Source: an uncultured Duncaniella sp. (GTDB lineage Bacteria; Bacteroidota; Bacteroidia; Bacteroidales; Muribaculaceae). Taken from it: DNA of 64,000 bases. Positions within the stretch are counted from its first letter, which is position 1; each line of letters starts with the position of its first letter. Under the pieces are notes generated by a model. That model worked only from the letters and a program-made list of their open reading frames with translations. It was not told where the DNA came from and did no database searches. Of the stretch, positions 1 to 64,000 are shown one piece after another. The stretch spans positions 162,172-226,171 of the forward strand of contig CAJTRI010000001.1 in assembly GCA_910578615.1 (NCBI GenBank), given 5' to 3'. Both the position numbers and the translations under genes were made by a program.

Positions 1-997
1 GTATCACGTAAAGAGTGCCGAACTTCGAGACGATGCGGTTGAAGTCAACTCCCCAGACTGTCTCCTTGTCCGTAGAGAGCAGGACACGTCCGGCATCCAG
101 CTTGTTGAGAGACTCGATGAGGTCAGATCCGGCCATCAATACCTTCCGGCGTGACCCGGCGCCTCCCGTGAAGGCCTTTTTCATCAGCTCTATCACACCG
201 TCCTGAGTTATGGAGCCGTCATATTCCCACTCCTTGGCCGCCTGTCGCCATATACCCCCTGTGAGATACACCTCTTTGCCGTCGCTCTCGTCCACGATGA
301 GGCGTGTGCGGTTGCCGAAGAGGAAAGATTTCTCCATACCGAGGCGCATATCCACCACGGCTACCTCCTCTTGGTCGGTGAATGACCATCCCACCTCCTT
401 GTCAGAAAGTCGCTGGTAGATTGATTCCTCTATCTGGGCCTTGAATATCTGGCAGTAGTTGTAGTCTTTTTTCGGGAGTGCTGAAAACTGAGGAGTCTGT
501 ACGTCGAGTTCGCCGGCTGCGCGCCCCATGCGTACTATTCCTGTTCCCGGGGATAGCGCTGGCAGTTGTACGTCCTCGGAAGACACGAGTTCCACGGTCT
601 TGCCGTTGACACTCTTGACGTAGCAGATTAGGGGCGATTTGGCGGTTCCGATGGTGACGGCGGGAATCATTACCGTCTCGGAGGGCGAAAGCACGCCGGC
701 TTTGTCGATTTTCAGAGTGATGACACTTCCGGCGGTGACTGACTGAGGGGTGACCCCGGTCGACAGCTTTACCGAGCCGGGTTTGCAGTCGACGGTATAG
801 TAGTCCACTTTCATGGAGCCGCAATGACGGGCGCCGCACATTCGGGAAATCTGGTCAAGCGGTGTGGAGGCGGGACGGATTCTGACAATGCGGTCGTCAA
901 TGGCACTGCGGAGGAGTGATGGTGAGAGTTGTTCGGTGACATTGGTTGTGAGGGGCGCGCCGTTGAGGGTGCCCGAGGTTGTGTTTGTTTCGCTCAT
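1..997 (-). CDS. Phage-type major capsid protein (HK97-fold, DUF5309/SU10-coat-like). N-terminal 332 codons only; the gene runs off the left edge.
   Basis: The gene is missing from the ORF track because it has no stop in the window. I checked the minus-strand frame from ATG 997..995 triplet by triplet and found no stop down to position 2. The translation is MSETNTTSGTLNGAPLTTNVTEQLSPSLLRSAIDDRIVRIRPASTPLDQISRM..KVDYYTVD..GGIWRQAAKEWEYDG..VWGVDFNRIVSKFGTLYVI. From memory this resembles tailed-phage coat proteins of Bacteroidales prophages. Track ORFs 15..206, 210..419 and 402..839 are shadow frames of this gene. Confidence 0.6.
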   Translation of the reverse strand, partial: MSETNTTSGTLNGAPLTTNVTEQLSPSLLRSAIDDRIVRIRPASTPLDQISRMCGARHCGSMKVDYYTVDCKPGSVKLSTGVTPQSVTAGSVITLKIDKAGVLSPSETVMIPAVTIGTAKSPLICYVKSVNGKTVELVSSEDVQLPALSPGTGIVRMGRAAGELDVQTPQFSALPKKDYNYCQIFKAQIEESIYQRLSDKEVGWSFTDQEEVAVVDMRLGMEKSFLFGNRTRLIVDESDGKEVYLTGGIWRQAAKEWEYDGSITQDGVIELMKKAFTGGAGSRRKVLMAGSDLIESLNKLDAGRVLLSTDKETVWGVDFNRIVSKFGTLYVI

Positions 998-1080
998 TAT
1001 GGTTTGTGGCGTTTTGTGTGGATTGGTTGGAATTTCGGTTTTGGAATCTGGCAGGCGATTGGCTCAGAGATGTCTGTGGG

Positions 1081-1263
1081 TCAGTGGTTCCATGCGCTTT
1101 GGCGATGGTGTGACAGAACGTGTGTCGTAGCCGTGTCTTCCTCAGCGGGAGAGGTGTCGGCTCTCATAAGTTCCCAAAGACCCAGTCTGGGGGTGTCTGC
1201 CTTTGGGCTGTCAGGGGTTGTCTGACCGTTGTCCGTGGCTTCGTTGTTTTCGTTTTCGTTCAT
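1081..1263 (-). CDS. Small acidic hypothetical protein (60 aa) directly upstream of the capsid gene
   Basis: Track ORF MNENENNEATDNGQTTPDSPKADTPRLGLWEL.. lies on the same strand as the capsid gene. A TAacTTTG -7-like box is on the minus strand at 1299..1292. I recognise no family. Confidence 0.25.
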   Translation of the reverse strand: MNENENNEATDNGQTTPDSPKADTPRLGLWELMRADTSPAEEDTATTHVLSHHRQSAWNH

Positions 1264-1357
1264 GGTGTTGTTGATGTTTTTGTTGACACTGCAAAGTTAC
1301 GGTCGTCCATATGTCAAAAAGACGCGATAATGTCGCGTATTAGAGGAAGTTTTTTAT

Positions 1358-1365
1358 TACCTTTG
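1358..1365 (+). promoter_or_regulatory. Bacteroides-type -7 box TAccTTTG, 8 nt upstream of the esterase ATG
   Basis: The sequence ttaTTACCTTTGcgcctgacATG matches TAnnTTTG. No good -33 TTTG is found at the expected spacing. Confidence 0.4.
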
Positions 1366-1373
1366 CGCCTGAC

Positions 1374-2453
1374 ATGAAAACCTTATCCGTCATGAGACTT
1401 TCTTTCTTCCTCCTTCTTCCTGTAATAATACTCGCATCATGCACCTCGGGTCGTCCCGTGGATATTCCGGCAACATCAGAGGACATATTGTATATGGGCC
1501 GTACCGTTACCACCCCCGATGGGGCCGTTGCTTTCAACTATCCCGGTGTGACCGCAATGCTTCGATTCGAGGGACGGAGTATCGAACTGCTTACCTCTCC
1601 CGGTAGTGGTTACTGGATGGTAGAGGTGGATTCTCTCCCGGCTGTAAAGCGCGAGATCGCTTCCGGCGACTCGGTATTGCTTGTGGCCGACTATCTGTCC
1701 GAAGGGCCTCACAGCACAAGAATCACTTATTGCATAGAGGGATATGAAAAGAATCCCGAGATACGCGGTTTCAGGCTTGCCCCCGGCGGCAGTATGCTTC
1801 CGGCTCCTGAGCGTCCTGCCCTGAAAATGGAGTTTATCGGAAATTCCATCACGTGCGGCTACGGCATAGAGGCTGACTCGGCTGCCATACATTTCAGCTA
1901 TGACACAGAGAACCATTGTCTGACCTATGCCTATCTCACAGCCCGTGAGCTGGATGCCGACTTCAACGTGGTGGCACGCTCGGGAATCGGCATGTATCGC
2001 AACTACAACGGCCCGCGCGAGGGTGACGGTCACCAGACAATGACGCTTGAATATGACAACGCGCTTCTCTACAAGCCCGGGCTTCCCTGGGATTTCTCGC
2101 GTTTCGTCCCAGACATTGTATGTATCAACCTCGGCACCAATGATACCTCCACGCGCAATTATGACATTAACCTCTATGAGGAGGCCTATGGCAGCTTCCT
2201 TGACCGTCTCAGGAGGTATTATCCCGATGCGAAGATTGTGCTTCTGACCGGCCCGATGCTTGGACGGCAGGAACTTGCCGATGTCACAGGCGCCCTTGAC
2301 CGCCTCGCCTCGTCGCGCGAGGGTGTCTATCGTTTTGACATGACCCCCGAGGACGGATCCCTCGGATATGGAGCCGACTATCATCCCTCGGCCGCGAGGG
2401 CGCGCGTTATGGCCGACGAACTGTCCCGCTTCATCAGGGAAAACGTCATCTGA
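1374..2453 (+). CDS. SGNH/GDSL hydrolase lipoprotein (CE2-like carbohydrate acetylesterase)
   Basis: Lipoprotein signal peptide MRLSFFLLLPVIILASC. SGNH block I is FIGNSITCGYG, block III is NLGTNDTS and block V is ADYHPS. An N-terminal domain of about 150 aa precedes the SGNH domain, as in CE2 esterases. Confidence 0.8.
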   Translation: MKTLSVMRLSFFLLLPVIILASCTSGRPVDIPATSEDILYMGRTVTTPDGAVAFNYPGVTAMLRFEGRSIELLTSPGSGYWMVEVDSLPAVKREIASGDSVLLVADYLSEGPHSTRITYCIEGYEKNPEIRGFRLAPGGSMLPAPERPALKMEFIGNSITCGYGIEADSAAIHFSYDTENHCLTYAYLTARELDADFNVVARSGIGMYRNYNGPREGDGHQTMTLEYDNALLYKPGLPWDFSRFVPDIVCINLGTNDTSTRNYDINLYEEAYGSFLDRLRRYYPDAKIVLLTGPMLGRQELADVTGALDRLASSREGVYRFDMTPEDGSLGYGADYHPSAARARVMADELSRFIRENVI

Positions 2454-2523
2454 GACCGCCGGAGCGGATTATGCGGGCTTTAACAACTTTATGTTTTTTA
2501 AACCTCCTTTTTCTCAGCCACGT

Positions 2524-2555
2524 TTTGTAGATTAGGGATTTATTTCGTAATTTTG
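2524..2555 (+). promoter_or_regulatory. Bacteroides sigma-AB type promoter of nifJ (TTTG-N20-TAatTTTG)
   Basis: TTTG lies at 2524-2527 and TAATTTTG at 2548-2555, exactly 20 nt apart. The predicted leader to ATG 2661 is about 100 nt. Confidence 0.55.
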
Positions 2556-2660
2556 CATTGTGGTGTTCCCCGCATGGTTTGCCCGGAACATCAGAGGAAT
2601 CTGATACCGCAAAACTTGTAAATCATCAAGAAACACGAATTCTCTATACTTAAAATCACT

Positions 2661-5600
2661 ATGAGCAAAGAAAAAAAATTCTTGACTTGTGATGGTAATC
2701 AGGCAGCAGCCCACGTGAGCTACATGTTCTCGGAAGTGGCCGCCATCTACCCCATCACCCCGTCGTCGACTATGGCAGAATATGTTGACGAGTGGGCAGC
2801 CGCAGGGCGTAAGAACATCTTCGGCGAGACCGTCCTCGTGCAGGAAATGCAGAGCGAAGGCGGCGCCGCCGGTGCAGTGCACGGTTCTCTTCAAGCCGGT
2901 GCCCTCACCACCACCTACACCGCCTCGCAGGGTCTCCTCCTGATGATCCCCAACATGTACAAGATTGCCGGCGAATTGCTCCCATGCGTGTTCCACGTAT
3001 CGGCCCGTACACTCGCCAGCCACGCTCTCTCGATCTTCGGCGACCATCAGGACGTTATGTCCTGCCGCCAGACAGGCTTCGCCATGCTTGCCGAAGGTTC
3101 TGTACAGGAAGTCATGGATCTCGCCGGTGTGGCCCACCTCGCCACCATCAAGAGCCGTGTCCCCTTCATGAACTTCTTTGACGGCTTCCGTACATCCCAC
3201 GAAATCCAGAAAATCGAGGCAATCGACCAGGATGACCTCGCTCCCCTCGTTGACCGCGAGGCTCTCGCCGAGTTCCGTGCACGCGCGCTCAATCCCGAGC
3301 ATCCCGTGGCACGCGGTATGGCCGAGAACCCCGACGTGTTCTTCCAGCACCGCGAGTCATGCAACAACTACTATGACCGTGTGCCCGAGATCGTAGAGGA
3401 ATACATGAAGGAAATCACCCGTATCACAGGTCGTGAATACGGTCTCTTCAACTACTACGGTGCTCCCGACGCAGACCGTGTCATCATCGCCATGGGTTCT
3501 GCCACACAGGCTGCCCAGGAAGCCATTGACCACCTCAACGCCAACGGCGAGAAGGTAGGTCTCGTGAGCGTGCACCTCTACCGTCCTTTCTCAGCCAAGC
3601 ATTTCCTTGCCGCCGTCCCCAAGACTGCCAAGCGCATCGCCGTGCTTGACCGCACCAAGGAACCGGGAGCCAACGGCGAGCCTCTGTATCTCGACGTTAA
3701 GGACTGCTTCTATGGTCAGGCTGACGCCCCCGTTATCGTAGGCGGCCGCTATGGTCTCGCTTCGAAGGACGTTACTCCCGCCACCATCATATCGGTGTTC
3801 GAGAACCTCGCCCTTCCCGAGCCTAAGAACCACTTCACAGTGGGTATCATCGATGACGTTACCTTCACCTCGCTTCCTCCCAAAGAAGAAATCGCCCTCG
3901 GCGGCGAGAGCATCTTCGAGGCCAAGTTCTTCGGTCTCGGTGCCGACGGTACTGTGGGTGCCAACAAGAACTCCGTAAAGATTATCGGTGACAACACCAA
4001 CAAGTACTGCCAGGCTTATTTCAGCTATGACTCCAAGAAGTCAGGCGGTTTCACATGTTCCCACCTCCGCTTCGGTGACGAGCCTATCCGCTCCACCTAT
4101 CTTGTGACCACTCCCAACTTTGTGGCATGCCACGTGCAGGCCTATCTCCACATGTATGACGTGACCCGTGGTCTCCGCAAGGGTGGCAGATTCCTTCTCA
4201 ACACCATCTGGGAAGGTGAGGAACTGGCCAAGAACCTCCCCAACAAGATCAAAAAGTATTTCGCTGACAACGACATCACCGTCTACTATATCAACGCTAC
4301 CAAGATAGCACAGGAGATCGGTCTCGGTAACCGTACCAACACCATTCTCCAAAGTGCCTTCTTCCGTATCACCGAGGTTATTCCCGTAGACCTTGCCGTA
4401 GAGCAGATGAAGAAGTTCATCGTCAAGAGCTATGGCAAGAAGGGTCAGGACATTGTTGACAAGAACTATGCAGCCGTTGACCGTGGCGGTGAATACAAGG
4501 AACTTCCCGTTGACAAGGCATGGAGCAACCTCGAACCCGAGGCTCCCGCAGCCAACAACGATCCCGCCTTCATCAACGAGATTGTGCGTCCTATCAATGC
4601 TCAGGATGGCGACCTTCTCAAAGTCAGCGCATTCAAAGGCATCGAGGACGGCACCTGGAACCAAGGTACCGCAGCCTACGAGAAGCGTGGCGTTGCAGCC
4701 TTCGTCCCCGAATGGCTTGAAGAGAACTGTATACAGTGTAACAAGTGTGCCTATGTCTGCCCCCACGCCTCTATCCGTCCCTTCGTGCTCGACAGCGCAG
4801 AGATGGCTGCGGCTCCCTTCGCAGAGGGTGACACCATCCCCGCCATCGGCAAGCAGTTTGCAGACATGCGTTTCATCCAGAGCGTAGACGTGCTTGACTG
4901 TCTCGGTTGCGGCAACTGTGTGGCTGTCTGCCCCGGCAAGAAGGGCGTGAAGGCTCTCGAAATGAAGCCTCTCGAAACCCAGCTCGACGTCCAGAAGGAG
5001 TGGGATTACTGCGTGGCCTCCGTGGCTTCCAAGCAGAACCTCGTAGACATCAAGAGCAACGTGAAGAACTCACAGTTCGCCACCCCGCTCTTCGAATTCT
5101 CGGGCGCTTGCTCAGGCTGTGGCGAGACCCCCTATGTGAAGCTCATCTCCCAGCTCTTCGGTGACCACGAGATCGTGGCCAACGCTACCGGCTGTTCTTC
5201 GATCTATTCAGGCTCCGTTCCCTCTACCCCCTATACCACCAACGAGAAGGGTCATGGCCCCGCATGGGCCAACTCCCTCTTCGAGGACTTCGCCGAATTC
5301 GGTCTCGGCATGACTCTCGCTCACGAGAAGATGCAGTCACGTATCGCCGGTCTCATGCAGGCCGCTCTCGAATGCGACAAGTGCTCTGACGAGATCAAGG
5401 CCCTCGCCACCAAGTGGCTTGAAAACCGCTCGGACGCTGTGGCTACCCGCGAGGTGGCAGAGCAGATCGTTCCCCTCTGCGAGGCTTGCGGATGTGATAT
5501 CTGCAAGGGCATCGTTGAGAACAAGGAGCACATCGCCAAGCGTTCGCAGTGGATCATAGCCGGTGACGGTGCTGCCTATGACATAGGTTTCGGCGGTCTC

Positions 5601-6224
5601 GACCACGTGCTTGCCTCCAACAAGAACGTAAACATCCTCGTTCTCGATACCGAGGTTTACTCCAACACCGGCGGTCAGGCCTCTAAGGCTACCCCCATCG
5701 GCGCCATCGCCAAGTTTGCCGCTGCCGGCAAGCGTGTCCGCAAGAAAGACCTCGGTCTCATCGCGTCCACCTACGGCTACGTATACGTCGCACAGGTTGC
5801 CATGGGTGCCGACAATGCCCAGACCCTCAAAGCCATCCGCGAGGCTGAGGCTTATGACGGCCCGTCACTCATCATCGCTTACTCTCCCTGTATCAACCAC
5901 GGTATCCGCAAGGGTATGGGTCACGCCCAGGAAGAGCAGCAGGCAGCTGTCGAGTGTGGTTACTGGCACCTCTGGCGCTACAACCCCGCTCTCGAAGAGG
6001 AAGGCAAGAACCCGTTCAGCCTCGATTCCAAGGCTCCCGCATGGGACAAGTTCGAGGACTTCCTCAAAGGCGAGGTGCGCTATGCTTCCGTAATGAAGCA
6101 GTATCCCGTAGAGGCAGCCGAGCTTTTCGCAGCAGCCAAGGCCAACGCCCAGTGGCGTTACAACAACTACCTCCGCCTCTCGCAGCAGCAGTGGGGTCAG
6201 GAGCCCGCTCCCGAAGTAAAGTAA
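2661..6224 (+). CDS. nifJ: Pyruvate:ferredoxin (flavodoxin) oxidoreductase, single-polypeptide type
   Basis: 1187 aa. Two 4Fe-4S motifs are present (CIQCNKCAYVCP and CLGCGNCVAVCP). The C-terminal TPP region reads GDGAAYDIGFGGLDH. Length and domain order are typical of NifJ/PFOR. Confidence 0.97.
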   Translation: MSKEKKFLTCDGNQAAAHVSYMFSEVAAIYPITPSSTMAEYVDEWAAAGRKNIFGETVLVQEMQSEGGAAGAVHGSLQAGALTTTYTASQGLLLMIPNMYKIAGELLPCVFHVSARTLASHALSIFGDHQDVMSCRQTGFAMLAEGSVQEVMDLAGVAHLATIKSRVPFMNFFDGFRTSHEIQKIEAIDQDDLAPLVDREALAEFRARALNPEHPVARGMAENPDVFFQHRESCNNYYDRVPEIVEEYMKEITRITGREYGLFNYYGAPDADRVIIAMGSATQAAQEAIDHLNANGEKVGLVSVHLYRPFSAKHFLAAVPKTAKRIAVLDRTKEPGANGEPLYLDVKDCFYGQADAPVIVGGRYGLASKDVTPATIISVFENLALPEPKNHFTVGIIDDVTFTSLPPKEEIALGGESIFEAKFFGLGADGTVGANKNSVKIIGDNTNKYCQAYFSYDSKKSGGFTCSHLRFGDEPIRSTYLVTTPNFVACHVQAYLHMYDVTRGLRKGGRFLLNTIWEGEELAKNLPNKIKKYFADNDITVYYINATKIAQEIGLGNRTNTILQSAFFRITEVIPVDLAVEQMKKFIVKSYGKKGQDIVDKNYAAVDRGGEYKELPVDKAWSNLEPEAPAANNDPAFINEIVRPINAQDGDLLKVSAFKGIEDGTWNQGTAAYEKRGVAAFVPEWLEENCIQCNKCAYVCPHASIRPFVLDSAEMAAAPFAEGDTIPAIGKQFADMRFIQSVDVLDCLGCGNCVAVCPGKKGVKALEMKPLETQLDVQKEWDYCVASVASKQNLVDIKSNVKNSQFATPLFEFSGACSGCGETPYVKLISQLFGDHEIVANATGCSSIYSGSVPSTPYTTNEKGHGPAWANSLFEDFAEFGLGMTLAHEKMQSRIAGLMQAALECDKCSDEIKALATKWLENRSDAVATREVAEQIVPLCEACGCDICKGIVENKEHIAKRSQWIIAGDGAAYDIGFGGLDHVLASNKNVNILVLDTEVYSNTGGQASKATPIGAIAKFAAAGKRVRKKDLGLIASTYGYVYVAQVAMGADNAQTLKAIREAEAYDGPSLIIAYSPCINHGIRKGMGHAQEEQQAAVECGYWHLWRYNPALEEEGKNPFSLDSKAPAWDKFEDFLKGEVRYASVMKQYPVEAAELFAAAKANAQWRYNNYLRLSQQQWGQEPAPEVK

Positions 6225-6262
6225 TCGCTTTATCCAAGCGTGACACTTTGAAATAAACCGCC

Positions 6263-6303
6263 GCCGGGCGGCAAGGAGACAATCCCTTGCCGCCCGGCTT
6301 TTT
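6263..6303 (+). terminator. Rho-independent terminator of nifJ
   Basis: A perfect 14-bp stem pairs GCCGGGCGGCAAGG (6263-6276) with CCTTGCCGCCCGGC (6285-6298). The loop is 8 nt and TTTTT follows, 39 nt after the stop. Confidence 0.88.
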
Positions 6304-6449
6304 ATATTCCGTTGAGACAACGTTTGTCGCGCGGACACCGTCATGGGCAGACTTTAAAACCTGCCTGTAACCCGGCTCGTTTTCGTGTAGGCACACCACT
6401 CTGGATTAACATTTGTTATTAAACACAGTCTATAATTCCGGGTGTTGTT

Positions 6450-6481
6450 TTTGCATAGGTGGACAGATTCCTCTATCTTTG
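6450..6481 (+). promoter_or_regulatory. Promoter TTTG-N20-TAtcTTTG ending 4 nt before ATG 6486 (leaderless or near-leaderless mRNA)
   Basis: TTTG lies at 6450-6453 and TATCTTTG at 6474-6481. The track GTG start at 6459 lies inside this promoter, which favours ATG 6486. Confidence 0.55.
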
Positions 6482-6485
6482 CAGT

Positions 6486-7895
6486 ATGACCGTCAACGAA
6501 TTTGCCGCCCGAGTGGCCTCCAACCTACCCTATCGCCCCAACCACCAGCAGGAACTTCTCATCGGGGCTTTGGCGCGTTTTTGCTCGTCGGCCACGCCAA
6601 GCGACTCGGTCTTCATCATAAACGGCTATGCCGGTACGGGAAAGACTTCTCTGACAGGCGCCCTTGTCAAGAGTCTGCGCGAGGCAAGGCGCGAGGTGGT
6701 GCTACTCGCCCCGACCGGGCGTGCGGCCAAGGTGTTTGCCGCCCATGCCGGCCATCCTGCATATACCATCCATCGCAAGATATATCGTGGGCCGACCGGC
6801 GACCTCACCGGCGGTAACACCATGATGCAGCGCAATACTCTCGCCAATGCCGTCTTTATAGTCGATGAGGCCTCCATGATAGGTGACGCGACAGCCGAGG
6901 GTGGTGTGAGCCTTATTGATGACCTTGTGGAATATGTCTTCACCGGCGACAACTGCCGCCTCATCCTTCTTGGAGATGTGGCACAGCTTCCACCTGTCGG
7001 CTCTACTGACTCTCCCGCCATGCGGCCTGACACATTCAAGCGGCTCGGGCTTCACGTAAGCCGTGCCACCATTACCGACACAGCCCGTCAGGCCCGCTCC
7101 TCAGGCATACTGAGAAATGCTACATGGCTGCGCCGGGCCATGCTCGTCGACCCTCTTCCCTCCCCCCGCCTTGTCACGGACGGATTTGACGATGTGCATA
7201 TTATCGAAAACGATGACGTGGCCGACATAATCGGAGAGTGTTATCGTGCGGACGGCCCTGACGAGACCATTATCGTCACGCGTTCCAACCGCCGTGCCAC
7301 GGCGTTCAATCTCGGTATCCGCACGCGGGTACTTGACTTTGAGGAGGAACTCTGTAAGGGTGAGAGACTTCTTGTCGCCAAAAACAACTATATGTGGAGT
7401 GCTAAGATAAAGGAGCTGGACTTTATAGCCAACGGTGATGTCGGGATAGTCACGGCAATACATTCCACCGAGGAGCGCTATGGATTCCGATTCGCCAACG
7501 TGACGCTCAGTCTCCCGGATCGCGACATAGATGTGGATTGCCGCATATTTCTCGACACGCTTACTGACGAGAACGCCTCGGTCTCGCGCGAGCAGATGCA
7601 GAGTCTCGCCGAGGCCTGTATGGCCGATCCTGAGCGCAACTCTCCCGACCTGTCGTGGGAACAGCGTCTCAGGCGTCTGCGCACCGATCCTTATTTCAAC
7701 GCCTTGCAGGTCAAATATGCCTACGCTGTCACATGCTACAAGGCCCAGGGCGCCCAGTGGGCCAATGTCGTAGTAGATCTCGGAGGAATCCCTGTCGAGA
7801 GCCAGGGACTCGACTTCTACCGATGGCTCTATACGGCCGTCACACGGGCCACGCGCCGTCTGTTCTTCCTCAATCCCGGAGAGATGGCTGAATGA
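6486..7895 (+). CDS. RecD/TraA-like superfamily-1 DNA helicase (AAA_30 + UvrD_C_2 type)
   Basis: Walker A is GYAGTGKT, Walker B is FIVDEASM, and the C-terminal motif is YAVTCYKAQGAQW. The start is moved to MTVNEF (ATG 6486) because of the promoter position. Confidence 0.8.
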   Translation: MTVNEFAARVASNLPYRPNHQQELLIGALARFCSSATPSDSVFIINGYAGTGKTSLTGALVKSLREARREVVLLAPTGRAAKVFAAHAGHPAYTIHRKIYRGPTGDLTGGNTMMQRNTLANAVFIVDEASMIGDATAEGGVSLIDDLVEYVFTGDNCRLILLGDVAQLPPVGSTDSPAMRPDTFKRLGLHVSRATITDTARQARSSGILRNATWLRRAMLVDPLPSPRLVTDGFDDVHIIENDDVADIIGECYRADGPDETIIVTRSNRRATAFNLGIRTRVLDFEEELCKGERLLVAKNNYMWSAKIKELDFIANGDVGIVTAIHSTEERYGFRFANVTLSLPDRDIDVDCRIFLDTLTDENASVSREQMQSLAEACMADPERNSPDLSWEQRLRRLRTDPYFNALQVKYAYAVTCYKAQGAQWANVVVDLGGIPVESQGLDFYRWLYTAVTRATRRLFFLNPGEMAE

Positions 7896-8006
7896 GGCGG
7901 GGATGTCCGCATCCTCCGTCAGACCTGCATCAACGTGCGCCTTCTCGCAGCCCGTAAGGCTATTTTCAAGACGCTGAGGCGAAATGGTGTTACGAAATAC
8001 TTGCCA

Positions 8007-8041
8007 TTTGCTGATAAATTCGCTAAATTTGCGTAAATTTG
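8007..8041 (+). promoter_or_regulatory. Candidate promoter with a duplicated -7 box (TAaaTTTG at 8024-8031 and 8034-8041)
   Basis: The sequence is ccaTTTGctgataaattcgcTAAATTTGcgTAAATTTGcat. The -33 TTTG at 8007-8010 is 23 nt from the second box, which is slightly long. Confidence 0.35.
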
Positions 8042-8076
8042 CATTACTGCATGTACCTTTAAACCAACAAGAAGAT

Positions 8077-8853
8077 ATGCCCGAGAACCCTCCCGCCGCC
8101 CCGGTCGATGCGAAATGGACCGAGATTGAACACCTCCCCGAATGGGACGAGGAATTTTATCATGTCTATACCGCTAAGAAGCATGGCAAATGGCTGATGC
8201 TTAAAACCCTGCGTCCCGAGTTGAAGGGGATTTCGGAGTATGAGAAGATGATAGAGAAGGAATTCGAGGTGCGTTACAATCTGGCACATCCACATATCAT
8301 CATGATCAATGATTTCGAGGAGGTGCCGGGACTGGGGATGTGCATAATCACCGATGATGTCTACGGAGACTCCCTTGCCAAGCTGATACGGGAGAAGAAG
8401 GTGACAGACGACCATATCTATAAGCTCCACCACCAGCTTCTTGACGCGCTTGACTATATCCAGACCAATCATCTGGCCCATCATCCGCTTGATTCCTCAC
8501 GTGTCATCTTTACCGAGAATATAGGTAACCTCAAACTCATCGACGTGGGATTTGACCAGAAGAACTTCCTGACCCATGCGGACACGGCTGAGGATATCTA
8601 TAACTACGGTGTCCTTCTCAACGAGGCTCTGGATGCCGTGGAGACACAGCATCCCCGCTTGCGCCGCATAGCCGCGCGTTGTGTCAATCCCGATCCTTCC
8701 AAACGTTACCCCACTCTCAACGCCCTGCGCCTCGCCCTTGCCGACAAGCGCGAGAGAATGCTTTTTATTGCAATCATACTGTTCCTGCTGGCCATGATAG
8801 CCCTGCTCCTCTGGTTGAATTCGGCTTTCAGGCCAGTCCCACAAATTTCCTGA
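8077..8853 (+). CDS. Membrane-anchored protein-kinase-like protein with a degenerate catalytic loop (predicted pseudokinase)
   Basis: Kinase-fold landmarks are present: beta3 Lys in WLMLKTL and alphaC Glu in EKEFEVRYNLAHPHI. The HRDLKPxN position reads HHPLDSSRV and DFG reads DVG. A C-terminal TM helix is present (MLFIAIILFLLAMIALLLWL). The start is set at MPENPP (ATG 8077), downstream of the promoter boxes. Confidence 0.6.
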   Translation: MPENPPAAPVDAKWTEIEHLPEWDEEFYHVYTAKKHGKWLMLKTLRPELKGISEYEKMIEKEFEVRYNLAHPHIIMINDFEEVPGLGMCIITDDVYGDSLAKLIREKKVTDDHIYKLHHQLLDALDYIQTNHLAHHPLDSSRVIFTENIGNLKLIDVGFDQKNFLTHADTAEDIYNYGVLLNEALDAVETQHPRLRRIAARCVNPDPSKRYPTLNALRLALADKRERMLFIAIILFLLAMIALLLWLNSAFRPVPQIS

Positions 8854-8856
8854 CCC

Positions 8857-9987
8857 ATGTCTGTTACAATCAAAGCCATATCACCCTCCAAGAAAGAACT
8901 GACCGACTATGTGAAGTTCGGTATCGACCTTTACAAGAACAACCCATACTATGTCCCGCCACTGATATCTGACGATGTCGCCACGCTCACCCCTTCAAAG
9001 AATCCCGCGTTTGACTTCTGCGATTCGCAGTCGTTCATGGCTTATCGTGACGGACGTCCCGTAGGGAGGATTACGGCGATTGTCAACAGGCTTCTCAATG
9101 AAAAGAGCGGAAAGAAGGAGGCGAGATTCGGTTTTGTGGACTATGTGGACGATGCCGAGGTGGCTGACTCGCTTTTTGATGCAGCCGAGGACTGGGCGCG
9201 CTCCAAGGGGATGACCGAGATGGTAGGCCCTATGGGTTTTTCCGATATGGATCACGAAGGTATGCTCATCGAGGGTTTTGACGAGATGGGCACCATGGCC
9301 ACTATATACAATCATCCTTACTATCGTTCCCATGTGGAACGTCGCGGATATACAAAGGATACTGACTGGGTGGAATACCGTATCACCATCCCTGACCGTA
9401 TACCCGAGAAGATGCAGCGCATAGCCGAGCTGGTGATGCGGAAATATAATCTCCGTATAGTCAAGTATACGTCAGGCAAGAAGATAAAGGCCGAATATGG
9501 CGAGGCTATCTTCGAGCTTATAAACGAGGCTTATTCCGACCTCTACGGATATTCTCCGCTGACAAGGCGCCAGATAGAATATTACATCGACATGTACCTC
9601 GGCCTTCTGCGGCTCGACTATGTGAGCCTTGTGGTTGACGCTTCCGACCGTCTGATAGGTGTTGGTGTCACCATTCCCTCTCTGTCGGCCGCGTTGCGCA
9701 AGAGCGGCGGAAAACTGCTTCCCTTGGGATGGTGGCATCTGCTACGCGCCATGAAGGGACATAACGATGTGGTCGATCTGATGCTTATCGCCGTCAGGCC
9801 CGAATACCAGTCAAAGGGTGTGAACTCGCTCTTCTTTTATGACCTCCTCAACCTCTATATCCGTGACGGCGTGAAGTTTGCCGAGACCAACCTTGAACTG
9901 GAAGAAAATCTCAACGTGCAGTCACAATGGGAATACTTCGAGCGTCGTCTTCACCGGCGGCGCCGTGCGTTCCGCAAACAGCTCTGA
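8857..9987 (+). CDS. Conserved hypothetical protein, probable duplicated-GNAT-fold acyltransferase
   Basis: 376 aa. The N-terminal half (RFGFVDYVDDAEVADSLFDAAEDWARSKGMTEMVGPMGF) and the C-terminal half (LIAVRPEYQSKGVNSLFFYDL) both look like GNAT acyl-CoA binding cores. The assignment is from memory of similar Bacteroidales proteins annotated as N-acetyltransferase. Confidence 0.45.
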   Translation: MSVTIKAISPSKKELTDYVKFGIDLYKNNPYYVPPLISDDVATLTPSKNPAFDFCDSQSFMAYRDGRPVGRITAIVNRLLNEKSGKKEARFGFVDYVDDAEVADSLFDAAEDWARSKGMTEMVGPMGFSDMDHEGMLIEGFDEMGTMATIYNHPYYRSHVERRGYTKDTDWVEYRITIPDRIPEKMQRIAELVMRKYNLRIVKYTSGKKIKAEYGEAIFELINEAYSDLYGYSPLTRRQIEYYIDMYLGLLRLDYVSLVVDASDRLIGVGVTIPSLSAALRKSGGKLLPLGWWHLLRAMKGHNDVVDLMLIAVRPEYQSKGVNSLFFYDLLNLYIRDGVKFAETNLELEENLNVQSQWEYFERRLHRRRRAFRKQL

Positions 9988-11135
9988 TGGGGCCGGGACG
10001 TTTGAAAATACTCCTTCTCGGTGACGCGAGCAACTTCCACCACACTCTGGCTTCGGGGTTGGAGCGTCTGGGACATGACGTCACCGTGGCCTCGGAGGGC
10101 GGTGGATGGATGAGAACCGCTAAGGATATTGACATATCGCGTCCGCTGGCCGGCAGATTAGGCGGTATGGCATTATGGCTGCGCCTGCTGTCTGGATTGC
10201 GTAAGAAGCTTACCGGCTTTGACGTGGTATCAATACATTCTACCGGGTTTCTCAGTCTGCGTCCGCATCGCGTAAGGGCTGTCTATGACTACATCCTTCC
10301 GCGTAACCGTGGTGTGTTTCATTCCGTACTTGGCACGACTCCGTCATATGTCATGGAATGCATTGATCCCGAGACTGTCCTGAGATACAATGAGTTCAGG
10401 CTCTTCGGGTGTGAGTCTCCCTACTGTATGGAACATCCGGGCATAGTGGACGAATGGCTTTCCCCCCCTCTCGTGGGGCTTGAACGCCGTATCAATGACA
10501 CAATCCTCGGAGGAGTCACTGCCCTCTATGAATATGACGTGGCGCTGCGGCGCGCACTTCCGCCGGATAGGATCGCATACGGGGGTATTCCTGTGGATAC
10601 ATCCTCGATTCCGGCTGTCGGATTGCCTGACCGTATAGGGAGGGTGAGGATATTCCTCGGACGCCATAAAGGACGTCTTGCCGAGAAAGGTACCGACATC
10701 CTTGAAGCCGCAGCCCGTGCCGTTGTGGAGCGCTATCCCGATAAGGCCGAGCTGGTGATAGTGGAGAACCGTCCCTATGATGAGTATCTTTCCCTCCTTC
10801 GCTCGGCCCACATAGTCCTTGACCAGCTTTATAGTTACAGTCCGGCCACCAACGCCCTTCTGGCCATGGCCATGGGGCTGACCACCGTCTCGGGTGGGGA
10901 CGAGGCATATTATGACTTTATCGGTGAACGTGAGATGCGTCCTGTCCTCCATGTCGAGCCTGACTATGAGAGTGCCCGTGCGGTTCTCGAACATGCTGTC
11001 CTGAATCCTGAGACACTGAAAGTCCGTGGACGGGAGGGAAGAAGATTCGTCGAAAAACATAACGACTACGTGGTGGTGGCGCGCCGGAACGTAGACTTCT
11101 GGACGCGTCGTCTTGCAGAGGAGGGGCGCTTGTGA
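9987..11135 (+). CDS. GT-B fold glycosyltransferase (GT4/GT1-like)
   Basis: The start MGPGRLKILLLGDASNFHH is chosen at the TGATG overlap with the upstream stop. The C-terminal half is typical of GT-B (EKGTDILEAAARAV..LDQLYSYSPATNALLAMAMGL). Confidence 0.7.
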   Translation: MGPGRLKILLLGDASNFHHTLASGLERLGHDVTVASEGGGWMRTAKDIDISRPLAGRLGGMALWLRLLSGLRKKLTGFDVVSIHSTGFLSLRPHRVRAVYDYILPRNRGVFHSVLGTTPSYVMECIDPETVLRYNEFRLFGCESPYCMEHPGIVDEWLSPPLVGLERRINDTILGGVTALYEYDVALRRALPPDRIAYGGIPVDTSSIPAVGLPDRIGRVRIFLGRHKGRLAEKGTDILEAAARAVVERYPDKAELVIVENRPYDEYLSLLRSAHIVLDQLYSYSPATNALLAMAMGLTTVSGGDEAYYDFIGEREMRPVLHVEPDYESARAVLEHAVLNPETLKVRGREGRRFVEKHNDYVVVARRNVDFWTRRLAEEGRL

Positions 11136-11950
11136 TGACTCTTGACGTGCTCATATCCACTCATGGCCCCGAGGGTATACGCCGTGTCGGGCGCATGAAT
11201 ATGCCGTCTGTCGAAGGTGTGAGATATATAGTCACATGGCAGGGGCATGGAGGGGCAGAAATTCCTCCGTCCCTTCTCACGCGCGATGATGTGGAGGTGT
11301 GCCGTGTTGAGAGCATGGGGCTTAGCCGTAACCGTAACGAGGGAATATCACGTTCACGGGCCGATATCTATCTGATTGCCGATGATGACCTTCGCTACAC
11401 GATGCACGATCTTCGCGGTGTGATAGAGGCCTTTGAGAAACGTCCGTCCATGGATGTGGCTGTCTTTATGTATGACGGCCCTGACGGCAAGTCCTATCCC
11501 GCAGTGGAAACCCCGCTTTTCCCTTTGCCACGTGGCTACTTCCCCACCTCGTTCGAGATAGCCGTCAGACGGTCGGAACGCACCTCGGTGATGAGGTTTG
11601 ATCCACGTTTCGGACTCGGTTCGGGGGTGTTCCATGTAGGCGAGGAGGACGTTTTCCTACTTCACGGGCGCTCTCTCGGGCTTGACATGCGCTTTATACC
11701 CCATCGGGTGACCACTCATGCCGGTCTGACTACCGGGTTGCGTCAGATAAGTGACCCTCGGGTTCTGCGAGGTGCCGGTGCCGGAATCTTCTATTATTAT
11801 CCCGTGACGGCCGTTCTGCGTGTCCCCCTAAAAGCATGGAGGCTGTCACGCTCGGGCCGTGCGCCTTTGTTCCGTTCGCTTGTACAGCTTGCAATCGGGG
11901 CCTTGTATGCAGCCATCTTACTCCGAAAACCATGGGAAACCCCTCTCTGA
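11135..11950 (+). CDS. GT-A fold (family 2-like) glycosyltransferase
   Basis: MTLDVLISTHGPEG.., with a DxD region in YLIADDDLRY. The gene starts at a TGATG overlap with the upstream gene. Confidence 0.65.
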   Translation: MTLDVLISTHGPEGIRRVGRMNMPSVEGVRYIVTWQGHGGAEIPPSLLTRDDVEVCRVESMGLSRNRNEGISRSRADIYLIADDDLRYTMHDLRGVIEAFEKRPSMDVAVFMYDGPDGKSYPAVETPLFPLPRGYFPTSFEIAVRRSERTSVMRFDPRFGLGSGVFHVGEEDVFLLHGRSLGLDMRFIPHRVTTHAGLTTGLRQISDPRVLRGAGAGIFYYYPVTAVLRVPLKAWRLSRSGRAPLFRSLVQLAIGALYAAILLRKPWETPL

Positions 11951-13374
11951 GACATCACGGAAACGCTCTCTCACGCACCGTGTTCAAGGCCATGGGGGTC
12001 TTTGGCGGTATGCAGGTGTTCTCTATCCTCTGCGGCATAGTGAGGATAAAGCTTATAGCTGTCTGGCTCGGGACGGCCGGCGTGGGGTTGTTTGCTATCT
12101 TCAATTCCGCCGTTACCCTTGTCTCCGGGTTCTCCCAGCTCAACCTGCGCACGAGCGCCGTCCGTGCTATCGCATCGGGGCATGATGGCAGGTCGCTCGC
12201 GTCGGTCATCTATTCCGTCAGGAAACTGGCGTTGTGGCTCGGGCTGGCCGGCGTGGCCGTAATGCTACTCTCGGCTCCTGTTTTCAGTTTGCGCACGTTC
12301 GGCTCATTCGAGATGACAGGCAGTTTTATGCTCCTTGCGGTCGCGGTCTTCGTTATGTCGCTGACCATGGCTGAACAGGCCGCTCTCCAAGGCCTTGAAC
12401 GTATGCGCGCTCTTGCCATCAGCAATATCCGGGGTGTAGGTATAGGGCTGGTGGTCAGTCTGCCATTACTCTATTTTTTCAGAATGGAGAGCGTGGCATG
12501 GGTCATAATGGCTTATTCTTTCACAACGTGGCTTGGTGTGAGGTGGTCGAGGGCCGAGGTGACTCTTGCAGGGCCTGCGCCCAAGGTCAGGGAGGTGTGG
12601 GAAATCGGACGCCCTATACTTATAATGGGTTTCTATCTTACTCTTGCGGCCGTTCTTGCGGAATTGTGCTCTTATATCTTCATCGCCTATCTCAACCACA
12701 GTGGTGGCACTTCGGAAGTCGGACTGTTCCAGTCGGGCTACACCATTGTCAACCGCTATATGGGCATGGTGTTTTCAGCCATAGGGATGGAGTTTTTTCC
12801 TCGTCTCACCTCGGCTTCTGTCTCTCCCTGTCGGACACGCATCTTCGTGGCTCATGAGATTCTGCTCCTTACCATGGTGATGCTCGGGATTGTCTCGATT
12901 TTCATTCCTTTGGCTCCGTTGGGAGTGAGGATGCTCTATACCTCGGATTTTCTTGCTATCGTCCCGTTTGTGATTTTGTCAATGCCGGGGGTGATTATTC
13001 AGGGTGTTAGCTGGTGTCTGGCCTATGTCATACTTGCCCGTGGTGACGGACGTGTCTATATGGCGGTTGAGATATTCAGCACCCTTACCACCATAACACT
13101 CAACATATTGTTTTACCGATATTGGGGCCTTCCCGGCGTAGGACTTTCATTCACTCTTTACTATTTGGCGTATCTCTTTGTCCTCCTGCCTATATATTAC
13201 AGACGCTATCGTCTCAACATCCCGGTCAGGACTATATGGATCGTTGTCACCGTCTTTGTGGCTGTATGCGTCACCTCTGCGACAGCCTTGTTGTTCAATC
13301 CGTTGTGTTCGCTATTTATTGCAGTCCCTTCCCTTCTCATCTCCATCCTATCCGTACGCCGGCTCTTGGGTTGA
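11932..13374 (+). CDS. Wzx-like oligosaccharide/polysaccharide flippase (MOP superfamily)
   Basis: About 480 aa and polytopic, with 12 or more hydrophobic helices. The N-terminus reads ALSRTVFKAMGVFGGMQVFSILCGIVRIKLIAVWLG. The start is set at the internal ATG 11932 and overlaps the GT-A stop by 19 nt. Confidence 0.8.
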   Translation: MGNPSLRHHGNALSRTVFKAMGVFGGMQVFSILCGIVRIKLIAVWLGTAGVGLFAIFNSAVTLVSGFSQLNLRTSAVRAIASGHDGRSLASVIYSVRKLALWLGLAGVAVMLLSAPVFSLRTFGSFEMTGSFMLLAVAVFVMSLTMAEQAALQGLERMRALAISNIRGVGIGLVVSLPLLYFFRMESVAWVIMAYSFTTWLGVRWSRAEVTLAGPAPKVREVWEIGRPILIMGFYLTLAAVLAELCSYIFIAYLNHSGGTSEVGLFQSGYTIVNRYMGMVFSAIGMEFFPRLTSASVSPCRTRIFVAHEILLLTMVMLGIVSIFIPLAPLGVRMLYTSDFLAIVPFVILSMPGVIIQGVSWCLAYVILARGDGRVYMAVEIFSTLTTITLNILFYRYWGLPGVGLSFTLYYLAYLFVLLPIYYRRYRLNIPVRTIWIVVTVFVAVCVTSATALLFNPLCSLFIAVPSLLISILSVRRLLG

Positions 13375-13391
13375 GAATCAGGATTGGGTGT

Positions 13392-14063
13392 TCATAGATA
13401 CTCTGACAGACTTTCTATGTCCGGGAGTATTAAGGTGCCGGTGGGGATTTCTTCTATCTGGCTCTCGTCCCACGGCACACCCTTGATGAGGGCTGTGGGA
13501 CATCCCAGCGCCGTTGCCGGGACTATATCCTTGTTTACGCTGTCACCAACCACGAGTGTCTCTCTCCCCGTCAGTCCCAAGGAATCCAAACCGATGCGGA
13601 ATATGGCCGAATCCGGCTTGCGAACCCCTACCCTTCCGCTGTCTGTCACCGAACGGAACAGATGCCTTATACCATATGTCCGCAAGACGGTATCAAGGTT
13701 GCCGTAGAAATTAGATACTACAGCCATAGTATAACGTCTGCCGAGGCTTTCAAGCACCTTCCGGGAACGGTTGACACATTCACGTGTCTTATTGTCGCAG
13801 TTTCGGGCTATGCGCCATGCAAGGGTGTCATCGCTGATTCCTATACTTTGCAACTGGATTCTTATCTTCTTTTCAAGCAGATTAAGCATCGTGTCCCCCC
13901 GGCTCACAAGCGGCTGGATGCCGCGTTCTCCCGCTATATAGGCATCGCGTGACAGTTCTAAGCCTTCCTCACGGTAGGCTCTTCCGATGACGTGATACCA
14001 ATGGTCGCCTCGGGAGTCTATCGTACCCCCGTAGTCAAATATTATCCCCTTGATACCTTCCAT
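13392..14063 (-). CDS. HAD-superfamily hydrolase/phosphatase
   Basis: HAD motif I is IIFDYGGTID. Motif III/IV is VGVRKPD ... LVVGDSVNKDI. The start is set at MEGIKG (ATG 14063). Confidence 0.75.
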   Translation of the reverse strand: MEGIKGIIFDYGGTIDSRGDHWYHVIGRAYREEGLELSRDAYIAGERGIQPLVSRGDTMLNLLEKKIRIQLQSIGISDDTLAWRIARNCDNKTRECVNRSRKVLESLGRRYTMAVVSNFYGNLDTVLRTYGIRHLFRSVTDSGRVGVRKPDSAIFRIGLDSLGLTGRETLVVGDSVNKDIVPATALGCPTALIKGVPWDESQIEEIPTGTLILPDIESLSEYL

Positions 14064-14982
14064 TTTCGAGTTCGCGGGTGAGGCGGCGGCATATTCCTTC
14101 GTGGCGGATGACCATATAGACAGCCAGTGCGTTGAGAAGGGTGAGTTCGTAGACAAAATACAGCCATGGCATTCCCATGAAGAGCGTGATGAAAAGTCCT
14201 ATCGTGCGCCAGTTGAATGTGAGTATGTTGGTGTATTTCATCAACGGCAGGGACAGGCGGCGGAACTCCTTGCGGAACCCTTCGGGAATGCGTCCGTCCG
14301 GGAAACGGCGTTTCAGTTCGCGTCTCAGTCTCTGCATGGCGGGTGACGAGGCCTCCTGACCGAGAGTGTATCCAAGATAGATTCTCATTGTCAGACGTTT
14401 CCAGAAACCGGCATGTTTCTGTTCTTCAAGCTGCCGCCTGAGCGAGGTGGCGCTGTCAAGCTCGCTGCCATCCTCTCCTTTGAGGAAGTACAGATGGAAC
14501 TGGCGGTAATAGTCGGCCATAGAGGCCTGTCTTGCGTGGCAGATTCCGGCGGTTCCCGCCGTCACCCACAATATCCAGTGGTGGGACTCGAAGAGCGATA
14601 CCGACATGTTGCCTCTGAGCACTATGGCGATATAGATTGATGCAAACCAGAAGTCGCCGCTCATCCCGTCAAGTATGCGCCCGAGACGTGAGTATTGCCG
14701 GGTCATGCGTGCCAGTTGTCCGTCGGCACTGTCAAAGGAGTTGGCCCATATGAGGAGCAGCATCCCGGCTACATTGACCATAAGGTCTGGGAAGTAGAAC
14801 AGCACACCGGCTCCAACCCCGAGAAATATCGAGGCTATGGTTATGGCGTTTGGGGTGATGCCGAGCCGGGCGGCTATCTTGGCCCATACGAACCCGATCG
14901 GCCGATAGAAGGCAAGGTCGATCCGCTCCTCGGTATCCATTGATTTGAGCGAGTCCCGATATTCCTCTTTCCAGCTTCCCAT
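14035..14982 (-). CDS. CDP-alcohol phosphatidyltransferase family protein (second copy, divergent motif spacing)
   Basis: FDSADGQLARMTRQYSRLGRILDGMSGD matches DxxDGxxAR..G..D, but the last two Asp residues are 4 residues apart rather than 3. The protein is polytopic. Confidence 0.75.
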   Translation of the reverse strand: MGSWKEEYRDSLKSMDTEERIDLAFYRPIGFVWAKIAARLGITPNAITIASIFLGVGAGVLFYFPDLMVNVAGMLLLIWANSFDSADGQLARMTRQYSRLGRILDGMSGDFWFASIYIAIVLRGNMSVSLFESHHWILWVTAGTAGICHARQASMADYYRQFHLYFLKGEDGSELDSATSLRRQLEEQKHAGFWKRLTMRIYLGYTLGQEASSPAMQRLRRELKRRFPDGRIPEGFRKEFRRLSLPLMKYTNILTFNWRTIGLFITLFMGMPWLYFVYELTLLNALAVYMVIRHEGICRRLTRELENGRYQGDNI

Positions 14983-14989
14983 TATTCAG

Positions 14990-15919
14990 TTATCCGGCTA
15001 TATAGCCTTTGTAAGCCTCCATGAATCTTCTGAATATGCCCAGCCTCATAAGCACCTTTTCGAACAGCAGCCAGCCGAGGATTGTGACACCTATTCCGGC
15101 AATGACATCGATTATATAGTGGTGGGAGGTATATACCGCCGTCCACCATATCCCGAGGCATATAAAGGCAAAGATGGCTCTGAGCCACCATCCGCAGCGT
15201 GCGCGCAGCGAATAGATGAACGCTATGAGCATATATGCGGCATGGAGTGACGGCAGTGCCGCGAAGACGTTGGAGTTGCGGGAATACAGTCCGTCAAAGA
15301 TGGCGGTGCCCGTCATGGCGTCCCAGGCTGACAGACCGGCGGTCTCGCCGTGTGTGCCGGGGATGAATTCAAATCCGTGCATGGCCACATACCACGGCGG
15401 GGCGGCGGGATGGATGTAATATCCGGCGAATCCCAGAAGGTTCACGAAGAGAAATACCAACGAGAAGTGGAGGTAGACCTCGTATTGCCGTCCGAAATAG
15501 AGCCACAGTCCGAAAATTATGGGTACGGGAACCCAGCATAGATAGAAGCATCCGGCCATGAAGTCAAGAATCTTTGAAGTGTGGGCTGCCCACCATTCGT
15601 TGGGGGTGGAAGATCCTATTCCGAACAATGATTTTTCGGCATCGTAGAGTCCGCGTATGTCCACAGGATTGACCTCGTAGTTGGGCAGGATATTCATCCA
15701 GTCATACGAAATCCCGAACACAATGAACGGAAGTAGGGCCACAACCATTCTGCGGGTAGCGCCGGTGGCAAAGAGCAGTATGGTGAGCAGGGCGAGGATA
15801 TATACATGTTCTGTGCGCAGACCCACGAATAGCCCCGTGACGAGGAGCCACAGGCCGAGGATGGCTATGATGACGGCGCTTTCGCGTGTTGTAGCCGAGG
15901 TGCGTGCTGTTGATGACAT
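14990..15919 (-). CDS. PAP2_3 / Aur1-like phosphotransferase (inositol-phosphorylceramide synthase family)
   Basis: Polytopic protein. The motifs ALPSLHAAYM and YTSHHYIIDVIAG correspond to the C2 and C3 (H-H-Y-x-x-D-V) motifs of the Aur1/sphingomyelin-synthase-like PAP2 branch. Confidence 0.7.
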   Translation of the reverse strand: MSSTARTSATTRESAVIIAILGLWLLVTGLFVGLRTEHVYILALLTILLFATGATRRMVVALLPFIVFGISYDWMNILPNYEVNPVDIRGLYDAEKSLFGIGSSTPNEWWAAHTSKILDFMAGCFYLCWVPVPIIFGLWLYFGRQYEVYLHFSLVFLFVNLLGFAGYYIHPAAPPWYVAMHGFEFIPGTHGETAGLSAWDAMTGTAIFDGLYSRNSNVFAALPSLHAAYMLIAFIYSLRARCGWWLRAIFAFICLGIWWTAVYTSHHYIIDVIAGIGVTILGWLLFEKVLMRLGIFRRFMEAYKGYIAG

Positions 15920-15925
15920 CGCCGG

Positions 15926-16639
15926 TTACTTTTTGATGAGCTGTCGGCGCGCGTGATCCACGCGGGCAAATGCTGTGAGGTTGGCAAACACGGCTATAAT
16001 GCCCATGGCAACTATGAGGATGACGGCGGCATCAAATTCTCCCGGGTTCACAGAAAGCCCGGTTATGCCTGTGGCAAGGCAGCCGGCGGCAGTGACCACC
16101 ACTCTCTCGGGGCGCTGCATGAAGCCTATCTTGCATTCCAGTCCGAGACCTTCGGCACGTGCACGTACATAGCTCACCATTATTGAGCCTACGAGGGCCA
16201 CGAATGTGACGAGTGCCCCTGCCACATAGCCCTTTTGGAGCAGGTAGTAGGATATGCCTCCGAGGGTGAAAAGCTCGCAGTAGCGGTCAAGCACGGAGTC
16301 ATACATTGCTCCGAATGTTGTTGCCATATTTCCAAGGCGCGCCACCTGTCCGTCGAGCATGTCGAACAGGGAGAAAAGGATGATGATGGCGCCGGCCCAT
16401 GTCACCAGATCATAGTTCATCTCCGAAGGGGTGCCTGTATAACCGGCATAGACCAGTATGCCGGCTGCGGCGATATTGCCGAGAAGGCCTATCGTGGTGA
16501 CTATGTTTGGGGTGATGCCTATGCGGATAAGCAGTCTCACAAAGGGGTTGATGACACAGTAAATCCCCTGTTGGAGCGCGTCGCGCATTTTCTTGAACGT
16601 GGAGACCTTGTTTTCCATTGTTATGTTGGTTTCTGCCAT
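15926..16639 (-). CDS. CDP-alcohol phosphatidyltransferase (canonical motif; candidate PI/PIP synthase)
   Basis: The canonical D1xxD2GxxARx8Gx3D3x3D4 motif is present as FDMLDGQVARLGNMATTFGAMYDSVLDR. The track start is a TTG at 16678. I prefer ATG 16639, which leaves 4 nt after the GtrA stop. Confidence 0.85.
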   Translation of the reverse strand: MAETNITMENKVSTFKKMRDALQQGIYCVINPFVRLLIRIGITPNIVTTIGLLGNIAAAGILVYAGYTGTPSEMNYDLVTWAGAIIILFSLFDMLDGQVARLGNMATTFGAMYDSVLDRYCELFTLGGISYYLLQKGYVAGALVTFVALVGSIMVSYVRARAEGLGLECKIGFMQRPERVVVTAAGCLATGITGLSVNPGEFDAAVILIVAMGIIAVFANLTAFARVDHARRQLIKK

Positions 16640-16643
16640 TATT

Positions 16644-17201
16644 TTAGTTGTGTTTTCGGAGGTTAAAGGCATTGACAAACCTTATAGCATAGTTGTCAAA
16701 GCCGTTTTTCTTGTAGACGAAATTCTTCTGCATCAAGAAGTTCCAGAATATAGAGACTATCAGTGACACACTCAGGCGCGCGGCGGCGTAGAAGCCGTTT
16801 GGCTTGAATCCGAGATCTTCGGCCAGGAACGGGAACTTGTTAAGCAGTTCATAGACCAGTTGGGTTCCGTAGACGTTAAGGAGCAGGCTTCCTAACCATA
16901 TCATGGCATATTTAACCACCACGGCCTTGACAGGGACATCGGAGGCATGGAAGGTAAACCGATAGTTGATGCAACAGTTGACGATGCCGCCGCAGACGGC
17001 GCCTATGGCTGTCGAGAGCCACGGGGCGAGGTGGATGAACGCGAAGAAGACAAATCCCACACCCATGTCGATCCATGATGCTATCTGTGAGGATATGGAC
17101 GAGCGGAGGAAGGTGGTTACTATGTCGCCACCGTGGAGGAACCTGTCTTTCAGACGTGATATATTTTCAGGCATAGATTGGATTGCTGGGATTGGTTGCA
17201 T
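16644..17201 (-). CDS. GtrA-family membrane protein
   Basis: 185 aa with 4 TM helices. The GtrA signature reads CCINYRFTFHAS. Confidence 0.8.
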   Translation of the reverse strand: MQPIPAIQSMPENISRLKDRFLHGGDIVTTFLRSSISSQIASWIDMGVGFVFFAFIHLAPWLSTAIGAVCGGIVNCCINYRFTFHASDVPVKAVVVKYAMIWLGSLLLNVYGTQLVYELLNKFPFLAEDLGFKPNGFYAAARLSVSLIVSIFWNFLMQKNFVYKKNGFDNYAIRFVNAFNLRKHN

Positions 17202-17205
17202 GGCT

Positions 17206-18072
17206 TTATTTGTTTCGGCTCTTTATTTCGGCAAGTATAGCCCGGGCTATCACGGCGGAAGCCTCTATTCGGCAGGGCGCATAGCTGGGCCAGTCGTTAA
17301 GGTCGATGATATGGAATGTCCCGTCGGGGGCCACGATGGCGTCGCCGCCGTAAAGCTTTATGTCGAGTATGTCGGCTGCGCGCGAGCAGGTCTCCTTGAA
17401 TCTGTCGAGGTCAAAGCGCGGTGTGGGGCCGGGCATCGAGGAGGAGTCGTCCCCTTGCGGGGAGTAACTTTTCTCAAAGGGATAGAACCACTGGAACCAC
17501 GGAGTCCCGTTGACGCCGTAAAATTTGACCTGTTCCCCGTCCAGATGTCTCATGATGACGGCCCGCTTGATACCGCGCAGGAAGTATTCTTGGAGCACCT
17601 CCTGTGCCTCACCAGGGTGGCGGACATAGGTGACGTCCTCTTTGTGCTGGGCATAGAGGTCGCCTCTCTTGATCCATGCGCGTTCCATCCCGACGGCCTC
17701 CATCTTGGCGGTCACGGTCTGGTTGGTATTGACCATAAGACAGTCGGGGTAAGGGATGCCTGATCCGAGAAGGATGCGCGATAGGCGTTCGCGGGTACAG
17801 TTTTCCACCCCGTAACCCGAGTTGATGACAAGGCATCCGTCATCTTCCATGGCTTGGAGGACTGGAAAGGAGCGATGGTCGCGGCACATGTGGATTACGA
17901 CCCGTTCACTGACGGCTCCGGCTATAAGCTGTTCCTCGCTGTAAAGTCTCACCTCGCAGCCGCGTTTGCGGAGCTGTTCGGCAGTGAGGTTGAGGATGGC
18001 GGCGTCGTTGCCTATATGGTTGGGGGAGTAGGCTCCCGCGCGCAGTACGGCGGCAATCTTTATTTCGGCCAT
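17206..18072 (-). CDS. ATP-grasp fold protein, possibly an inositol(-phosphate) kinase-like enzyme
   Basis: 288 aa. The pre-ATP-grasp N-terminus is followed by WIKRGD..H and the C-terminal Mg-site motif FHIIDLNDWPSY. This D-x-N-x-aromatic-P-x-Y pattern is the one I remember from ITPK1-family kinases (VIDINAFPGY) rather than the E-x-N of ligase-type ATP-grasp enzymes. Confidence 0.5.
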   Translation of the reverse strand: MAEIKIAAVLRAGAYSPNHIGNDAAILNLTAEQLRKRGCEVRLYSEEQLIAGAVSERVVIHMCRDHRSFPVLQAMEDDGCLVINSGYGVENCTRERLSRILLGSGIPYPDCLMVNTNQTVTAKMEAVGMERAWIKRGDLYAQHKEDVTYVRHPGEAQEVLQEYFLRGIKRAVIMRHLDGEQVKFYGVNGTPWFQWFYPFEKSYSPQGDDSSSMPGPTPRFDLDRFKETCSRAADILDIKLYGGDAIVAPDGTFHIIDLNDWPSYAPCRIEASAVIARAILAEIKSRNK

Positions 18073-18788
18073 TGTGATTGGATTGGTTTATGGTTTGTAA
18101 GGGCCTCGGCGGCGGCGATGTCGCTTATGTGGTCAACATCTATGATGCGGCTGAACTGGAAGGCCCGGAGTCTCATGCCGGCAGCCACGAGGGAACGCTG
18201 GAAGTCACGCATCCGGGTGAGTCCCGCTGACATGCATTCATCGAGCAGGGAGAGTGTGGACGGTTTCAGAATGTATATCCCTCCCGAGACATAGGATGAG
18301 CCTGAGGCCGGAGTGTCGAAAAAGCCTGTAATCTCCATTTCGGGTGTGACAGCCACATATAGCGGCTTTTCGTCATCCAGATAGGTAGTCACGGCCATGA
18401 GGGCGTCACACTCCGGCCCGGAACCGAATGCGTCCGCATAGGCATCGAACTCTTCGGGATGGAAGACGGCGTCCACCGTTGCCAGACAGAACGCCTTGTC
18501 CCGCAGTCTCGGGGCGAGTGCCGCGAGGGAGTGCATAGACCCGGGGGTGGTCTTGACCGTCACATGGAGCGGCACGTTGATTTTGAGGCTTTCGAGATGA
18601 TGTCTCACCTCGCCACCCTCCTCGCTGACGATTATTTCCAGCCCTTCGCAGTCATGTCGCGAGGCCATGATCAGTGCCAGACGCTCTATCAGCGGCACTC
18701 CGCTGACGCGCACAAGAGGCTTGGGGAGGGTGATTCCCTCCCCGGCCAGGCGGGAGCCTTGTCCGGCGGCGATGATGGCATAGATCAT
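18060..18788 (-). CDS. NTP-transferase (sugar/alcohol-phosphate cytidylyl- or nucleotidylyltransferase)
   Basis: The N-terminal signature is MIYAIIAAGQGSRLAGEGITLPKPLVRVSGVPLIERL (GxGxRL..KPL). Confidence 0.8.
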   Translation of the reverse strand: MIYAIIAAGQGSRLAGEGITLPKPLVRVSGVPLIERLALIMASRHDCEGLEIIVSEEGGEVRHHLESLKINVPLHVTVKTTPGSMHSLAALAPRLRDKAFCLATVDAVFHPEEFDAYADAFGSGPECDALMAVTTYLDDEKPLYVAVTPEMEITGFFDTPASGSSYVSGGIYILKPSTLSLLDECMSAGLTRMRDFQRSLVAAGMRLRAFQFSRIIDVDHISDIAAAEALTNHKPIQSQWPK

Positions 18789-19880
18789 TTAGTTTTGCTC
18801 TCTTGGGACGCGGTCTGAGCCACGGTCGAAGTTTTGTTTCCGCAGAGGGTTGCGTGTCGCTTCGGCTTCGCGTATACGGTTGCGGTATATGTCCATGGCC
18901 GTATATATGGCTTCGCGCAGCGACTGCGGGTCGGCCACCCCTTTTCCTGCTATATCATAGGCAGTGCCGTGGTCGGGAGATGTTCTCACGAACGGGAGGC
19001 CGGCGGTGTAGTTGACCCCGTTCTCTCCGGCGAGGAGTTTGAACGGTGTCAGGCCTTGGTCGTGATACATGGCCAGTATGCCGTCAAACTTCTTGTATGT
19101 GCCGCTTCCGAAGAAGCCGTCGGCGGGATAAGGCCCGAATGAGAGCACCTTTTTCTTGCCGGCATCGGAGATGGCCGGGATGATTATGTCGGACTCCTCT
19201 GTCCCTATTACGCCGCCGTCCCCGGCATGGGGGTTGAGGGAGAGCACGGCGATGCGTGGGGAATGGATGCCGAAGTCCGTGACGAGGGAGCGGTTGAACC
19301 TCACGAGGCTGTCGGCTACCGCCTCGCGGGTCACCTTGCCGGTCACACCTGCAAGAGAGTCATGGATGGTCACTAACGCCACTCTAAGACCTTCGCCACA
19401 CATTATCATCATGGCTTTGTCGTCATCGTCTCCAAGCTCGGCTTCGAGATATTCCGTATGGCCGGGGAAGTCGAACTCCTCGCCATGGATGGAGTTTTTG
19501 TTTATAGGGCATGTGACGAGCACGTCTATCTCTCCCTCGCGAAGGTCTGCCACCGCGCGCCGCAGGGCGGCGAGGGCGGCGGCTCCCCCCTCGGGGGTGG
19601 CCTGTCCCGGTTCTACCCTCGTGTCTTCGGGGACTACGTTGACCATATATACTCGGTCAGTGGCGGAATCGGTCTCTGCGGGAGAGGCGATCTGGGTGAA
19701 TTTCACCTCCGGCAGGTTAAGGCTCTTGCGATAGAAGGCGGCTATTTTGGCAGAGCCGTAGATGACGGGGGTACACATCTCTCCGAGGCGTGTGTCCTCG
19801 AATGTTTTGAGAAGTGTCTCATATCCTATCCCGTTGATGTCTCCGTGGGTGATACCCACCTTTATCTTCTTGTTTTCCAT
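18789..19880 (-). CDS. pdxA: 4-hydroxythreonine-4-phosphate dehydrogenase family (PdxA)
   Basis: 363 aa. Matches include GITHGDINGIGYE, FPGHTEYL, NPHAGDGG and SPDHGTAYDIAGKG. The stop codon directly abuts the ATG of the next gene. Confidence 0.88.
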   Translation of the reverse strand: MENKKIKVGITHGDINGIGYETLLKTFEDTRLGEMCTPVIYGSAKIAAFYRKSLNLPEVKFTQIASPAETDSATDRVYMVNVVPEDTRVEPGQATPEGGAAALAALRRAVADLREGEIDVLVTCPINKNSIHGEEFDFPGHTEYLEAELGDDDDKAMMIMCGEGLRVALVTIHDSLAGVTGKVTREAVADSLVRFNRSLVTDFGIHSPRIAVLSLNPHAGDGGVIGTEESDIIIPAISDAGKKKVLSFGPYPADGFFGSGTYKKFDGILAMYHDQGLTPFKLLAGENGVNYTAGLPFVRTSPDHGTAYDIAGKGVADPQSLREAIYTAMDIYRNRIREAEATRNPLRKQNFDRGSDRVPREQN

Positions 19881-19910
19881 TTGGTTTTTTGAAGTTTTCA
19901 GGGGCAGGGC

Positions 19911-22900
19911 TTACTGCTGCTGGTCTATGATTGAGACTATGCGGTCGAAGTTTACGCCCATGTCGGTGAGTTCCTCCACCAGCGGCTCTGGGTCGCCGCC
20001 GAGGTCGGTATAATCTTGAAGCAGGTAGACCATGTAGTAGGTCTCTATGTAGCGGTCGGTCTGCGGGAGTGTTGCATACTGCCAAGGAGAGAGGCTCTGG
20101 TAATACCTGACATTGGCCGCGTAGCGGTGGAGTTCGTTGTTGATGAGGCTGAGGGCGCGTTCGGTGGCCTCCTTGTTATCGGTGGCCATGCCTATCCGTC
20201 CATATATCTGGGCCATCTTCTGGGGTATCTGTATGGCATAGGGAGAGGCGGTCTCTGGCAGTTTCTCCTCCATCAGCTTCATCAGGTTGAGGGCCTTGGC
20301 ATAGCGGTCGGCCTTGAATGCGGCAAGTGACTCGCGGTGTTCCGGCGAGATGGCCGCGCTGTCGGCGCGTTCGGCCATCACGGCCTCGTTGACAAAAGCT
20401 GTGGCAGTGTTGAGGATATATGAGCGCGTGGTTGTGACCATGCGGCGCACGGTCTCGTCAAGGTACACCTGTCCCGGGCCGGTCACTTTGTCGAGGCCTC
20501 CCCAGCGGAATTTCTCCGTGATGTTGCGGTATGCCTTCTCGGTGTTGACCGCCGTGATGTCATAGTCCGAATTTTCGGGATTGTAGACAGGGGTTATCTC
20601 ATATGCCATGCCGGTGGAACGCATGTAGGGTTGCAGACCGAGGTAATAGTCGCTCGGGACGGTCGAGGCAAAGTAGACCGGGCGGTTCCATCCGTTCTTG
20701 ATGGATGTGGCAAGCATGTCGAGTGACAGCACCTGGCTGAGCGACATCCCCCCGTGGCGCGATGACTCGCGGTCATTCTTCATATCGGCCTGTATCACGG
20801 TGTCGGCTGTCGCGGCCTCCTGCTCGGTGATGCGTCCGGCCTTGACGGCTGCTTCGAGGTCTACGGGGATGAACATGTTGGGATATTTCATCATCGGGGC
20901 ACCCCATGAGTTCTGGCTCGAAGCCGGGTCGTACAGCTGTCTAAGCGATGCGTAGACGTTTGTGGCCGTGGTGTCCTCGTCAACGGCGAAGTAGTTGAAG
21001 TTCATTCGGTCATAGGCATAGTCCTCTGGTTTGGCGAGGGTCTCGATGCCGGGGGCCTCGTAAGAGGCATGTTTCACCTGGTTGGCATACCAGTCGGTGG
21101 TCAGATAGGACAGGTTGACCACCTTGACATCTGTACGGTGTCCCTCAACTTCCTGTGCATACCACAGCGGGAATGTATCGTTATCGCCGTTGGTGAAGAT
21201 GATGGCATCCTTGTCAAGCGAGTCGAGATAATTCATGCCGAAATCTCTGGTCGTGTAACGGCCCGAGCGGTCATGGTCGTCCCAGGTCTGTGATACCATC
21301 TGGAATGGGATTATGAGTCCTAAAACGGTGGCTGCGATAGCGGCTGTCATGCTGTGGCGGTCTTCTGGATGCTCTTTGATGGTGCTTGTGGCCTTGCGGC
21401 TTAAAGCGGCGCGTATGATCCACCAGAGTCCGGCAACACCCATTCCGATCCATATGGCGAAGGCATAGAACGAGCCGGCGAAGGCGTAGTCACGCTCACG
21501 TGGCTGTGTCGGGGTCTGGTTGAGGTAGAGCACGATGGCTATGCCGGTCATGAAGAAGAGGAAGAATACCACCCAGAACTGCTCTATGCCCCTTTTTGAG
21601 ACAAAAGCCTGCCAGCATAGGCCTATGATGCCGAGGATGAGCGGAAGCATGTAGAACACGTTGTGGCCCGGGTTGTCCTTACCGTCAGATGCGGGCAGGA
21701 GGCTCTGGTCGCCGAGACGGATATCATCGATGAACGGTATGCCTGAAATCCAGTTGCCGTGGTTCACCTCGCCGTTGCCCTGTATATCGTTCTGGCGTCC
21801 GGCGAAGTTCCACATGAAGTAGCGCCAGTACATATGGTTGAGCTGGTAGACGAGGAAGAATCTCAGGCTCTCTCCCATGGTGGGCTTCACGCGGTCAGCG
21901 TGTTGGAGCACGTTCCCGTCACTGTCCACATACTGTGTGGCCTTTACAGGGTAGCCTTTCAGGCCGCCGATCCAGTCGGAATAGGCCTGCGTATGCTGGC
22001 CGCTGTATATGCGGGGGAAGAGCATGTCAAGCTCGGGGTTCATCTTGTAGTTTTTCTTGTAACCGACCAGACGGTACTCGTCCTTCTGGTCGGGCGAGGT
22101 CTTGGTCACCTTTGAATAGATAGGTGCTCCCGGGGTATAAAGGGGGGATAGCTGGCCTGTCGAGGAGTCCACCTCGTAGACCACGCCCGAGTTGTTGGTC
22201 TGTCCGTAGAAGAGAGGGCGTTCGCCGTATTGTTCGCGGTTGAGGTAGGATGCGAGTGAGAACACGTTGTCGGGCGCGTTCTGGTTCATAGGCGGGTTGG
22301 CGTTCGAACGTATGAGGAGGAGAGCGTAGCTCGAATAGCCTATGAAGATGACGAAGATACTCGTCACCACGAGGTTTAGTATTCTCACCGGCAGGGCCTT
22401 GGCAAAGAACAGATATCCCAGTACGGACGCCATGATAGCGGCAGGAATCCACATGCTGTCACCGATGAAGGGGATGCCCGAAAGGAGTATGCTCATTGCC
22501 ACGCTCCATCTGATTCGGGAGGCGCTTTTCTGAACATACAGTTCGCGGATGGCCCAGATGAAGGTGCCCACTGCAAGGACTGCATAAATGAGCACGCCCA
22601 TGTTGTAGCTCATGCCGAGTGTGTTGACGCAGAAAAGCTCGAAATACTGTGATACCTCGATGAAGCCCGGCACGAGTCCGTAGAGTATGAGTCCGACCAC
22701 TATGGCCGAAAGAGCCAGTGTGATGAGTGACCCCTTGGCCGTCGTGTCCTTCCAGAGGCGGTAATATACCACGAGGCCTATGGCCGGTATGCAGAGGAGG
22801 TTGAGAAGATGGACGGCGATGGAGATGCCTATTACGTAGGCAATGAGTATCAGGTACTTGTCGCTGTGTGGCAGGCCGGCGCGGTTCTCCCATTTGAGGA

Positions 22901-23387
22901 TGAGCCAGAACACCAAGGCCGTGCAGAACGACGAGAAGGCATATACCTCGCCCTCTACTGCCGAGAACCAGAATGTGTCGCTCCATGTGTAGGCAAGGGC
23001 ACCGCATATGCCCGACCCGAAGATGACAAGCATGTTGGCAGTGCTTATCGTCTCGGCGTCATCCTTGACTATTAGACGTTTCACCAGATGGGTGATTGTC
23101 CAGAACAGGAGCAGTATGGTGGCAGCCGATAGGAGTGCCGACATGGCGTTGACCATGAGGGCTACCTTGGTGACATCGCCGAAGGCGAAGTTGGCAAAGA
23201 ATCTTGCGGCAAGCATGAAGATGGGGTTGCCCGGCGGGTGTCCTACTTCGAGTTTGTAACCTTGGGAGATGAATTCGGGGCAGTCCCAGAAACTCGCCGT
23301 AGGTTCAAGGGTGAGCATGTAGGTGACTGCGGCGATGAGGAAGCACAGCCATCCCAGCGAGTTGTTAAGGATATTGTATTTTTTCAT
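19911..23387 (-). CDS. DUF2723 (TMEM260-like, GT-C-fold) large membrane protein
   Basis: 1158 aa. The N-terminus WLCFLIAAVTYMLTLEPTASFWDCPEFISQGYKLEVGHPPGNPIF is the DUF2723 signature as I remember it. Many TM helices are followed by a soluble helical C-terminal region. Confidence 0.8.
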   Translation of the reverse strand: MKKYNILNNSLGWLCFLIAAVTYMLTLEPTASFWDCPEFISQGYKLEVGHPPGNPIFMLAARFFANFAFGDVTKVALMVNAMSALLSAATILLLFWTITHLVKRLIVKDDAETISTANMLVIFGSGICGALAYTWSDTFWFSAVEGEVYAFSSFCTALVFWLILKWENRAGLPHSDKYLILIAYVIGISIAVHLLNLLCIPAIGLVVYYRLWKDTTAKGSLITLALSAIVVGLILYGLVPGFIEVSQYFELFCVNTLGMSYNMGVLIYAVLAVGTFIWAIRELYVQKSASRIRWSVAMSILLSGIPFIGDSMWIPAAIMASVLGYLFFAKALPVRILNLVVTSIFVIFIGYSSYALLLIRSNANPPMNQNAPDNVFSLASYLNREQYGERPLFYGQTNNSGVVYEVDSSTGQLSPLYTPGAPIYSKVTKTSPDQKDEYRLVGYKKNYKMNPELDMLFPRIYSGQHTQAYSDWIGGLKGYPVKATQYVDSDGNVLQHADRVKPTMGESLRFFLVYQLNHMYWRYFMWNFAGRQNDIQGNGEVNHGNWISGIPFIDDIRLGDQSLLPASDGKDNPGHNVFYMLPLILGIIGLCWQAFVSKRGIEQFWVVFFLFFMTGIAIVLYLNQTPTQPRERDYAFAGSFYAFAIWIGMGVAGLWWIIRAALSRKATSTIKEHPEDRHSMTAAIAATVLGLIIPFQMVSQTWDDHDRSGRYTTRDFGMNYLDSLDKDAIIFTNGDNDTFPLWYAQEVEGHRTDVKVVNLSYLTTDWYANQVKHASYEAPGIETLAKPEDYAYDRMNFNYFAVDEDTTATNVYASLRQLYDPASSQNSWGAPMMKYPNMFIPVDLEAAVKAGRITEQEAATADTVIQADMKNDRESSRHGGMSLSQVLSLDMLATSIKNGWNRPVYFASTVPSDYYLGLQPYMRSTGMAYEITPVYNPENSDYDITAVNTEKAYRNITEKFRWGGLDKVTGPGQVYLDETVRRMVTTTRSYILNTATAFVNEAVMAERADSAAISPEHRESLAAFKADRYAKALNLMKLMEEKLPETASPYAIQIPQKMAQIYGRIGMATDNKEATERALSLINNELHRYAANVRYYQSLSPWQYATLPQTDRYIETYYMVYLLQDYTDLGGDPEPLVEELTDMGVNFDRIVSIIDQQQ

Positions 23388-23469
23388 ATTGTTTCGGGCA
23401 TCAGGGATTAGGCTAAATCCCGGTTTTTGCCTTGTCTGACTTAATTATTCTTGTTTAAGACGGTCTTTT

Positions 23470-24531
23470 TCAATAGAATCTGATGATTCCCATAGCCTTC
23501 CTGACTTCTTCGAGGGTCTTGGACGCGCGCTCCCGGGCGCGTTCGGCTCCCTGACGCACCACCTTGCCTATGTAGGCCTCGTCGGCACGGATTTCCTTGT
23601 AGCGTTCGCGTATCGGGGTGGTTACTTTCAGGATGTCCTCTGCAAGCTGTTTCTTCATGTCGCCATAACGTATGGAACAGTCGGCATAGGCATCGCGGTA
23701 GCTCTGCACTATCTCAGGTGCCGTGGTCAGTTCCATGAGGGTGAGAAGGTTCTGAACAGGTTCCGAGATGGGCTGTCCCGGTTCTTTCGGGCCTTCGTCG
23801 GTCACGGCGCGCATCACCTTCTTGCGGAGCACCTTTTCCTCATCGACGAGATAGATGCAGTTGCCCTCGCTTTTCCCCATCTTGCCGGATCCGTCGAGGC
23901 CGGGCACCTTCACGGCGTTATGTCCGAAGTTGAAATTCTCGGGTTCGGGGAATATATCGACATTGTAGAACGAATTGAACCGTCGTGCGAACCGGCGAGT
24001 AAGTTCAAGATGTTGCTCTTGGTCTTTTCCAACGGGCACTTTGTGGGCCTTCTGGATGAGGATGTCCACGGCCATGAGCGTGGGATAGGTCAGAAGTCCG
24101 GCGTTGACGCGCTTGTTGCTTTCCGACCCGATTACCTGGCTCTCTATATCCTTGTCGTCATTACTGCTGATACCGAGCTGCTTGCGGGCCTTGTCCTTGA
24201 ATGACGTGGTGCGCAGAAGCTCCCCTATGCCTACGTGCATGTTGAGGAGCAGGTACATCTCGGATATTTCGGGGACGTCGCTCTGCACGAATATGTTTGC
24301 CTTGTCAGGGTCTACGCCGGCGGCGAGATACTCGGCCAGTATGTTCTTTACATTTTCGTGAAGGGCGGCGGGGTCTGGATTGGTGGTCAGCGCGTGGAGG
24401 TCGGCTATAAAGTATAGGCAGTCATAGTCATCCTGCATCTTGACAAAGTTTCTCAGCGCCCCGTAATAATTGCCGAGGTGGAGATTGCCTGTCGCACGGA
24501 TGCCGGATAGTACAATTTCTTTTTCGTTCAT
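23470..24531 (-). CDS. trpS: Tryptophan--tRNA ligase
   Basis: Class I motifs are TGNLHLGNYYGA (HIGH) and KMGKS (KMSKS). The 353 aa length is typical of Bacteroidales TrpRS. Confidence 0.92.
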   Translation of the reverse strand: MNEKEIVLSGIRATGNLHLGNYYGALRNFVKMQDDYDCLYFIADLHALTTNPDPAALHENVKNILAEYLAAGVDPDKANIFVQSDVPEISEMYLLLNMHVGIGELLRTTSFKDKARKQLGISSNDDKDIESQVIGSESNKRVNAGLLTYPTLMAVDILIQKAHKVPVGKDQEQHLELTRRFARRFNSFYNVDIFPEPENFNFGHNAVKVPGLDGSGKMGKSEGNCIYLVDEEKVLRKKVMRAVTDEGPKEPGQPISEPVQNLLTLMELTTAPEIVQSYRDAYADCSIRYGDMKKQLAEDILKVTTPIRERYKEIRADEAYIGKVVRQGAERARERASKTLEEVRKAMGIIRFY

Positions 24532-24668
24532 GATGAATAGGGTTATTTGGGGGCAAAGTTACTATTTTTTGCCGAAACAATAGCCTTTCAGGAAGTTAAA
24601 AAAAGAAGTGTGTCTGCCGCCCATGCGCATTATCGTCCTGTTACGTGGCCGGGAAGGCCGTTAAGGCG

Positions 24669-24732
24669 CGACATCCGCAGGAACTCCGTGGAGGCGCTGG
24701 TATGCGGCCTTGCGGGGTTCCTGCGGATGTCG
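24669..24732 (-). terminator. Perfect 16-bp GC-rich hairpin 24 nt downstream of the era stop (probable terminator or processing hairpin)
   Basis: CGACATCCGCAGGAAC (24669-24684) pairs with GTTCCTGCGGATGTCG (24717-24732) around a 32-nt loop. A T-run follows only on the plus strand. Confidence 0.45.
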
Positions 24733-24755
24733 TTTTCGCGATCGCGCGTTCCGGG

Positions 24756-25640
24756 CTATTCCATGTATCCGAACGATCTGAGTTTGTTTTCGCGGTTGCG
24801 CCAGTTGGGTTCCACCTTGACGAACATTTCAAGAAACACATTCTTGCCGAAGAATTTCTCAATGTCTTTGCGGGCCTCTATGCCGACCTTTTTGATCTTG
24901 GAGCCTTGATGTCCTATTATTATGCCTTTCTGAGTGTCTCGTTCCACGTATATGACGGCCATTATGTGGATGGAGCCTTCTTTTTCTTCGAATTTCTCCA
25001 CCATCACCTCCACCGAGTAGGGTATTTCCTTGTCATAGTTGAGCAGGATTTTCTCGCGGATAATCTCGGTGACGAAGAAGCGGGCGGGCTTGTCGGTCAT
25101 GGCGTCCTTGCCAAAGAAAGGAGGAGAGACCGGGAGCAGTTCCACTATACGGGCCATGAGGTTATTGATGTTGAAGTGTTCCTTGGCCGATATGGGGAAG
25201 ATTTCGGCGTTAGGGAGCATTTCCTGCCACCTCGCTGTCAGCTCTTCGAGGTCTGACTGGGCTTTCACGAGGTCTATCTTGTTGATGACCAAGAGTACGG
25301 GCACTTTTTCCTTGGCCACCTTGGCAAGGAAGTCGGCATTCTTGGAGGGGTCTTCCACCACGTCGGTCACATAGAGCAGGATGTCAGCGTCAACGAGCGC
25401 TCCCTGGCTGAAATTCAGCATGCTCTCTTGTAGTTTGTATTTGGGTTGTAGCACCCCCGGGGTATCGGAAAATACAATCTGGTATTCCGGGGTGTTTACT
25501 ATGCCGGTGATGCGGTGGCGCGTGGTCTGGGCCTTCGAGGTGATGATGCTGATGCGCTCGCCTACGAGGTCGTTCATAAGGGTGGACTTTCCCACGTTGG
25601 GGTTGCCCACGATGTTGACAAATCCTGATTTGTGATCCAT
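24756..25640 (-). CDS. era: GTPase Era
   Basis: G1 is GNPNVGKSTLMN, G3 is DTPG and G4 is NKID, followed by a C-terminal KH domain. The start is set at MDHKSGF (ATG 25640). Confidence 0.93.
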   Translation of the reverse strand: MDHKSGFVNIVGNPNVGKSTLMNDLVGERISIITSKAQTTRHRITGIVNTPEYQIVFSDTPGVLQPKYKLQESMLNFSQGALVDADILLYVTDVVEDPSKNADFLAKVAKEKVPVLLVINKIDLVKAQSDLEELTARWQEMLPNAEIFPISAKEHFNINNLMARIVELLPVSPPFFGKDAMTDKPARFFVTEIIREKILLNYDKEIPYSVEVMVEKFEEKEGSIHIMAVIYVERDTQKGIIIGHQGSKIKKVGIEARKDIEKFFGKNVFLEMFVKVEPNWRNRENKLRSFGYME

Positions 25641-25739
25641 ATTAGAGGGTGTTTGTTCTACAAGGATAAACAATCTACTCGCTATAAAGTTAAGAGACCC
25701 GTTTCCGGCTCCTTTACCGCCGTGGTATAGACCGCGCGA

Positions 25740-25770
25740 CCCCGCCAATGGCCGGCGGCGGTTGGCGGGG
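25740..25770 (-). terminator. 9-bp GC hairpin downstream of fabH (weak terminator candidate)
   Basis: CCCCGCCAA (25740-25748) pairs with TTGGCGGGG (25762-25770) around a 13-nt loop. There is no U-run. Confidence 0.3.
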
Positions 25771-25826
25771 TTGCGGATAAGGTCGTCCTCATGAAGAGGA
25801 TCGTGCCGTATATCGGCCCTGATGTC

Positions 25827-26810
25827 TTAGATGTCCCAGATGATATAGAGGGCGCCCCATGTGAATCCGGCACCGAAGGCGGTCAGCACGATGCGGTCGC
25901 CTTTCTTGAACCGTTCGCGGTATTCGTCCATACACAGTGGTATCGAGGCGGCCGAAGTATTGCCGTATTTCTCGATGTTGACCAGCACTTTTGCAGGGTC
26001 TATGCCGAGGCGTGAGCCTACGGCCTCGATGATGCGGAGGTTGGCCTGATGGGGTATGAACCAGTCGATGTCGTCGATGGTCACGCCGGCCTTTTCCATC
26101 ACTTCGAGAGAGGACTCGAGCATGTCGGTCACAGCGTTCTTGTAGACGTTTCTTCCGTCCTGGATGACGAAGTGCTGCTGGGCGTCGATGGTCTCGTGGG
26201 AAGCGGGGAGTACAGATCCTCCGGCCGGCATCCAGAGATGTTCGAGTCCGTTGCCGTCGATGTGGAACACGCCTTCAAGTATACCGGCATTGTCATCGGT
26301 GGGTTCGAGCATCATTGCTGCCGCACCGTCGCCGAAGAGGGGGCATGTGGAACGGTCGTTGTAGTTGGTCATGGACGACATCTTCTCGGCGGCCACTACT
26401 ACTACTTTCTTGCGGAGGCCTGAACGTATGTAGGCCGAACCGTCTTCAAGAGCCACGAGGAATCCGGCGCAGGCTGCCTGTATGTCATACGAATATGCAT
26501 TGGTCATGTTGCAGCTGTGGGCTATGATGGAGCCTGTGGAGGGGAAGCGGTAGTCGGGGTTGGAAGTGGCGCAGATGAGGAGGTCTACATCCTCAGGCTT
26601 GGTGCCTGTTGATTCGAGAAGGCGCTCCACAGCTTTGATGCCGAGGTAGGATGAACCCTTGCCGGGTTCGCGCAGGATGCGGCGCTCCTTGATGCCTACT
26701 CGGGTTGTTATCCACTCGTCGTTAGTGTCTACCATCTTCGAGAGCATCTCGTTGTCCAGAATGTCTTCCGGCGCGTAGGAGGCGAGTCCTGTTATGCGGG
26801 CGTTAATCAT
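25827..26810 (-). CDS. fabH: 3-oxoacyl-ACP synthase III
   Basis: 327 aa. The active-site Cys context is DIQAACAGF, and the C-terminus reads GFTWGA. Confidence 0.93.
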   Translation of the reverse strand: MINARITGLASYAPEDILDNEMLSKMVDTNDEWITTRVGIKERRILREPGKGSSYLGIKAVERLLESTGTKPEDVDLLICATSNPDYRFPSTGSIIAHSCNMTNAYSYDIQAACAGFLVALEDGSAYIRSGLRKKVVVVAAEKMSSMTNYNDRSTCPLFGDGAAAMMLEPTDDNAGILEGVFHIDGNGLEHLWMPAGGSVLPASHETIDAQQHFVIQDGRNVYKNAVTDMLESSLEVMEKAGVTIDDIDWFIPHQANLRIIEAVGSRLGIDPAKVLVNIEKYGNTSAASIPLCMDEYRERFKKGDRIVLTAFGAGFTWGALYIIWDI

Positions 26811-26851
26811 TGTCTGTTAAGATGAAATTGGAATATTCTTGGCGGGTTCGG

Positions 26852-26938
26852 CAGGGACGCGCTTCTGCGCGCCGGGAATCATTGATGCGCATCTGTCCAA
26901 AATGATGCCGATTCCTGGTGTGCGGAAGCGCGTCCCTG
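26852..26938. repeat. Long imperfect inverted repeat between rpmF and fabH
   Basis: A perfect 14-bp outer stem pairs CAGGGACGCGCTTC (26852-26865) with GAAGCGCGTCCCTG (26925-26938). A further 15 positions give 11 Watson-Crick matches. The four mismatches are G:T on the plus strand, so they are wobble pairs only in a plus-strand RNA. Confidence 0.7.
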
Positions 26939-26962
26939 TTTAGTGCCGTCATTAAAACGGAT

Positions 26963-27066
26963 AAAAAAAATGAAGCTCACAAGGTCACGTAAGGTTTTCC
27001 GGGAGGACGGGTGTGAATCCCGGCACCTCTCCGGAATGGTTCCTTAGGTTCCTGATATGAGCTTTC
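26963..27066 (-). other. Structured element of about 100 nt immediately downstream of rpmF, closed by a stem plus U8 run (terminator, attenuator or small RNA candidate)
   Basis: On the minus strand, GAAAGCTCA (27066..27058) pairs with TGAGCTTC (26979..26972) and is followed by TTTTTTTT (26970..26963). Inside are a GGAACC-TAA-GGAACC repeat and a CCGGGA/TCCCGG hairpin. Confidence 0.3.
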
Positions 27067-27076
27067 AGACAGTCTT

Positions 27077-27262
27077 TTAGACAGCAGCGGTCTTTTCGAT
27101 CACGATGCGTCCGCGGTAGTAGCCACACTCACCACATACGGTGTGATAGAGGTGCCATGAGCCGCAGTTGGGGCAGAGTGCTAATGTGGGGACAACTGCC
27201 TTGTCGTGTGTGCGACGCTTGGCAGTGCGGGTCTTGGATTGCTTGCGTTTAGGATGTGCCAT
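27077..27262 (-). CDS. rpmF: 50S ribosomal protein L32
   Basis: MAHPKRKQSKTRTAKRRTHDKA.., with a C-x2-C..C-x2-C zinc ribbon. 61 aa. Confidence 0.95.
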   Translation of the reverse strand: MAHPKRKQSKTRTAKRRTHDKAVVPTLALCPNCGSWHLYHTVCGECGYYRGRIVIEKTAAV

Positions 27263-27335
27263 GACTTATTTATTATTTTTGTTGTTACTATATATTGTTT
27301 CGCGCCTTGCTCTATCGGCGTGAATCGGGGTTGCT

Positions 27336-27938
27336 TTATTCCTTGGGGGAGTCGTTGTCTGTTGCCAGTGCCCTGAGTCCGTCCCAGCGAGGGTCGGTGG
27401 GTGTCTCGGTATCGGCTGTATCGTCCATCGTGTCCATCTCCTCTATCAGGCGGTCGGTAAGTTCGGAATCTTCGTCATCCCCTTCCTTGACCGCGCGGTG
27501 CTTGCGGAGCAGGGCGCTCATGGCGCGGTTGCACTTGCCCATGGGATGTACATGCTTGATGGGGATTGCCAGAGAGGCTGTGTCATAAATCATGTATGAC
27601 ACGTTGAGGGTCGGATCGTTTTCTGGTATGACGAGAAGTTCGTCGGTTTCGGCATAGTCTTCGCCGAATTTCACGGCGATTTCGTAGGTAGTGTCAATCG
27701 GATGCACAAGGTCGTCAAGACAGCGGTCACATATGAGTGTGACAGTCCCGGTGACATGGAAGGCAAGATTGTAGATATCGTGCTTGTGTGTCACCGTGAG
27801 CCTGACATCGAGGTCGGCGTCATGTATGTCCGCGCTCTCCATGTTGACGAAGAACTGTTTATCAAGGTGATATTCAAATTCCTGTGTGCCCTCGGGCATT
27901 GTCTTTAATTGGAGGCGGAAAGCTGAAAATTTTCCCAC
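27336..27938 (-). CDS. yceD: DUF177 (YceD-like) protein
   Basis: GTG start giving MGKFSAFRLQLKTMPEGTQEFEYHLDKQFF... Cys-rich central motifs and an acidic C-terminus are present. The position upstream of rpmF is conserved. Confidence 0.85.
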   Translation of the reverse strand: MGKFSAFRLQLKTMPEGTQEFEYHLDKQFFVNMESADIHDADLDVRLTVTHKHDIYNLAFHVTGTVTLICDRCLDDLVHPIDTTYEIAVKFGEDYAETDELLVIPENDPTLNVSYMIYDTASLAIPIKHVHPMGKCNRAMSALLRKHRAVKEGDDEDSELTDRLIEEMDTMDDTADTETPTDPRWDGLRALATDNDSPKE

Positions 27939-27963
27939 GACAATATTGTTTGAAAAAACTGTG

Positions 27964-27994
27964 CAAAGTTATGCAATTTATTTTGATTATCAAA
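27964..27994 (-). promoter_or_regulatory. Promoter of yceD-rpmF (minus strand TTTG-N19-TAacTTTG)
   Basis: On the plus strand, CAAAGTTA lies at 27964-27971 and CAAA at 27991-27994. The -7 box ends about 25 nt upstream of the GTG at 27938. Confidence 0.55.
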
Positions 27995-28015
27995 ATATTG
28001 GGCGAGATTTTCGGG

Positions 28016-28031
28016 AAAACCCGCCGGCGGG
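28016..28031 (-). terminator. Weak GC hairpin plus U4 after the M23 peptidase gene
   Basis: The minus strand reads CCCGCCGGCGGG followed by TTTT, 13 nt after the stop. The stem is only 4-5 bp. Confidence 0.3.
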
Positions 28032-28043
28032 GCGCCGTGATGT

Positions 28044-28859
28044 CTATTTTCGGGCGGTCTGGCGTGGTTTGGATACAGATCCCGCGAGTGCCTTCTTGTC
28101 CCGCTTGCCGGTGCCCAGATGGCGCTCCTTGTTGAAAAGGAATGTGGCGCTGTAAGGGTGTCCGCTACGCAGGTCTACGATTGCTGCGGGGTCGATTGCC
28201 GCCGCGTGATAGCGTGTCTCGAAGTGCAGGTGCGGCCCGGAGGAGTTGCCTGTCGAGCCTCCTATGGCTATCGGGTCTCCGGCCTCGACCTTGGCGGATG
28301 GAACCACGAGGAAGCTGTCAAGATGGCCGTAGAGTGTTTGCAGTCCGTTTGGATGGGTGATGATTATGTAGTAGCCGTAACCTCTGGCGTCATTGCGCGT
28401 GAGCGTGACGGTTCCCGGAAACGCAGCGCGGATGGTGTCGCCACGGCATATGTCTATATCGACGCCGCGATGGAAGCGTCCGAAATTCTTTCTATAACCG
28501 AAAGGTGACGTTACGGTGCCGGTGGCAGGCATTACGAACTGGCTGACGTTGAAAGGTATGTCGCCGTCGGGAATGTGTGTGCGGCTCAGGGCCGACAGGT
28601 CTCCCCCCAGTATGAGTTCGCTTCCGGGACCTCGGTCAAAGAGGTGGGCCATGTAGTCGAGGGTCGAGGAGACCATCTCGGCAGAGTCCGTCTCCTGTGG
28701 AGGGAGATAGACGGCGTCCATCGACATGAGTATCTTGTCAAAGGAGAATGTGCTGACCGATACGGAATCCGCGTCGGCTGGCTTGCCTGTGCCTGAGGCT
28801 GTCAGCGAGACTATCACTGACAGAAGGGAGGAGAGTATGACGGCAGTCTTTCTAAGCAC
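28044..28859 (-). CDS. M23-family metallopeptidase (LytM/peptidoglycan DD-endopeptidase type), secreted
   Basis: Signal peptide present. HRGVDI, ...YGHLDSF and GSTGNSSGPHLHFE match the HxxxD and HxH motifs. The GTG start overlaps the wzz-like stop by 8 nt. Confidence 0.9.
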   Translation of the reverse strand: MLRKTAVILSSLLSVIVSLTASGTGKPADADSVSVSTFSFDKILMSMDAVYLPPQETDSAEMVSSTLDYMAHLFDRGPGSELILGGDLSALSRTHIPDGDIPFNVSQFVMPATGTVTSPFGYRKNFGRFHRGVDIDICRGDTIRAAFPGTVTLTRNDARGYGYYIIITHPNGLQTLYGHLDSFLVVPSAKVEAGDPIAIGGSTGNSSGPHLHFETRYHAAAIDPAAIVDLRSGHPYSATFLFNKERHLGTGKRDKKALAGSVSKPRQTARK

Positions 28860-29958
28860 TGAGTTTCTTCTTGGCGTTCATGATGGTGTCGCCGAACAGT
28901 ATCTTGGCCGATGCGGCGCAGCATCCGAGAAATATGAAACCTACGAGTATCATTGCCTTTGATGGCTTTGACGCGCGTACAGGCACCGTGGCCGGCTCTA
29001 CGATCGCGTAGACAGGTGTGTTTTCCTGTACCTTCGCCTTGGCTATCTGTACCTGCTGGGCTGTCTGGTTGAAGATTCCGAACGCGAGTTGGGCCTCGTT
29101 GGACAGACGGTCACGTGTCACCTGGGCTGAGTGGAGCGTTATCCCCTGGTTGCGGTCGAGGTAGTCTGCCAGACGCTGTTGTGCCTGATAATAGCTGTCT
29201 CTGGCTTTCTCGTTCAGCATTTCCGCATATTCGAGATCCTTGCGGGCCTTGGATGTGCGGTAGTCGGTGATGAACTGTTGGAGATGTACTGCCACGGTGT
29301 CTGCGAGAGTGGCTGATATGAGAGGATCCTGCATCATCACTGTGATGGTGTTGACCCCGGTCTTCATGTCATAGTCGCTGGAAATACGGTTGGCGAGTCC
29401 TTCCTTTATCTCGGTTTCCTCTTCTGTCAGTTTGAACGGGTTGGTTCCCTCGTCTCCTTCTTCCTCCTCCTCTTCGGAGAAAAGAGACATCACCCCGCCT
29501 ATTGCCTGTCTGGGCAACGCGAGAATAGCAGACCACCAGGGAGCTGAGAGATGTTCGCTGACGTAGGTGCGGACGGTATATGTGGAGTCGGTCTTACTCT
29601 CTGTGACGGGCACTTCGAACAGTCCCACGAGGAACGGCACTGACGAGAGAACATCGGGATATAGTGACGGTGCCACGGCATCGCCGCTGTTGTTGGAGTT
29701 GGCGTTGATTCCGGCCATTGCGGCTATGGCCCCGAGTCCTCCTGCGCCTCCTGCCGCTGATGCCTCAGGGGCGAGCTTGATGGTTGTGGAATATTCCTTG
29801 GGTATGCTGAACGCCACCACGAGTCCTATGAGGGCGCTTATGCCGGCATACTTGAAGATTGTACGCCGCGATTTCCATAGTTTTGTGGCGAGTTCCAGAA
29901 GGTCTATTTCTTCTTCTTCTCCGGCGGTATTTTCTGTCACGTCTCTTTCGTCGCGCAT
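28852..29958 (-). CDS. Wzz-like chain-length determinant / polysaccharide co-polymerase (no kinase domain)
   Basis: N-terminal TM (IFKYAGISALIGLVVAFSIPKEY), a long coiled periplasmic region and a C-terminal TM (MILVGFIFLGCCAASA). Confidence 0.75.
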   Translation of the reverse strand: MRDERDVTENTAGEEEEIDLLELATKLWKSRRTIFKYAGISALIGLVVAFSIPKEYSTTIKLAPEASAAGGAGGLGAIAAMAGINANSNNSGDAVAPSLYPDVLSSVPFLVGLFEVPVTESKTDSTYTVRTYVSEHLSAPWWSAILALPRQAIGGVMSLFSEEEEEEGDEGTNPFKLTEEETEIKEGLANRISSDYDMKTGVNTITVMMQDPLISATLADTVAVHLQQFITDYRTSKARKDLEYAEMLNEKARDSYYQAQQRLADYLDRNQGITLHSAQVTRDRLSNEAQLAFGIFNQTAQQVQIAKAKVQENTPVYAIVEPATVPVRASKPSKAMILVGFIFLGCCAASAKILFGDTIMNAKKKLSA

Positions 29959-30013
29959 AGGGATATGGTTCTGTGGGGTGCGATTTTATATGGTGTTATT
30001 AGAACCCTCTTTC

Positions 30014-32413
30014 TTATTTGAACATGTTTGCGAGGGCTGCGGCCATGGTTCCGAGTGAGCCGAGCGAGGTGGCGATAGTCATGGCCTTTGTCCAGTCGAA
30101 TGACTGTTTGTCGGGCTTCGAGGGAACTATAATCTGCGAACCCGGCTCGACAGGGGTGTTTTTCTTGGCCTTTGCCACCATGCCGTTCATGTAGACTATG
30201 AACACCTTGCCCTTGTTGGCACGGTTGCCGTAGCCGCCTGCGAGGTTTATATAGTCTTTGACCTTCATTCCGGGCTGGTAGGTCACGGTGTTGGGTACCA
30301 TCACATCGCCCGAAATCTTCACGGTGCTTATATGCTCAGGTACGAAGAGACGGTCTCCGGCCCTCAAAACTAGGTCGTAGCTGCTGCCCGGGTTGGCCAT
30401 GGCCTTTTCAAGGTCGATGCCGACCGAGTAGGTGTCAGACACTTGCAGCTTGGCTACGGATATGGAGTCGTTGCCGGAACTACCCATTGCGAGACGTATT
30501 GTCTCGTCGCGCGCCGCGATCTCGTCCGTTGTCATCTTCCTTATTACGTGGGCGCCGCGTATGTAGGCTTCCGGGGTGAGGCCGCCGGCTCGTTTTATAA
30601 GTTCTGTCAGGCGCTCGTTCCTCCTTTGGAGGACATAGCTGCCCGAGAATGTCACCTCGCCGTCAAGCTGTACGAACTGCTGGGCCACATAGTTGGGGCT
30701 TTTGCGGACTACCACTACGTCATAAGGTTTGAGTACGAAGTTGTTATCATCTCCCATAAGGAGTCCGTCTTTCAGAGAGAAGGTATAGACTTCGGCTATG
30801 CGGGTCTCGGTGGTGGTGGCCATGGGGTCAATAACTCGTCTTGATACGTCTACCTTGGCATAGGAAGCTCCTTCAAGAAGGCCTCCGGCTGCGATGATGA
30901 GGTCTTCGATGGAGGTGTTTTCGGCAAACGGATACTGTCCCGGCTTCGCCACCATGCCGTTGATGGTGAGGTCGCCGCGTTCGAATATTTCCTTGACACT
31001 GGAAATGACTATGACGTCGTTGCGTTTCAGGGTTATGTCGGGAGCGGTGCCGGCAAGGAGTGCGCCGAGGTCAAAGGCCTCGGCTACGAGGGTTAGGTCT
31101 TCGGCCTCGCGGTAGAGGAGCGCGCGTGACTTGTAGGCGTCCTCGGCAAGTCCGTCGGCATTGCGTATGAGGTCACGGATCGTATTGATGCCCGATCCGA
31201 TCGAGTACATGCCGGGACGCATGGCGGCGCCACGAAGTTCGACACGGTTGCTGAAACGGTCGAGGGTGGTTCCTACGGTTATGAGGTCGCCGTCACGGAG
31301 GCGGTAGGTCTTGTAATCGCTTTCGGCAACGTTGAACAGCTCTTTCTCGCGTCCTGTCAGACGGGCTATTCTCACCATGTCGGTATAGGCGTCGCCGGAA
31401 AATCCTCCGGCATATTGGAGTGCGTCATAAAGTGTCTCGTCCCCTTTCAGCTCGTAGAACATGGGGCGCTTCACGTTGCCGTCAACGTTGACGAGCTGTG
31501 AATACGGGGGCACCATGATCATGTCGCCCTCTTGAAGGCGGATGTTTCCTTTCTGGCTTCCGTTGAAGAGGAAGTCATATATGTCTATTTCGGCTATGCG
31601 GCGTCCGGCTCGGTAGACCTCTATGTTACGCATGGAGCCTATGTCGTTGATACCTCCGGCCTTATACAGGGCGTGAAATACGTTTGAGAAAGGAGACAGG
31701 CGGTAGGTGCCCGGTGTGTTTACCTCGCCCATGATGTCTACCTGGATGGTGCGGAGCTGTCCGAGGGTCACGGAAATCTCGGTTGATTCGCTGTCGACGC
31801 CCGAGTATTTAGAGGCGAATGCCGAGCGTATGTGGTTGTTGGCCTCGTTTATGGTCATGCCGTTGAGAAACAGCGGCCCGAGTTGCGAGATCATGATATT
31901 TCCCTCAGGGGAGATTGTGCGCCGCAAGTGATCCTCGCTTACGCCCCAGATGTCGATTATCACCTCGTCGCCGGGGCCGAGACGGTAGTTCTGCGGGGTG
32001 GCGGCGTTCTCGTTAGGCTCGAATGTGAGATTTCGGGAGTTGAACACTTTATGACCGAACACCTCGCTGGCTCTGGCCTCTTTGGTTTCTTTCAGTTCGT
32101 CGGTGTTTCCCTCGAATACGGGTTCGGTCTCCTCCGTCTCCACCGAGTGGCGTGCGATAGCGGCAGCTTCGCCGGCCACCCGTCTCTCGCGGCCGGTTGA
32201 TGCACCTGCGTCGGTGTTCTGGGCCTTTATGCGCTTAACCTGTTCTGGTGTGACGCCTTGGGCCACGAGTTCGCGTCCTATCTGTTGCTCGGTCTTGCCG
32301 AGGGCTGTCTGTTGTTTGATATAATCTATGACCTGCTGGTCGGTCATCTTGGCGCCTACGGCCAATGAGCCGGCCAACATTAGCAAAGTGATAAGTAATG
32401 CCTTGATTTTCAT
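30014..32413 (-). CDS. Wza-like polysaccharide export outer-membrane protein with multiple SLBB domains
   Basis: Signal peptide MKIKALLITLLMLAGSLAVGA. Poly_export-like region (YRLGPGDEVIIDIWG) followed by repeated SLBB-type modules (GEVNTPGTY, GNVKRPMFY, GMVAKPGQY, GDVMVPNTV). The start is set at ATG 32413. Confidence 0.85.
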   Translation of the reverse strand: MKIKALLITLLMLAGSLAVGAKMTDQQVIDYIKQQTALGKTEQQIGRELVAQGVTPEQVKRIKAQNTDAGASTGRERRVAGEAAAIARHSVETEETEPVFEGNTDELKETKEARASEVFGHKVFNSRNLTFEPNENAATPQNYRLGPGDEVIIDIWGVSEDHLRRTISPEGNIMISQLGPLFLNGMTINEANNHIRSAFASKYSGVDSESTEISVTLGQLRTIQVDIMGEVNTPGTYRLSPFSNVFHALYKAGGINDIGSMRNIEVYRAGRRIAEIDIYDFLFNGSQKGNIRLQEGDMIMVPPYSQLVNVDGNVKRPMFYELKGDETLYDALQYAGGFSGDAYTDMVRIARLTGREKELFNVAESDYKTYRLRDGDLITVGTTLDRFSNRVELRGAAMRPGMYSIGSGINTIRDLIRNADGLAEDAYKSRALLYREAEDLTLVAEAFDLGALLAGTAPDITLKRNDVIVISSVKEIFERGDLTINGMVAKPGQYPFAENTSIEDLIIAAGGLLEGASYAKVDVSRRVIDPMATTTETRIAEVYTFSLKDGLLMGDDNNFVLKPYDVVVVRKSPNYVAQQFVQLDGEVTFSGSYVLQRRNERLTELIKRAGGLTPEAYIRGAHVIRKMTTDEIAARDETIRLAMGSSGNDSISVAKLQVSDTYSVGIDLEKAMANPGSSYDLVLRAGDRLFVPEHISTVKISGDVMVPNTVTYQPGMKVKDYINLAGGYGNRANKGKVFIVYMNGMVAKAKKNTPVEPGSQIIVPSKPDKQSFDWTKAMTIATSLGSLGTMAAALANMFK

Positions 32414-32479
32414 ATAGTTGGTTATATCATGTTTAGACGGCGGACTTACATAGCAAAATCCGCAGGTGCATAATCGGCG

Positions 32480-32487
32480 CAAAGTTA
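32480..32487 (-). promoter_or_regulatory. -7 box TAacTTTG upstream of the wza-like gene
   Basis: The plus strand reads CAAAGTTA at 32480-32487. The -33 region is only ATTG-like. Confidence 0.35.
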
Positions 32488-32560
32488 ATAACTTTCTGTG
32501 ACTTATGCAATAAAAACTCCACAACCGATTGTCGCGTGAAAATCTCCCGGCGGCAGGGGG

Positions 32561-32611
32561 ATAAAATAGAATCCGCCCGCGTAGACCGTGGTGTGGTCGG
32601 CGCGGGCGGAT
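32561..32611 (-). terminator. Rho-independent terminator of the T9SS cargo gene
   Basis: On the minus strand an 11-bp stem pairs ATCCGCCCGCG with CGCGGGCGGAT around a 19-nt loop, followed by TCTATTTTAT. It lies 23 nt after the stop. Confidence 0.7.
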
Positions 32612-32633
32612 GATGTTTCAGACTGTTGTCCTG

Positions 32634-34001
32634 TTACTTGATAATCACCTTGGTGACGGTGTTGCCCTGACGGCGGATGAAGAGGCCGTTGGCGGGATTG
32701 TCGACGCGTACACCCTGGATGTTGAAGTATTCCACGGGAGCGTTTGCATCATCAGCTCCGATACCTTCGATGGCGGTTGTCTTCTGCTTGCCTGTCACTG
32801 AGATTTCCTGTACCTCCCATGTCCCGGCCACTTCGGCTGTGGAGACATAGCGGAAGCCTATCTGTACCTTCTTGCCTGCATAGGCTTCGAGCGATACGGG
32901 GGCATTGGCATAGAAATCCCATGAGAATTTCTCGGGTGCTGTGGGTTCGCCAAGCTCAGTCCACTCTGTGGCGCCCTCCTCGCGGATGAGGATGAAGGCA
33001 TAGCCCTTGAAGTCGGTTGTGGGGATATTCTCGTTGTTGAGCTTGTAGTTGTTGAAAGCGTTTGAGAAGTTCAGCTCGATGCCTTCCTTGCCGGTGAGGT
33101 CGATGGCCTCTGTGGTGTAGGCGACTGCAACAGCCGCGTTGGGCTGTTTGTTTATGTAAGCTGTGCCTTTCAGGCCGTAAGTCTTGTCTAATGACCAGAC
33201 TTCGAGTTCGGCAGGGTTGTCGAATGAGAAGCCTTCGCCAAGACGTGAGAAGAATATGGCGTTTTCGGGAACGGCTGAGAGGACGGTGAGGAGATAGGAC
33301 GCTGTACCGCCCTTGTACTCGGTATTTTCCTCGGCTGTGGCGGTGATGCGGGCCTTGCCCTTGCCTACGAGGGTCACCACGCCTGTGGCGGGATCAACTG
33401 TGGCTACGCTCTCTTTGTCAGAGGTGTAGGTCACGGCGGCGTTGGTCTCCTTGGTGAGGACGGGAGCGGTAAAGGCCTCACCCATTACTGCGGTGGCCTT
33501 GTCTTCGGCAAATGCCAGACCGGCTTCCTTGCGGGTGTCTACTGTGCCGCCGGTATAGGTGACGGTCATGGTTTTGAGCTGCACGGTGCCGGTTTTGCCG
33601 GAGGCTCCAAGGTTTACGAGCGCGATAGAAGAGGCCGAGCCTTCCCATGTGCCGTCATTGTAACCTTCGCCTTGCAGATAGCCGAAGCTTGATCCGGTGA
33701 TTTTGAGTCCGGTGATTGTGCCGCCGTTGATGCTGATGGTGATACCGCTGTTTTTGTTGATACGGAAGGTCTGTGCTCCTGTGTTTGTAGCCCAGAATCT
33801 TACGCCGGAGCCTTCGAGTGTGTTGGCTGTTATGGTGATGACGCCGTCAGAGAACGAGGTGCCGTCTTCCATTGCGTCACTTCCCGAGGTCACCACTTGC
33901 TGTCCGTAGGCGTTGGTGGTGAAGTCGAATGTCAGCTCTTCCGCTGACATACTTGCTGTGCTCGCGAGCACAGCAAGAGCAGAGAGTAAAAATTTCTTCA
34001 T
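32634..34001 (-). CDS. Secreted T9SS cargo protein (Big_2 Ig-like domain + MAM/choice-of-anchor-J-like beta-sandwich + type A C-terminal sorting domain)
   Basis: Signal peptide MKKFLLSALAVLASTASMSA. Big_2-like segment AVTYTSDKESVATVDPATGVVTLVGKGKARITA. The C-terminus ..VEYFNIQGVRVDNPANGLFIRRQGNTVTKVIIK is typical of Por/T9SS CTDs. Confidence 0.75.
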   Translation of the reverse strand: MKKFLLSALAVLASTASMSAEELTFDFTTNAYGQQVVTSGSDAMEDGTSFSDGVITITANTLEGSGVRFWATNTGAQTFRINKNSGITISINGGTITGLKITGSSFGYLQGEGYNDGTWEGSASSIALVNLGASGKTGTVQLKTMTVTYTGGTVDTRKEAGLAFAEDKATAVMGEAFTAPVLTKETNAAVTYTSDKESVATVDPATGVVTLVGKGKARITATAEENTEYKGGTASYLLTVLSAVPENAIFFSRLGEGFSFDNPAELEVWSLDKTYGLKGTAYINKQPNAAVAVAYTTEAIDLTGKEGIELNFSNAFNNYKLNNENIPTTDFKGYAFILIREEGATEWTELGEPTAPEKFSWDFYANAPVSLEAYAGKKVQIGFRYVSTAEVAGTWEVQEISVTGKQKTTAIEGIGADDANAPVEYFNIQGVRVDNPANGLFIRRQGNTVTKVIIK

Positions 34002-34089
34002 AAGCTTGGATGTTTTGGATGAATATGTTTTTTATGGATATACGTTGATTCTTAAACGTATTTTCGTCAGAGGACAGGATTCTTTTCTG

Positions 34090-34121
34090 CAAAGATACGT
34101 TAAGAAATAACTATTTCCAAA
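34090..34121 (-). promoter_or_regulatory. Promoter of the T9SS cargo gene (minus strand TTTG-N20-TAtcTTTG)
   Basis: On the plus strand, CAAAGATA lies at 34090-34097 and CAAA at 34118-34121. The predicted leader is about 85 nt. Confidence 0.55.
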
Positions 34122-34133
34122 TATTCCAGTCAC

Positions 34134-35186
34134 TTATTTCTTGAAACTTAGCGCGTCGAGTGATATTGTTAGCATCAGCCTCTGGTTGAATTCGAATCCG
34201 CCCGATGTTATGTGGAAGTCGAGCGCTCCCGTGAGGTTTATCCCTCCCCTTCGCAGGATGTAGAGATAGATGTCGGTGCGGTTGTAGAGTTTCGATTGGA
34301 AATAAGGCTCTCCCTGATAGAGAAGCGAGTTGTAACGTTCGTAGAGTGGATATAGCGCCCCGCCCGCATATAGCGAGTTCTTCACTCCGAGCCAGCGCCA
34401 CCGTGCCAAGACCTCGAGCCATCCTCCAGCGGGAGTCCGCCACGATTGGTCGAATTTGCGGTCTCGGTCAAGCCCTATTATTGCTCCCGCCCGTATTTGG
34501 AGAGAGTCCATCGCGGTCTTGCCGGTCAGGTCAAGTCCTATGTACGGGTTGGCCAGAAAGTTGTCTACAACCCCGTCCAGATTCTCCGCGTCATTCTTGC
34601 GCCTTGCCAGATGGTTCATCATCAGATGGACGCCCGTAAAGAACGGGCCGTCCTTTGGCTGCCACCTCCCGTGGGCCACTATGGCGAATGCCTCCCTCTG
34701 TTTCTCGGTCTGCATTCCGCGCCAGTCAATGTATGCGTCAAAGAATCCCCTTTCTGTGACATATTGCACCAATGCCCCGCGTATATTGGACTGGTAGTAG
34801 GACATATGGTCGCTCCATAGAAAGCCCGGCATCTCCTCCCGCAGTTGTCCGCGCGGGAACATTCCCATGGAGAACCGCCACGATGGAGATTCAAAACGGT
34901 AATAGAGCGTGGGTGAGACGCGTCTGCCCTCCCATTCGCATCCAATCGGCTGAAACCATACCACTCCTCCGGCTATACGGCTCTTTTCCGACAGCCTCAG
35001 ACCTGCCTCGGGTGCAAGGCGGGTGAAGAAATAGGTCTTAGAGTCCGTATATTTCCCGTCTCCTTCCGAATTGTCGAAGACCGAGAGGAAGTCTATACCC
35101 CATGTGGGCGTTACCGCGCGTCCTCCGATGGCGCACAGCATAAAGAGCGAAAGCAGCAGTCGTGGTTTCATGATTTGTGATGGCAT
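34134..35186 (-). CDS. Hypothetical secreted protein, possibly an outer-membrane beta-barrel
   Basis: Signal peptide MKPRLLLSLFMLCAIGG (an alternative ATG lies at 35171). The sequence is rich in alternating aromatic/Gly beta-strand-like segments and ends in ..DALSFKK. I recognise no family. Confidence 0.45.
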   Translation of the reverse strand: MPSQIMKPRLLLSLFMLCAIGGRAVTPTWGIDFLSVFDNSEGDGKYTDSKTYFFTRLAPEAGLRLSEKSRIAGGVVWFQPIGCEWEGRRVSPTLYYRFESPSWRFSMGMFPRGQLREEMPGFLWSDHMSYYQSNIRGALVQYVTERGFFDAYIDWRGMQTEKQREAFAIVAHGRWQPKDGPFFTGVHLMMNHLARRKNDAENLDGVVDNFLANPYIGLDLTGKTAMDSLQIRAGAIIGLDRDRKFDQSWRTPAGGWLEVLARWRWLGVKNSLYAGGALYPLYERYNSLLYQGEPYFQSKLYNRTDIYLYILRRGGINLTGALDFHITSGGFEFNQRLMLTISLDALSFKK

Positions 35187-35233
35187 GCGGCGTTTACGGG
35201 CGAGGTCATCCCGGGCGCCCTCCCCGTCCCGAG

Positions 35234-37330
35234 TCAGGGGTTCAGCTGTTTGCGGGTCTCGGCGTTATCTTCCAAGGCCGGGGTGTCCTCCTTTTTGAGT
35301 TCGGGGTAGGATATACGGGAATGGTACATGGTTCGCAGACGCTGTATGAAGGAGTCCTTTATAAGGCTGACATCCTTGAACGAGATGGGTGACTGGTTGT
35401 GGAGTCCGTCGGCTATCTGGCCGTCTATTATCCTGTTGACCAACGCGGAGATAGCCTCGGGCGAATGGTCGGTCATGGAACGTGATGCGGCCTCGATGGA
35501 GTCGGCCATCATGAGCAGCGATGTCTCGCGGCTCTGAGGGTTGGGGCCGGGATAGGAAAACGGTCTTTCGTCCACTGTCTCGCCGGGATGGGCGTTGGCA
35601 TACGTGTTGTAGAAATACTTGGCCTTTCCCGCGCCATGATGTTCGGCTATGAAGGCACGTATGGTCATGGGTAGTTTGGCCTTTTCGGCCATTGCAAGGC
35701 CGTCGCGCACATGGTCGGTCACGATCTTGGCGCTCTGTATAGGGCTGAGGGCGTCGTGAGGGTTTACACCGTGCTGGTTTTCGGTGAAAAAGGCAGGATT
35801 CTTAATCTTTCCTATATCGTGATAAAGTGCTCCCGTACGCACCATCTGCACGTTTGCCCCTATCCGCAGGGCTGCGGCAGACGCGAGATTGCTTACGGCC
35901 ATGGAATGGTTGAAAGTCCCGGGACATTTCTCAGACAGTTCGCGCAGCAGCGGGTTGTTGGTGTCAGACAGTTCTACGAGCGTCACCCTCGAAGTGAAAC
36001 CGAACAGCCTTTCCAGCAGGAACATGAGCACATAGCTGAAAGATATGAGTATGGCGTTGGCTCCGAGCGCTCCGAACACCCTTGGCTCGGCATCGGCCAG
36101 CGTGCCGGTCTGCATTATCTCTATGGCCACGTAGCATAGCGAGTAGAAGACGAATATAAGTCCCGCCGTCCGCAGCAGCTGGCTGCGTCTTGAAAGGTCT
36201 TTGAGAGAATCTATGGCCACCACGCCGGCTATAAGCTGCATGAAGATGAATTCGAGTGGCGCCGTGGCAAGAAGGGCGCATATAAGGGTCTCCACAAGTA
36301 GGCAGAAGTAGGCAGTCCGTGAGTCGAGGAACACCACTATCATTATGGCTACCATGGTGAACGGGACTATGTAGACGGAGAGTCTGAACGCCGCGTCCAT
36401 GGCAAAGGCGAAGAGGGCGAAGAATGCCACGAAAGTGGTCAGGAAGATGATGGTGCGGTCGTTGTGGAAATATTCGGGACGGAAGAAAAACAGATAGCAG
36501 TAGAGTGCCCCGAGGAGGATTGTCAGATATAGTGCCTGTCCGGCGACCGGGTAGTGATGCTGTGACAGCTGGCCTGTGTTGCGTTCCTCGGCCATTTCCT
36601 CATATGTGTCGAGTATGGTTGCTATCATGGGGGTCACAAGCTCCCCTTCGTCCACGATTCTCTCTCCCTGTTGCTTTACGTCTATCGGCGCCATGGCCTT
36701 CATATAGCTCTCCTCAAGCAGGCGGGTGGTTGTCAGAGTGTCGAGGAAGATATTGGGTTGGAGTAGTTCGGAGAGGCGTGTGGCCGAGAGAGCCGAGCGC
36801 ACCTCCTTGTCGCGGAACAGGCTGTCAAGGTGTTCGTAGGCACGGAATGCTGACAGATACCGTGTGGTGGGGATGGAAATGGCCACATTGTCGTGGACGA
36901 ACCTCACCGCCGGCAGCTCACCGGCGGCAATCTTGGCATAGACGTCGCGTTTCACTATGCCGTTCTCATATATCTGCCTTATGGCTTTTATAATCTGGTT
37001 TTTCTGTGCCGGCGTGATGTCAAGTCCCTCGGTCGAGTTGAGACGTGTGGTATAGTCGGAGATGATGGTCTTCTCCATCGCTATGTCGCGTTTGAACACA
37101 GGCTCGAAATTGGCGTCAATGGAGTCCTTTACCCTTGCCGCGCTCACGGAGTCCAGATGTACGGGGATGTCAAACGGTGCTGTCAGCAGGGCATACTTCC
37201 ACGGGCGGTTTACCTCATAGACAAAGTGGTTCTTGTCCGTGCGGGGCATGAAGTAGACAAGCAGTGCCAGCGTGCCGATAAAGAGGATGACTCTCAGTGG
37301 AATTCCGTGTGATAAGGATTGTCTTGTCAT
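35234..37330 (-). CDS. 7TM receptor with intracellular HD/HDIG phosphohydrolase domain (PgpH/YqfF family)
   Basis: An N-terminal extracellular domain is followed by 7 TM helices and an HD domain with HSMAVSNL and GALYHDIGK. The start is set at MTRQSL (ATG 37330), which overlaps the DUF2752 stop by 4 nt. Confidence 0.85.
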   Translation of the reverse strand: MTRQSLSHGIPLRVILFIGTLALLVYFMPRTDKNHFVYEVNRPWKYALLTAPFDIPVHLDSVSAARVKDSIDANFEPVFKRDIAMEKTIISDYTTRLNSTEGLDITPAQKNQIIKAIRQIYENGIVKRDVYAKIAAGELPAVRFVHDNVAISIPTTRYLSAFRAYEHLDSLFRDKEVRSALSATRLSELLQPNIFLDTLTTTRLLEESYMKAMAPIDVKQQGERIVDEGELVTPMIATILDTYEEMAEERNTGQLSQHHYPVAGQALYLTILLGALYCYLFFFRPEYFHNDRTIIFLTTFVAFFALFAFAMDAAFRLSVYIVPFTMVAIMIVVFLDSRTAYFCLLVETLICALLATAPLEFIFMQLIAGVVAIDSLKDLSRRSQLLRTAGLIFVFYSLCYVAIEIMQTGTLADAEPRVFGALGANAILISFSYVLMFLLERLFGFTSRVTLVELSDTNNPLLRELSEKCPGTFNHSMAVSNLASAAALRIGANVQMVRTGALYHDIGKIKNPAFFTENQHGVNPHDALSPIQSAKIVTDHVRDGLAMAEKAKLPMTIRAFIAEHHGAGKAKYFYNTYANAHPGETVDERPFSYPGPNPQSRETSLLMMADSIEAASRSMTDHSPEAISALVNRIIDGQIADGLHNQSPISFKDVSLIKDSFIQRLRTMYHSRISYPELKKEDTPALEDNAETRKQLNP

Positions 37331-37725
37331 ATTTGCGCGATGTTTCTGGCTATCGTCCAGATGATTATGAGCGTGAGTAGGGTGAGGATGAGGGTTTGTG
37401 AGTTGAGAGCCTTTCTGAATCCCGGATAGCGTCCCCGCAACAGCCATGCGACTGTCAGTGCCACCATCAGGGGCAGTTCTATAAGCAGCATGGCGTTGAG
37501 ACGCCATGCCCCTGCAATGTCTCCGTGCAGCAAGGAGTGGAGGGCGCGCTGTGATCCGCAGCCGGGACAACGCCAGCCGGTCATCGTCAGGAAGGGGCAG
37601 CGTGGGAACAGTCCGCTCTCTGACGGGTCAAAGACGAAATAGACCGTCGCTATGCCTGCCACGGCCATCAGAGCCACTGCCGTGACAGCCATGGTAGAGG
37701 CTGTCTTCCTGTGGATCTGGCTCAT
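37327..37725 (-). CDS. DUF2752 membrane protein
   Basis: The motif CPFLTMTGWRCPGCGSQRALHSLLHGD is followed by TM helices, as in DUF2752. Confidence 0.8.
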   Translation of the reverse strand: MSQIHRKTASTMAVTAVALMAVAGIATVYFVFDPSESGLFPRCPFLTMTGWRCPGCGSQRALHSLLHGDIAGAWRLNAMLLIELPLMVALTVAWLLRGRYPGFRKALNSQTLILTLLTLIIIWTIARNIAQI

Positions 37726-37729
37726 TGCG

Positions 37730-38263
37730 TCAGAGGGCTGTCAGCAGGGAATAGAGCGTGTAGAAAGGTGCCCATATCAGGCCGGACACGAAGGTGATTA
37801 TCACCCACAATCCGGCTTTTGAGGAGGCGTCCCGTGCTCCGGCAAAGTCTCCCCGGTTGTATAGCGGAGCCACTTTCGAGGCGTATATTATAGCCACTAT
37901 GCCTGTCACGAGACAGCAGCAAATGGTTGAGAGTATGGCCCATACCAGATAGGTCGGAGGCATCTCGGGATAGCCCTGCGGCCTTGTGTCCGGCCGGGAG
38001 GGGGTGCCGGGCGCTCCTACGGCCTTGTTGTAGACACCTGCATAAGGGTCTGATACCGTAGCGGTGCTACCGTATTCGGGCCGGGGCTGTTCATGTGTCC
38101 GGCCGAATATCTCGTCAGCCTCGGGAAGTTGTGACGCGGTCGTCCAGTCGGCGAGTCCCTGACGCCATATAGGGGTGTCAGGGCCGAATTCGGGGAACAG
38201 TCTCAGATGTTCCTTCTCCACCGGGCCGCGCTGTTCGTTGTTGATGACTATCCAATATTGCAT
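37730..38263 (-). CDS. GYF_2 (DUF4339) domain fused to a CD225/dispanin (IFITM-like) membrane domain
   Basis: The N-terminus is MQYWIVINNEQRGPVEKEHLRLF..IWRQGLADWTTASQLPE (GYF_2). The C-terminus is YLVWAILSTICCCLVTGIVAIIYASKVAPLYNRGDFAGARDASSKAGLW (CD225 signature). The start is set at ATG 38263. Confidence 0.8.
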   Translation of the reverse strand: MQYWIVINNEQRGPVEKEHLRLFPEFGPDTPIWRQGLADWTTASQLPEADEIFGRTHEQPRPEYGSTATVSDPYAGVYNKAVGAPGTPSRPDTRPQGYPEMPPTYLVWAILSTICCCLVTGIVAIIYASKVAPLYNRGDFAGARDASSKAGLWVIITFVSGLIWAPFYTLYSLLTAL

Positions 38264-38289
38264 CGTGTATCCGTTTATGGGTATAGGGT

Positions 38290-38349
38290 AAAAAAGGAAG
38301 TCAGGAATCCCCGACCTGCGGACTGGCAGGGAATGGATGATTCCTGACT
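38290..38349 (-). terminator. Terminator of deoC
   Basis: On the minus strand an 11-bp stem pairs AGTCAGGAATC with GATTCCTGACT (38349..38339 and 38309..38299), followed by TCCTTTTTTA. It lies 13 nt after the stop. Confidence 0.7.
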
Positions 38350-38361
38350 CCTGATACCTGG

Positions 38362-39246
38362 TTAGAAGAATTTCGTTTCGGCTCCGAGGATGTCGCTGAG
38401 CAGGTTGTTGGCCAGACGTGAGGCTCCTATGCGGAAATACTCGTTGGTCTGTACCCATTTCTCGCCAAGCACCTCGCGCACTATCGTGTAATATTTCAGC
38501 GCGTCATCTGTGGTGGCGACACCGCCGGCTACCTTGAAGCCGGCCATGCGGCCTGTCTTCTCGTAATACTCCTTGATGCATTCGCACATGATGTAGGCGG
38601 CTTCGAGTGAGGCGCCGGCTACCTCCTTGCCGGTGGAGGTCTTGATGAAGTCGGCACCCGAATAGAGCGCGAGTACGGATGCGTTACGTATGTTCTCGGC
38701 TGTTTTCAGCGCCCCGGTCTCGAGGATGACCTTGCACAAGGACTCGCGGCAGGAGTGTTTCATCTCGCTGAGTTGGTCGCACACCTCTTCATAATCTTTG
38801 TCGAAGAAGTCGCCGAGTGGAAGGACTACGTCGATCTCGTCGGCGCCGGACTCTACGGCAAGACCTATCTCGGCCACCTTGACCTCTATGAAACTCTGGG
38901 CCGAAGGGAAGCACCCTGCAACGGCGCAGATATCCACGGAGCTGACGTCGAGCACGGTGCGGACGATAGGAACGAAGTTGGGATAGACACAGATTGACGC
39001 CACGTTGGGAAGGTCGGGGTGCTCGTCGTCGAAGGCGTTGACACGTTCGGTGAAGTCGGCCACGGAACGCTGTGAATCTGTGGATTTCAGCGTGGTGAGG
39101 TCTATGGAGTTGAAGCACTGGCGGAGCACTTCGGGCTTGCGGTTCTCTTCAAGGTGCTTGTCGAGGATTTCCTGGACTCTGGCTGCCACCACGGCGTCAT
39201 CCGTTGTGACGCGGCAGTCGGCTATGGCCTGCTGGTATTTATCCAT
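38362..39246 (-). CDS. deoC: Deoxyribose-phosphate aldolase (long form)
   Basis: 294 aa. Contains ICVYPNFV, and the Schiff-base lysine context is FIKTSTGK. Confidence 0.88.
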   Translation of the reverse strand: MDKYQQAIADCRVTTDDAVVAARVQEILDKHLEENRKPEVLRQCFNSIDLTTLKSTDSQRSVADFTERVNAFDDEHPDLPNVASICVYPNFVPIVRTVLDVSSVDICAVAGCFPSAQSFIEVKVAEIGLAVESGADEIDVVLPLGDFFDKDYEEVCDQLSEMKHSCRESLCKVILETGALKTAENIRNASVLALYSGADFIKTSTGKEVAGASLEAAYIMCECIKEYYEKTGRMAGFKVAGGVATTDDALKYYTIVREVLGEKWVQTNEYFRIGASRLANNLLSDILGAETKFF

Positions 39247-39384
39247 AGGTGATATGGTTTTAAATGATTATTGCTTTTGTCTCTTGCCGGTAAAAGGCTT
39301 CTTAACGTTTTGGTAACAAGCGGCTTTGGCGAAAAGTTCGATGCCGCCGCGTCCGTGGGCCTTGTGTGGCCCGCAGGGGAATGA

Positions 39385-39416
39385 CAAATTTAGAAAAAAC
39401 CTCCCGATTATGCAAA
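39385..39416 (-). promoter_or_regulatory. Promoter of deoC (minus strand TTTG-N20-TAaaTTTG)
   Basis: On the plus strand, CAAATTTA lies at 39385-39392 and CAAA at 39413-39416, exactly 20 nt apart. The implied 5' leader is about 130 nt. Confidence 0.6.
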
Positions 39417-39472
39417 TGGTTTTTTAGTGTGTGGCAGAAGATTGGCTCCCGCAGCCCCCTGATAGCGCGCAT

Positions 39473-39835
39473 TCATATGTCCTGTTCCTTATCCTTGAAC
39501 CTTAGACCGTCACGGCGGTTCTTTTTCTCGATATTCTTTCTTACGGCTTCTGTCAGGTCTATCCCGGTCTGGTTGGCTATCGCTGTCAGCACCCACAGGA
39601 GGTCGGCAAGCTCGTCGGCGAGGTTCTCCTTGTCGCCGGGTTTGGCACGCTGGTCGCCATATTTCCGGGCCATCACGCGTGCCACTTCCCCCGTCTCCTC
39701 CGCGAGTATCACGGCATTGGTAAGAGGTGAGAAATAACCGCCTCCGACGGTGGTTATCCAATCGTGGACGGCATGTTGCAGCTCTCCGAGAGTAGTGGGA
39801 GCCGTGATGGGGGAATTTGCGGTGTCGTTATTCAC
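39473..39835 (-). CDS. MazG-like nucleotide pyrophosphohydrolase (small, single-domain)
   Basis: 120 aa with EETGEVARV and ELADLLWVL (EExxE..D motifs). The GTG start overlaps the dtd stop by 8 nt. Confidence 0.8.
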   Translation of the reverse strand: MNNDTANSPITAPTTLGELQHAVHDWITTVGGGYFSPLTNAVILAEETGEVARVMARKYGDQRAKPGDKENLADELADLLWVLTAIANQTGIDLTEAVRKNIEKKNRRDGLRFKDKEQDI

Positions 39836-40280
39836 GGAGTTTAGAATCTATTATAATGGTTACAGGGCCGTCATTGACGAGAGATACCTGCATGTCGGCT
39901 CCGAAGACCCCTTTCGATGTCTCTCGGCCCGTAAGACGCGTGCATTCCTCGCAATACAGCTCGTATAGGGGCACGGCAAGGTCGTGGCCTGCTGCACGGA
40001 TATAGCTCGGGCGGTTTCCCTTCCGGGTGGAAGCGTTGAGGGTGAACTGGCTCACGGCCAGAATCTCCCCTCCTGCCTCTATGACCGAGCGGTTCATCAC
40101 CCCTTTGTCATCGGGAAATATGCGCATTGCCGCCGTTTTGGCCGCAAGCCAGCGGGCATCCTCTTCGGAATCCCCGTCGGCGACTCCCACCAGCACCATC
40201 AGACCGTGTCCGATGCCGCTGTGGATGTTTCCTTCTATCTCGACCGCAGCGCGGCCCACACGTTGGATTACAAGTCTCAT
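39828..40280 (-). CDS. dtd: D-aminoacyl-tRNA deacylase
   Basis: MRLVIQRV.., SQFTL and NDGPVT. The track start at 40289 is a TTG; I prefer ATG 40280. Confidence 0.92.
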   Translation of the reverse strand: MRLVIQRVGRAAVEIEGNIHSGIGHGLMVLVGVADGDSEEDARWLAAKTAAMRIFPDDKGVMNRSVIEAGGEILAVSQFTLNASTRKGNRPSYIRAAGHDLAVPLYELYCEECTRLTGRETSKGVFGADMQVSLVNDGPVTIIIDSKLRE

Positions 40281-40286
40281 AGGGCG

Positions 40287-40294
40287 CAAAGATA
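40287..40294 (-). promoter_or_regulatory. -7 box TAtcTTTG, 6 nt upstream of the dtd ATG (near-leaderless)
   Basis: The plus strand reads CAAAGATA at 40287-40294. No clear -33 TTTG is present. Confidence 0.4.
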
Positions 40295-40310
40295 CGGAAA
40301 AAACAAGAAT

Positions 40311-40371
40311 AAAAAAAGAATACCCGGTACGTCTGTCCCACGCTGTGCGGAGGTGGGGACGTACCGGGTAT
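40311..40371 (-). terminator. Rho-independent terminator of the susC/susD-like pair
   Basis: On the minus strand a 14-bp perfect stem pairs ATACCCGGTACGTC with GACGTACCGGGTAT (40371..40358 and 40333..40320), followed by TCTTTTTTT. Confidence 0.88.
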
Positions 40372-40413
40372 ACGGGTCACGGGTCATAACGGCCGGGACT
40401 TCGCGGCTGCCTG

Positions 40414-42228
40414 TCAATAACCGGGATTCTGGTATTCGGCCGGATTGGCTATAAGGAGGATTTCGGCGTCAGGAATCGGGCGCAGGTAATGAACCTTGCC
40501 GTCAAACCGGGTGATCTGCGGGTTGGCCTTGGCTATACGTGACTCGAAGGCGCGGAAACGTTTTAGCGTCATCCATCTACCCCACTCCCCTATCATCTCG
40601 CGGGCATACTCGTCAAGAAGGAAGTCGGCGTCAATATCTCCTGCGGTCACGTCCAGACTGTGGTCGTGGTTTTCACAGGCACGGTTGCGCAGTTCGTTAA
40701 CGCGGGTGGCGTTCGGCCGTCCGAGCCGCCAGTCTATTTCAGCCGCGAGGAGGTATGTCTCGCCAAGACGGTAGATGATATTGTCTGACGACGAATAGGG
40801 CTTGTTGGCATTGGTGCCTGCATAGAGTGACGGGCAGTCACCCTTTTTCAGACTCGGGAAGAATTTCAGGGGCCGTGCCGGATCGGCGTAGTTGTCGGCG
40901 ATGTTGACGATGGCATAGCGGCACCTGTCACGGTCAGCCTGTGAAACGGTCTTGCGCGAGATGTGTACGGCGGTGTCGCCGAGTGTGATGTTGAAGGCCG
41001 GATTGCCCACGCGTCCTTCTGCAAGATTGTAACGCTTGGCGTCTGTCGTGCTCCATGTGTAGGCCGTACCGTCATCGCTTGTCGCCTTGTTCACATAATA
41101 TGTGTCCTTGAAGAAGGCCTTGTAGCGCATGTCCTTATCCGCATAAAGGTCAAGCATGTATTTTGACGGCTCCATGTAGCAGTTTCCTTTGGCGAGTTTG
41201 GGAACATCGAAGCCGTTTACCTCCGTGGCATAGCTTGCCACCATCCCGTCAAGGAATATTCCAGAAGTGTTGGCGTTATAGGCCTCGGCGTGTTTCCACG
41301 CACGGTTGTAATAGTTTCCACGCGGGTTGTAGGCATTGATGGACGAATGGGTCACTACGAAGAGGGCTTCCTCGTTGGTCTTGTTGTTGTTCTCGTCAAA
41401 GACCTCGTTGACATCAGCGTAGAACCTCACTCCGAGGGACTGGGCGTTGTCTATAAGGTAGCCGGCGGCCTTTCCGGCCTCTTCGAGGAGCTTACGGCTG
41501 TCTGATTCGGAGAGGGCATCGGCATAACCCAGCCCGTCGGTATAGGTGGAATAGGTCAGACAGGCCTTTGCATAGAGATGGTATGCCGCCGCGCGTGTGA
41601 CGTGGCCCCTCACCTCTTGGTTGACGGGAAGGTTCTCCATGGCAAACCTGAGGTCGTCGAGTATCACCTCGTAGAAGTCGTTCACCTTGCTGCATGAGGG
41701 TGATGATATAGGCGAGTCGGTGGGGTGGAGAGGGAGGTATTTCCCGCCCCATTGCTCCACGATGTTGAAGAGCGCGTGGGCGCGTATGAAGCGGGCTTCG
41801 GCCACGAGGGCGTCTATTCTGTCCTGACTAAGCCCTTTGACACGCTCGGAACTTGTAATGGCGGCGTTGCAGGAGTTGAGTATGGCATAGAAGCCCGCAT
41901 ACCCTTCGTTGAGCATTCCGTTGGCCGAGCTGAAATCCTCATATCTCATGAGCTTGCTCCAGTTGCCGTTGGTGCCGTCGGGGTTGGCATCCTGCCATAT
42001 GTCCGTTCCGCCTTCTGCCACCATGAGGTATGTGTCCTCGGCCTGTCCGTAGACGATGCGCACGAGGTCGAAGTAGCAGTCGTTTATTTTTTTCTCGAAT
42101 CCGCTCGCGGTGCTCCATTCCTTTTTCGTAGACACGCCTGAAAGGTTCTCCTCTTCGAGACTGCAAGAGGAGGTCACTGCGATCGTCACGGCACATGCCG
42201 CGATGGAGAGTGGTCTGTATAGTTTCAT
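40414..42228 (-). CDS. SusD/RagB-family nutrient-binding outer-membrane lipoprotein
   Basis: Lipoprotein signal ..AVTIAVTSSC. The 604 aa length, TPR-like N-terminal half and position immediately downstream of a SusC-like gene all fit. Confidence 0.9.
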   Translation of the reverse strand: MKLYRPLSIAACAVTIAVTSSCSLEEENLSGVSTKKEWSTASGFEKKINDCYFDLVRIVYGQAEDTYLMVAEGGTDIWQDANPDGTNGNWSKLMRYEDFSSANGMLNEGYAGFYAILNSCNAAITSSERVKGLSQDRIDALVAEARFIRAHALFNIVEQWGGKYLPLHPTDSPISSPSCSKVNDFYEVILDDLRFAMENLPVNQEVRGHVTRAAAYHLYAKACLTYSTYTDGLGYADALSESDSRKLLEEAGKAAGYLIDNAQSLGVRFYADVNEVFDENNNKTNEEALFVVTHSSINAYNPRGNYYNRAWKHAEAYNANTSGIFLDGMVASYATEVNGFDVPKLAKGNCYMEPSKYMLDLYADKDMRYKAFFKDTYYVNKATSDDGTAYTWSTTDAKRYNLAEGRVGNPAFNITLGDTAVHISRKTVSQADRDRCRYAIVNIADNYADPARPLKFFPSLKKGDCPSLYAGTNANKPYSSSDNIIYRLGETYLLAAEIDWRLGRPNATRVNELRNRACENHDHSLDVTAGDIDADFLLDEYAREMIGEWGRWMTLKRFRAFESRIAKANPQITRFDGKVHYLRPIPDAEILLIANPAEYQNPGY

Positions 42229-42248
42229 CTGGTTATGTTTTTATGGTG

Positions 42249-45200
42249 TTAGAATGAGAGGTTGATACCGAATACGTATTGTTTCGAGAGAGGGGCCTCG
42301 TCATCATTGCCTCCCTTCTCGGGGTCGTAGTTTTTGAGATATTCTGATTTGGTGAATATGAACGGGTTGCTTGCCGTGAAATATATACGCGCGTTGTTGG
42401 CGCCGAACTTTCTGAGCCAGTTTTTTGGAAGGGTGTATCCAAGGGTTATATTCTTGATTTTAAGGTAAGAACCGTCATAATAGTTGATCCATTGCTGATA
42501 GGGGTCTTGTCCGTTGGATATGCTGGCGTCGGGTCTCGGGTAGCGTGCGTCCTGGTTCTCGGGAGTCCAGTAGTCGCATATGACGGGCGAGGGTGAGAGG
42601 CCGTCAGTCCTATACCATCCCGTCAGTCCGTAAGGTATTGTCCAACCCCAGCGGGCTATAAGGAGTACGCTGAGGTCGAATCCCTTATATGTAAACGTGT
42701 TGAGGAGGCTGCCTGACCATTTTGGGTCGGCCGAGCCGAGTACGTAGTAGTCATCGGTGTTGAGCTTGTAGTCAGGCTCGCCCTTCTCGGCTATGTGCAC
42801 CTGTCCGGGTTTCTGGCTGTATTTTGCAGCCTCCTCGGCCTGTGCTGTGCCCCATATGCCCGCATATTTGAAGCCGTAGTATGTATGGACGGCCTCTCCG
42901 GGGATAAGGTAATACTCGTTGAATTGCAGCGGGCCGTCGCTCGTGGTCTTGATGACCTCGTTCTTGTTGGTCGAGAATGTCAGTGTGGTTGTCCATGTGA
43001 AGTCGCGGTTGGTGATGTTGCGGCTTGTGACGGCGAGCTCCACGCCGGTGTTGCGTGTCTCCCCGACGTTTGACCAGATATTGAACGGCGAAGCTCCGTA
43101 GCCTCCGGCTGCGTATGGTAGGTTCTTTTTGAAGAGGAGGTCTTTGGTGTCTGTTCTGTACCAGTCGAGCGTGAAGTTGATGCGGTCGTTGAGGAAGCCG
43201 GCGTCAAGGCCTATGTTCAGGTTGTATGATTTCTCCCATCCGAGGTTCTTGTTGGCTATCGAGAGCTGGTAGCCGCTGTAAGCCTGTGCGATGTCCTGAA
43301 ACCCTATTATGCCGTTACGGCTGTAATCAAGGGTGGCGTATGCCGAGGCGCCCGCGTTGCCCGTGACGCCGTATTCGCCGCGTAGTTTGAGGTTGCTGAG
43401 CCAGATGAGGTCGCTCATGAAGTCCTCGTCGCTTATGCGCCATGCGAGGGAGCCGGCAGGGAAGACGTCCCATTTGTTGCCGCTGGCAAGGATCGACGCC
43501 CCGTCCCAGCGACTGCTTATGCTGGCCAGATAACGGCCTTTGTAGCTGTAATTGACGCGGAAGGCATAAGACATCTTCTGGGTCTGTACATATGAGGATG
43601 CTACCGTGGGGGTGCCGGTGGCGGCTCCGAGGTTGTGGTAGCCGTAGTCATCCGTGTCGAAGTCGTTGGCTGTGGCGTTGGAGGTCTCGGTGCGGTTTTT
43701 GGCCCATTCGGTTACGCCTGTGAGGGTGAAGCGGTGGTCTCGGTTGATGTCGAAGTTGTAGGTCAGGATGTTCTGCCATTTGTAGTTATAGACAAACGTA
43801 TTGTTGATCACGCCCGCCACCTTGCCGCTTTCAAGTCCTTGATAAGACCTCGTGCCGGTATAGCTGCTTGCTTTGAGGTTGCGGAAGTAGCCTCCGAGCA
43901 CCGACTTGAATGAGAGGCCGTTGACGGGTGTTATCTCCACGTAGGCCTGCGGTGTGACACTGAGTGTCTTTCGGTTGTTGGCATATTGGGCCGGGTCGTT
44001 GTCGGCGAGAGGGTTCATGTTTCCGTCTCCGAGGGGGTAGTCGGTGAGGTTGCCGTCCTCGTCATAGATATCGCCGAGCGGAGGCATGCATATTACGCGG
44101 TTCCACAGGCGGCTGTAACGGCGGTCGTTGTCAGAATACATGGCATAGAGGCTGAGCCCGTATTTCAGATACCGGCTGGCCTTAAAGTCGAGCTTCGTGC
44201 GGGCCGAATAGCGCCTCATCTCGTCCCCTTTCAGGAGGCCCTGTATATCGTAGTATCCGAGCGAGAACATCGCGTCCACGCGGTCGTTGGAATAGGCTGT
44301 GTTGAGGTTGTAGCTCTGCGTGTGGCCGGTCTGTGCCGCCTCGTCGGCCCAGTCTACCCATTTCCCTTGGTCGATAAAGTCCTGCATGTAGGCGGGGAAC
44401 AGTTTGTCGTCATCTGCTGGACTGTTCCACACCCCGGCAGTGCGCTGGGCCTCGCGGCGGAAGTCGATGTAGCGTTGTCCCCGGTTCACCTCAGGGAAGC
44501 TGCTGATGGTGTTCCATCCGTAATAGCCGTCAAAGTTGACCGTGAAGCGTCCCTGCTGGGGATTCTTGGTGGTGATGATGATGACGCCGTTGGCACCGGC
44601 CGAACCGTATATGGCCGTGCTTGATGCGCCTTTTAGCACCTCGATGGAGGCGATGTCATTGGGGTTCAGCTCCTCATATGACCCCTCGATGCCGTCGATG
44701 ATGAACAGTGGGTTGTTGTCGCCGTTTATCGAGCGTGTGCCTCGCAGGCTCATGTTCACGCCTGATCCGGCCTCACCGCTGGTGCGGGTGATGTCAAGGC
44801 CGGGCACCTGTCCCTGTATGGCCTCGATGACGTTGCCGGTGGGTGTGCGCACTATGTCTTCTGCCTTGACCGATGAGATGGCTCCCGTCAGGTCTCGTTT
44901 GCGCATTGTGCCGTATCCGATGGCCACAACCTCGTCAAGCGAAACTCCTTCTGACTTCATCTCCACCTCCATTTCCTTACCTGTGGCAGCCATCTTCACA
45001 TCGGGATAGCCTATGTAGGAGAATATAAGGGTAGAGTTTTCGGGAGCCTTGATTGAAAAATTGCCGTCTATGTCGGTCGAGCCTCCGAGGCCCGGTTTTC
45101 CGTCAACAGTCACGCTCACGCCCACCATCGGTTCGCCGTTCTCGTCGACCACATGGCCTTTTAATGTCTGAGTCTGGTTAGGTTGTTGGTTTACAGAGTA

Positions 45201-45356
45201 AATACCCCCCCCTCCTGTATGTCCGGGCGTTTCTCCGGCGATTGCGAGACCGCTCATCATCAACGAGCCTATTGCAACGCCGCATAATGCCAGTCTCCGC
45301 CCGCAGGTGCGGTTGACAGTCTTTGCTGACTGTCTCAGTTCACTACGATTCTTCAT
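42249..45356 (-). CDS. SusC/RagA-family TonB-dependent transporter
   Basis: Carboxypeptidase-regulatory-like N-domain (LKGHVVDENGEPMVGVSVTVDG..DGNFSI). Plug region (NPLFIIDGIEG, SIEVLKGASSTAIYGSAGANGVIIITTK). The C-terminus is ..FGINLSF. The start is set at MKNRSEL (ATG 45356). Confidence 0.92.
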   Translation of the reverse strand: MKNRSELRQSAKTVNRTCGRRLALCGVAIGSLMMSGLAIAGETPGHTGGGGIYSVNQQPNQTQTLKGHVVDENGEPMVGVSVTVDGKPGLGGSTDIDGNFSIKAPENSTLIFSYIGYPDVKMAATGKEMEVEMKSEGVSLDEVVAIGYGTMRKRDLTGAISSVKAEDIVRTPTGNVIEAIQGQVPGLDITRTSGEAGSGVNMSLRGTRSINGDNNPLFIIDGIEGSYEELNPNDIASIEVLKGASSTAIYGSAGANGVIIITTKNPQQGRFTVNFDGYYGWNTISSFPEVNRGQRYIDFRREAQRTAGVWNSPADDDKLFPAYMQDFIDQGKWVDWADEAAQTGHTQSYNLNTAYSNDRVDAMFSLGYYDIQGLLKGDEMRRYSARTKLDFKASRYLKYGLSLYAMYSDNDRRYSRLWNRVICMPPLGDIYDEDGNLTDYPLGDGNMNPLADNDPAQYANNRKTLSVTPQAYVEITPVNGLSFKSVLGGYFRNLKASSYTGTRSYQGLESGKVAGVINNTFVYNYKWQNILTYNFDINRDHRFTLTGVTEWAKNRTETSNATANDFDTDDYGYHNLGAATGTPTVASSYVQTQKMSYAFRVNYSYKGRYLASISSRWDGASILASGNKWDVFPAGSLAWRISDEDFMSDLIWLSNLKLRGEYGVTGNAGASAYATLDYSRNGIIGFQDIAQAYSGYQLSIANKNLGWEKSYNLNIGLDAGFLNDRINFTLDWYRTDTKDLLFKKNLPYAAGGYGASPFNIWSNVGETRNTGVELAVTSRNITNRDFTWTTTLTFSTNKNEVIKTTSDGPLQFNEYYLIPGEAVHTYYGFKYAGIWGTAQAEEAAKYSQKPGQVHIAEKGEPDYKLNTDDYYVLGSADPKWSGSLLNTFTYKGFDLSVLLIARWGWTIPYGLTGWYRTDGLSPSPVICDYWTPENQDARYPRPDASISNGQDPYQQWINYYDGSYLKIKNITLGYTLPKNWLRKFGANNARIYFTASNPFIFTKSEYLKNYDPEKGGNDDEAPLSKQYVFGINLSF

Positions 45357-45434
45357 TGGTTTTAGATAAATTAGGAAAAATTGAAATGTGATTGGACGGC
45401 ATACGGTTTGAAGGCCTGTATCCGTTCGCGATGG

Positions 45435-45464
45435 CAAAAATACACAAATTCCATTAAAATCAAA
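45435..45464 (-). promoter_or_regulatory. Candidate susC-like promoter (minus strand TTTG-N18-TAttTTTG)
   Basis: On the plus strand, CAAAAATA lies at 45435-45442 and CAAA at 45461-45464. The spacing is 1 nt short of the usual range. Confidence 0.3.
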
Positions 45465-45622
45465 AGAAACGATTAAAAAAACGAAATTTTTGAAATAGGA
45501 ATGTAATTATATAAAAAGTAGCTTTTTGGTCTTAATCGCTGTGGTACTTGTTGTTAGGTTTATTGATTATCGTATGGGTGTTTTAAAGTTATTATATACT
45601 CGGTTTTGATGATGTTTCTTTT

Positions 45623-45659
45623 GAAAGATTTCGAAAGATGGCTGGATGGGAGGAAAGAT
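45623..45659 (+). promoter_or_regulatory. Three helically phased GAAAGAT direct repeats in the susC/nuoA divergent region
   Basis: GAAAGAT occurs at 45623, 45633 and 45653, giving start-to-start spacings of 10 and 20 bp. The repeats lie 60-95 bp upstream of the nuoA -7 box. Confidence 0.3.
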
Positions 45660-45715
45660 TGCCTTGTGAGGCCGTGAATTTTTTGATTTTTTTTCCTCGT
45701 TGGAAAAATTTTGCG

Positions 45716-45723
45716 TATATTTG
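45716..45723 (+). promoter_or_regulatory. -7 box TAtaTTTG upstream of nuoA
   Basis: The sequence is gcgTATATTTGcac. The nearest proper TTTG (45682-45685) is 30 nt away, so the -33 element is poor. The predicted leader is about 100 nt and contains an 11-bp hairpin with one mismatch (GCAACAACCTG/CAGGCTGTTGC). Confidence 0.4.
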
Positions 45724-45830
45724 CACAGCGAAAAAGTACCTCTTCCTCAGCCGTTACCTATTTAGCCGCAACAACCTGTTAATATCCAGGCTGTTGCTTG
45801 TTTCTGCCAGAACACGATACAACACGAAAT

Positions 45831-46199
45831 ATGATAGCATTAGCAATTCAAAATGCAACCCTCGCGGTGGTGGCCCTTCTTACGGGTGTCGCCCTCGTGG
45901 CCGTTGCGCTTTGGCTCGCGGGGTTGATCTCACCCAGATCTTTCAACCCACAGAAGGGCGAGGCTTATGAATGTGGTATTCCCACCCGAGGAGAGTCGAT
46001 GGCTCAGTTCAAGGTGGGATATTATCTGTTTGCCATTCTCTTCCTGATGTTTGACGTCGAGACCGTCTTCCTCTACCCATGGGCTGTCAGGGTGCACGAA
46101 CTCGGCACACAGGGACTGACCGCGATCGCGGTATTTTTCGGCATCATAGTGCTGGGCCTTGTTTATGCCTGGCGGAAAGGAGCATTGGAATGGAAGTAA
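45831..46199 (+). CDS. nuoA: NADH-quinone oxidoreductase (NDH-1) subunit A
   Basis: YECGIPTRGESMAQFKVGYYLFAILFLMFDVETVFLYPWAV. The start is set at ATG 45831; the track start is a TTG. Confidence 0.9.
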   Translation: MIALAIQNATLAVVALLTGVALVAVALWLAGLISPRSFNPQKGEAYECGIPTRGESMAQFKVGYYLFAILFLMFDVETVFLYPWAVRVHELGTQGLTAIAVFFGIIVLGLVYAWRKGALEWK

Positions 46200-46798
46200 C
46201 CACACAAGGCATGCCCTACGAGGCATGGAAAGACAACGAATATATAGAGAAGCTCGTCAAGGAGCTTCAGGAGTCAGGAACCAACGTGATAGTGGGTTCG
46301 CTTGACAAACTTATCAACTGGGGGCGGTCTAACTCCATCTGGCCTCTCACTTTCGCCACCAGTTGCTGCGGCATCGAGTTCGTGTCGTTGGGCGCTGCCC
46401 GCTACGACATGGCCCGTTTCGGATGGGAAGTGGCTCGCGCCTCGCCCCGACAGGCCGACTTCATGATGGTGGCCGGCACGATCGTGCACCGAATGGTGCC
46501 TGTCTTCCGCCGCCTCTATGACCAGCTTGCCGAGCCTAAGTACGTGATTGCCTGTGGCAGTTGCGCCATCTCCGGCGGCCCGTTCAAGAAGAGCTACCAT
46601 GTGGCCATGGGCATCGAGGATATAGTCCCCGTCGATGTCTTTGTCCCCGGCTGTCCTCCGCGTCCCGAGGCCATGATATACGGCATCATGCAGCTTTCGC
46701 GCAAAATCAAGGTGGAGAAATTCTTCGGCGGCGTAAACCGTCAGGAGAGCCAGAAGGAATTTCTGGCCGCCCACCCTGTCGAGGGAGTCAACGATTAA
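46190..46798 (+). CDS. nuoB: NDH-1 subunit B
   Basis: Fe-S cluster N2 ligand motifs are present: TFATSCCGIEF, ACGSCAISGGPF and VPGCPPRPE. Confidence 0.92.
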   Translation: MEVTTQGMPYEAWKDNEYIEKLVKELQESGTNVIVGSLDKLINWGRSNSIWPLTFATSCCGIEFVSLGAARYDMARFGWEVARASPRQADFMMVAGTIVHRMVPVFRRLYDQLAEPKYVIACGSCAISGGPFKKSYHVAMGIEDIVPVDVFVPGCPPRPEAMIYGIMQLSRKIKVEKFFGGVNRQESQKEFLAAHPVEGVND

Positions 46799-46827
46799 AT
46801 TGTCCAATCATCTTCACATTATATATA

Positions 46828-48456
46828 ATGGCCAACATTCAGGAAAAAATTTCCGGAAAGTTTCCCGAAGCAGCCTTCAATCAGGCTCCGGGCGTCCTTG
46901 AAGTGAGCGTCCCCGACGCCCGCTGGCACGACCTGGCCCGCATGCTGCGCCACGAGCTGGGATTTGACTTCCTCGTCACCATCGTCGGCATGGACTGGAA
47001 GGAAGCCGGCCTCGGCTGCATCTATTATCTTGTCTCGACCAGCACGCGTGAGAACGTCGCCGTAAAGGTGATGGCCACCGGCGACCGCGAGAAGCCCTTC
47101 GTTCACTCTGTATTTGACCTTTGGGATATTGCCACCATCTACGAGCGCGAGGTCTACGACTATTTCGGCATAATCTTCGTCAACAACCCCGACATGCGCC
47201 GTCTCTTCCTCAATATAGATTGGAAGGGATATCCTCTGCGTAAGGATTATGACGCCGATCCGGCCATAAACCCTGTCTCGATAGAGAATGAACGCCAGAC
47301 CGACTTCACCGATACATGGGTGGAGCGTGACGGCAAGATTGTAAAGGAAGAGCGCCGCGTCTTCCAGCCCGAGGATTTCGTTGTCAATATCGGCCCGCAG
47401 CACCCCGCTACCCACGGCGTGCTCCGTTTCCGCACTGCGGTAGACGGCGAGATTATAAAGAAAATCGATATCTATCTCGGTTATATCCACCGTGGTGTAG
47501 AGAAAATCTGCGAGGGACTCACCTATCCCCAGACCCTTCACTTCATGGATCGTCTGGACTACTTCTCTGCCCATAACTACCACCACGGTCTCTGTCTGCT
47601 TATAGAGGAGGCTGCCGGAATAGAGATTTCGCGCCGTGCACAGGTCATCCGGGTGCTCATGGACGAGTTGTCGCGTATAGCGTCACACTGCCTGTTCATC
47701 GGTACCTATTGCATGGACCTCGGCGCCACTACCATGCTCTTTTACACCCTGCGTGTCCGTGAACAGATTCTTGACATCATGGAGCGCACATGTGGCGCAC
47801 GCATGACGTTCAACTATGACTGTATAGGCGGTGTCATGCAGGATCTCCACCCTGACTTTGTCAAGGACGTCCACGCCCTTCTCGATGTCATCCCCCGCAA
47901 CATCAAGGAATACAACAAGATATTTACCGGCAACGTCATCGCCCGTGACCGTATGGAAGGTGTCGGAACCCTCTCGCGCGAGGATGCCGTGTCATGGGCT
48001 GTCACAGGCCCCAACGGCCGTGCTTCCGGCTGGGCTTGCGATGTGCGCAAATGTGCACCTTACAGCATCTATTCAGAGCTTGACTTCGAAGAGGTCATAC
48101 GCTCCGAAGGTGACTCAATGGCCCGTTTCAAGGTGCGTCTGGACGAGATTGAACAGAGCGCCCGCATTATAGCGCAGCTTATCGACAATATACCTGACGG
48201 CGAGTATTGCGTGAAGGTTCCCAAAGTCCTCAAACTCCCTGTGGGCCACTGGTTCAAGATGGTTGAGGGATGTCGCGGCACATTCGGTCTCTATCTCGAA
48301 AGCGACGGCACCGCCAGCCCCTACCGTCTCAAAATAGCACCTCCGTGCCTTCCCGCAGCCGCAGTCGTTGACCACATCACGCGCGGACAGAAAATAGCCG
48401 ACCTTATAACCATCGGTGGCTCTATGGACTATATCGTCCCCGACATCGACAGATAA
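46828..48456 (+). CDS. nuoCD: NDH-1 fused subunits C and D
   Basis: The NuoC part reads FDFLVTIVGMDW..YEREVYDYFGIIF. The NuoD part reads NIGPQHPATHGVLR..GYIHRGVEK.. and ends IVPDIDR. The start is set at ATG 46828. Confidence 0.92.
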   Translation: MANIQEKISGKFPEAAFNQAPGVLEVSVPDARWHDLARMLRHELGFDFLVTIVGMDWKEAGLGCIYYLVSTSTRENVAVKVMATGDREKPFVHSVFDLWDIATIYEREVYDYFGIIFVNNPDMRRLFLNIDWKGYPLRKDYDADPAINPVSIENERQTDFTDTWVERDGKIVKEERRVFQPEDFVVNIGPQHPATHGVLRFRTAVDGEIIKKIDIYLGYIHRGVEKICEGLTYPQTLHFMDRLDYFSAHNYHHGLCLLIEEAAGIEISRRAQVIRVLMDELSRIASHCLFIGTYCMDLGATTMLFYTLRVREQILDIMERTCGARMTFNYDCIGGVMQDLHPDFVKDVHALLDVIPRNIKEYNKIFTGNVIARDRMEGVGTLSREDAVSWAVTGPNGRASGWACDVRKCAPYSIYSELDFEEVIRSEGDSMARFKVRLDEIEQSARIIAQLIDNIPDGEYCVKVPKVLKLPVGHWFKMVEGCRGTFGLYLESDGTASPYRLKIAPPCLPAAAVVDHITRGQKIADLITIGGSMDYIVPDIDR

Positions 48457-48515
48457 CCGGCAGTATTTCAGAAGAACAAAATAAACCATCAATCACAATA
48501 CCTTATACATAAGTT

Positions 48516-49592
48516 ATGCAAGACTTATCAGTAGGAACCGCCTGGCTGCATTCGCTCTTCCTCGGCTTCATGCCCGAGTGGGCGGCAGTCACCCTCGAAT
48601 GCCTGCTCGTCGGAGTGGGGCTGATGCTGCTCTACGCAGTCCTCGCCCTTTTCTATATCCTCTTCGAGCGTAAGGTCTGCGCCTACTTCCAGTGCCGTCT
48701 CGGCCCCAACCGTGTGGGCCCGTGGGGTCTGCTCCAAAGCGTGGCCGACATGTTCAAGATTCTCATCAAGGAGCTTATCTCGCTCAACCACATTGACAAG
48801 TTCCTGTTTGCCCTCGCGCCTTATCTCGTCATAATCGCCTCGATGCTTGCCTTCTCGGTGCTTCCGTGGGGCAACGGGTTGCAGATTGTCGACTTCAATG
48901 TGGGCATCTTCTTCCTGCTCGCCGTCAGCTCGATAGGAGTACTCGGCATCCTTCTGGCAGGATGGTCGTCAAACAATAAGTTCACCCTCATCGGCGCTCT
49001 TCGTTCGGGTGCGCAGATGGTCTCCTACGAGCTTTCTATGGGACTTTGCGTGGTCACCATGGTGGTGATTGCCGGTTCGATGAACGTCACTGACATAGTG
49101 ATGGCGCAGGAACATCTCTGGTTCATCTTCTCGGGTCATATCCCCGCCCTTATCGCCTTCGTGATCTTCATGATTGCGGGTACGGCAGAGACCAACCGAG
49201 GCCCGTTTGACCTTCCCGAGGCCGAGAGCGAGCTGACCGCCGGATACCACACCGAATACTCCGGCATACACTTCGGTTTCTTCTACCTTGCCGAATACCT
49301 CAACCTCTTTATTGTCTCCGGCGTGGCCGCTCTCCTCTTTTTCGGAGGTTGGATGCCTCTCCATATTCCCGGATTTGACGCTTTCAACCACGTGATGGAC
49401 TTTATCCCCTCGGTGGTATGGTTCATAGGCAAGGCCGTGGCCCTCTCGTTCATCATCATCTGGTTCAAGTGGACGTTCCCCCGTCTCCGCATTGACCAGC
49501 TCCTGACGCTCGAATGGAAATACCTCCTCCCCATCAATCTCTTCAACCTCGTCCTGATGGTCATCGTGGTGACCTTCGGCCTTTACCTCTAA
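48516..49592 (+). CDS. nuoH: NDH-1 subunit H
   Basis: [31 protein letters not shown], and [26 protein letters not shown]. Confidence 0.95.
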
Positions 49593-49635
49593 GAAATCCC
49601 TTTTCCCCACAACACCCCTCCTAAAATCAAGATAA

Positions 49636-51144
<1,509 letters not shown>

Positions 51145-51180
51145 TACCATCTCTCTTAACAATAACAAAAAGCACCACAG

Positions 51181-51417
51181 ATGACACTCAAGATAATCTC
51201 AGCCGAAGACATCCTCTTCCAGGGAGAAGTGACCATAGTCCGTCTCCCCGGCACCATGGGTGCCTTCACAGTCCTTCCCGGCCATGCGTCGCTCATCTCC
51301 ACCCTCACACCCGGAACCATCGGATACACCACTCCCGGCGGCTCGCAGGAAGAGATCAGGATAGGGGGCGGTATCGTGGACGTCGATTCCGACATCATCT
51401 CAGTGTGCATCTACTAA
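51181..51417 (+). CDS. atpC: F1 ATP synthase epsilon subunit, short form (beta-sandwich domain only)
   Basis: 78 aa, MTLKIISAEDILFQGEVTIVRLPGTMGAFTVLPGHASLIS... There is no C-terminal helical hairpin. Confidence 0.85.
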   Translation: MTLKIISAEDILFQGEVTIVRLPGTMGAFTVLPGHASLISTLTPGTIGYTTPGGSQEEIRIGGGIVDVDSDIISVCIY

Positions 51418-51431
51418 TCTATCCCGTCCGT

Positions 51432-52553
51432 ATGACACGTCAACTCTTCACAAAAATAGCTCTGGCGCTCATCGCCTTGCTGCTTCCCGCCATGGTGTCG
51501 GCCTCCGGCCACGACAATGGCGGAGATGCCAAGGAAGGTGTGGACGCGCAGGGTATAATCTTCGAGCATCTCGGCGATGGCTACGGCTGGGAAGTGCCCT
51601 TCAACCACCACAAGCGCATTCCTCTCCCCGTCATCGTATGGGCCGGCGACGGCCTCCACATCTTCTCTTCGTCACGTGTGGCCCACGGGCAGGTGTGGCG
51701 CGACGGCGACACCGAGTTCAAGATTGCCGGAAAGGACAGCCCCTACAAGGGCAAAGTGGTCGAGATTGTTGACGGCAAGGAGATAAAGCCTGCTCTTGAC
51801 ATCTCTGTCACCAAGAACGTCTGCGGTGTCTTCATCTCGGTACTCGTGTGCATATGGTGCATCCTTAGCGTGGCCCGCTGGCACAGAAGGGAAGGCATGA
51901 AGGCTCCCCGCAAAATGACCGGCGCGATAGAGTCGCTGATTCTTTTCGTCTATGACGGTGTCATCAAGCCAACTCTCAAAACGAAAGCCCCCAAGTTTGC
52001 GCCCTATCTGCTGACTGTCTTCTTCTTCATCCTCGTGATGAACCTTCTGGGACTCATCGTCATCTTCCCCGGCGGTGCCAACCTCACGGGCAACGTGGCA
52101 GTGACCCTCGTCCTTGCAGTCCTTACATTCTTTGTCACCAACATTTTCGCCTCCCGCCATTACTGGAAGGAGATATTCAATCCTGATGTCCCTTGGTGGC
52201 TCAAATATCCCCTGCCTATCATGCCGCTTATAGAGGTCTTCGGTATATTCACCAAGCCTGCGGCACTGACAGTCCGTCTGTTTGCCAACATGATGGGCGG
52301 CCACATGATAGTGATAGTGCTCACGCTCCTCATCTTTATCTTTGCGGCCATGGGGCCGGCCGTCAGCGGTGCCACTGCGGTGGTCTCGGTGATATTCTCG
52401 GTCTTCATGCTCTTGATCGACGTCCTTGTAAGCTTCATACAGGCCTATGTGTTCACGATGCTCTCCACCATCTTCATCGCCCTGGGGCAGGAAGAGGGTC
52501 ATGAAGGAGGCCATGCGGCCGAACATCCCGTCCCCTCTCCCGCCAAAAACTAA
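51432..52553 (+). CDS. atpB: Fo ATP synthase subunit a with a long N-terminal extension
   Basis: The C-terminal core reads TKPAALTVRLFANMMGGHMI (essential Arg context) and IQAYVFTMLSTIF. An N-terminal segment of about 120 aa with a signal-like sequence precedes the TM core. Confidence 0.88.
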   Translation: MTRQLFTKIALALIALLLPAMVSASGHDNGGDAKEGVDAQGIIFEHLGDGYGWEVPFNHHKRIPLPVIVWAGDGLHIFSSSRVAHGQVWRDGDTEFKIAGKDSPYKGKVVEIVDGKEIKPALDISVTKNVCGVFISVLVCIWCILSVARWHRREGMKAPRKMTGAIESLILFVYDGVIKPTLKTKAPKFAPYLLTVFFFILVMNLLGLIVIFPGGANLTGNVAVTLVLAVLTFFVTNIFASRHYWKEIFNPDVPWWLKYPLPIMPLIEVFGIFTKPAALTVRLFANMMGGHMIVIVLTLLIFIFAAMGPAVSGATAVVSVIFSVFMLLIDVLVSFIQAYVFTMLSTIFIALGQEEGHEGGHAAEHPVPSPAKN

Positions 52554-52598
52554 ATCAAAACAAAAAATATAAATCACCCTCTAAATTCCTTTACAACT

Positions 52599-52847
52599 AT
52601 GTTAGCAATGATCTTAGCAGCTATCGAAGGTATCCTTGGCATCGGCGTTTGCATCGGTGCAGCAATCGCAGCAATCGGCGCCGGTCTCGGCATCGGCAAA
52701 ATCGGTGGTTCAGCCATGGAGGCAATCGCCCGCCAGCCCGAATCGGCCGGTGACATCCGAAGCAACATGATCGTTATCGCAGCCCTTATCGAGGGTGTGG
52801 CCCTCTTCGCCGTTATCGTCTGCATCCTTGCAATGTTCGTAGGCTAA
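52599..52847 (+). CDS. atpE: Fo ATP synthase subunit c
   Basis: Helical hairpin with an ARQPE loop. The carboxylate lies in AALIEGVALFAV. Confidence 0.92.
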   Translation: MLAMILAAIEGILGIGVCIGAAIAAIGAGLGIGKIGGSAMEAIARQPESAGDIRSNMIVIAALIEGVALFAVIVCILAMFVG

Positions 52848-52868
52848 TCCTTTTGAGCCGTCACCGCT

Positions 52869-53366
52869 ATGGAACTATTCACGCCTGATTTCGGCCTGAT
52901 ATTCTGGATGTTCGTGTCATTCGCCATCCTCTTCCTCATCCTGTGGAAGTGGGGCTGGCCTATGATTATGAAGGGAGTGTCAGACCGAGCCGACCTCATC
53001 GACAAGGGTGTGGAGTATGCTCAAAATGCCAAAGAACAGCTTGACCATGCCCGCGAAGAGGCGGATAAATACATAGCCGACGCCCGTCGCCAGCAGGCCG
53101 AAATGCTGCGCGAGACTGACAAGATGAAAAACCAGATCATCGAGGAAGCCCGCACCGCAGCACAGATTGCCGCCAAGAAGGAGATGGACGCCGCAAAGCT
53201 CTCGATCGAACAGGAGCGCAAAGCCGCCCAGGAACAATTCCGCACCGAGGTCTCATCGTTCGCGCTCGACATCGCTCAGAAGGTCGTCCGCGGACAGCTC
53301 AAAGAGGACAAGGCGCAGGAAAAGCTCGTCAGTTCCCTGCTCGACGAGATGGAAAAAAAGAACTAA
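52869..53366 (+). CDS. atpF: Fo ATP synthase subunit b
   Basis: An N-terminal TM helix is followed by a long charged helix. The position between c and delta fits. Confidence 0.85.
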   Translation: MELFTPDFGLIFWMFVSFAILFLILWKWGWPMIMKGVSDRADLIDKGVEYAQNAKEQLDHAREEADKYIADARRQQAEMLRETDKMKNQIIEEARTAAQIAAKKEMDAAKLSIEQERKAAQEQFRTEVSSFALDIAQKVVRGQLKEDKAQEKLVSSLLDEMEKKN

Positions 53367-53391
53367 CCGCTCATAGCCTCCATTTAATTAT

Positions 53392-53940
53392 ATGAACCAA
53401 GGTCTCATCCCAAGCCGTTATGCCAAGGCCCTGATCGAGTATGCAGCCGAGAAGGGTGAGGAGAAGCGTCTTTTCGACTTCATGAAAACCCTCGCGGCCT
53501 CTTTCGAGGCCCAGCCCGGGCTAATGAAGGTCATGGCCAACCCGTTTGTCGCCCCGGCTGACAAGGAGAGGTTGCTTATGACCGCCGCCGGTGCCGTCAA
53601 TGACGCCTCTGACGGAGTCTTCACCCGTTTCACGCGGCTCCTCACCGCCAACAACCGCCTCGACCTCTCACGCGACATCGCCCTGGCCTACATGAAGCAG
53701 TATCGCCGTGACCACGCCATAAGGCTGGTGACAGTGACATCCGCCGCTCCGCTCGAGAAGACCGAGGAAGAGAGGCTGAAGAAAATCATCGCAGGCCACC
53801 TCGGAGGCGACACGATGGAGTATCGAAACTCCGTCGATCCCGATCTCATCGGTGGTTTCGTCATCACCATAGACAACGAAAAGCTCGATGCCTCCGTGGC
53901 GAACGAACTGAAACAACTGCGACTGAAACTCCTAAATTAA
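53392..53940 (+). CDS. atpH: F1 ATP synthase delta (OSCP) subunit
   Basis: 182 aa. The N-terminus reads [15 protein letters not shown]. The C-terminus reads [17 protein letters not shown]. Confidence 0.85.
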
Positions 53941-53971
53941 AACCATCCCCCTTTCAACTCAACCATTACCA

Positions 53972-55543
53972 ATGATAAACCCAAGCGAGATTTCTCAGGT
54001 ACTGAAACAACAACTCGAGAGTGTCAACTCCAAGGTATCGTTTGAAGAAACCGGCACCGTGCTCGACGTGGGCGACGGCGTGGCCCACGTCTACGGCCTC
54101 GACAACGTCTGCGCCAACGAGCTCGTTGAGTTCGAGAACGGCGTGAAGGGTGTAGCCCTCAACCTCGAGGAGAGCAACGTCGGTGTCATCCTCCTCAACA
54201 ACGTCAACAAGGTCACCGAGAACATGAGCGTGCGCCGTACAGGCCGTATTGCCTCCATCAACGTGGGAGACGGCGTCTTCGGTCGCGTCATCAACGTCTT
54301 GGGTCAGCCCATCGACGGCCGTGGCCCCATACAGGGCGACTTGCTTCCCATGCCCCTTGAACGCAAGGCTCCCGGCGTGATTTTCCGCCAGCCCGTGAAG
54401 CAGCCACTCCAGACCGGTATCAAGGCCATAGACTCAATGGTTCCCATCGGTCGCGGACAGCGCGAGCTTATCATCGGCGACCGTCAGATAGGCAAGACCG
54501 CCATCGCTATTGACACCATCATCAACCAGCGTCGCGGTTTCGAGCAGGGCAAGCCCGTCTATTGCATCTATGTGGCTATCGGGCAGAAGGCCTCTACCGT
54601 GGCCGCCATTGTGGACACCCTCCGCCAGAACGGCGCTCTTGACTATACCGTGGTCGTGGCCGCGACGGCAGCCGACTCTGCCGCCGAGCGTTACTACGCC
54701 CCGTTTGCCGGAGTCGCCATCGGAGAGTTCATCCGTGACACCGGCCGCGATGCCCTCATCATCTATGACGACCTCTCGAAGCAGGCCGTGGCCTATCGTG
54801 AGATTTCGCTCGTGCTGAAACGTCCTTCGGGCCGTGAGGCATATCCCGGCGACATCTTCTATCTCCACAGCCGCTTGCTCGAACGTGCTGCAAAGATTAT
54901 CGACAACCAGCAGGTGGCCAGTAACATGAACGACCTTCCTGACTCTCTCAAACCCATCGTCAAGGGTGGAGGATCGCTCACCGCGCTCCCCATTATCGAG
55001 ACACAGGCCGGCGACGTCTCTGCCTATATCCCCACCAACGTCATATCCATCACTGACGGACAGATATTCCTCGAAACCGCTCTCTTCAACCGAGGCATCC
55101 GTCCCGCCATCAACGTGGGTATCTCCGTGTCACGTGTGGGCGGTAGCGCACAGATCAAATCGATGAAGAAGGTGGCCGGTACCTTGAAGATAGACCAGGC
55201 ACAGTTCCGCGAGCTTGAATCGTTCACCAAGTTCGGTGGCGATATCGATGCCGTGACTGCCCGCGTCATCGACAAGGGTCGAAAGAACGAGCGTCTTCTC
55301 ATCCAGCCCCAGTACTCCCCTATGATGGTCGAGGACGAGGTTGCTGTCATCTTCTGCGGGACACGCGGCCTTCTCGCCGATGTCCCCATGGACAAGGTAA
55401 GGGAATTTGAAAAGAACTTCCTCCAACTCATGCACGCCCGTCATCCCGAGGCTATGGAGGCTATCCGTTCAGGCAACCTTGACGATGACACCGCTGCCAA
55501 GCTGACCGCTGCCGCAGCCGAGATCGCCTCCTCCTATAAATAA
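53972..55543 (+). CDS. atpA: F1 ATP synthase alpha subunit
   Basis: Walker A is GDRQIGKT, and [17 protein letters not shown] is present. Confidence 0.97.
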
Positions 55544-55558
55544 TGTAACTACACTGAA

Positions 55559-56443
55559 ATGGCAACACTACGCGAACTCAAAGGACGCATTGGCTCCGTG
55601 GCTTCGAGCGAGAAAATCACCGGGGCCATGAAGATGATTTCCTCGGCAAAGATGCATCGCGCCGAGGCCGATCTGCGCCGCTTGCTCCCTTTCAGGCAAC
55701 AGATCGAGAACATCATCGGCAACCTTCTCAGCACCGATGCCGAGTTTGAATCTCCACTGACCGAGACACGCGACGTCCGCAGCGTTGCCTTCGTGGTGCT
55801 CGGCTCTGACGACGGTCTTTGCGGAGGTTACAATATAAACATCTTCAAAGGGCTTTTACAGGGCATGGCAGACATCCGTGCACGATATGGCGAAGGTGTA
55901 GCCGTCACGATTATCCCCGTAGGACGCAAGATCGCCAAGGCTGCGGCCAAGATAGCCGGCCCGAGCGTCAGTGTGGAGACATTCGGCAACGTCAGTGCCA
56001 AGAGCGATGCGGCTGCTGTCAGAGACTTTGCCGCCGGGCTTGAAAAAGGCTTCCTTGACGGACGTTTCGACAGCGTGCAGCTCATCTACATGAACTTCCA
56101 GAGCGTGTCTCGCCAGCGTCTGCGTCGCGACACCTTCCTCCCGGTCGACTCCGCGTCGCTCTCCGCCGAAGGGGTCAGGTCGCTCTGCCGTCCGTGTATC
56201 TTCGAGCCGGACGCGTCCTCGATATTCCGTTCGGTACTCCCGATGTTCCTCCTTGCCCTCATGCAGGAAGTTTTCACCGAGAACCGCGCTTCCGAACAGG
56301 CCGCCCGCATCATGGCTATGCAGAGCGCCAACGATAACGCAAAGAACCTGCTTGAACAGTTGCAGCTCGAATACAACAAGCTGCGCCAGCAAAGCATCAC
56401 AACCGAGCTGCTCGACATTCTGGGCGGCCAGGTAAAAAACTAA
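55559..56443 (+). CDS. atpG: F1 ATP synthase gamma subunit
   Basis: MATLRELKGRIGSVASSEKITGAMKMISSAKM.., and the C-terminus reads ITTELLDILGG. Confidence 0.93.
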   Translation: MATLRELKGRIGSVASSEKITGAMKMISSAKMHRAEADLRRLLPFRQQIENIIGNLLSTDAEFESPLTETRDVRSVAFVVLGSDDGLCGGYNINIFKGLLQGMADIRARYGEGVAVTIIPVGRKIAKAAAKIAGPSVSVETFGNVSAKSDAAAVRDFAAGLEKGFLDGRFDSVQLIYMNFQSVSRQRLRRDTFLPVDSASLSAEGVRSLCRPCIFEPDASSIFRSVLPMFLLALMQEVFTENRASEQAARIMAMQSANDNAKNLLEQLQLEYNKLRQQSITTELLDILGGQVKN

Positions 56444-56464
56444 AAAAATCCAATCATTCACGAC

Positions 56465-57178
56465 ATGGGTAGTGTAAAAGAATATTTCTCCAATCTCGGC
56501 TCCGGGATAGCAAGCCTTCTCAAAGGTATGTCTGTAACCGGCAAAGAGTTTGTCACCCCGAAAATCACAGAGCAGTATCCGGACAACCGCGACGACCTTC
56601 CCGTGGCTGACCGTTTCCGTGCCATCCTCACTCTCAAATATGATGATCAGGGCAACCACAAGTGTATCGCCTGCGGCACATGCGAGCGCGTATGCCCCAA
56701 CGGTACTATAAGCCTTGACATCAAGCAGGTGGAGACATGGGACGGAAAGAAGAAAAAGAAACTTGACAAGTATATGTATGACCTGGGCTCCTGCACGTTC
56801 TGCCAGCTCTGTGTCACCAACTGCCCCACTGACGCTCTCGAATTCTCCAACGATTTCGAGCAGGCCGTCTTCACCAGGGACGTTCTTGTCAAGAAACTCA
56901 ATTATCTTCCCGAGAAAGAGGAACCCAAACCCACTCCCGAGCAGATAGCGAAGATGCAGGCCGAGAAGGAGGCTAAGATTGCAGCCGCAAAAGCCGCTGC
57001 CGCCGCCAAGAAGGCCGCGCAGGCTGCCGGAGGCGCCGCCGACACCGACCCCCTTGCAGGGATAGAGCTGAGCGATGCCCAGAAGAAAGCCCTTGCCGCA
57101 GCGGCCTCCGATCCCGAGAAACTTGAAAAGGTACGTGCGGCGATTCTTAAAGCCGCCCAGGCCCGCGCTGCGAAATAA
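56465..57178 (+). CDS. nuoI: NDH-1 subunit I (2x[4Fe-4S]) with an Ala/Lys-rich C-terminal extension of about 88 aa
   Basis: CIACGTCERVCP and CTFCQLCVTNCP. From about residue 150 the tail reads KEEPKPTPEQIAKMQAEKEAKIAAAKAAAAAKKAAQAAGG...AILKAAQARAAK. Confidence 0.9.
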   Translation: MGSVKEYFSNLGSGIASLLKGMSVTGKEFVTPKITEQYPDNRDDLPVADRFRAILTLKYDDQGNHKCIACGTCERVCPNGTISLDIKQVETWDGKKKKKLDKYMYDLGSCTFCQLCVTNCPTDALEFSNDFEQAVFTRDVLVKKLNYLPEKEEPKPTPEQIAKMQAEKEAKIAAAKAAAAAKKAAQAAGGAADTDPLAGIELSDAQKKALAAAASDPEKLEKVRAAILKAAQARAAK

Positions 57179-57229
57179 GGCCTCCTCCCCTCCACAATCC
57201 CAAGGATAATAATTACGAAAAACTCTATA

Positions 57230-57745
57230 ATGGAATCAGTAGGAAGTACAATTTGTTACTGGATAATCGCTCTGGCGATTGTCATCTTCTCGGTACTGAC
57301 TGTCACCACGCGCAAAATCCTGCGTGCGGCCACCTACCTGCTCTTCGTGCTTTTTGCCACCGCCGCCCTCTACTTCAAACTCGACTATGAGTTTCTCGGC
57401 TCGGTGCAGATTGCCGTCTATGCCGGTGGTATCGTGGTTCTCTTCGTGTTCTCGATTCTCCTGACCACGCGTCCCGGTGACAACAGCGAACAGCTCGAAT
57501 CTCGCAAGAAGGCCCTCGGCATTCTCGGCGCGCTTGCTGCGGCCGGTGCCTGCGGATGGGCTCTTTGCTCGCGCTGTGCCGACATCTTCACCTCCGCGCC
57601 GTCGATGGCCAACCCGACTATGCACGAGATCGGCAACGCCATGCTCGGAACCGGCCACGGCCAGTATCTTCTCCCCTTCGAGGCAGTCAGTGTGTTGTTA
57701 CTCGCATGTATAATCGGCGGCGTAGTCATCGCCCGCAAACGCTAA
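57230..57745 (+). CDS. nuoJ: NDH-1 subunit J
   Basis: 171 aa with 5 TM helices. Contains SVQIAVYAGGIVVLFVF. The position in the operon fits. Confidence 0.88.
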   Translation: MESVGSTICYWIIALAIVIFSVLTVTTRKILRAATYLLFVLFATAALYFKLDYEFLGSVQIAVYAGGIVVLFVFSILLTTRPGDNSEQLESRKKALGILGALAAAGACGWALCSRCADIFTSAPSMANPTMHEIGNAMLGTGHGQYLLPFEAVSVLLLACIIGGVVIARKR

Positions 57746-57760
57746 CCCCCTGCATCTGTC

Positions 57761-58072
57761 ATGGATATTACATTGATCTGGTATCTCGTCCCCGCCTTAG
57801 TGATGTTCTGCTGCGGGGTCTACGGCTTTCTTACCCGCCGCAACATGATAGCGATGCTCATCTCTCTCGAGCTGATGCTCAACGCTGTCGATATTAACTT
57901 CGTGGTCTTCAACCGTTATCTCTATCCCGGTTCTATGGAGGGCTGGATGTTCACTCTGTTCGGCATAGCCATTGCCGCCGCCGAGACCGCGCTCGCCATT
58001 GCAATCATCATCAACCTTTTCCGCGTGAGCAAGAACATTGACGTCCGCGACGCGACCCACATGAAACACTAA
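57761..58072 (+). CDS. nuoK: NDH-1 subunit K
   Basis: 103 aa with 3 TM helices. Contains MLISLELMLNAV and AAAETALAIAI. Confidence 0.92.
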   Translation: MDITLIWYLVPALVMFCCGVYGFLTRRNMIAMLISLELMLNAVDINFVVFNRYLYPGSMEGWMFTLFGIAIAAAETALAIAIIINLFRVSKNIDVRDATHMKH

Positions 58073-58081
58073 TTGCGACCT

Positions 58082-60055
58082 ATGGATATTACAATTCCTG
58101 TTCTGATACTGGCCATTCCGCTCTTCATGTTCCTCCTGTTGGGACTGGCGGGCGTAAAGATGAGCCATAAGCTGGCCGGCATTCTCGGCACGCTCGGCAT
58201 GGGCACGGTTCTCGTCCTGTCCTACTTTACGGCCTATACCTACTGGTTCTCAGGCTCCCCTGAATTTATTGACGGCACCAACCGTTTGCAGTTCACCGTG
58301 TTCAATATGGAGTGGCTTCGTTTCACCGACTTCCTCTCCATCAAGCTCGGATTTCTGCTTGATCCCATTTCGGCGCTCCTCCTCGTAGTCATCACCACCA
58401 TCTCCTTCATGGTTCATCTCTATTCGCTGGGCTACATGAAGGGCGAGAAGGGATTTCAGCGCTACTATGCGTTCCTGTCCCTTTTCAGCTTCTCGATGCT
58501 GGGACTCGTCGTTGCTACCAATATCTTCCAGATGTACATCTTCTGGGAGCTTGTGGGCGCCTCCTCCTTCCTTCTGATCGGATTCTTCTATACCCTTCCC
58601 TCAGCTGTGGCAGCTTGTAAGAAGGCGTTCATTGTCACCCGTTTCGCCGACCTCGGTTTCCTCATCGGTATCCTCATCCTGTCGTTCTACACCAACCAGC
58701 TTGACTTCCTCCCAATGACTCAGAACCCGCAGGGCGTTCTTTCAAGTTTCGGTGGTGCCACATTCATGGGAGCCTCGGTGCTCACATGGGCTTTGGTGCT
58801 TATCTTTACCGGCGGTATGGGAAAATCGGCCATGCTTCCCCTCCACATCTGGCTTCCTGACGCTATGGAAGGCCCCACCCCGGTGTCGGCCCTTATCCAT
58901 GCCGCCACCATGGTGGTTGCGGGTGTATATCTCGTGGCTCGCCTCTTCCCCCTCTACATGCTTGAAGACGCCGCCCTTACGTTCATCACTGTCGTCGGTG
59001 CCGTGACAGCCTTCTATGCCGCGTGCGTGGCCTGCGCCCAGATCGATATCAAGCGCATCCTTGCTTTCTCGACCATCTCGCAGATAGCTTTCATGATGGT
59101 GTCGCTCGGTGTCGCTGCCCGCAACGGAGAGGTCATCCACGAGGGTCTCGGCTACATGGCCTCCATGTTCCATCTTTTCACCCACGCCATGTTCAAGGCC
59201 CTTCTCTTCCTCGGTGCCGGATCGCTCATCCACGCGGTTCATTCCAACAACTACACCGCGATGGGTGGTCTTAGAAAATACATGCCCATAACCCATTGGA
59301 CGTTCCTCATCGGCTGTCTCGCCATTGCCGGCATATGGCCCTTCGCAGGATTCTTCTCCAAGGACGAGATTCTCACCGCTTGCTATGCCAACTCTCCTCT
59401 CTGGGGTGTATGGATGACGGTTGTGGCCGGAATGACGGCTTTCTACATGTTCCGCATGTACTTCCTCATCTTCTGGTGGGAAAATCCCGACTATGCCGCA
59501 CGTGTCAAGGAACAGGAAGCTCACGGCCATCATGCATCGATGCCCCATGAGTCCCCCCTTACAATGACCATACCCCTTGTCTTCCTTGCAGCCGTGTCCG
59601 TATGCTGTGGCTGGATGGTGCCTTTCGGCGAGCTTGTCACATATGACGGTCACGAATACCACATCCACATTGATTGGAGCATCGCCTCGATGAGCCTCGT
59701 GGTGGCCTTTGCCGCCATCGGTCTTGCCGCATGGCTCTATATGAAGAAAAACGACAAGCCTGCCCGCATGGCCGACTCCTGTCGCTGGCTCTGGACGGCT
59801 GCCAACCGTCGTTTCTACTGGGACGAGATCTATCTCTTTGTCACCCGCCGCATCATCTTTGACGGCATCTGCAAGCCCATCGCTTGGTTTGACCGTCACA
59901 TCATCGATGGCACCATGAACGGTCTGGCCTATGTCACCAACAGTCTCTCAGGAGCCATCAAGGGCTTCCAGAGCGGCAAGGTGCAGATGTATATCTGGTG
60001 GTATCTTGTCGGCGCAGTCGTTCTCGGTATCATCACAGCGGTATGCGTCCTTTGA
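58082..60055 (+). CDS. nuoL: NDH-1 subunit L
   Basis: Antiporter-like subunit with WLPDAMEGPTPVSALIHAATMVVAG and a C-terminal lateral-helix region. I prefer ATG 58082 over the TTG at 58073. Confidence 0.95.
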   Translation: MDITIPVLILAIPLFMFLLLGLAGVKMSHKLAGILGTLGMGTVLVLSYFTAYTYWFSGSPEFIDGTNRLQFTVFNMEWLRFTDFLSIKLGFLLDPISALLLVVITTISFMVHLYSLGYMKGEKGFQRYYAFLSLFSFSMLGLVVATNIFQMYIFWELVGASSFLLIGFFYTLPSAVAACKKAFIVTRFADLGFLIGILILSFYTNQLDFLPMTQNPQGVLSSFGGATFMGASVLTWALVLIFTGGMGKSAMLPLHIWLPDAMEGPTPVSALIHAATMVVAGVYLVARLFPLYMLEDAALTFITVVGAVTAFYAACVACAQIDIKRILAFSTISQIAFMMVSLGVAARNGEVIHEGLGYMASMFHLFTHAMFKALLFLGAGSLIHAVHSNNYTAMGGLRKYMPITHWTFLIGCLAIAGIWPFAGFFSKDEILTACYANSPLWGVWMTVVAGMTAFYMFRMYFLIFWWENPDYAARVKEQEAHGHHASMPHESPLTMTIPLVFLAAVSVCCGWMVPFGELVTYDGHEYHIHIDWSIASMSLVVAFAAIGLAAWLYMKKNDKPARMADSCRWLWTAANRRFYWDEIYLFVTRRIIFDGICKPIAWFDRHIIDGTMNGLAYVTNSLSGAIKGFQSGKVQMYIWWYLVGAVVLGIITAVCVL

Positions 60056-60085
60056 TAGTGTTAATGTAGCAAATATAGTAACGAT

Positions 60086-61582
60086 ATGTTTTCCAATATA
60101 TTAATCTACTTTGTGGTCATCCCCGTAGTGATGCTTCTGGGGCTGTTCCTCTGTCGCGACATCAAGCAGATTCGCGCAGTGGCTGTGACCGGCTCCGTGG
60201 CCTTGACCGCTCTCGCGGTGTGGGTGCTCGTCGAATATCTCGGCCTTCGGGCAGCCGACCCCGATACCCCTATGTTCTTCGTAGGTTCATGGTCGTGGTT
60301 TGCCCCGCTCAACATACACCTTGCAGTCGGTGTTGACGGTATTTCCATTGCCATGCTCCTTCTGACAGGCGTCATCATGATAACGGGCAGTTTTGCCTCT
60401 TGGGAGATTCCCCAGCCCAAGGAGTTCTTCTTGTGGCTCGTGCTTCTCGCCACAGGTGTGTATGGTTTCTTCATCTCCATCGACCTTTTCACCATGTTCA
60501 TGTTCTATGAGGTGGCCCTTATCCCCATGTACCTCCTCATAGGTGTCTGGGGTTCCGGCAACAAGAACTACTCGGCCATGAAGCTTACCCTTATGCTCAT
60601 GGGCGGTTCCGCATTCCTGATGCTCGGCCTCATCGGTATCTATTACCACTCGGCTCCTGCCGGACAGCCCCTCACATGGAACATTCTCGAAATAGTCAGC
60701 AACGACGCCATCTCTCACGGCTGGCAGACGTTCCTCTTCCCGATGACCTTTGTGGGATTCGGTGTCCTCGGCGCCATGTTCCCCTTCCATACATGGTCTC
60801 CTGACGGCCACGCCTCAGCTCCCACGGCTGTGTCGATGCTCCATGCCGGTGTCCTTATGAAGCTTGGCGGCTACGGATGCTTCCGCGTTGCCATCTATCT
60901 GATGCCCCAGGCGGCCCACGAGCTTGCGTGGATATTCATCATCCTCACCGGCATCTCCGTGGTCTATGGTGCTTTCAGCGCATGTGTGCAGAACGACCTC
61001 AAATATATCAATGCCTACTCATCCGTCAGCCACTGCGGTCTCGTGCTTTTCGCCATCCTTATGCTCAATGCCACCGCAATGACCGGCGCCATCATGCAGA
61101 TGCTTTCCCATGGTCTCATGACGGCTCTCTTCTTTGCTCTCATCGGCATGATCTACGGCCGTACACACACCCGCGATATCCGCGAGATGGGCGGTATGAT
61201 GCAGATTCTCCCTTATCTCTCCGTCTGCTACGTCATTGCCGGTATGGCCTCTCTCGGACTCCCCGGTCTCTCCGGATTCGTGGCCGAGATGACCATCTTC
61301 GTCGGCTCGTTCCAGCACACCGACCTTTTCCACCGCGTCTTCGTCATCGTGGCATGTAGCTCGATCGTGACAACGGCCGTCTACATCCTCCGCGTTGTGG
61401 GCAAGCTCCTCTACGGGCCGGTCTATGACCAGCACCATATGTCTCTTACTGACGCAAAATGGTGGGAGCGCCTCTCTACGGCCGCCCTCATTGTCTGTGT
61501 GGCAGGCATCGGTTGCTTCCCCAATTTCTTCGTTGACATCATCAAGAGCACCTGGAAGTTCTTCGGAGCTCTCAATATGTAA
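60086..61582 (+). CDS. nuoM: NDH-1 subunit M
   Basis: Antiporter-like subunit with PFHTWSPDGHASAPTAVSMLHAGVLMKLGGYG. Confidence 0.95.
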   Translation: MFSNILIYFVVIPVVMLLGLFLCRDIKQIRAVAVTGSVALTALAVWVLVEYLGLRAADPDTPMFFVGSWSWFAPLNIHLAVGVDGISIAMLLLTGVIMITGSFASWEIPQPKEFFLWLVLLATGVYGFFISIDLFTMFMFYEVALIPMYLLIGVWGSGNKNYSAMKLTLMLMGGSAFLMLGLIGIYYHSAPAGQPLTWNILEIVSNDAISHGWQTFLFPMTFVGFGVLGAMFPFHTWSPDGHASAPTAVSMLHAGVLMKLGGYGCFRVAIYLMPQAAHELAWIFIILTGISVVYGAFSACVQNDLKYINAYSSVSHCGLVLFAILMLNATAMTGAIMQMLSHGLMTALFFALIGMIYGRTHTRDIREMGGMMQILPYLSVCYVIAGMASLGLPGLSGFVAEMTIFVGSFQHTDLFHRVFVIVACSSIVTTAVYILRVVGKLLYGPVYDQHHMSLTDAKWWERLSTAALIVCVAGIGCFPNFFVDIIKSTWKFFGALNM

Positions 61583-61603
61583 TAATACCACAGAAAGAAT
61601 CCC

Positions 61604-63046
61604 ATGGATTATTCACAGTTTTTAGCAATGAAGCAGGAGATAGGGCTCCTCGTCGTATTCCTGCTCATATTCCTCTTCGATACTTTCAGTTCTCGGAAGA
61701 GCGCCAAGGCGGTTCCCGCCCTCAGCGTCTTCCTGATGGGCGTGCTCACCCTCTGGGGCTTCTGTCCTCTCAACAGTGCCGATGCCTCGGCGTTCGCCGG
61801 TATGTACGTCACCTCCCCCGTCATGACCGCCATCAAGAATATTCTCAATGTAGGTGTCCTCATCATCCTTGTACAGTCGGTCAAGTGGGCCAACTCTGAG
61901 TTTGTGGCCATCCGTCGCGGTGAATTCTACGAGCTTGTGCTCCTGACCCTCCTCGGCATGTATTTCATGATTTCGAGCCGTCACTTCCTGATGTTCATCA
62001 TCGGTCTTGAAACAGCCTCGCTCCCCCTCTGCGCCCTTGTCGCCTTTGACAAGAACCGCTATGAAAGCCATGAGGCCGCCATCAAGTATGTACTTACCGC
62101 CGTCTTCTCCTCAGCCGTGCTTCTGATGGGCCTATCGTTTGTCTACGGTCTCTGTGGAACCCTCTATTATGACGGTATCGCCATGATGTGCCGTTCACAG
62201 TTCGGCGTCATGATGGCTGTGGCTCTCGCATTCGTTATGGCCGGATTCGGATTCAAAATCTCCCTCGTCCCGTTCCATCTCTGGACTGCCGACGTCTATC
62301 AGGGTGCCCCCACTCCCGTGACCTCTTATCTTTCAGTCATCTCGAAAGGCTCTGCGGCGTTTGCCTTCCTCGTGGTTCTCACACAGGTGTTCGGCTCTCT
62401 CTATGCTGACGCATGGGAGTGGATGCTCTACGCTCTCATCATCCTGACCATCACCATCGGCAACCTCTTTGCCATGCGTCAGGTCAACATGAAGCGTTTC
62501 CTTGCCTTCTCGTCCATCTCACAGGCCGGATATATAATGCTTGCCATCATCGGCGACAACCCCATGGGAGTCTCTGCGCTCATGTTCTATGTCCTTGTCT
62601 ATGTCTTCTCCAACCTCGCCGCCTTTGGCGTGATAGGGGCTATCGAGAACGCTACCGGCAAGGTGGACATGACTGACTACAACGGCCTTTACAAGACCAA
62701 TCCCCGTCTGGCCTTCACGATGATGCTCGCCATGTTCTCTCTGGCAGGTATACCTCCCTTCGCCGGATTTTTCAGCAAGTTCTTCGTGTTCACCTCTGCC
62801 CTGAACGGCACCGGCTCGGTTGCACTCTACGTTCTTGTCCTCATAGCGTTGATCAATACCATCATCTCCCTCTACTACTATCTTCTCGTGGTCAAGGCTA
62901 TGTTCATCAACGATTCGGACAGCCCTGTGGCTACTTTCAGGTCTGCATGTTCCGAGCGTGTGGGGATGTGGATATGCGTGGCCGGTATAATCGGTCTTGG
63001 TATCGTAAGCTACTTCTATGATTATCTGCTGACCGTAGTCTACTGA
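61604..63046 (+). CDS. nuoN: NDH-1 subunit N
   Basis: Antiporter-like subunit with VPFHLWTADVYQGAPTPVTSYLSVISKGS. Confidence 0.93.
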   Translation: MDYSQFLAMKQEIGLLVVFLLIFLFDTFSSRKSAKAVPALSVFLMGVLTLWGFCPLNSADASAFAGMYVTSPVMTAIKNILNVGVLIILVQSVKWANSEFVAIRRGEFYELVLLTLLGMYFMISSRHFLMFIIGLETASLPLCALVAFDKNRYESHEAAIKYVLTAVFSSAVLLMGLSFVYGLCGTLYYDGIAMMCRSQFGVMMAVALAFVMAGFGFKISLVPFHLWTADVYQGAPTPVTSYLSVISKGSAAFAFLVVLTQVFGSLYADAWEWMLYALIILTITIGNLFAMRQVNMKRFLAFSSISQAGYIMLAIIGDNPMGVSALMFYVLVYVFSNLAAFGVIGAIENATGKVDMTDYNGLYKTNPRLAFTMMLAMFSLAGIPPFAGFFSKFFVFTSALNGTGSVALYVLVLIALINTIISLYYYLLVVKAMFINDSDSPVATFRSACSERVGMWICVAGIIGLGIVSYFYDYLLTVVY

Positions 63047-63077
63047 TAACGCACGGACACGATCAATAAAAAACATT

Positions 63078-63113
63078 GAATGAGGGGGCGGGCATGTGTG
63101 CGTCTCCTCATTC
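63078..63113 (+). terminator. Weak terminator-like hairpin after nuoN
   Basis: GAATGAGG (63078-63085) pairs with CCTCATTC (63106-63113) around a 20-nt loop. There is no T-run. Confidence 0.3.
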
Positions 63114-63154
63114 TGATATAAAAAACAAACATTCATAAAATCATATCAACCCTT

Positions 63155-63970
63155 ATGGGACCTATCGGTGTTTTTGATTCGGGCTACGGCGGCCTGACAA
63201 TCCTCCGGGAGATACGCAGAAGCCTCCCCGGATATGACTTCATGTATCTTGGCGACAATGCCCGCGCCCCTTACGGGACACGTTCTTTCGACGTTGTCTA
63301 CGAGTTCACCCTCCAAGCCGTCAAGGCTCTCTTCGAGCGTGGATGCCGGCTTGTCATCCTTGCCTGCAATACGGCTTCGGCCAAGGCTCTCCGCACCATC
63401 CAGCAGCGCGACCTTCCATCCATCGACCCTTCCCGGCGCGTTTTGGGCGTGATTGTCCCCACCATCGAGAAGCTTGGCGAGGTTTCGTCTAACGGCAATA
63501 TAGGCATTCTCGCCACTCCCGGCACTGTCTCATCCGGCACGTATGATATAGAGATAGCCAAGTTCTTTCCGCGCTTCCGCACGGTCTCGCGCGCATGTCC
63601 CATGTGGGTGCCTCTTGTGGAGAATTGCGAGCATGACGGCCCGGGTGCCGACTATTTCGTGGAGAAATATGTCAACTCACTCTTCGAGGAAGAACCTGAG
63701 ATAGACACCCTCGTCCTTGGATGCACCCATTATCCGCTCCTACTTCCCAAGATAGAGAAGGCCGTGGCCGGACGTGCCGCCATCATCACGCAGGGACGTC
63801 TTGTGGCCGACAGTCTTGCCGACTATCTGCGCCGTCATCCTGATATGGATGCCGATTGCTCCAAGGAAGGCACCGTCACATATCTGACCACCGAACATCC
63901 TGACAAGTTCACCGGGATGGCCTCCATATTCATGGAACAGCCGGTCTCGGCTTCAAGAATAGAGCTTTGA
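63155..63970 (+). CDS. murI: Glutamate racemase
   Basis: VFDSGYGGLT, ILACNTASA and LGCTHYPLL contain the two catalytic Cys motifs. Confidence 0.93.
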   Translation: MGPIGVFDSGYGGLTILREIRRSLPGYDFMYLGDNARAPYGTRSFDVVYEFTLQAVKALFERGCRLVILACNTASAKALRTIQQRDLPSIDPSRRVLGVIVPTIEKLGEVSSNGNIGILATPGTVSSGTYDIEIAKFFPRFRTVSRACPMWVPLVENCEHDGPGADYFVEKYVNSLFEEEPEIDTLVLGCTHYPLLLPKIEKAVAGRAAIITQGRLVADSLADYLRRHPDMDADCSKEGTVTYLTTEHPDKFTGMASIFMEQPVSASRIEL

Positions 63971-64000
63971 TGCGCTTCTCCCCCTCCCCTACCCTCCTCC

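Follow-up and report, generated by a model that had tools for sequence, protein, structure and literature searches.

The functions of BT_1524, BT_1523 and BT_1522 in B. thetaiotaomicron have been examined by knock-outs, and BT_1524, a GtrA protein, sits within the inositol-lipid cluster of that species (PMC9246714). Heaver et al. 2022 proposed a second gene set, consisting of an NTP-transferase, a phosphotransferase (PT) and a HAD protein, as an alternative inositol-lipid route (PMC9246714). In B. vulgatus and P. veroralis this alternative set is the only one present, and both make plain phosphoinositol dihydroceramide (PI-DHC); P. veroralis has a PT-HAD fusion (Heaver et al., PMC9246714). In B. 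sedimenti the alternative cluster runs pdxA, a fused NTP-ATP-grasp gene, PT, LPG_synthase_TM, HAD and MIPS; the same set occurs in Prevotella. A preliminary description of the locus studied here had named both the B. thetaiotaomicron cluster and a proposed Prevotella-type route, in agreement with Heaver et al. 2022 (PMC9246714).

Layout of the eight-gene operon

The operon comes from a mouse-gut, Duncaniella-like Muribaculaceae bacterium and lies within a 64,000-nt stretch of DNA, here called the window. Positions 13392-19880 hold eight genes, all on the minus strand, and all of the ORFs were verified. An HMM domain check assigned PdxA, NTP_transf_3/NTP_transferase, GtrA_DPMS_TM, CDP-OH_P_transf (twice), PAP2_3 and HAD_2. 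From pdxA to HAD, the genes and the evidence for them are:

18789..19880, minus strand: pdxA (4-hydroxythreonine-4-phosphate dehydrogenase); TIGR00557 362 bits (cut-off 290 bits), Pfam PdxA 361 bits
18060..18788, minus strand: NTP-transferase, a sugar-phosphate-type nucleotidyltransferase; Pfam NTP_transf_3 / NTP_transferase
17206..18072, minus strand: ATP-grasp protein whose family has no Pfam model; AlphaFold fold and Foldseek
16644..17201, minus strand: GtrA-family small membrane protein; Pfam GtrA_DPMS_TM 38.9 bits; alternative start 17174
15926..16639, minus strand: PT1, a predicted CDP-alcohol phosphatidyltransferase, BT_1523-like; CDP-OH_P_transf, PIPSynBT1523 model
14990..15919, minus strand: PAP2_3 / Aur1-like protein, predicted BT_1522 equivalog; NCBIfam NF052609, Pfam PAP2_3
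14035..14982, minus strand: PT2, a CDP-alcohol phosphotransferase of the alternative type; CDP-OH_P_transf, identity to alternative-cluster transferases
13392..14063, minus strand: HAD-IA phosphatase; Pfam HAD_2, Hydrolase, Hydrolase_like

In the same order, the recomputed junctions are 0, -13, +4, +4, +6, +7 and -29 nt, identical to those of the preliminary description, which had reported eight tightly packed minus-strand genes. In public gene calls GtrA begins 9 codons further in, so that the protein has 176 aa and the junction is +31. We found no convincing candidate for a terminator inside the operon, and we infer co-transcription of the eight genes from their spacing. Eight other species-level genomes (L007-L014) have the eight genes in the same order, which is therefore not a chance arrangement. 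The pdxA gene lies directly upstream of the NTP-transferase gene in most Muribaculaceae loci and in B. sedimenti; it is absent from that position in Prevotella L089 and in several loci that begin with ATP-grasp. It probably takes no part in the pathway and is only a conserved neighbour.

Two gene sets in one locus

The GtrA, PT1 and PAP2_3 genes are colinear with their B. thetaiotaomicron homologues BT_1524, BT_1523 and BT_1522. GtrA, the counterpart of BT_1524, may be a flippase or accessory protein. The preliminary description had listed it among the unusual parts of the operon, a view that does not hold for a protein with a counterpart inside the B. thetaiotaomicron cluster. PAP2_3 matches the NCBIfam model for phosphoinositol dihydroceramide synthase (NF052609, PhinosDhcerSyn) over residues 10-307 of 309 with 481.5 bits (E 1e-144), a margin of only 1.5 bits over the cut-off of 480; its Pfam PAP2_3 score is 83 bits, and its translation contains the motifs PSLH and HHYIIDV. 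By passing the NF052609 cut-off it is predicted to be an Aur1-like PI-DHC synthase, the equivalog of BT_1522. PT1 has PIPSynBT1523 as its best NCBIfam match (284.9 bits, E 5e-85), below the cut-off of 350, followed by archaetidylinositol-phosphate synthase (2.5e-38) and PIPSynth (2.3e-37). It carries the canonical D-x2-DG-x2-AR-x8-G-x3-D-x3-D and appears to be a phosphatidylinositol-phosphate synthase-like, BT_1523-like enzyme.

The NTP-transferase, PT2 and HAD correspond, judged by sequence, to the published alternative set of the B. vulgatus/Prevotella type, with 40-52% identity to the alternative-cluster proteins of B. sedimenti and Prevotella. PT2 had been considered an unusual second transferase; it is instead a regular member of that set. 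Its full-length identity is 52% to the B. sedimenti transferase and 49% to the Prevotella one, and both counterparts keep its variant G-x3-D-x4-D ending, with the last aspartate shifted. The NTP-transferase shares 47-52% identity with the N-terminal half of the NTP-ATP-grasp fusions found in the B. sedimenti and Prevotella clusters. It contains GQGSRL...KPL and matches IPCT/DIPPS NF041135 (9e-5) and the IPCT structure PDB 2XME (7e-3) weakly. It is a candidate CTP:inositol-phosphate cytidylyltransferase of marginal similarity to IPCT. The motifs quoted in the preliminary description for PAP2_3, PT1, PT2 and the NTP-transferase are all present in the translations. HAD shares 40-41% identity with its counterparts in the B. 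sedimenti and Prevotella clusters; NCBIfam and further family searches identified no specific subfamily for it. It directly follows PT2 in nearly all related loci, with an overlap of 29 nt in the window. A literature search found no biochemical data for the alternative-module proteins or for any Muribaculaceae lipid.

We compared 80 species-level loci, 32 of which carry PT1 and PAP2 and 48 of which lack both. Core loci have the order NTP-ATPg-PT2-HAD(-MIPS), where ATPg is the ATP-grasp gene. In expanded loci, PgpA-GtrA-PT1-PAP2(-acyltransferase) is inserted between ATPg and PT2, and one locus (L096) combines both modules again in a different gene order. We hold with high confidence that the operon is a composite, with a B. 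thetaiotaomicron-type cassette nested in a B. vulgatus/Prevotella-type alternative module. The clade of the window has lost the PgpA-type PIP phosphatase (BT_1525) and kept PT1; a clade lacking this phosphatase is new, and its absence had escaped the preliminary description.

That description had also treated the lack of MIPS, the inositol-3-phosphate supplier, as unusual. MIPS is indeed missing from the operon and the window: two validated MIPS probes returned nothing in tblastn at E<=10 across the 64,000 nt, and a Pfam scan of all 350-520 aa ORFs of the window yielded no MIPS. The absence is, however, positional and a matter of lineage. MIPS directly follows HAD in about half of the 80 loci, and two genomes with the window architecture (CP061009.1 and JAMPHR010000002.1) carry it unlinked, ~55 and ~130 kb away. 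The genomes of these relatives suggest that here, too, MIPS is encoded elsewhere. Because MIPS adjoins the module in many loci, the module is tied to inositol phosphate. Together with NF052609 and the BT_1523 model, this adjacency supports the earlier proposal of a variant or expanded inositol (sphingo)lipid pathway.

The ATP-grasp protein

The ATP-grasp protein has no Pfam match at E<0.01, and the preliminary description had nonetheless classified it correctly. Its AlphaFold model (pLDDT 84) retrieves D-Ala-D-Ala ligase (Ddl), PsnB, ArgX and RimK in Foldseek (E ~1e-13, TM ~0.6-0.7), and at the level of the model the fold is confirmed. We found 977 cluster representatives that match the protein. 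Many homologues are NTP-ATPgrasp fusions of ~515-550 aa, NTP-ATPgrasp-PT triple fusions also exist, and both kinds are widespread. ATPg, PT2 and HAD are neighbours in nearly all 80 Muribaculaceae loci, apart from the inserted cassette where present, and in the window the gene overlaps that of the NTP-transferase by 13 nt. The protein is very likely an obligate member of the alternative route. Among the parts formerly called unusual it is the one that stays so, being the sole truly undescribed component of the operon. What is new is that this enzyme, so far overlooked, is part of the second inositol-lipid route, which is poorly understood.

Perhaps the protein is a carboxylate-amine or carboxylate-hydroxyl ligase that decorates the headgroup or makes a different activated alcohol, so that the product is not a plain phosphoinositol lipid? 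Its nearest structural and sequence relatives are such ligases (Ddl, PsnB, RimK, ArgX, with DcsG also among the top Foldseek and profile matches), an observation that counts against a kinase. NCBIfam gives weak matches to RimK-family and MptN ligases, and weak Pfam matches fall on ATPgrasp_ST and RimK just as often as on Ins134_P3_kin. Having both modules in one operon would also make sense if their products differed. However, species with only the alternative set yield PI-DHC of ordinary mass (PMC9246714), MIPS adjacency links the module to inositol phosphate, and a ligase would leave the obligatory HAD without a role. We consider this explanation improbable.

A kinase acting on inositol or inositol phosphate is our tentative assignment, held at somewhat less than even confidence. 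In the family profile, ITPK1-family kinases follow PsnB and RimK at 1e-4 to 1e-3, and the C-terminal IIDxNDWPSF aligns with the ITPK motif D-x-N-x-[FL]-P-S-[FY]; aligned at the same place, RimK and PsnB have the less similar E-V-N and E-L-N. These ITPK matches are weak and mainly cover the C-terminal Mg-binding motif, and ITPK1 is not among the best 50 Foldseek matches. Besides this motif, the points in favour of a kinase are the plain PI-DHC of species with only the alternative set, the MIPS-less Prevotella, the use of exogenous inositol by T. forsythia and a Planctomycetota cluster, all taken up below.

Proposed routes and their rivals

Our best overall explanation, which we judge likely, is a composite inositol (sphingo)lipid operon with two routes. 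In route 1, by homology to the characterised pathway, PT1 would join CDP-diacylglycerol and inositol-3-phosphate to give PIP-DAG. A phosphatase would turn this into PI-DAG; as the operon has no PgpA-type enzyme, that role presumably falls to HAD. PAP2_3 would then move phosphoinositol onto dihydroceramide to give PI-DHC. In route 2, as we infer it, the ATP-grasp protein would phosphorylate inositol-3-phosphate or free inositol, the NTP-transferase would produce CDP-activated inositol (phosphate), and PT2 would pass the activated headgroup to a lipid alcohol, dihydroceramide or diacylglycerol. HAD is proposed to strip the remaining inositol phosphate and probably takes over from the lost PgpA-type enzyme as well. 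That one operon would hold two routes to the same lipid counts against this explanation. The R. marinus IPCT/BEPIS pathway, which reportedly needs no kinase or phosphatase, counts against route 2.

Since plain PI-DHC is made where only the alternative set exists, the pairing of an ATP step with a phosphatase points to a phosphate that is added and later removed more than to a ligated adduct. That the clade of the window kept PT1 but lost PgpA supports HAD as a lipid-headgroup phosphatase, and with HAD in that role all known fusions link consecutive steps. Its action after PT2 is a cautious suggestion, to which we give somewhat less than even odds.

HAD could instead act before the transferase, in a Kennedy-like salvage. 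Here HAD would free myo-inositol from the MIPS product, or inositol would be imported; the ATP-grasp protein would re-phosphorylate free inositol at D-1, the NTP-transferase would make CDP-inositol, and PT2 would hand its headgroup to diacylglycerol or dihydroceramide. The MIPS product is a D-3-phosphate and the PI linkage is at D-1, a stereochemical difference that would account for the extra steps. A Planctomycetota cluster joins HAD and an NTP-ATPgrasp fusion with an inositol-dehydrogenase-family (GFO/IDH/MocA) enzyme and an aminotransferase; enzymes of these kinds typically use unphosphorylated cyclitols as substrates. T. forsythia makes inositol lipids from exogenous inositol alone, with no kinase identified (PMC4587543). 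MIPS is missing from many Prevotella that have the alternative set, which would suit salvage; some with only the B. thetaiotaomicron-type set lack it as well, and MIPS-less genomes are therefore not a specific call for ATP-grasp. Against salvage, the P. veroralis fusion and the constant adjacency of the overlapping PT2 and HAD genes suggest consecutive steps, the PgpA loss makes more sense with HAD as a lipid-headgroup phosphatase, and no inositol transporter is evident beside the operon. Salvage seems unlikely to us.

The scheme of Heaver et al. 2022, taken unchanged, has the NTP-transferase make CDP-inositol, PT2 form PI-DAG with diacylglycerol and HAD serve as PI-DHC synthase, with ATP-grasp irrelevant. 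It was put forward by the discoverers of the cluster (PMC9246714), and its NTP-plus-transferase logic has experimental precedent in R. marinus IPCT/BEPIS. However, ATP-grasp is fused to the NTP-transferase, or to NTP-transferase and PT, in many lineages. Proteins of the HAD-IA type are phosphatases in solution and not phosphotransferases of the membrane, which conflicts with a PI-DHC synthase role, and the window and 31 other species loci keep HAD beside a bona fide PAP2_3 PI-DHC synthase. In this form the scheme is very improbable.

Finally, ATP-grasp might phosphorylate dihydroceramide, with the NTP-transferase making CDP-dihydroceramide, PT2 coupling it to inositol-3-phosphate and HAD removing the phosphate. 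PT2 would then mirror PIP synthase with CDP-DAG. Its weak NCBIfam matches, the best among families, are AIP and PIP synthases, which pair CDP-lipid donors with an inositol phosphate acceptor; every fusion would join consecutive steps, and PI-DHC would arise without a PAP2_3 enzyme. However, among solved structures PT2 comes nearest to AF2299 (1.8e-6), ahead of PIP synthases and IPCT/DIPPS, and AF2299 is close to the DIPPS group, whose enzymes use CDP-inositol. No membrane segments are predicted in the NTP-transferase or the ATP-grasp protein, and lipid substrates are not known for either fold. A CDP-ceramide route is extremely unlikely.

Comparison with the B. thetaiotaomicron and Prevotella clusters shows that the operon combines both. 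We conclude that it is put together from two gene sets already described and does not stand apart from them: a single operon holds both the set with which Bacteroidetes make inositol lipids and the one proposed to serve them for the same purpose.

Operon layout and the BT-type cassette

The preliminary description had placed eight co-directional ORFs in one tightly packed operon. All eight are present, and the recomputed junctions (0, -13, +4, +4, +6, +7 and -29 nt) are identical to those it gave; the sole caveat on layout is the GtrA start, which lies 9 codons later in public gene calls. The operon and its glycan-related flanks are as follows.

7984-13374, plus strand: convergent-strand flank with a protein-kinase-like gene, a GNAT-like gene, GT4 and GT2 glycosyltransferases and a Wzx-type flippase
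13392-19880, minus strand: the operon, in the order pdxA, NTP-transferase (NTP), ATP-grasp (ATPg), GtrA, first CDP-alcohol phosphatidyltransferase (PT1), PAP2_3, second CDP-alcohol transferase (PT2), HAD
18789-19880, minus strand: pdxA, joined to NTP by the 0-nt junction
19911-23387, minus strand: a 1158-aa TMEM260-like protein O-mannosyltransferase homologue, 30 nt upstream of pdxA

We considered whether the operon extends functionally into the TMEM260-like gene and rejected this, as the synteny is mainly confined to the Duncaniella clade. Within the operon, simple scans found no convincing internal terminator. A scan for sigma-70 promoters and intrinsic terminators gave counts close to the shuffled expectation, with a tool that has no coverage of Bacteroidetes promoters. 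From the spacing, we infer that the eight genes are co-transcribed. An identical ATP-grasp protein, in the same gene order, occurs in the MAGs GCA_949022995.1 and GCA_949050285.1, and its closest named relatives are from Duncaniella and other Muribaculaceae. In GCA_949022995.1, which is of the window's species, PT2 is broken (L001:13091-13940): 10 nt stand in place of about 108 nt of the window's version, leaving a called fragment of just 112 aa. The break may reflect a genuine frameshift or pseudogene carried by one population, or else a fault of assembly.

An HMM search returned Pfam matches to PdxA, NTP_transferase/NTP_transf_3, GtrA_DPMS_TM, CDP-OH_P_transf (twice), PAP2_3 and HAD_2. The motifs read earlier from the sequence (PSLH, HHYIIDV, the canonical PT1 and variant PT2 motifs, and GxGxRL...KPL) were all found in the translations. 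The PAP2 gene had been assigned to the Aur1/IPC-synthase branch, and the assignment holds: its product matches NF052609, the equivalog model for phosphoinositol dihydroceramide (PI-DHC) synthase, over its full length at 481.5 bits, passing the cut-off of 480 by just 1.5 bits. The best NCBIfam match of PT1 is NF052561, built on BT_1523 (284.9 bits, E = 5e-85, under the cut-off of 350); generic PIP and AIP synthase models match at 1e-37 to 1e-38, also under their cut-offs. PT1 carries D-x2-DG-x2-AR...G-x3-D-x3-D. With these two matches, the reading of the operon as a variant or expanded inositol (sphingo)lipid pathway is supported, subject to the corrections given below.

Directly upstream of PT1 lies GtrA (Pfam GtrA_DPMS_TM, 38.9 bits), and the window's GtrA-PT1-PAP2_3 is colinear with BT_1524-1523-1522. 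Knock-outs in B. thetaiotaomicron identified BT_1522 as the PI-DHC synthase, BT_1523 as the synthase of phosphatidylinositol phosphate (PIP-DAG), BT_1525 (PgpA family) as the PIP phosphatase and BT_1526 as MIPS, the inositol-3-phosphate supplier; deletion of BT_1524 (GtrA family) gave no lipid phenotype (Heaver et al. 2022, PMC9246714). BT_1522 is 26% identical to its eukaryotic counterpart (PMC9246714). GtrA is thus present as described, and its listing among the unusual parts of the operon falls, since BT_1524 is the GtrA-family member of the B. thetaiotaomicron cluster.

Two members of that cluster have no neighbour here. A tblastn search with the PgpA of a related locus (L024; Pfam PF04608, 130 bits) found no PgpA-type PIP phosphatase in the window or in L007-L014, the loci with the window's eight-gene order; the same query found PgpA in 23 other expanded loci. 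The reported absence of MIPS from the operon and the whole window was borne out: tblastn at E<=10 with A. fulgidus and B. thetaiotaomicron probes (the former 100% identical to PDB 1U1I, the latter residues 34-415 from 7NWR) and a Pfam scan of ORFs of 350-520 aa both came back empty for the 64 kb. The Duncaniella MIPS is highly conserved and stands by itself, with lptC and a CNNM-family gene upstream. In two genomes with the window's architecture, the distance between MIPS and the operon is about 55 kb (the complete genome CP061009.1, L013) and about 130 kb (JAMPHR010000002.1, L011). Judged from sequence, we conclude that the operon is partly of the B. thetaiotaomicron (BT) type, having its synthase and lacking its PgpA and MIPS.

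The alternative module and its ATP-grasp member

To what, then, do the remaining genes belong? An alternative cluster of NTP-transferase, CDP-alcohol transferase and HAD hydrolase beside MIPS has been proposed for B. vulgatus and most Prevotella, with exceptions to the MIPS adjacency such as P. copri (PMC9246714). The B. vulgatus members, still at the proposal stage, are BVU_RS13095, 13105 and 13115 plus MIPS (Heaver et al. 2022, PMC9246714). In Bacteroides sedimenti we found the order pdxA, a 516-aa 'NTP transferase', a CDP-alcohol transferase (302 aa), LPG_synthase_TM, HAD and MIPS; a Prevotella contig has the same order minus pdxA. Both the cluster-specific subfamilies of the window's NTP, PT2 and HAD and their order match these clusters, with identities as tabulated.

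Identity of window proteins to the B. sedimenti and Prevotella cluster proteins
Window protein; counterpart; B. sedimenti; Prevotella
NTP; N-terminal half of the long 'NTP transferase'; 52%; 47%
ATP-grasp; C-terminal half of the long 'NTP transferase'; 36%; 33%
PT2; cluster transferase; 52%; 49%
HAD; cluster HAD; 41%; 40%

At the sequence level, the operon therefore appears to be fully of the proposed alternative type. The second transferase had been called divergent, and it is: its motif, DSADGQLAR-x8-GRILD-GMSG-D, has the last Asp shifted by one relative to D-x2-DG-x2-AR-x8-G-x3-D-x3-D. This G-x3-D-x4-D spacing is common to PT2 and its B. sedimenti and Prevotella orthologues, and because the Pfam CDP-alcohol domain is still significant (46.7 bits), PT2 belongs to the family in spite of its altered motif. 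PT2, NTP and HAD fall within the published sets, being 40-52% identical to alternative-cluster proteins. NTP matches the IPCT/DIPPS model NF041135 at 9e-5, with the match confined to residues 5-115, and PDB 2XME at 7e-3; its match to glucose-1-phosphate cytidylyltransferase is stronger (6.5e-6). No substrate could be assigned to NTP, PT2 or HAD from sequence searches of PDB.

We rejected a pathway role for pdxA, because several clusters lack it and its product is a genuine PdxA equivalog. The gene lies directly upstream of NTP in the window, in B. sedimenti (L087:6884-7984) and in most of L007-L086, hence in two families, and is absent there from the Prevotella contig (L089) and several loci that begin with ATPg. 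The adjacency could be inherited synteny or a functional link.

The ATP-grasp protein matched no Pfam model at E<0.01, and single-sequence searches of Pfam, NCBIfam and PDB gave marginal matches only, so that a profile and a structure model were needed. An AlphaFold model built with 16 homologues (pLDDT 84) matched D-Ala-D-Ala ligase, PsnB, ArgX/LysX, RimK and DcsG in Foldseek (E about 1e-13, TM 0.6-0.7), from which we conclude that the original ATP-grasp call was correct. Across 83 diverse homologues, K135, D244, D257 and N259 are invariant or nearly so, in keeping with the Lys and the Asp/Asn Mg ligands of the three-domain ATP-grasp fold.

The family extends well beyond the window, with 977 cluster representatives (50% identity) matching it. 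Of ten unusually long matches tested, seven were NTP_transferase-ATP-grasp fusions and one an NTP-ATP-grasp-CDP-OH_P_transf triple fusion. A search with one fusion gave 706 relatives at E<=1e-10; of the 120 listed, nearly all were 500-560 aa with both halves covered, and Bacteroides, Bacteroidaceae, Dysgonamonadaceae, Alloprevotella and Prevotella were among the matches listed. Pfam annotates no more than the N-terminal half of these relatives. A second triple fusion (865 aa, L096:751-3348) lies on a contig that combines both modules in an order different from the window's, [NTP-ATPg-PT]-HAD-GtrA-PT1-PAP2_3-acyltransferase-MIPS. In public annotation, the triple fusions (this one and the 814-818-aa P0245 and P0289) are named solely 'CDP-alcohol phosphatidyltransferase family protein'. 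The 691-aa homologue P0218 has a PAS-HisKA-HATPase_c histidine kinase N-terminal to its ATP-grasp domain, either as a genuine fusion or through an error in gene calling.

Heaver et al. make no reference to an ATP-grasp component (PMC9246714). The self-match E-value of their B. vulgatus NTP-transferase, 2e-179, equals that of the HAD (Supplementary Table 5, PMC9246714), which implies a length of about 250 aa for the former. A tag that goes unmentioned there, BVU_RS13100, lies between the B. vulgatus NTP-transferase and transferase (PMC9246714). From this position and the short NTP-transferase, we infer that BVU_RS13100 is the B. vulgatus ATP-grasp. On these comparisons, the ATP-grasp protein appears to be a hidden, constant member of the alternative module.

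In a scan of one genome per GTDB species, at least 567 genomes encode a close ATP-grasp relative. The best 80 of these are all Muribaculaceae, some under wrong MAG names, and we surveyed loci by tblastn with the window proteins, the L024 PgpA and acyltransferase, and the MIPS probes. Among the best 80, ATPg, PT2 and HAD lie side by side almost without exception; NTP is normally upstream, usually preceded by pdxA; and MIPS directly follows HAD in about half. Core-only loci, NTP-ATPg-PT2-HAD(-MIPS), account for 48. The other 32 are expanded by an insert between ATPg and PT2, whose full form is PgpA-GtrA-PT1-PAP2_3-acyltransferase. Both the acyltransferase and the adjacent MIPS are gone from the D. 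muris group (L015-L023), and the window's group (L007-L014) has lost PgpA as well. Hence, by the survey pattern, the window operon is a BT-type cassette nested in another module, in reduced form.

Several loci depart from these patterns or carry further genes. In L018 (MAG NALB_7813_17), NTP-PT2 lies at 1447-3099, about 7 kb upstream, pdxA is followed by ATPg-GtrA-PT1-PAP2, and no HAD was found in the locus. Many Muribaculaceae clusters carry an OlsF/GlsA-like lyso-lipid O-acyltransferase (Acyltransf_2; L024:13621-14478, L096:6907-7728) between the PI-DHC synthase and PT2 or MIPS; the window has none, and the enzyme may acylate an inositol lipid. The contigs of L007, L011, L021 and L028 are Muribaculaceae MAG contigs with implausible titles ('uncultured Staphylococcus sp.', 'Paenibacillus sp.'), and the MIPS on the L011 contig is named as Paenibacillus in NCBI.

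Putative routes to inositol lipids

For the cassette, a first route would follow from homology to tested enzymes. PT1 would make PIP-DAG from CDP-DAG and inositol-3-phosphate, a phosphatase would convert this to PI-DAG, and PAP2_3 would make PI-DHC. The window clade kept PT1 and lost PgpA, which makes HAD the obvious substitute, and the HAD phosphatase probably replaces the PgpA-type PIP phosphatase. The published scheme would instead make HAD the PI-DHC synthase, an unlikely role that we rejected, as a PAP2_3 synthase co-occurs.

A second route must use all four module proteins, because fusions link NTP-ATPg, NTP-ATPg-PT and PT-HAD, the last in P. veroralis (Heaver et al., PMC9246714). Species with the alternative module only make ordinary PI-DHC (PMC9246714). 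An ATP-consuming enzyme and a phosphatase, together with this ordinary product, suggest a transient phosphate. In the order that we favour, the ATP-grasp protein would act as a kinase on inositol-3-phosphate, the NTP-transferase would form a CDP-activated inositol phosphate, PT2 would transfer it to dihydroceramide or diacylglycerol, and HAD would dephosphorylate the product. Each known fusion would then join consecutive steps, and the product would have the usual D-1 linkage. The main rival to this order puts HAD first, as an inositol-monophosphate phosphatase followed by the kinase in a Kennedy-like salvage; a CDP-ceramide route is another.

Is the ATP-grasp protein a kinase at all? Its family profile matches ITPK1-family kinases (1Z2N, 7PUP and human ITPK1) weakly, at 1.2e-4 to 1.6e-3, mostly within the C-terminal D-x-N...PSF motif; ligases score equally or better. 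The Mg-binding motif D-x-N-x-x-P-S-[FY] is common to the family and ITPK and aligns with E-V-N in RimK and E-L-N in PsnB. Weak Ins134_P3_kin matches appear in 8 of the 83 family members. The protein could instead be a ligase: its nearest structural relatives are ligases, and ITPK1 is absent from the top 50 Foldseek matches. Also counted against a kinase is the R. marinus IPCT/BEPIS pathway, which reportedly needs neither kinase nor phosphatase (PMC4587543).

Besides the ITPK1 matches, three observations hint at the kinase. P. buccalis and P. timonensis have strong matches to both gene sets and none to MIPS, and MIPS is also missing from about a dozen other Prevotella that carry the alternative set (Supplementary Table 5, PMC9246714); neither the co-occurrence nor the MIPS pattern is discussed there. 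T. forsythia relies on exogenous inositol only, with no known candidate for a kinase (PMC4587543). In a Planctomycetota MAG (GCA_016197205.1, L097:6312-15121), HAD, an NTP-ATP-grasp fusion, a class-III aminotransferase, a GFO/IDH/MocA oxidoreductase, two CDP-alcohol transferases and LPG_synthase_TM are clustered with MIPS absent, which suggests a pathway to a cyclitol-derived (aminocyclitol-type) phospholipid headgroup.

Tentatively, then, and as a possibility rather than a probability, we propose that the ATP-grasp protein, stand-alone or as the fused C-terminal half in Bacteroidales, is the missing bacterial inositol or inositol-phosphate kinase and forms with the cytidylyltransferase, PT2 and HAD a four-step kinase-cytidylyltransferase-phosphotransferase-phosphatase route to inositol lipids. 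If so, the headgroup would have its D-1 stereochemistry set by this route, and MIPS-less host-associated Bacteroidetes, many Prevotella and perhaps Tannerella among them, could build inositol sphingolipids from host or dietary inositol.

Relation to known systems

Most of the operon is explained by the 2022 work. New are the nested single-operon arrangement and the ATP-grasp protein as a constant member, together with the probable substitution of HAD for PgpA and a candidate inositol kinase. Since the ATP-grasp protein is constant and often fused, a scheme without an ATP-dependent step is incomplete. The operon points to a specific gap, open to testing, in the alternative pathway as proposed and offers a concrete candidate for the inositol kinase of bacteria that use exogenous inositol for lipids. 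Nor are the two routes mere alternatives, being repeatedly combined in single operons in the Muribaculaceae, which are a dominant mouse-gut family. Muribaculaceae lay outside the survey of Heaver et al., who showed that the inositol sphingolipids made by gut Bacteroidetes influence capsule expression, resistance to antimicrobial peptides and fitness in the host (PMC9246714). Literature searches on Muribaculaceae inositol lipids, follow-up of the alternative pathway and ATP-grasp proteins with CDP-alcohol clusters returned nothing relevant beyond Heaver 2022.

With the fungal Aur1 IPC synthase/sphingomyelin-synthase branch of PAP2, the window's PAP2_3, a bacterial protein of 309 aa, has in common the domain, PSLH and HHYIIDV. 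The reaction type, transfer of phosphoinositol from PI to ceramide, is the same, demonstrated for BT_1522 and predicted for the window protein. ITPK1-family kinases share the ATP-grasp fold and Mg-binding motif with the ATP-grasp protein, and RimK and PsnB score as well or better. The archaeal/Thermotoga IPCT-DIPPS system has the same set of MIPS, cytidylyltransferase, CDP-alcohol transferase and a phosphatase acting on a phosphorylated product, and NTP and PT2 weakly match NF041135, PDB 2XME, 4MND and AF2299 (E 1e-2 to 1e-6); there, however, the product is a soluble osmolyte and ATP-grasp is absent. R. marinus reportedly uses a MIPS-IPCT-BEPIS pathway, said to have been described by Jorge, Borges and Santos in 2015 and summarised in PMC4587543. 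By description it follows a common logic, in which inositol phosphate is activated by a soluble cytidylyltransferase before a CDP-alcohol transferase passes phosphoinositol to a lipid alcohol, and its genes are clustered with MIPS. ATP-grasp and HAD are unreported there, and the acceptor is dialkylether glycerol.

Two further close systems are found in Bacteroidales. With BT_1522-BT_1526 (PMC9246714; also PMC8791184) the window shares the order GtrA, PIP synthase (here PT1, under the cut-off of the BT_1523 model), PI-DHC synthase, the likeness of GtrA being one of Pfam family and gene position; the PgpA-type phosphatase (BT_1525) and adjacent MIPS (BT_1526) are absent from the window. The BT cluster stands alone, whereas the window's cassette is embedded in another module. 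With the B. vulgatus/Prevotella cluster, compared through the B. sedimenti and Prevotella proteins, the window shares NTP, PT2 and HAD in the same order. MIPS follows HAD in many Muribaculaceae as it does there, but not in the window, which also lacks the LPG_synthase_TM gene. Finally, ATP-grasp is a separate gene in the window and the unannotated C-terminal half of the 'NTP transferase' in Bacteroides and Prevotella, and into the window's version of the module a BT-type cassette has been inserted.

Follow-up and report, generated by a model that had tools for sequence, protein, structure and literature searches.

The question raised by this locus is whether a whole ATP synthase operon that sits inside an NDH-1 operon shares one transcription unit with it, and where such an arrangement comes from. 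In the window, i.e. the complete 64,000-nt stretch of DNA that was analysed, from an uncultured Duncaniella sp. (a gut bacterium of the family Muribaculaceae), 18 ORFs on the plus strand form a string of 17.2 kb (45831-63046) with the gene order nuoA-B-CD-H / atpD-C-B-E-F-H-A-G / nuoI-J-K-L-M-N. The first-pass annotation had read the same genes in the same order, and NCBIfam scans named all of them identically; gene identities and order also confirm its reading that an entire Bacteroidales-type atp operon, eight genes over 6.8 kb, lies exactly between nuoH and nuoI. The features of the locus are the following:

45716-45723, plus strand: Bacteroidota-type -7 box TATATTTG, some 107 nt ahead of the start of nuoA
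45831-46199, plus strand: nuoA, 122 aa; NCBIfam NuoA models, E = 9e-30; identical gene call on independent contigs
46190-46798, plus strand: nuoB, 202 aa; NF011391, 354 bits, above cutoff
46828-48456, plus strand: fused nuoCD, 542 aa; Pfam Complex1_30kDa and Complex1_49kDa, NCBIfam NuoC and NuoD
48516-49592, plus strand: nuoH, 358 aa; NF004741, 336 bits, above cutoff; closes the 5' nuo segment
49593-49638, plus strand: junction 1, the nuoH-atpD spacer, 46 nt, C/A-rich, without promoter box, hairpin or T-run
49639-51144, plus strand: atpD, F1 beta, 501 aa; TIGR01039, 769 bits, above cutoff, with the alternate-F1Fo model below its cutoff
51181-51417, plus strand: atpC, F1 epsilon, 78 aa; TIGR01216 residues 2-76 of 130, Pfam ATP-synt_DE_N only
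51432-52553, plus strand: atpB, Fo a subunit, 373 aa; Pfam ATP-synt_A over residues 134-349, and NCBIfam
52599-52847, plus strand: atpE, Fo c subunit, 82 aa; TIGR01260, above cutoff
52869-53366, plus strand: atpF, Fo b subunit, 165 aa; TIGR01144, above cutoff
53392-53940, plus strand: atpH, F1 delta, 182 aa; TIGR01145, above cutoff
53972-55543, plus strand: atpA, F1 alpha, 523 aa; TIGR00962, 737 bits, above cutoff
55559-56443, plus strand: atpG, F1 gamma, 294 aa; TIGR01146, 234 bits, above cutoff; final atp gene
56444-56464, plus strand: junction 2, the atpG-nuoI spacer, 21 nt, A-rich, unstructured
56465-57178, plus strand: nuoI, 237 aa; TIGR01971 residues 21-143, 2x[4Fe-4S] core
57230-57745, plus strand: nuoJ, 171 aa; NCBIfam NuoJ models
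57761-58072, plus strand: nuoK, 103 aa; NF004320, 94 bits, above cutoff
58082-60055, plus strand: nuoL, 657 aa; NF005141, 599 bits, above cutoff; start as in gene calls on independent contigs
60086-61582, plus strand: nuoM, 498 aa; TIGR01972, 404 bits, above cutoff
61604-63046, plus strand: nuoN, 480 aa; TIGR01770, 361 bits, above cutoff; final gene of the string
63078-63113, plus strand: stem-loop after nuoN, candidate transcript end, with an A-run before it and no U-run after it

Between them, NCBIfam and Pfam give a match in the string for each of the subunits NuoA, B, C, D, H, I, J, K, L, M and N. For NuoB, D, H, K, L, M and N, one or more models of the subunit are matched above their curated cutoffs, and the matches of NuoA, C, I and J all fall below the model cutoffs. 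No ORF within 45831-63046 matched NuoE, F or G in the NCBIfam profile scans. The nuoA and nuoB genes overlap by 10 nt, a spacing that is kept in relatives, and the nuo operon is interrupted by the eight atp genes that split nuoH from nuoI. NuoI of the window has a C-terminal tail of about 85 aa rich in Ala, Lys, Glu and Pro, and the median length of NuoI is 232 aa in nested loci versus 159 aa in non-nested loci. This low-complexity tail, about 70-90 aa long across the nested loci, is evidently a clade-specific gain. The tail and the atp insertion arise in the same lineage.

All eight subunits of the ATP synthase (alpha, beta, gamma, delta, epsilon, a, b and c) are encoded by the atp block, and the cutoffs of the canonical F1Fo models TIGR00962, TIGR01039, TIGR01146, TIGR01145, TIGR01131, TIGR01260 and TIGR01144 are passed. 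The epsilon subunit, with a score of 65.4, misses the TIGR01216 cutoff of 67.25 owing to its shortness, AtpC with its 78 aa consisting of the beta-sandwich domain only. In AtpB, about 130 additional N-terminal residues precede the ATP-synt_A domain. The models for alternate F1Fo enzymes (TIGR033xx) all stay far under their cutoffs across the block, which by these profile matches is a canonical F1Fo ATP synthase and not of the alternate or N-ATPase type. In an alignment of the c subunit with 1yce, a Na+-specific c ring, the positions of Q32, S66, T67 and Y70 hold I, G, V and F, which points to an H+-type c subunit. The genes form one string in the order beta-epsilon-a-c-b-delta-alpha-gamma, which is the atp order of Bacteroides and Prevotella (PMC5709465) and agrees with the earlier description of atpDC-BEFHAG as the usual order in Bacteroidota.

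An exact NuoH was found on 21 contigs of the same species from different samples (NCBI MAGs, ENA and Logan), and the nested order was present on 10 of the 10 contigs listed among these. A species-level survey covered 80 genomes with NuoH 79-97% identical, and nuoH was followed by atpD in all 76 that were informative, i.e. in which the contig extends past nuoH, while atpG was followed by nuoI in every surveyed locus that reaches the far end. The nested genomes include a complete isolate chromosome (CP061009.1) as well as megabase-scale scaffolds. Five further nested loci came from metagenomes (NuoH identity 67-76%), and of three metagenome loci looked up, one was from Sangeribacter/Lepagella and one from Muribaculaceae MAGs. 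The nuo operon is uninterrupted in 65 non-nested loci of relatives, among them Bacteroides, Prevotella, Alloprevotella, Alistipes, Butyricimonas, Lentimicrobiaceae and Prolixibacteraceae, and there are no atp genes within 10 kb of it in relatives outside Muribaculaceae, which supports the first-pass annotation on this point; none of the sampled loci was identified as belonging to Barnesiellaceae, Tannerellaceae, Dysgonomonadaceae or Paludibacteraceae. In a neighbour-joining tree of NuoB+CD+H (1078 columns), the nested loci are monophyletic in 100 of 100 bootstraps, and the clade spans Duncaniella, Muribaculum, Sangeribacter/Lepagella and Amulumruptor. Judged by these comparisons, nesting is a conserved monophyletic trait of Muribaculaceae with a single origin, found in all sampled members, and neither chance nor artefact can account for it. 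We found no description of atp nested in nuo in the searchable literature, so the suggested novelty stands in that respect; on the other hand, the layout is family-wide and already present in public annotated genomes, including those of cultured Duncaniella, Muribaculum, Sangeribacter and Lepagella, and part of the novelty is therefore lost.

The first-pass annotation had also described gaps of 46 and 21 nt that lack a hairpin, a T-run and a TAnnTTTG box, and both our reading of the sequence and folding agree with this. The two junctions fold with -2.4 kcal/mol (46 nt) and -3.6 kcal/mol (21 nt), which is no better than shuffled sequence, and the 21-nt atpG-nuoI gap of the window contains no terminator-like site. 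Median gaps in relatives are 56 nt for nuoH-atpD and 43 nt for atpG-nuoI, similar to the usual spacing of genes within an operon, e.g. 54 nt for nuoB-nuoCD and 46 nt for atpB-atpE. In 16 of 79 relatives a GC-rich hairpin without a U-run lies inside the nuoH-atpD spacer; these hairpins could serve attenuation or RNA processing, and the three segments need therefore not be equally abundant.

Upstream of nuoA, a TAnnTTTG box is found within 300 nt in 74 of 74 nested loci (73 of 74 within 250 nt) at a median of 104 nt from the start, and its TTG-N13-TATATTTGCAC context is kept in relatives. The same box is absent from the 150 nt upstream of atpD (0/79 loci) and of nuoI (0/65 loci), in a search that addressed the canonical -7 box only and is blind to promoters of the ECF type, or of degenerate sequence, within nuoH or atpG. 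The box before nuoA had been called the only promoter-like one, which holds for the intergenic gaps and fails inside the genes, as the plus strand of the region carries one more TAnnTTTG, at 52337-52344 within atpB; this box is not conserved in relatives (1/71). Across the nested loci, the plus strand carries 177 internal boxes versus 206 on the minus strand, which is background density, and even the most recurrent one is present in at most about 20% of loci, so that no internal position is conserved. TAnnTTTG is found within atpG residues 200-225 in 12 of 68 loci, and some species may therefore have an internal start. At the other end, the 108-nt spacer after nuoN folds with -27.1 kcal/mol (z = -4.47), as well as which none of 200 shuffles folds, and this supports the hairpin noted earlier at 63078-63113. 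The lack of a U-run after this hairpin leaves the 3' end uncertain, and transcription could continue into murI. By motif and gap evidence the atp block is not a free-standing unit with a promoter and terminator of its own, and what motifs and comparison show, genes on a common strand with short gaps, a single conserved promoter and no terminator between them, is consistent with a single unit. We infer that all 18 genes are co-transcribed from the nuoA promoter; the comparative promoter and gap data thus favour the proposal of one oxidative-phosphorylation transcription unit, in which co-transcription itself is still inferred.

Could two loci have been wrongly joined in assembly or binning? Nothing in the data speaks for this, and we regard it as refuted, since independent samples and assemblers gave the nested order on each of the ten listed contigs, every informative genome including the complete isolate chromosome agrees, and the junction sequences diverge along the phylogeny like real DNA; the concern about misassembly is thereby settled. 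We also consider it very unlikely that the atp genes came in by horizontal transfer as an additional ATPase, e.g. an enzyme of the N-type or Na+ type in a special role, with a housekeeping atp operon elsewhere. We see no positive point for this, and against it stand the canonical equivalog cutoffs that are passed, with epsilon within 2 bits of its own, TIGR033xx scores far below theirs, the Bacteroides/Prevotella gene order and a c subunit without Na+-binding residues. Furthermore, atp and nuo distances correlate across the family (r = 0.85, Mantel 0/999), and the three blocks (5' nuo, atp and 3' nuo) each have a GC3 of 0.70-0.71, with GC likewise equal. This co-divergence and common base composition with nuo mark the atp block, as far as sequence can tell, as native.

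A different objection takes the gene order as real and places the genes in at least three separate units, with weak or non-canonical promoters towards the 3' end of nuoH and that of atpG, and perhaps at further places, from which atp and nuoI-N would be driven independently, in which case nesting would impose no real co-regulation. Internal promoters are frequent in long respiratory operons, and the atpG boxes of 12 of 68 loci, the box at 52337 in atpB of the window and the GC-rich spacer hairpins of 16 of 79 species could all be read in this way. We nevertheless consider it unlikely, as the canonical box that precedes nuoA in 74 of 74 loci occurs in no locus within 150 nt before atpD (0/79) or nuoI (0/65), the internal boxes are at background density with none positionally conserved, the junction gaps are of within-operon size and in the window unstructured and free of T-runs, and the hairpins of the relatives have no U-runs. 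Finally, NDH-1 and ATP synthase might be coupled physically or during assembly in Muribaculaceae, one mRNA leading to subunits of both machines being inserted side by side in the membrane and the Ala/Lys/Glu/Pro-rich NuoI tail conceivably serving as tether or docking arm. If this were true, proton pump and proton consumer would form a local circuit or supercomplex, an idea to which we give little credence.

The explanation we favour, and think probable, is that the 18 genes make up one oxidative-phosphorylation super-operon of 17.2 kb, which is a derived trait shared across Muribaculaceae, goes back to an ancestral atp insertion and is served by one nuoA promoter. In the family ancestor, its own Bacteroidales-type atpDC-BEFHAG operon would have moved into the short nuoH-nuoI spacer of an 11-subunit NDH-1 operon, nuoA-B-CD-H-I-J-K-L-M-N without nuoEFG, and the atp promoter was presumably lost after the move, none being recognisable now. 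Transcription would proceed from the strongly conserved promoter TTG-N13-TATATTTG, about 100 nt upstream of nuoA, and RNA polymerase would cross both short unstructured junctions and stop near the strong hairpin after nuoN. The nuoI-N genes would be transcribed only after polymerase has passed 6.8 kb of atp genes, and production of both the proton pump and the proton-driven ATP synthase would thus depend on one transcriptional signal. Nesting may bring a selective benefit, and at least part of the reason for its persistence may be a ratchet, because excision of atp or a split of the unit would strand genes without a promoter.

Among known systems, the atp operon of the Bacteroides/Prevotella type has the identical eight-gene order (PMC5709465) and likewise a short epsilon subunit. 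The atp block of the window differs from it in that it is not free-standing: nuo genes flank it on both sides on the same strand, with no -7 box before atpD (0/79) and no terminator after atpG. The 11-subunit NDH-1 operon of other Bacteroidales (Bacteroides, Prevotella, Alistipes) resembles that of the window in subunit set, without nuoE/F/G in the cluster, and in gene order, strand and tight spacing; NuoH is 55-72% identical, and nuoCD is fused likewise in the Prevotella, Alloprevotella, Bacteroidaceae and Bacteroides graminisolvens loci of which the gene calls were read. What sets the window apart is the split at nuoH/nuoI by 6.8 kb of atp and the added NuoI tail. In E. coli, nuo (13-14 genes) and atp (9 genes) are each a single long polycistronic unit, at separate loci and under separate control. 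The complexes are homologous to those of the window, but the E. coli NDH-1 has NuoEFG, which the cluster of the window lacks, and the atp order is IBEFHAGDC as opposed to DCBEFHAG. Super- or uber-operons are conserved strings of functionally linked operons, e.g. the ribosomal str-S10-spc-alpha string, and as in the window the operons of coupled machines are joined in them in one conserved co-directional string. The operons of such strings follow each other end to end, whereas in the window one complete operon is nested inside another, and the 3' half of the host operon would therefore depend on read-through of the guest.

We find that a complete F1Fo ATP synthase operon lies within the NDH-1 operon of the window, in a unit of 18 ORFs on one strand, all of which were identified in an NCBIfam scan. 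Upstream of the unit, on the other strand, lies a SusC/SusD pair, and murI comes downstream. Its features are as follows.

45716-45723, + strand: TAnnTTTG box (the Bacteroidota -7 promoter box), 107 nt before nuoA
45831-63046, + strand: nested unit, made up by NCBIfam of a 5' nuo segment (NuoA, NuoB, fused NuoCD, NuoH), an atp block (F1Fo beta, epsilon, a, c, b, delta, alpha, gamma) and a 3' nuo segment (NuoI, J, K, L, M, N)
49593-49638, + strand: nuoH-atpD junction, 46 nt
51181-51417, + strand: atpC, an epsilon subunit of just 78 aa
51432-52553, + strand: atpB, an a subunit with an N-terminal extension of about 130 aa
52337-52344, + strand: TAnnTTTG box inside atpB, 255 nt upstream of atpE
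56444-56464, + strand: atpG-nuoI junction, 21 nt
56915-57178, + strand: low-complexity, Ala/Lys/Glu/Pro-rich C-terminal tail of NuoI
63078-63113, + strand: stem-loop after nuoN

The atp proteins score above the curated cutoffs of the canonical F1Fo models, with the short epsilon, 2 bits under, as the sole exception, and far under the cutoffs of the 'alternate F1Fo' models. NuoE, NuoF and NuoG were not found by NCBIfam among the 18 ORFs, and the NDH-1 is therefore of the 11-subunit type, the usual form in Bacteroidales. Both complexes are ordinary members of their families, with no new enzyme and no new mechanism; the novelty is one of architecture, namely a complete operon within another, kept across a whole bacterial family.

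The window also encodes a NifJ-type pyruvate:ferredoxin/flavodoxin oxidoreductase of 1187 aa (2661-6224, + strand), which probably supplies low-potential electrons of the kind that could feed an NDH-1 lacking NuoEFG. The stretch 6459-13374 (+ strand), possibly a defence island or a mobile one, encodes a PIF1/RecD-like helicase and a protein-kinase-like ORF and then four ORFs (8857-13374) without a Pfam match. The cluster at 13392-18788 (- strand), with a HAD hydrolase, two CDP-alcohol phosphatidyltransferases, a PAP2 phosphatase, a GtrA-like protein and an NTP transferase, looks like a phospholipid head group pathway, perhaps for an inositol lipid.

Misassembly, the artefact that the first-pass annotation had wanted excluded, is ruled out, as the exact NuoH protein is encoded by 21 contigs from independent samples and assemblers, with the nested order in 10/10 of those shown, and as related genomes have the same order. 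A NuoH scan of close relatives, with one genome per species (GTDB), gave 80 loci of 79-97% identity, labelled Duncaniella, Muribaculaceae, Amulumruptor or Sangeribacter, with some vaguer or wrong names. By tblastn with the 18 window proteins, atpD follows nuoH in 76/76 of the species-level loci whose contig continues past nuoH, the complete chromosome CP061009.1 included, and the full atp block and then nuoI follow wherever the contig is long enough. With the window NuoH as query, a protein search gave matches in Duncaniella alone, and outgroups were reached via NuoH representatives of 50% clusters; the top representative (protein match P0121) was left out, being apparently chimeric with an unrelated N-terminus. 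In Prevotella sp. CAG:755, Alloprevotella, a Bacteroidaceae MAG and Bacteroides graminisolvens, nuoA-B-CD-H-I-J-K-L-M-N runs uninterrupted, and no atp genes were found within 10 kb of nuo in these four loci.

A metagenome scan seeded with a distant NuoH added 80 diverse loci, of which 5 are nested, with NuoH 67-76% identical to that of the window, and all other scorable ones are uninterrupted. By exact NuoH look-up, three deep nested loci yielded one match to Sangeribacter muris/Lepagella muris and one to Muribaculaceae MAGs, and a mid-depth nested locus is Muribaculum; the uninterrupted loci include Butyricimonas, Bacteroides uniformis, B. intestinalis/cellulosilyticus, the B. ovatus group, Alistipes, Lentimicrobiaceae and Prolixibacteraceae. 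With all loci pooled, atpD comes after nuoH in 92 and nuoI in 65, while 17 end too early for scoring; none of the sampled loci was identified as Barnesiellaceae, Tannerellaceae, Dysgonomonadaceae, Paludibacteraceae or Coprobacteraceae. The gene order read in the first-pass annotation is correct for the window, and a synteny survey of the kind it proposed, over these loci, places the nested order family-wide in Muribaculaceae and the uninterrupted order in the sampled outgroups. That this is a family-level trait and not a one-genome oddity raises the solidity of the observation. We point out that several MAG records with a Muribaculaceae locus carry titles at odds with the sequence, such as 'uncultured Staphylococcus sp.' or 'Paenibacillus sp.' (loci L013, L025 and L041; protein match P0017), and further ones are titled Bacteroides, Barnesiella or Porphyromonadaceae.

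The nesting arose once. In a neighbour-joining tree of NuoB, NuoCD and NuoH (1078 columns) the nested loci group together to the exclusion of every uninterrupted locus. After thinning to 86 taxa this clade is recovered in 100/100 bootstrap replicates, and its sister among the loci sampled is the Bacteroides/Prevotella group.

The -7 box upstream of nuoA is present in 73 of 74 species-level loci within 250 nt and in 74/74 within 300 nt, against a chance expectation, from the box density in the window, of about 5% of such stretches. It lies at a median of 104 nt from the start codon, and its context, TTG-N13-TATATTTGCAC, is conserved; in the window, 45690-45830 holds this context together with a leader of about 100 nt common to the whole family. 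The bases directly 3' of the box often read GCACnGCG(A/T)4-5..GC and may mark a short 5' stem or a site for a regulator. By the same motif, which is blind to non-canonical promoters, no box was found in the 150 nt before atpD (0/79) or before nuoI (0/65). Both junctions of the window fold no better than shuffled sequence, and direct reading and folding agree with the first-pass annotation that these gaps contain neither box nor hairpin. The gaps in relatives (medians 56 and 43 nt) are similar to those inside either operon (medians of 54 nt for nuoB-nuoCD, 48 nt for nuoCD-nuoH and 46 nt for atpB-atpE). The further statement that the only promoter-like box lies upstream of nuoA holds for the gaps and not overall, given the box inside atpB, the only other one on the + strand of the unit.

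This box was set aside as a promoter of atpE. A box within 150 nt upstream of atpE, an interval that the window's own box falls outside, is found in 1/71 relatives, and these counts point against an atpE promoter conserved among them. Summed over the loci, TAnnTTTG boxes within the unit number 177 on the + strand versus 206 on the - strand, and are thus not denser on the former; none recurs at one position in more than about one fifth of loci, the commonest lying in nuoK (13/63) and at atpG residues 200-225 (12/68). A sigma-70-type scan gave 24 promoter-like matches, about twice the shuffle mean of 12.2 and none in either junction gap; its model is not suited to promoters of Bacteroidota, and the scan was set aside for the TAnnTTTG test. 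Its terminator-like matches were near shuffle expectation. No Rfam family matched 45000-64000 at E <= 1, and hence the region has no known riboswitch or leader. A GC-rich hairpin occupies the nuoH-atpD spacer in 16/79 relatives (L015, L016, L019, L022-L025, L027, L028, L033, L041 and others). We reject these hairpins as conserved terminators, since so few relatives have them, they lack U-runs, the window has none, and similar ones stand in other gaps, such as atpF-atpH (11/33). They might instead be sporadic RNA-stability or attenuation elements that tune read-through. The spacer of L028 is 183 nt long and contains short tandem repeats (GGGTTA / CCCAAT-like).

At the other end of the unit, the terminator-like hairpin that had been proposed after nuoN is real and strong by folding (-27.1 kcal/mol for the spacer, with z = -4.5), though it has an A-run before it and no U-run after it, which leaves the 3' end of the transcript uncertain. 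As the spacer before murI (63047-63154, with murI at 63155) also contains no TAnnTTTG, part of the transcription of the super-operon may run on into murI.

The simplest reading of these signals is one primary promoter with read-through at both junctions, and co-transcription of the nested unit is likely. RNA polymerase would start at the nuoA promoter and cross both junctions, so that expression of nuoI-N would require it to pass through the atp genes first; with nuoI-N behind 6.8 kb of atp, there would be no NDH-1 without transcription of the ATP synthase genes. Such one-promoter wiring predicts fixed co-expression of the proton pump and the ATP synthase, polarity effects, and a post-transcriptional setting of subunit ratios through translation or RNA stability, and the unit could serve as a natural experiment in hard-wired co-expression of the two. 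The arrangement would be hard to undo because the guest operon appears to have lost its promoter, and may offer a clear case of a rare gene-order rearrangement becoming locked in. Muribaculaceae are a dominant mouse-gut family and common in other mammals, and atpD directly downstream of nuoH is a clean synteny marker for them.

What the first-pass annotation had proposed thus stands for the nesting and the single-promoter pattern, whereas co-assembly of NDH-1 and ATP synthase is speculation. The basis for reading the two complexes as physically coupled would be the NuoI tail, which is variable in length and confined to the nested-operon clade (relatives L011-L090 and L150-L166): NuoI has a median of 232 aa (range 149-320) in 68 nested loci and of 159 aa (maximum 174) in 66 uninterrupted ones. 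We consider such coupling to be of low probability. As for other subunits, epsilon has the beta-sandwich domain and lacks the C-terminal helical domain, so the usual inhibition by the epsilon helix cannot apply. The extension of the a subunit is DUF8433 by a precomputed Pfam match, though our Pfam scan did not report that domain.

Gene calls of the nested locus are already public in many annotated genomes, and our search of open-access PMC and bioRxiv found no published description, which is not proof of absence; the arrangement is therefore 'annotated but unremarked'. The first-pass annotation had held that annotation of the order in relatives would cost novelty, and novelty is lowered on that count.

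Within the clade, AtpD+AtpA+AtpG distances track Nuo distances (r = 0.85; 0/999 Mantel permutations as high), and GC (0.55-0.57) and GC3 (0.70-0.71) are alike across the three blocks. The atp block thus looks native in composition and has accompanied nuo from the base of the family onward. In a scan for host-derived Bacteroidales atp operons, no AtpD matches were found among viral contigs. That the atp block is a native operon that was moved is, on this comparative evidence, well supported but not proven. Most Bacteroidetes have two separate atp units (PMC5709465), and the atp block of the window has the same eight-gene order as that reported for Bacteroides and Prevotella (PMC5709465).
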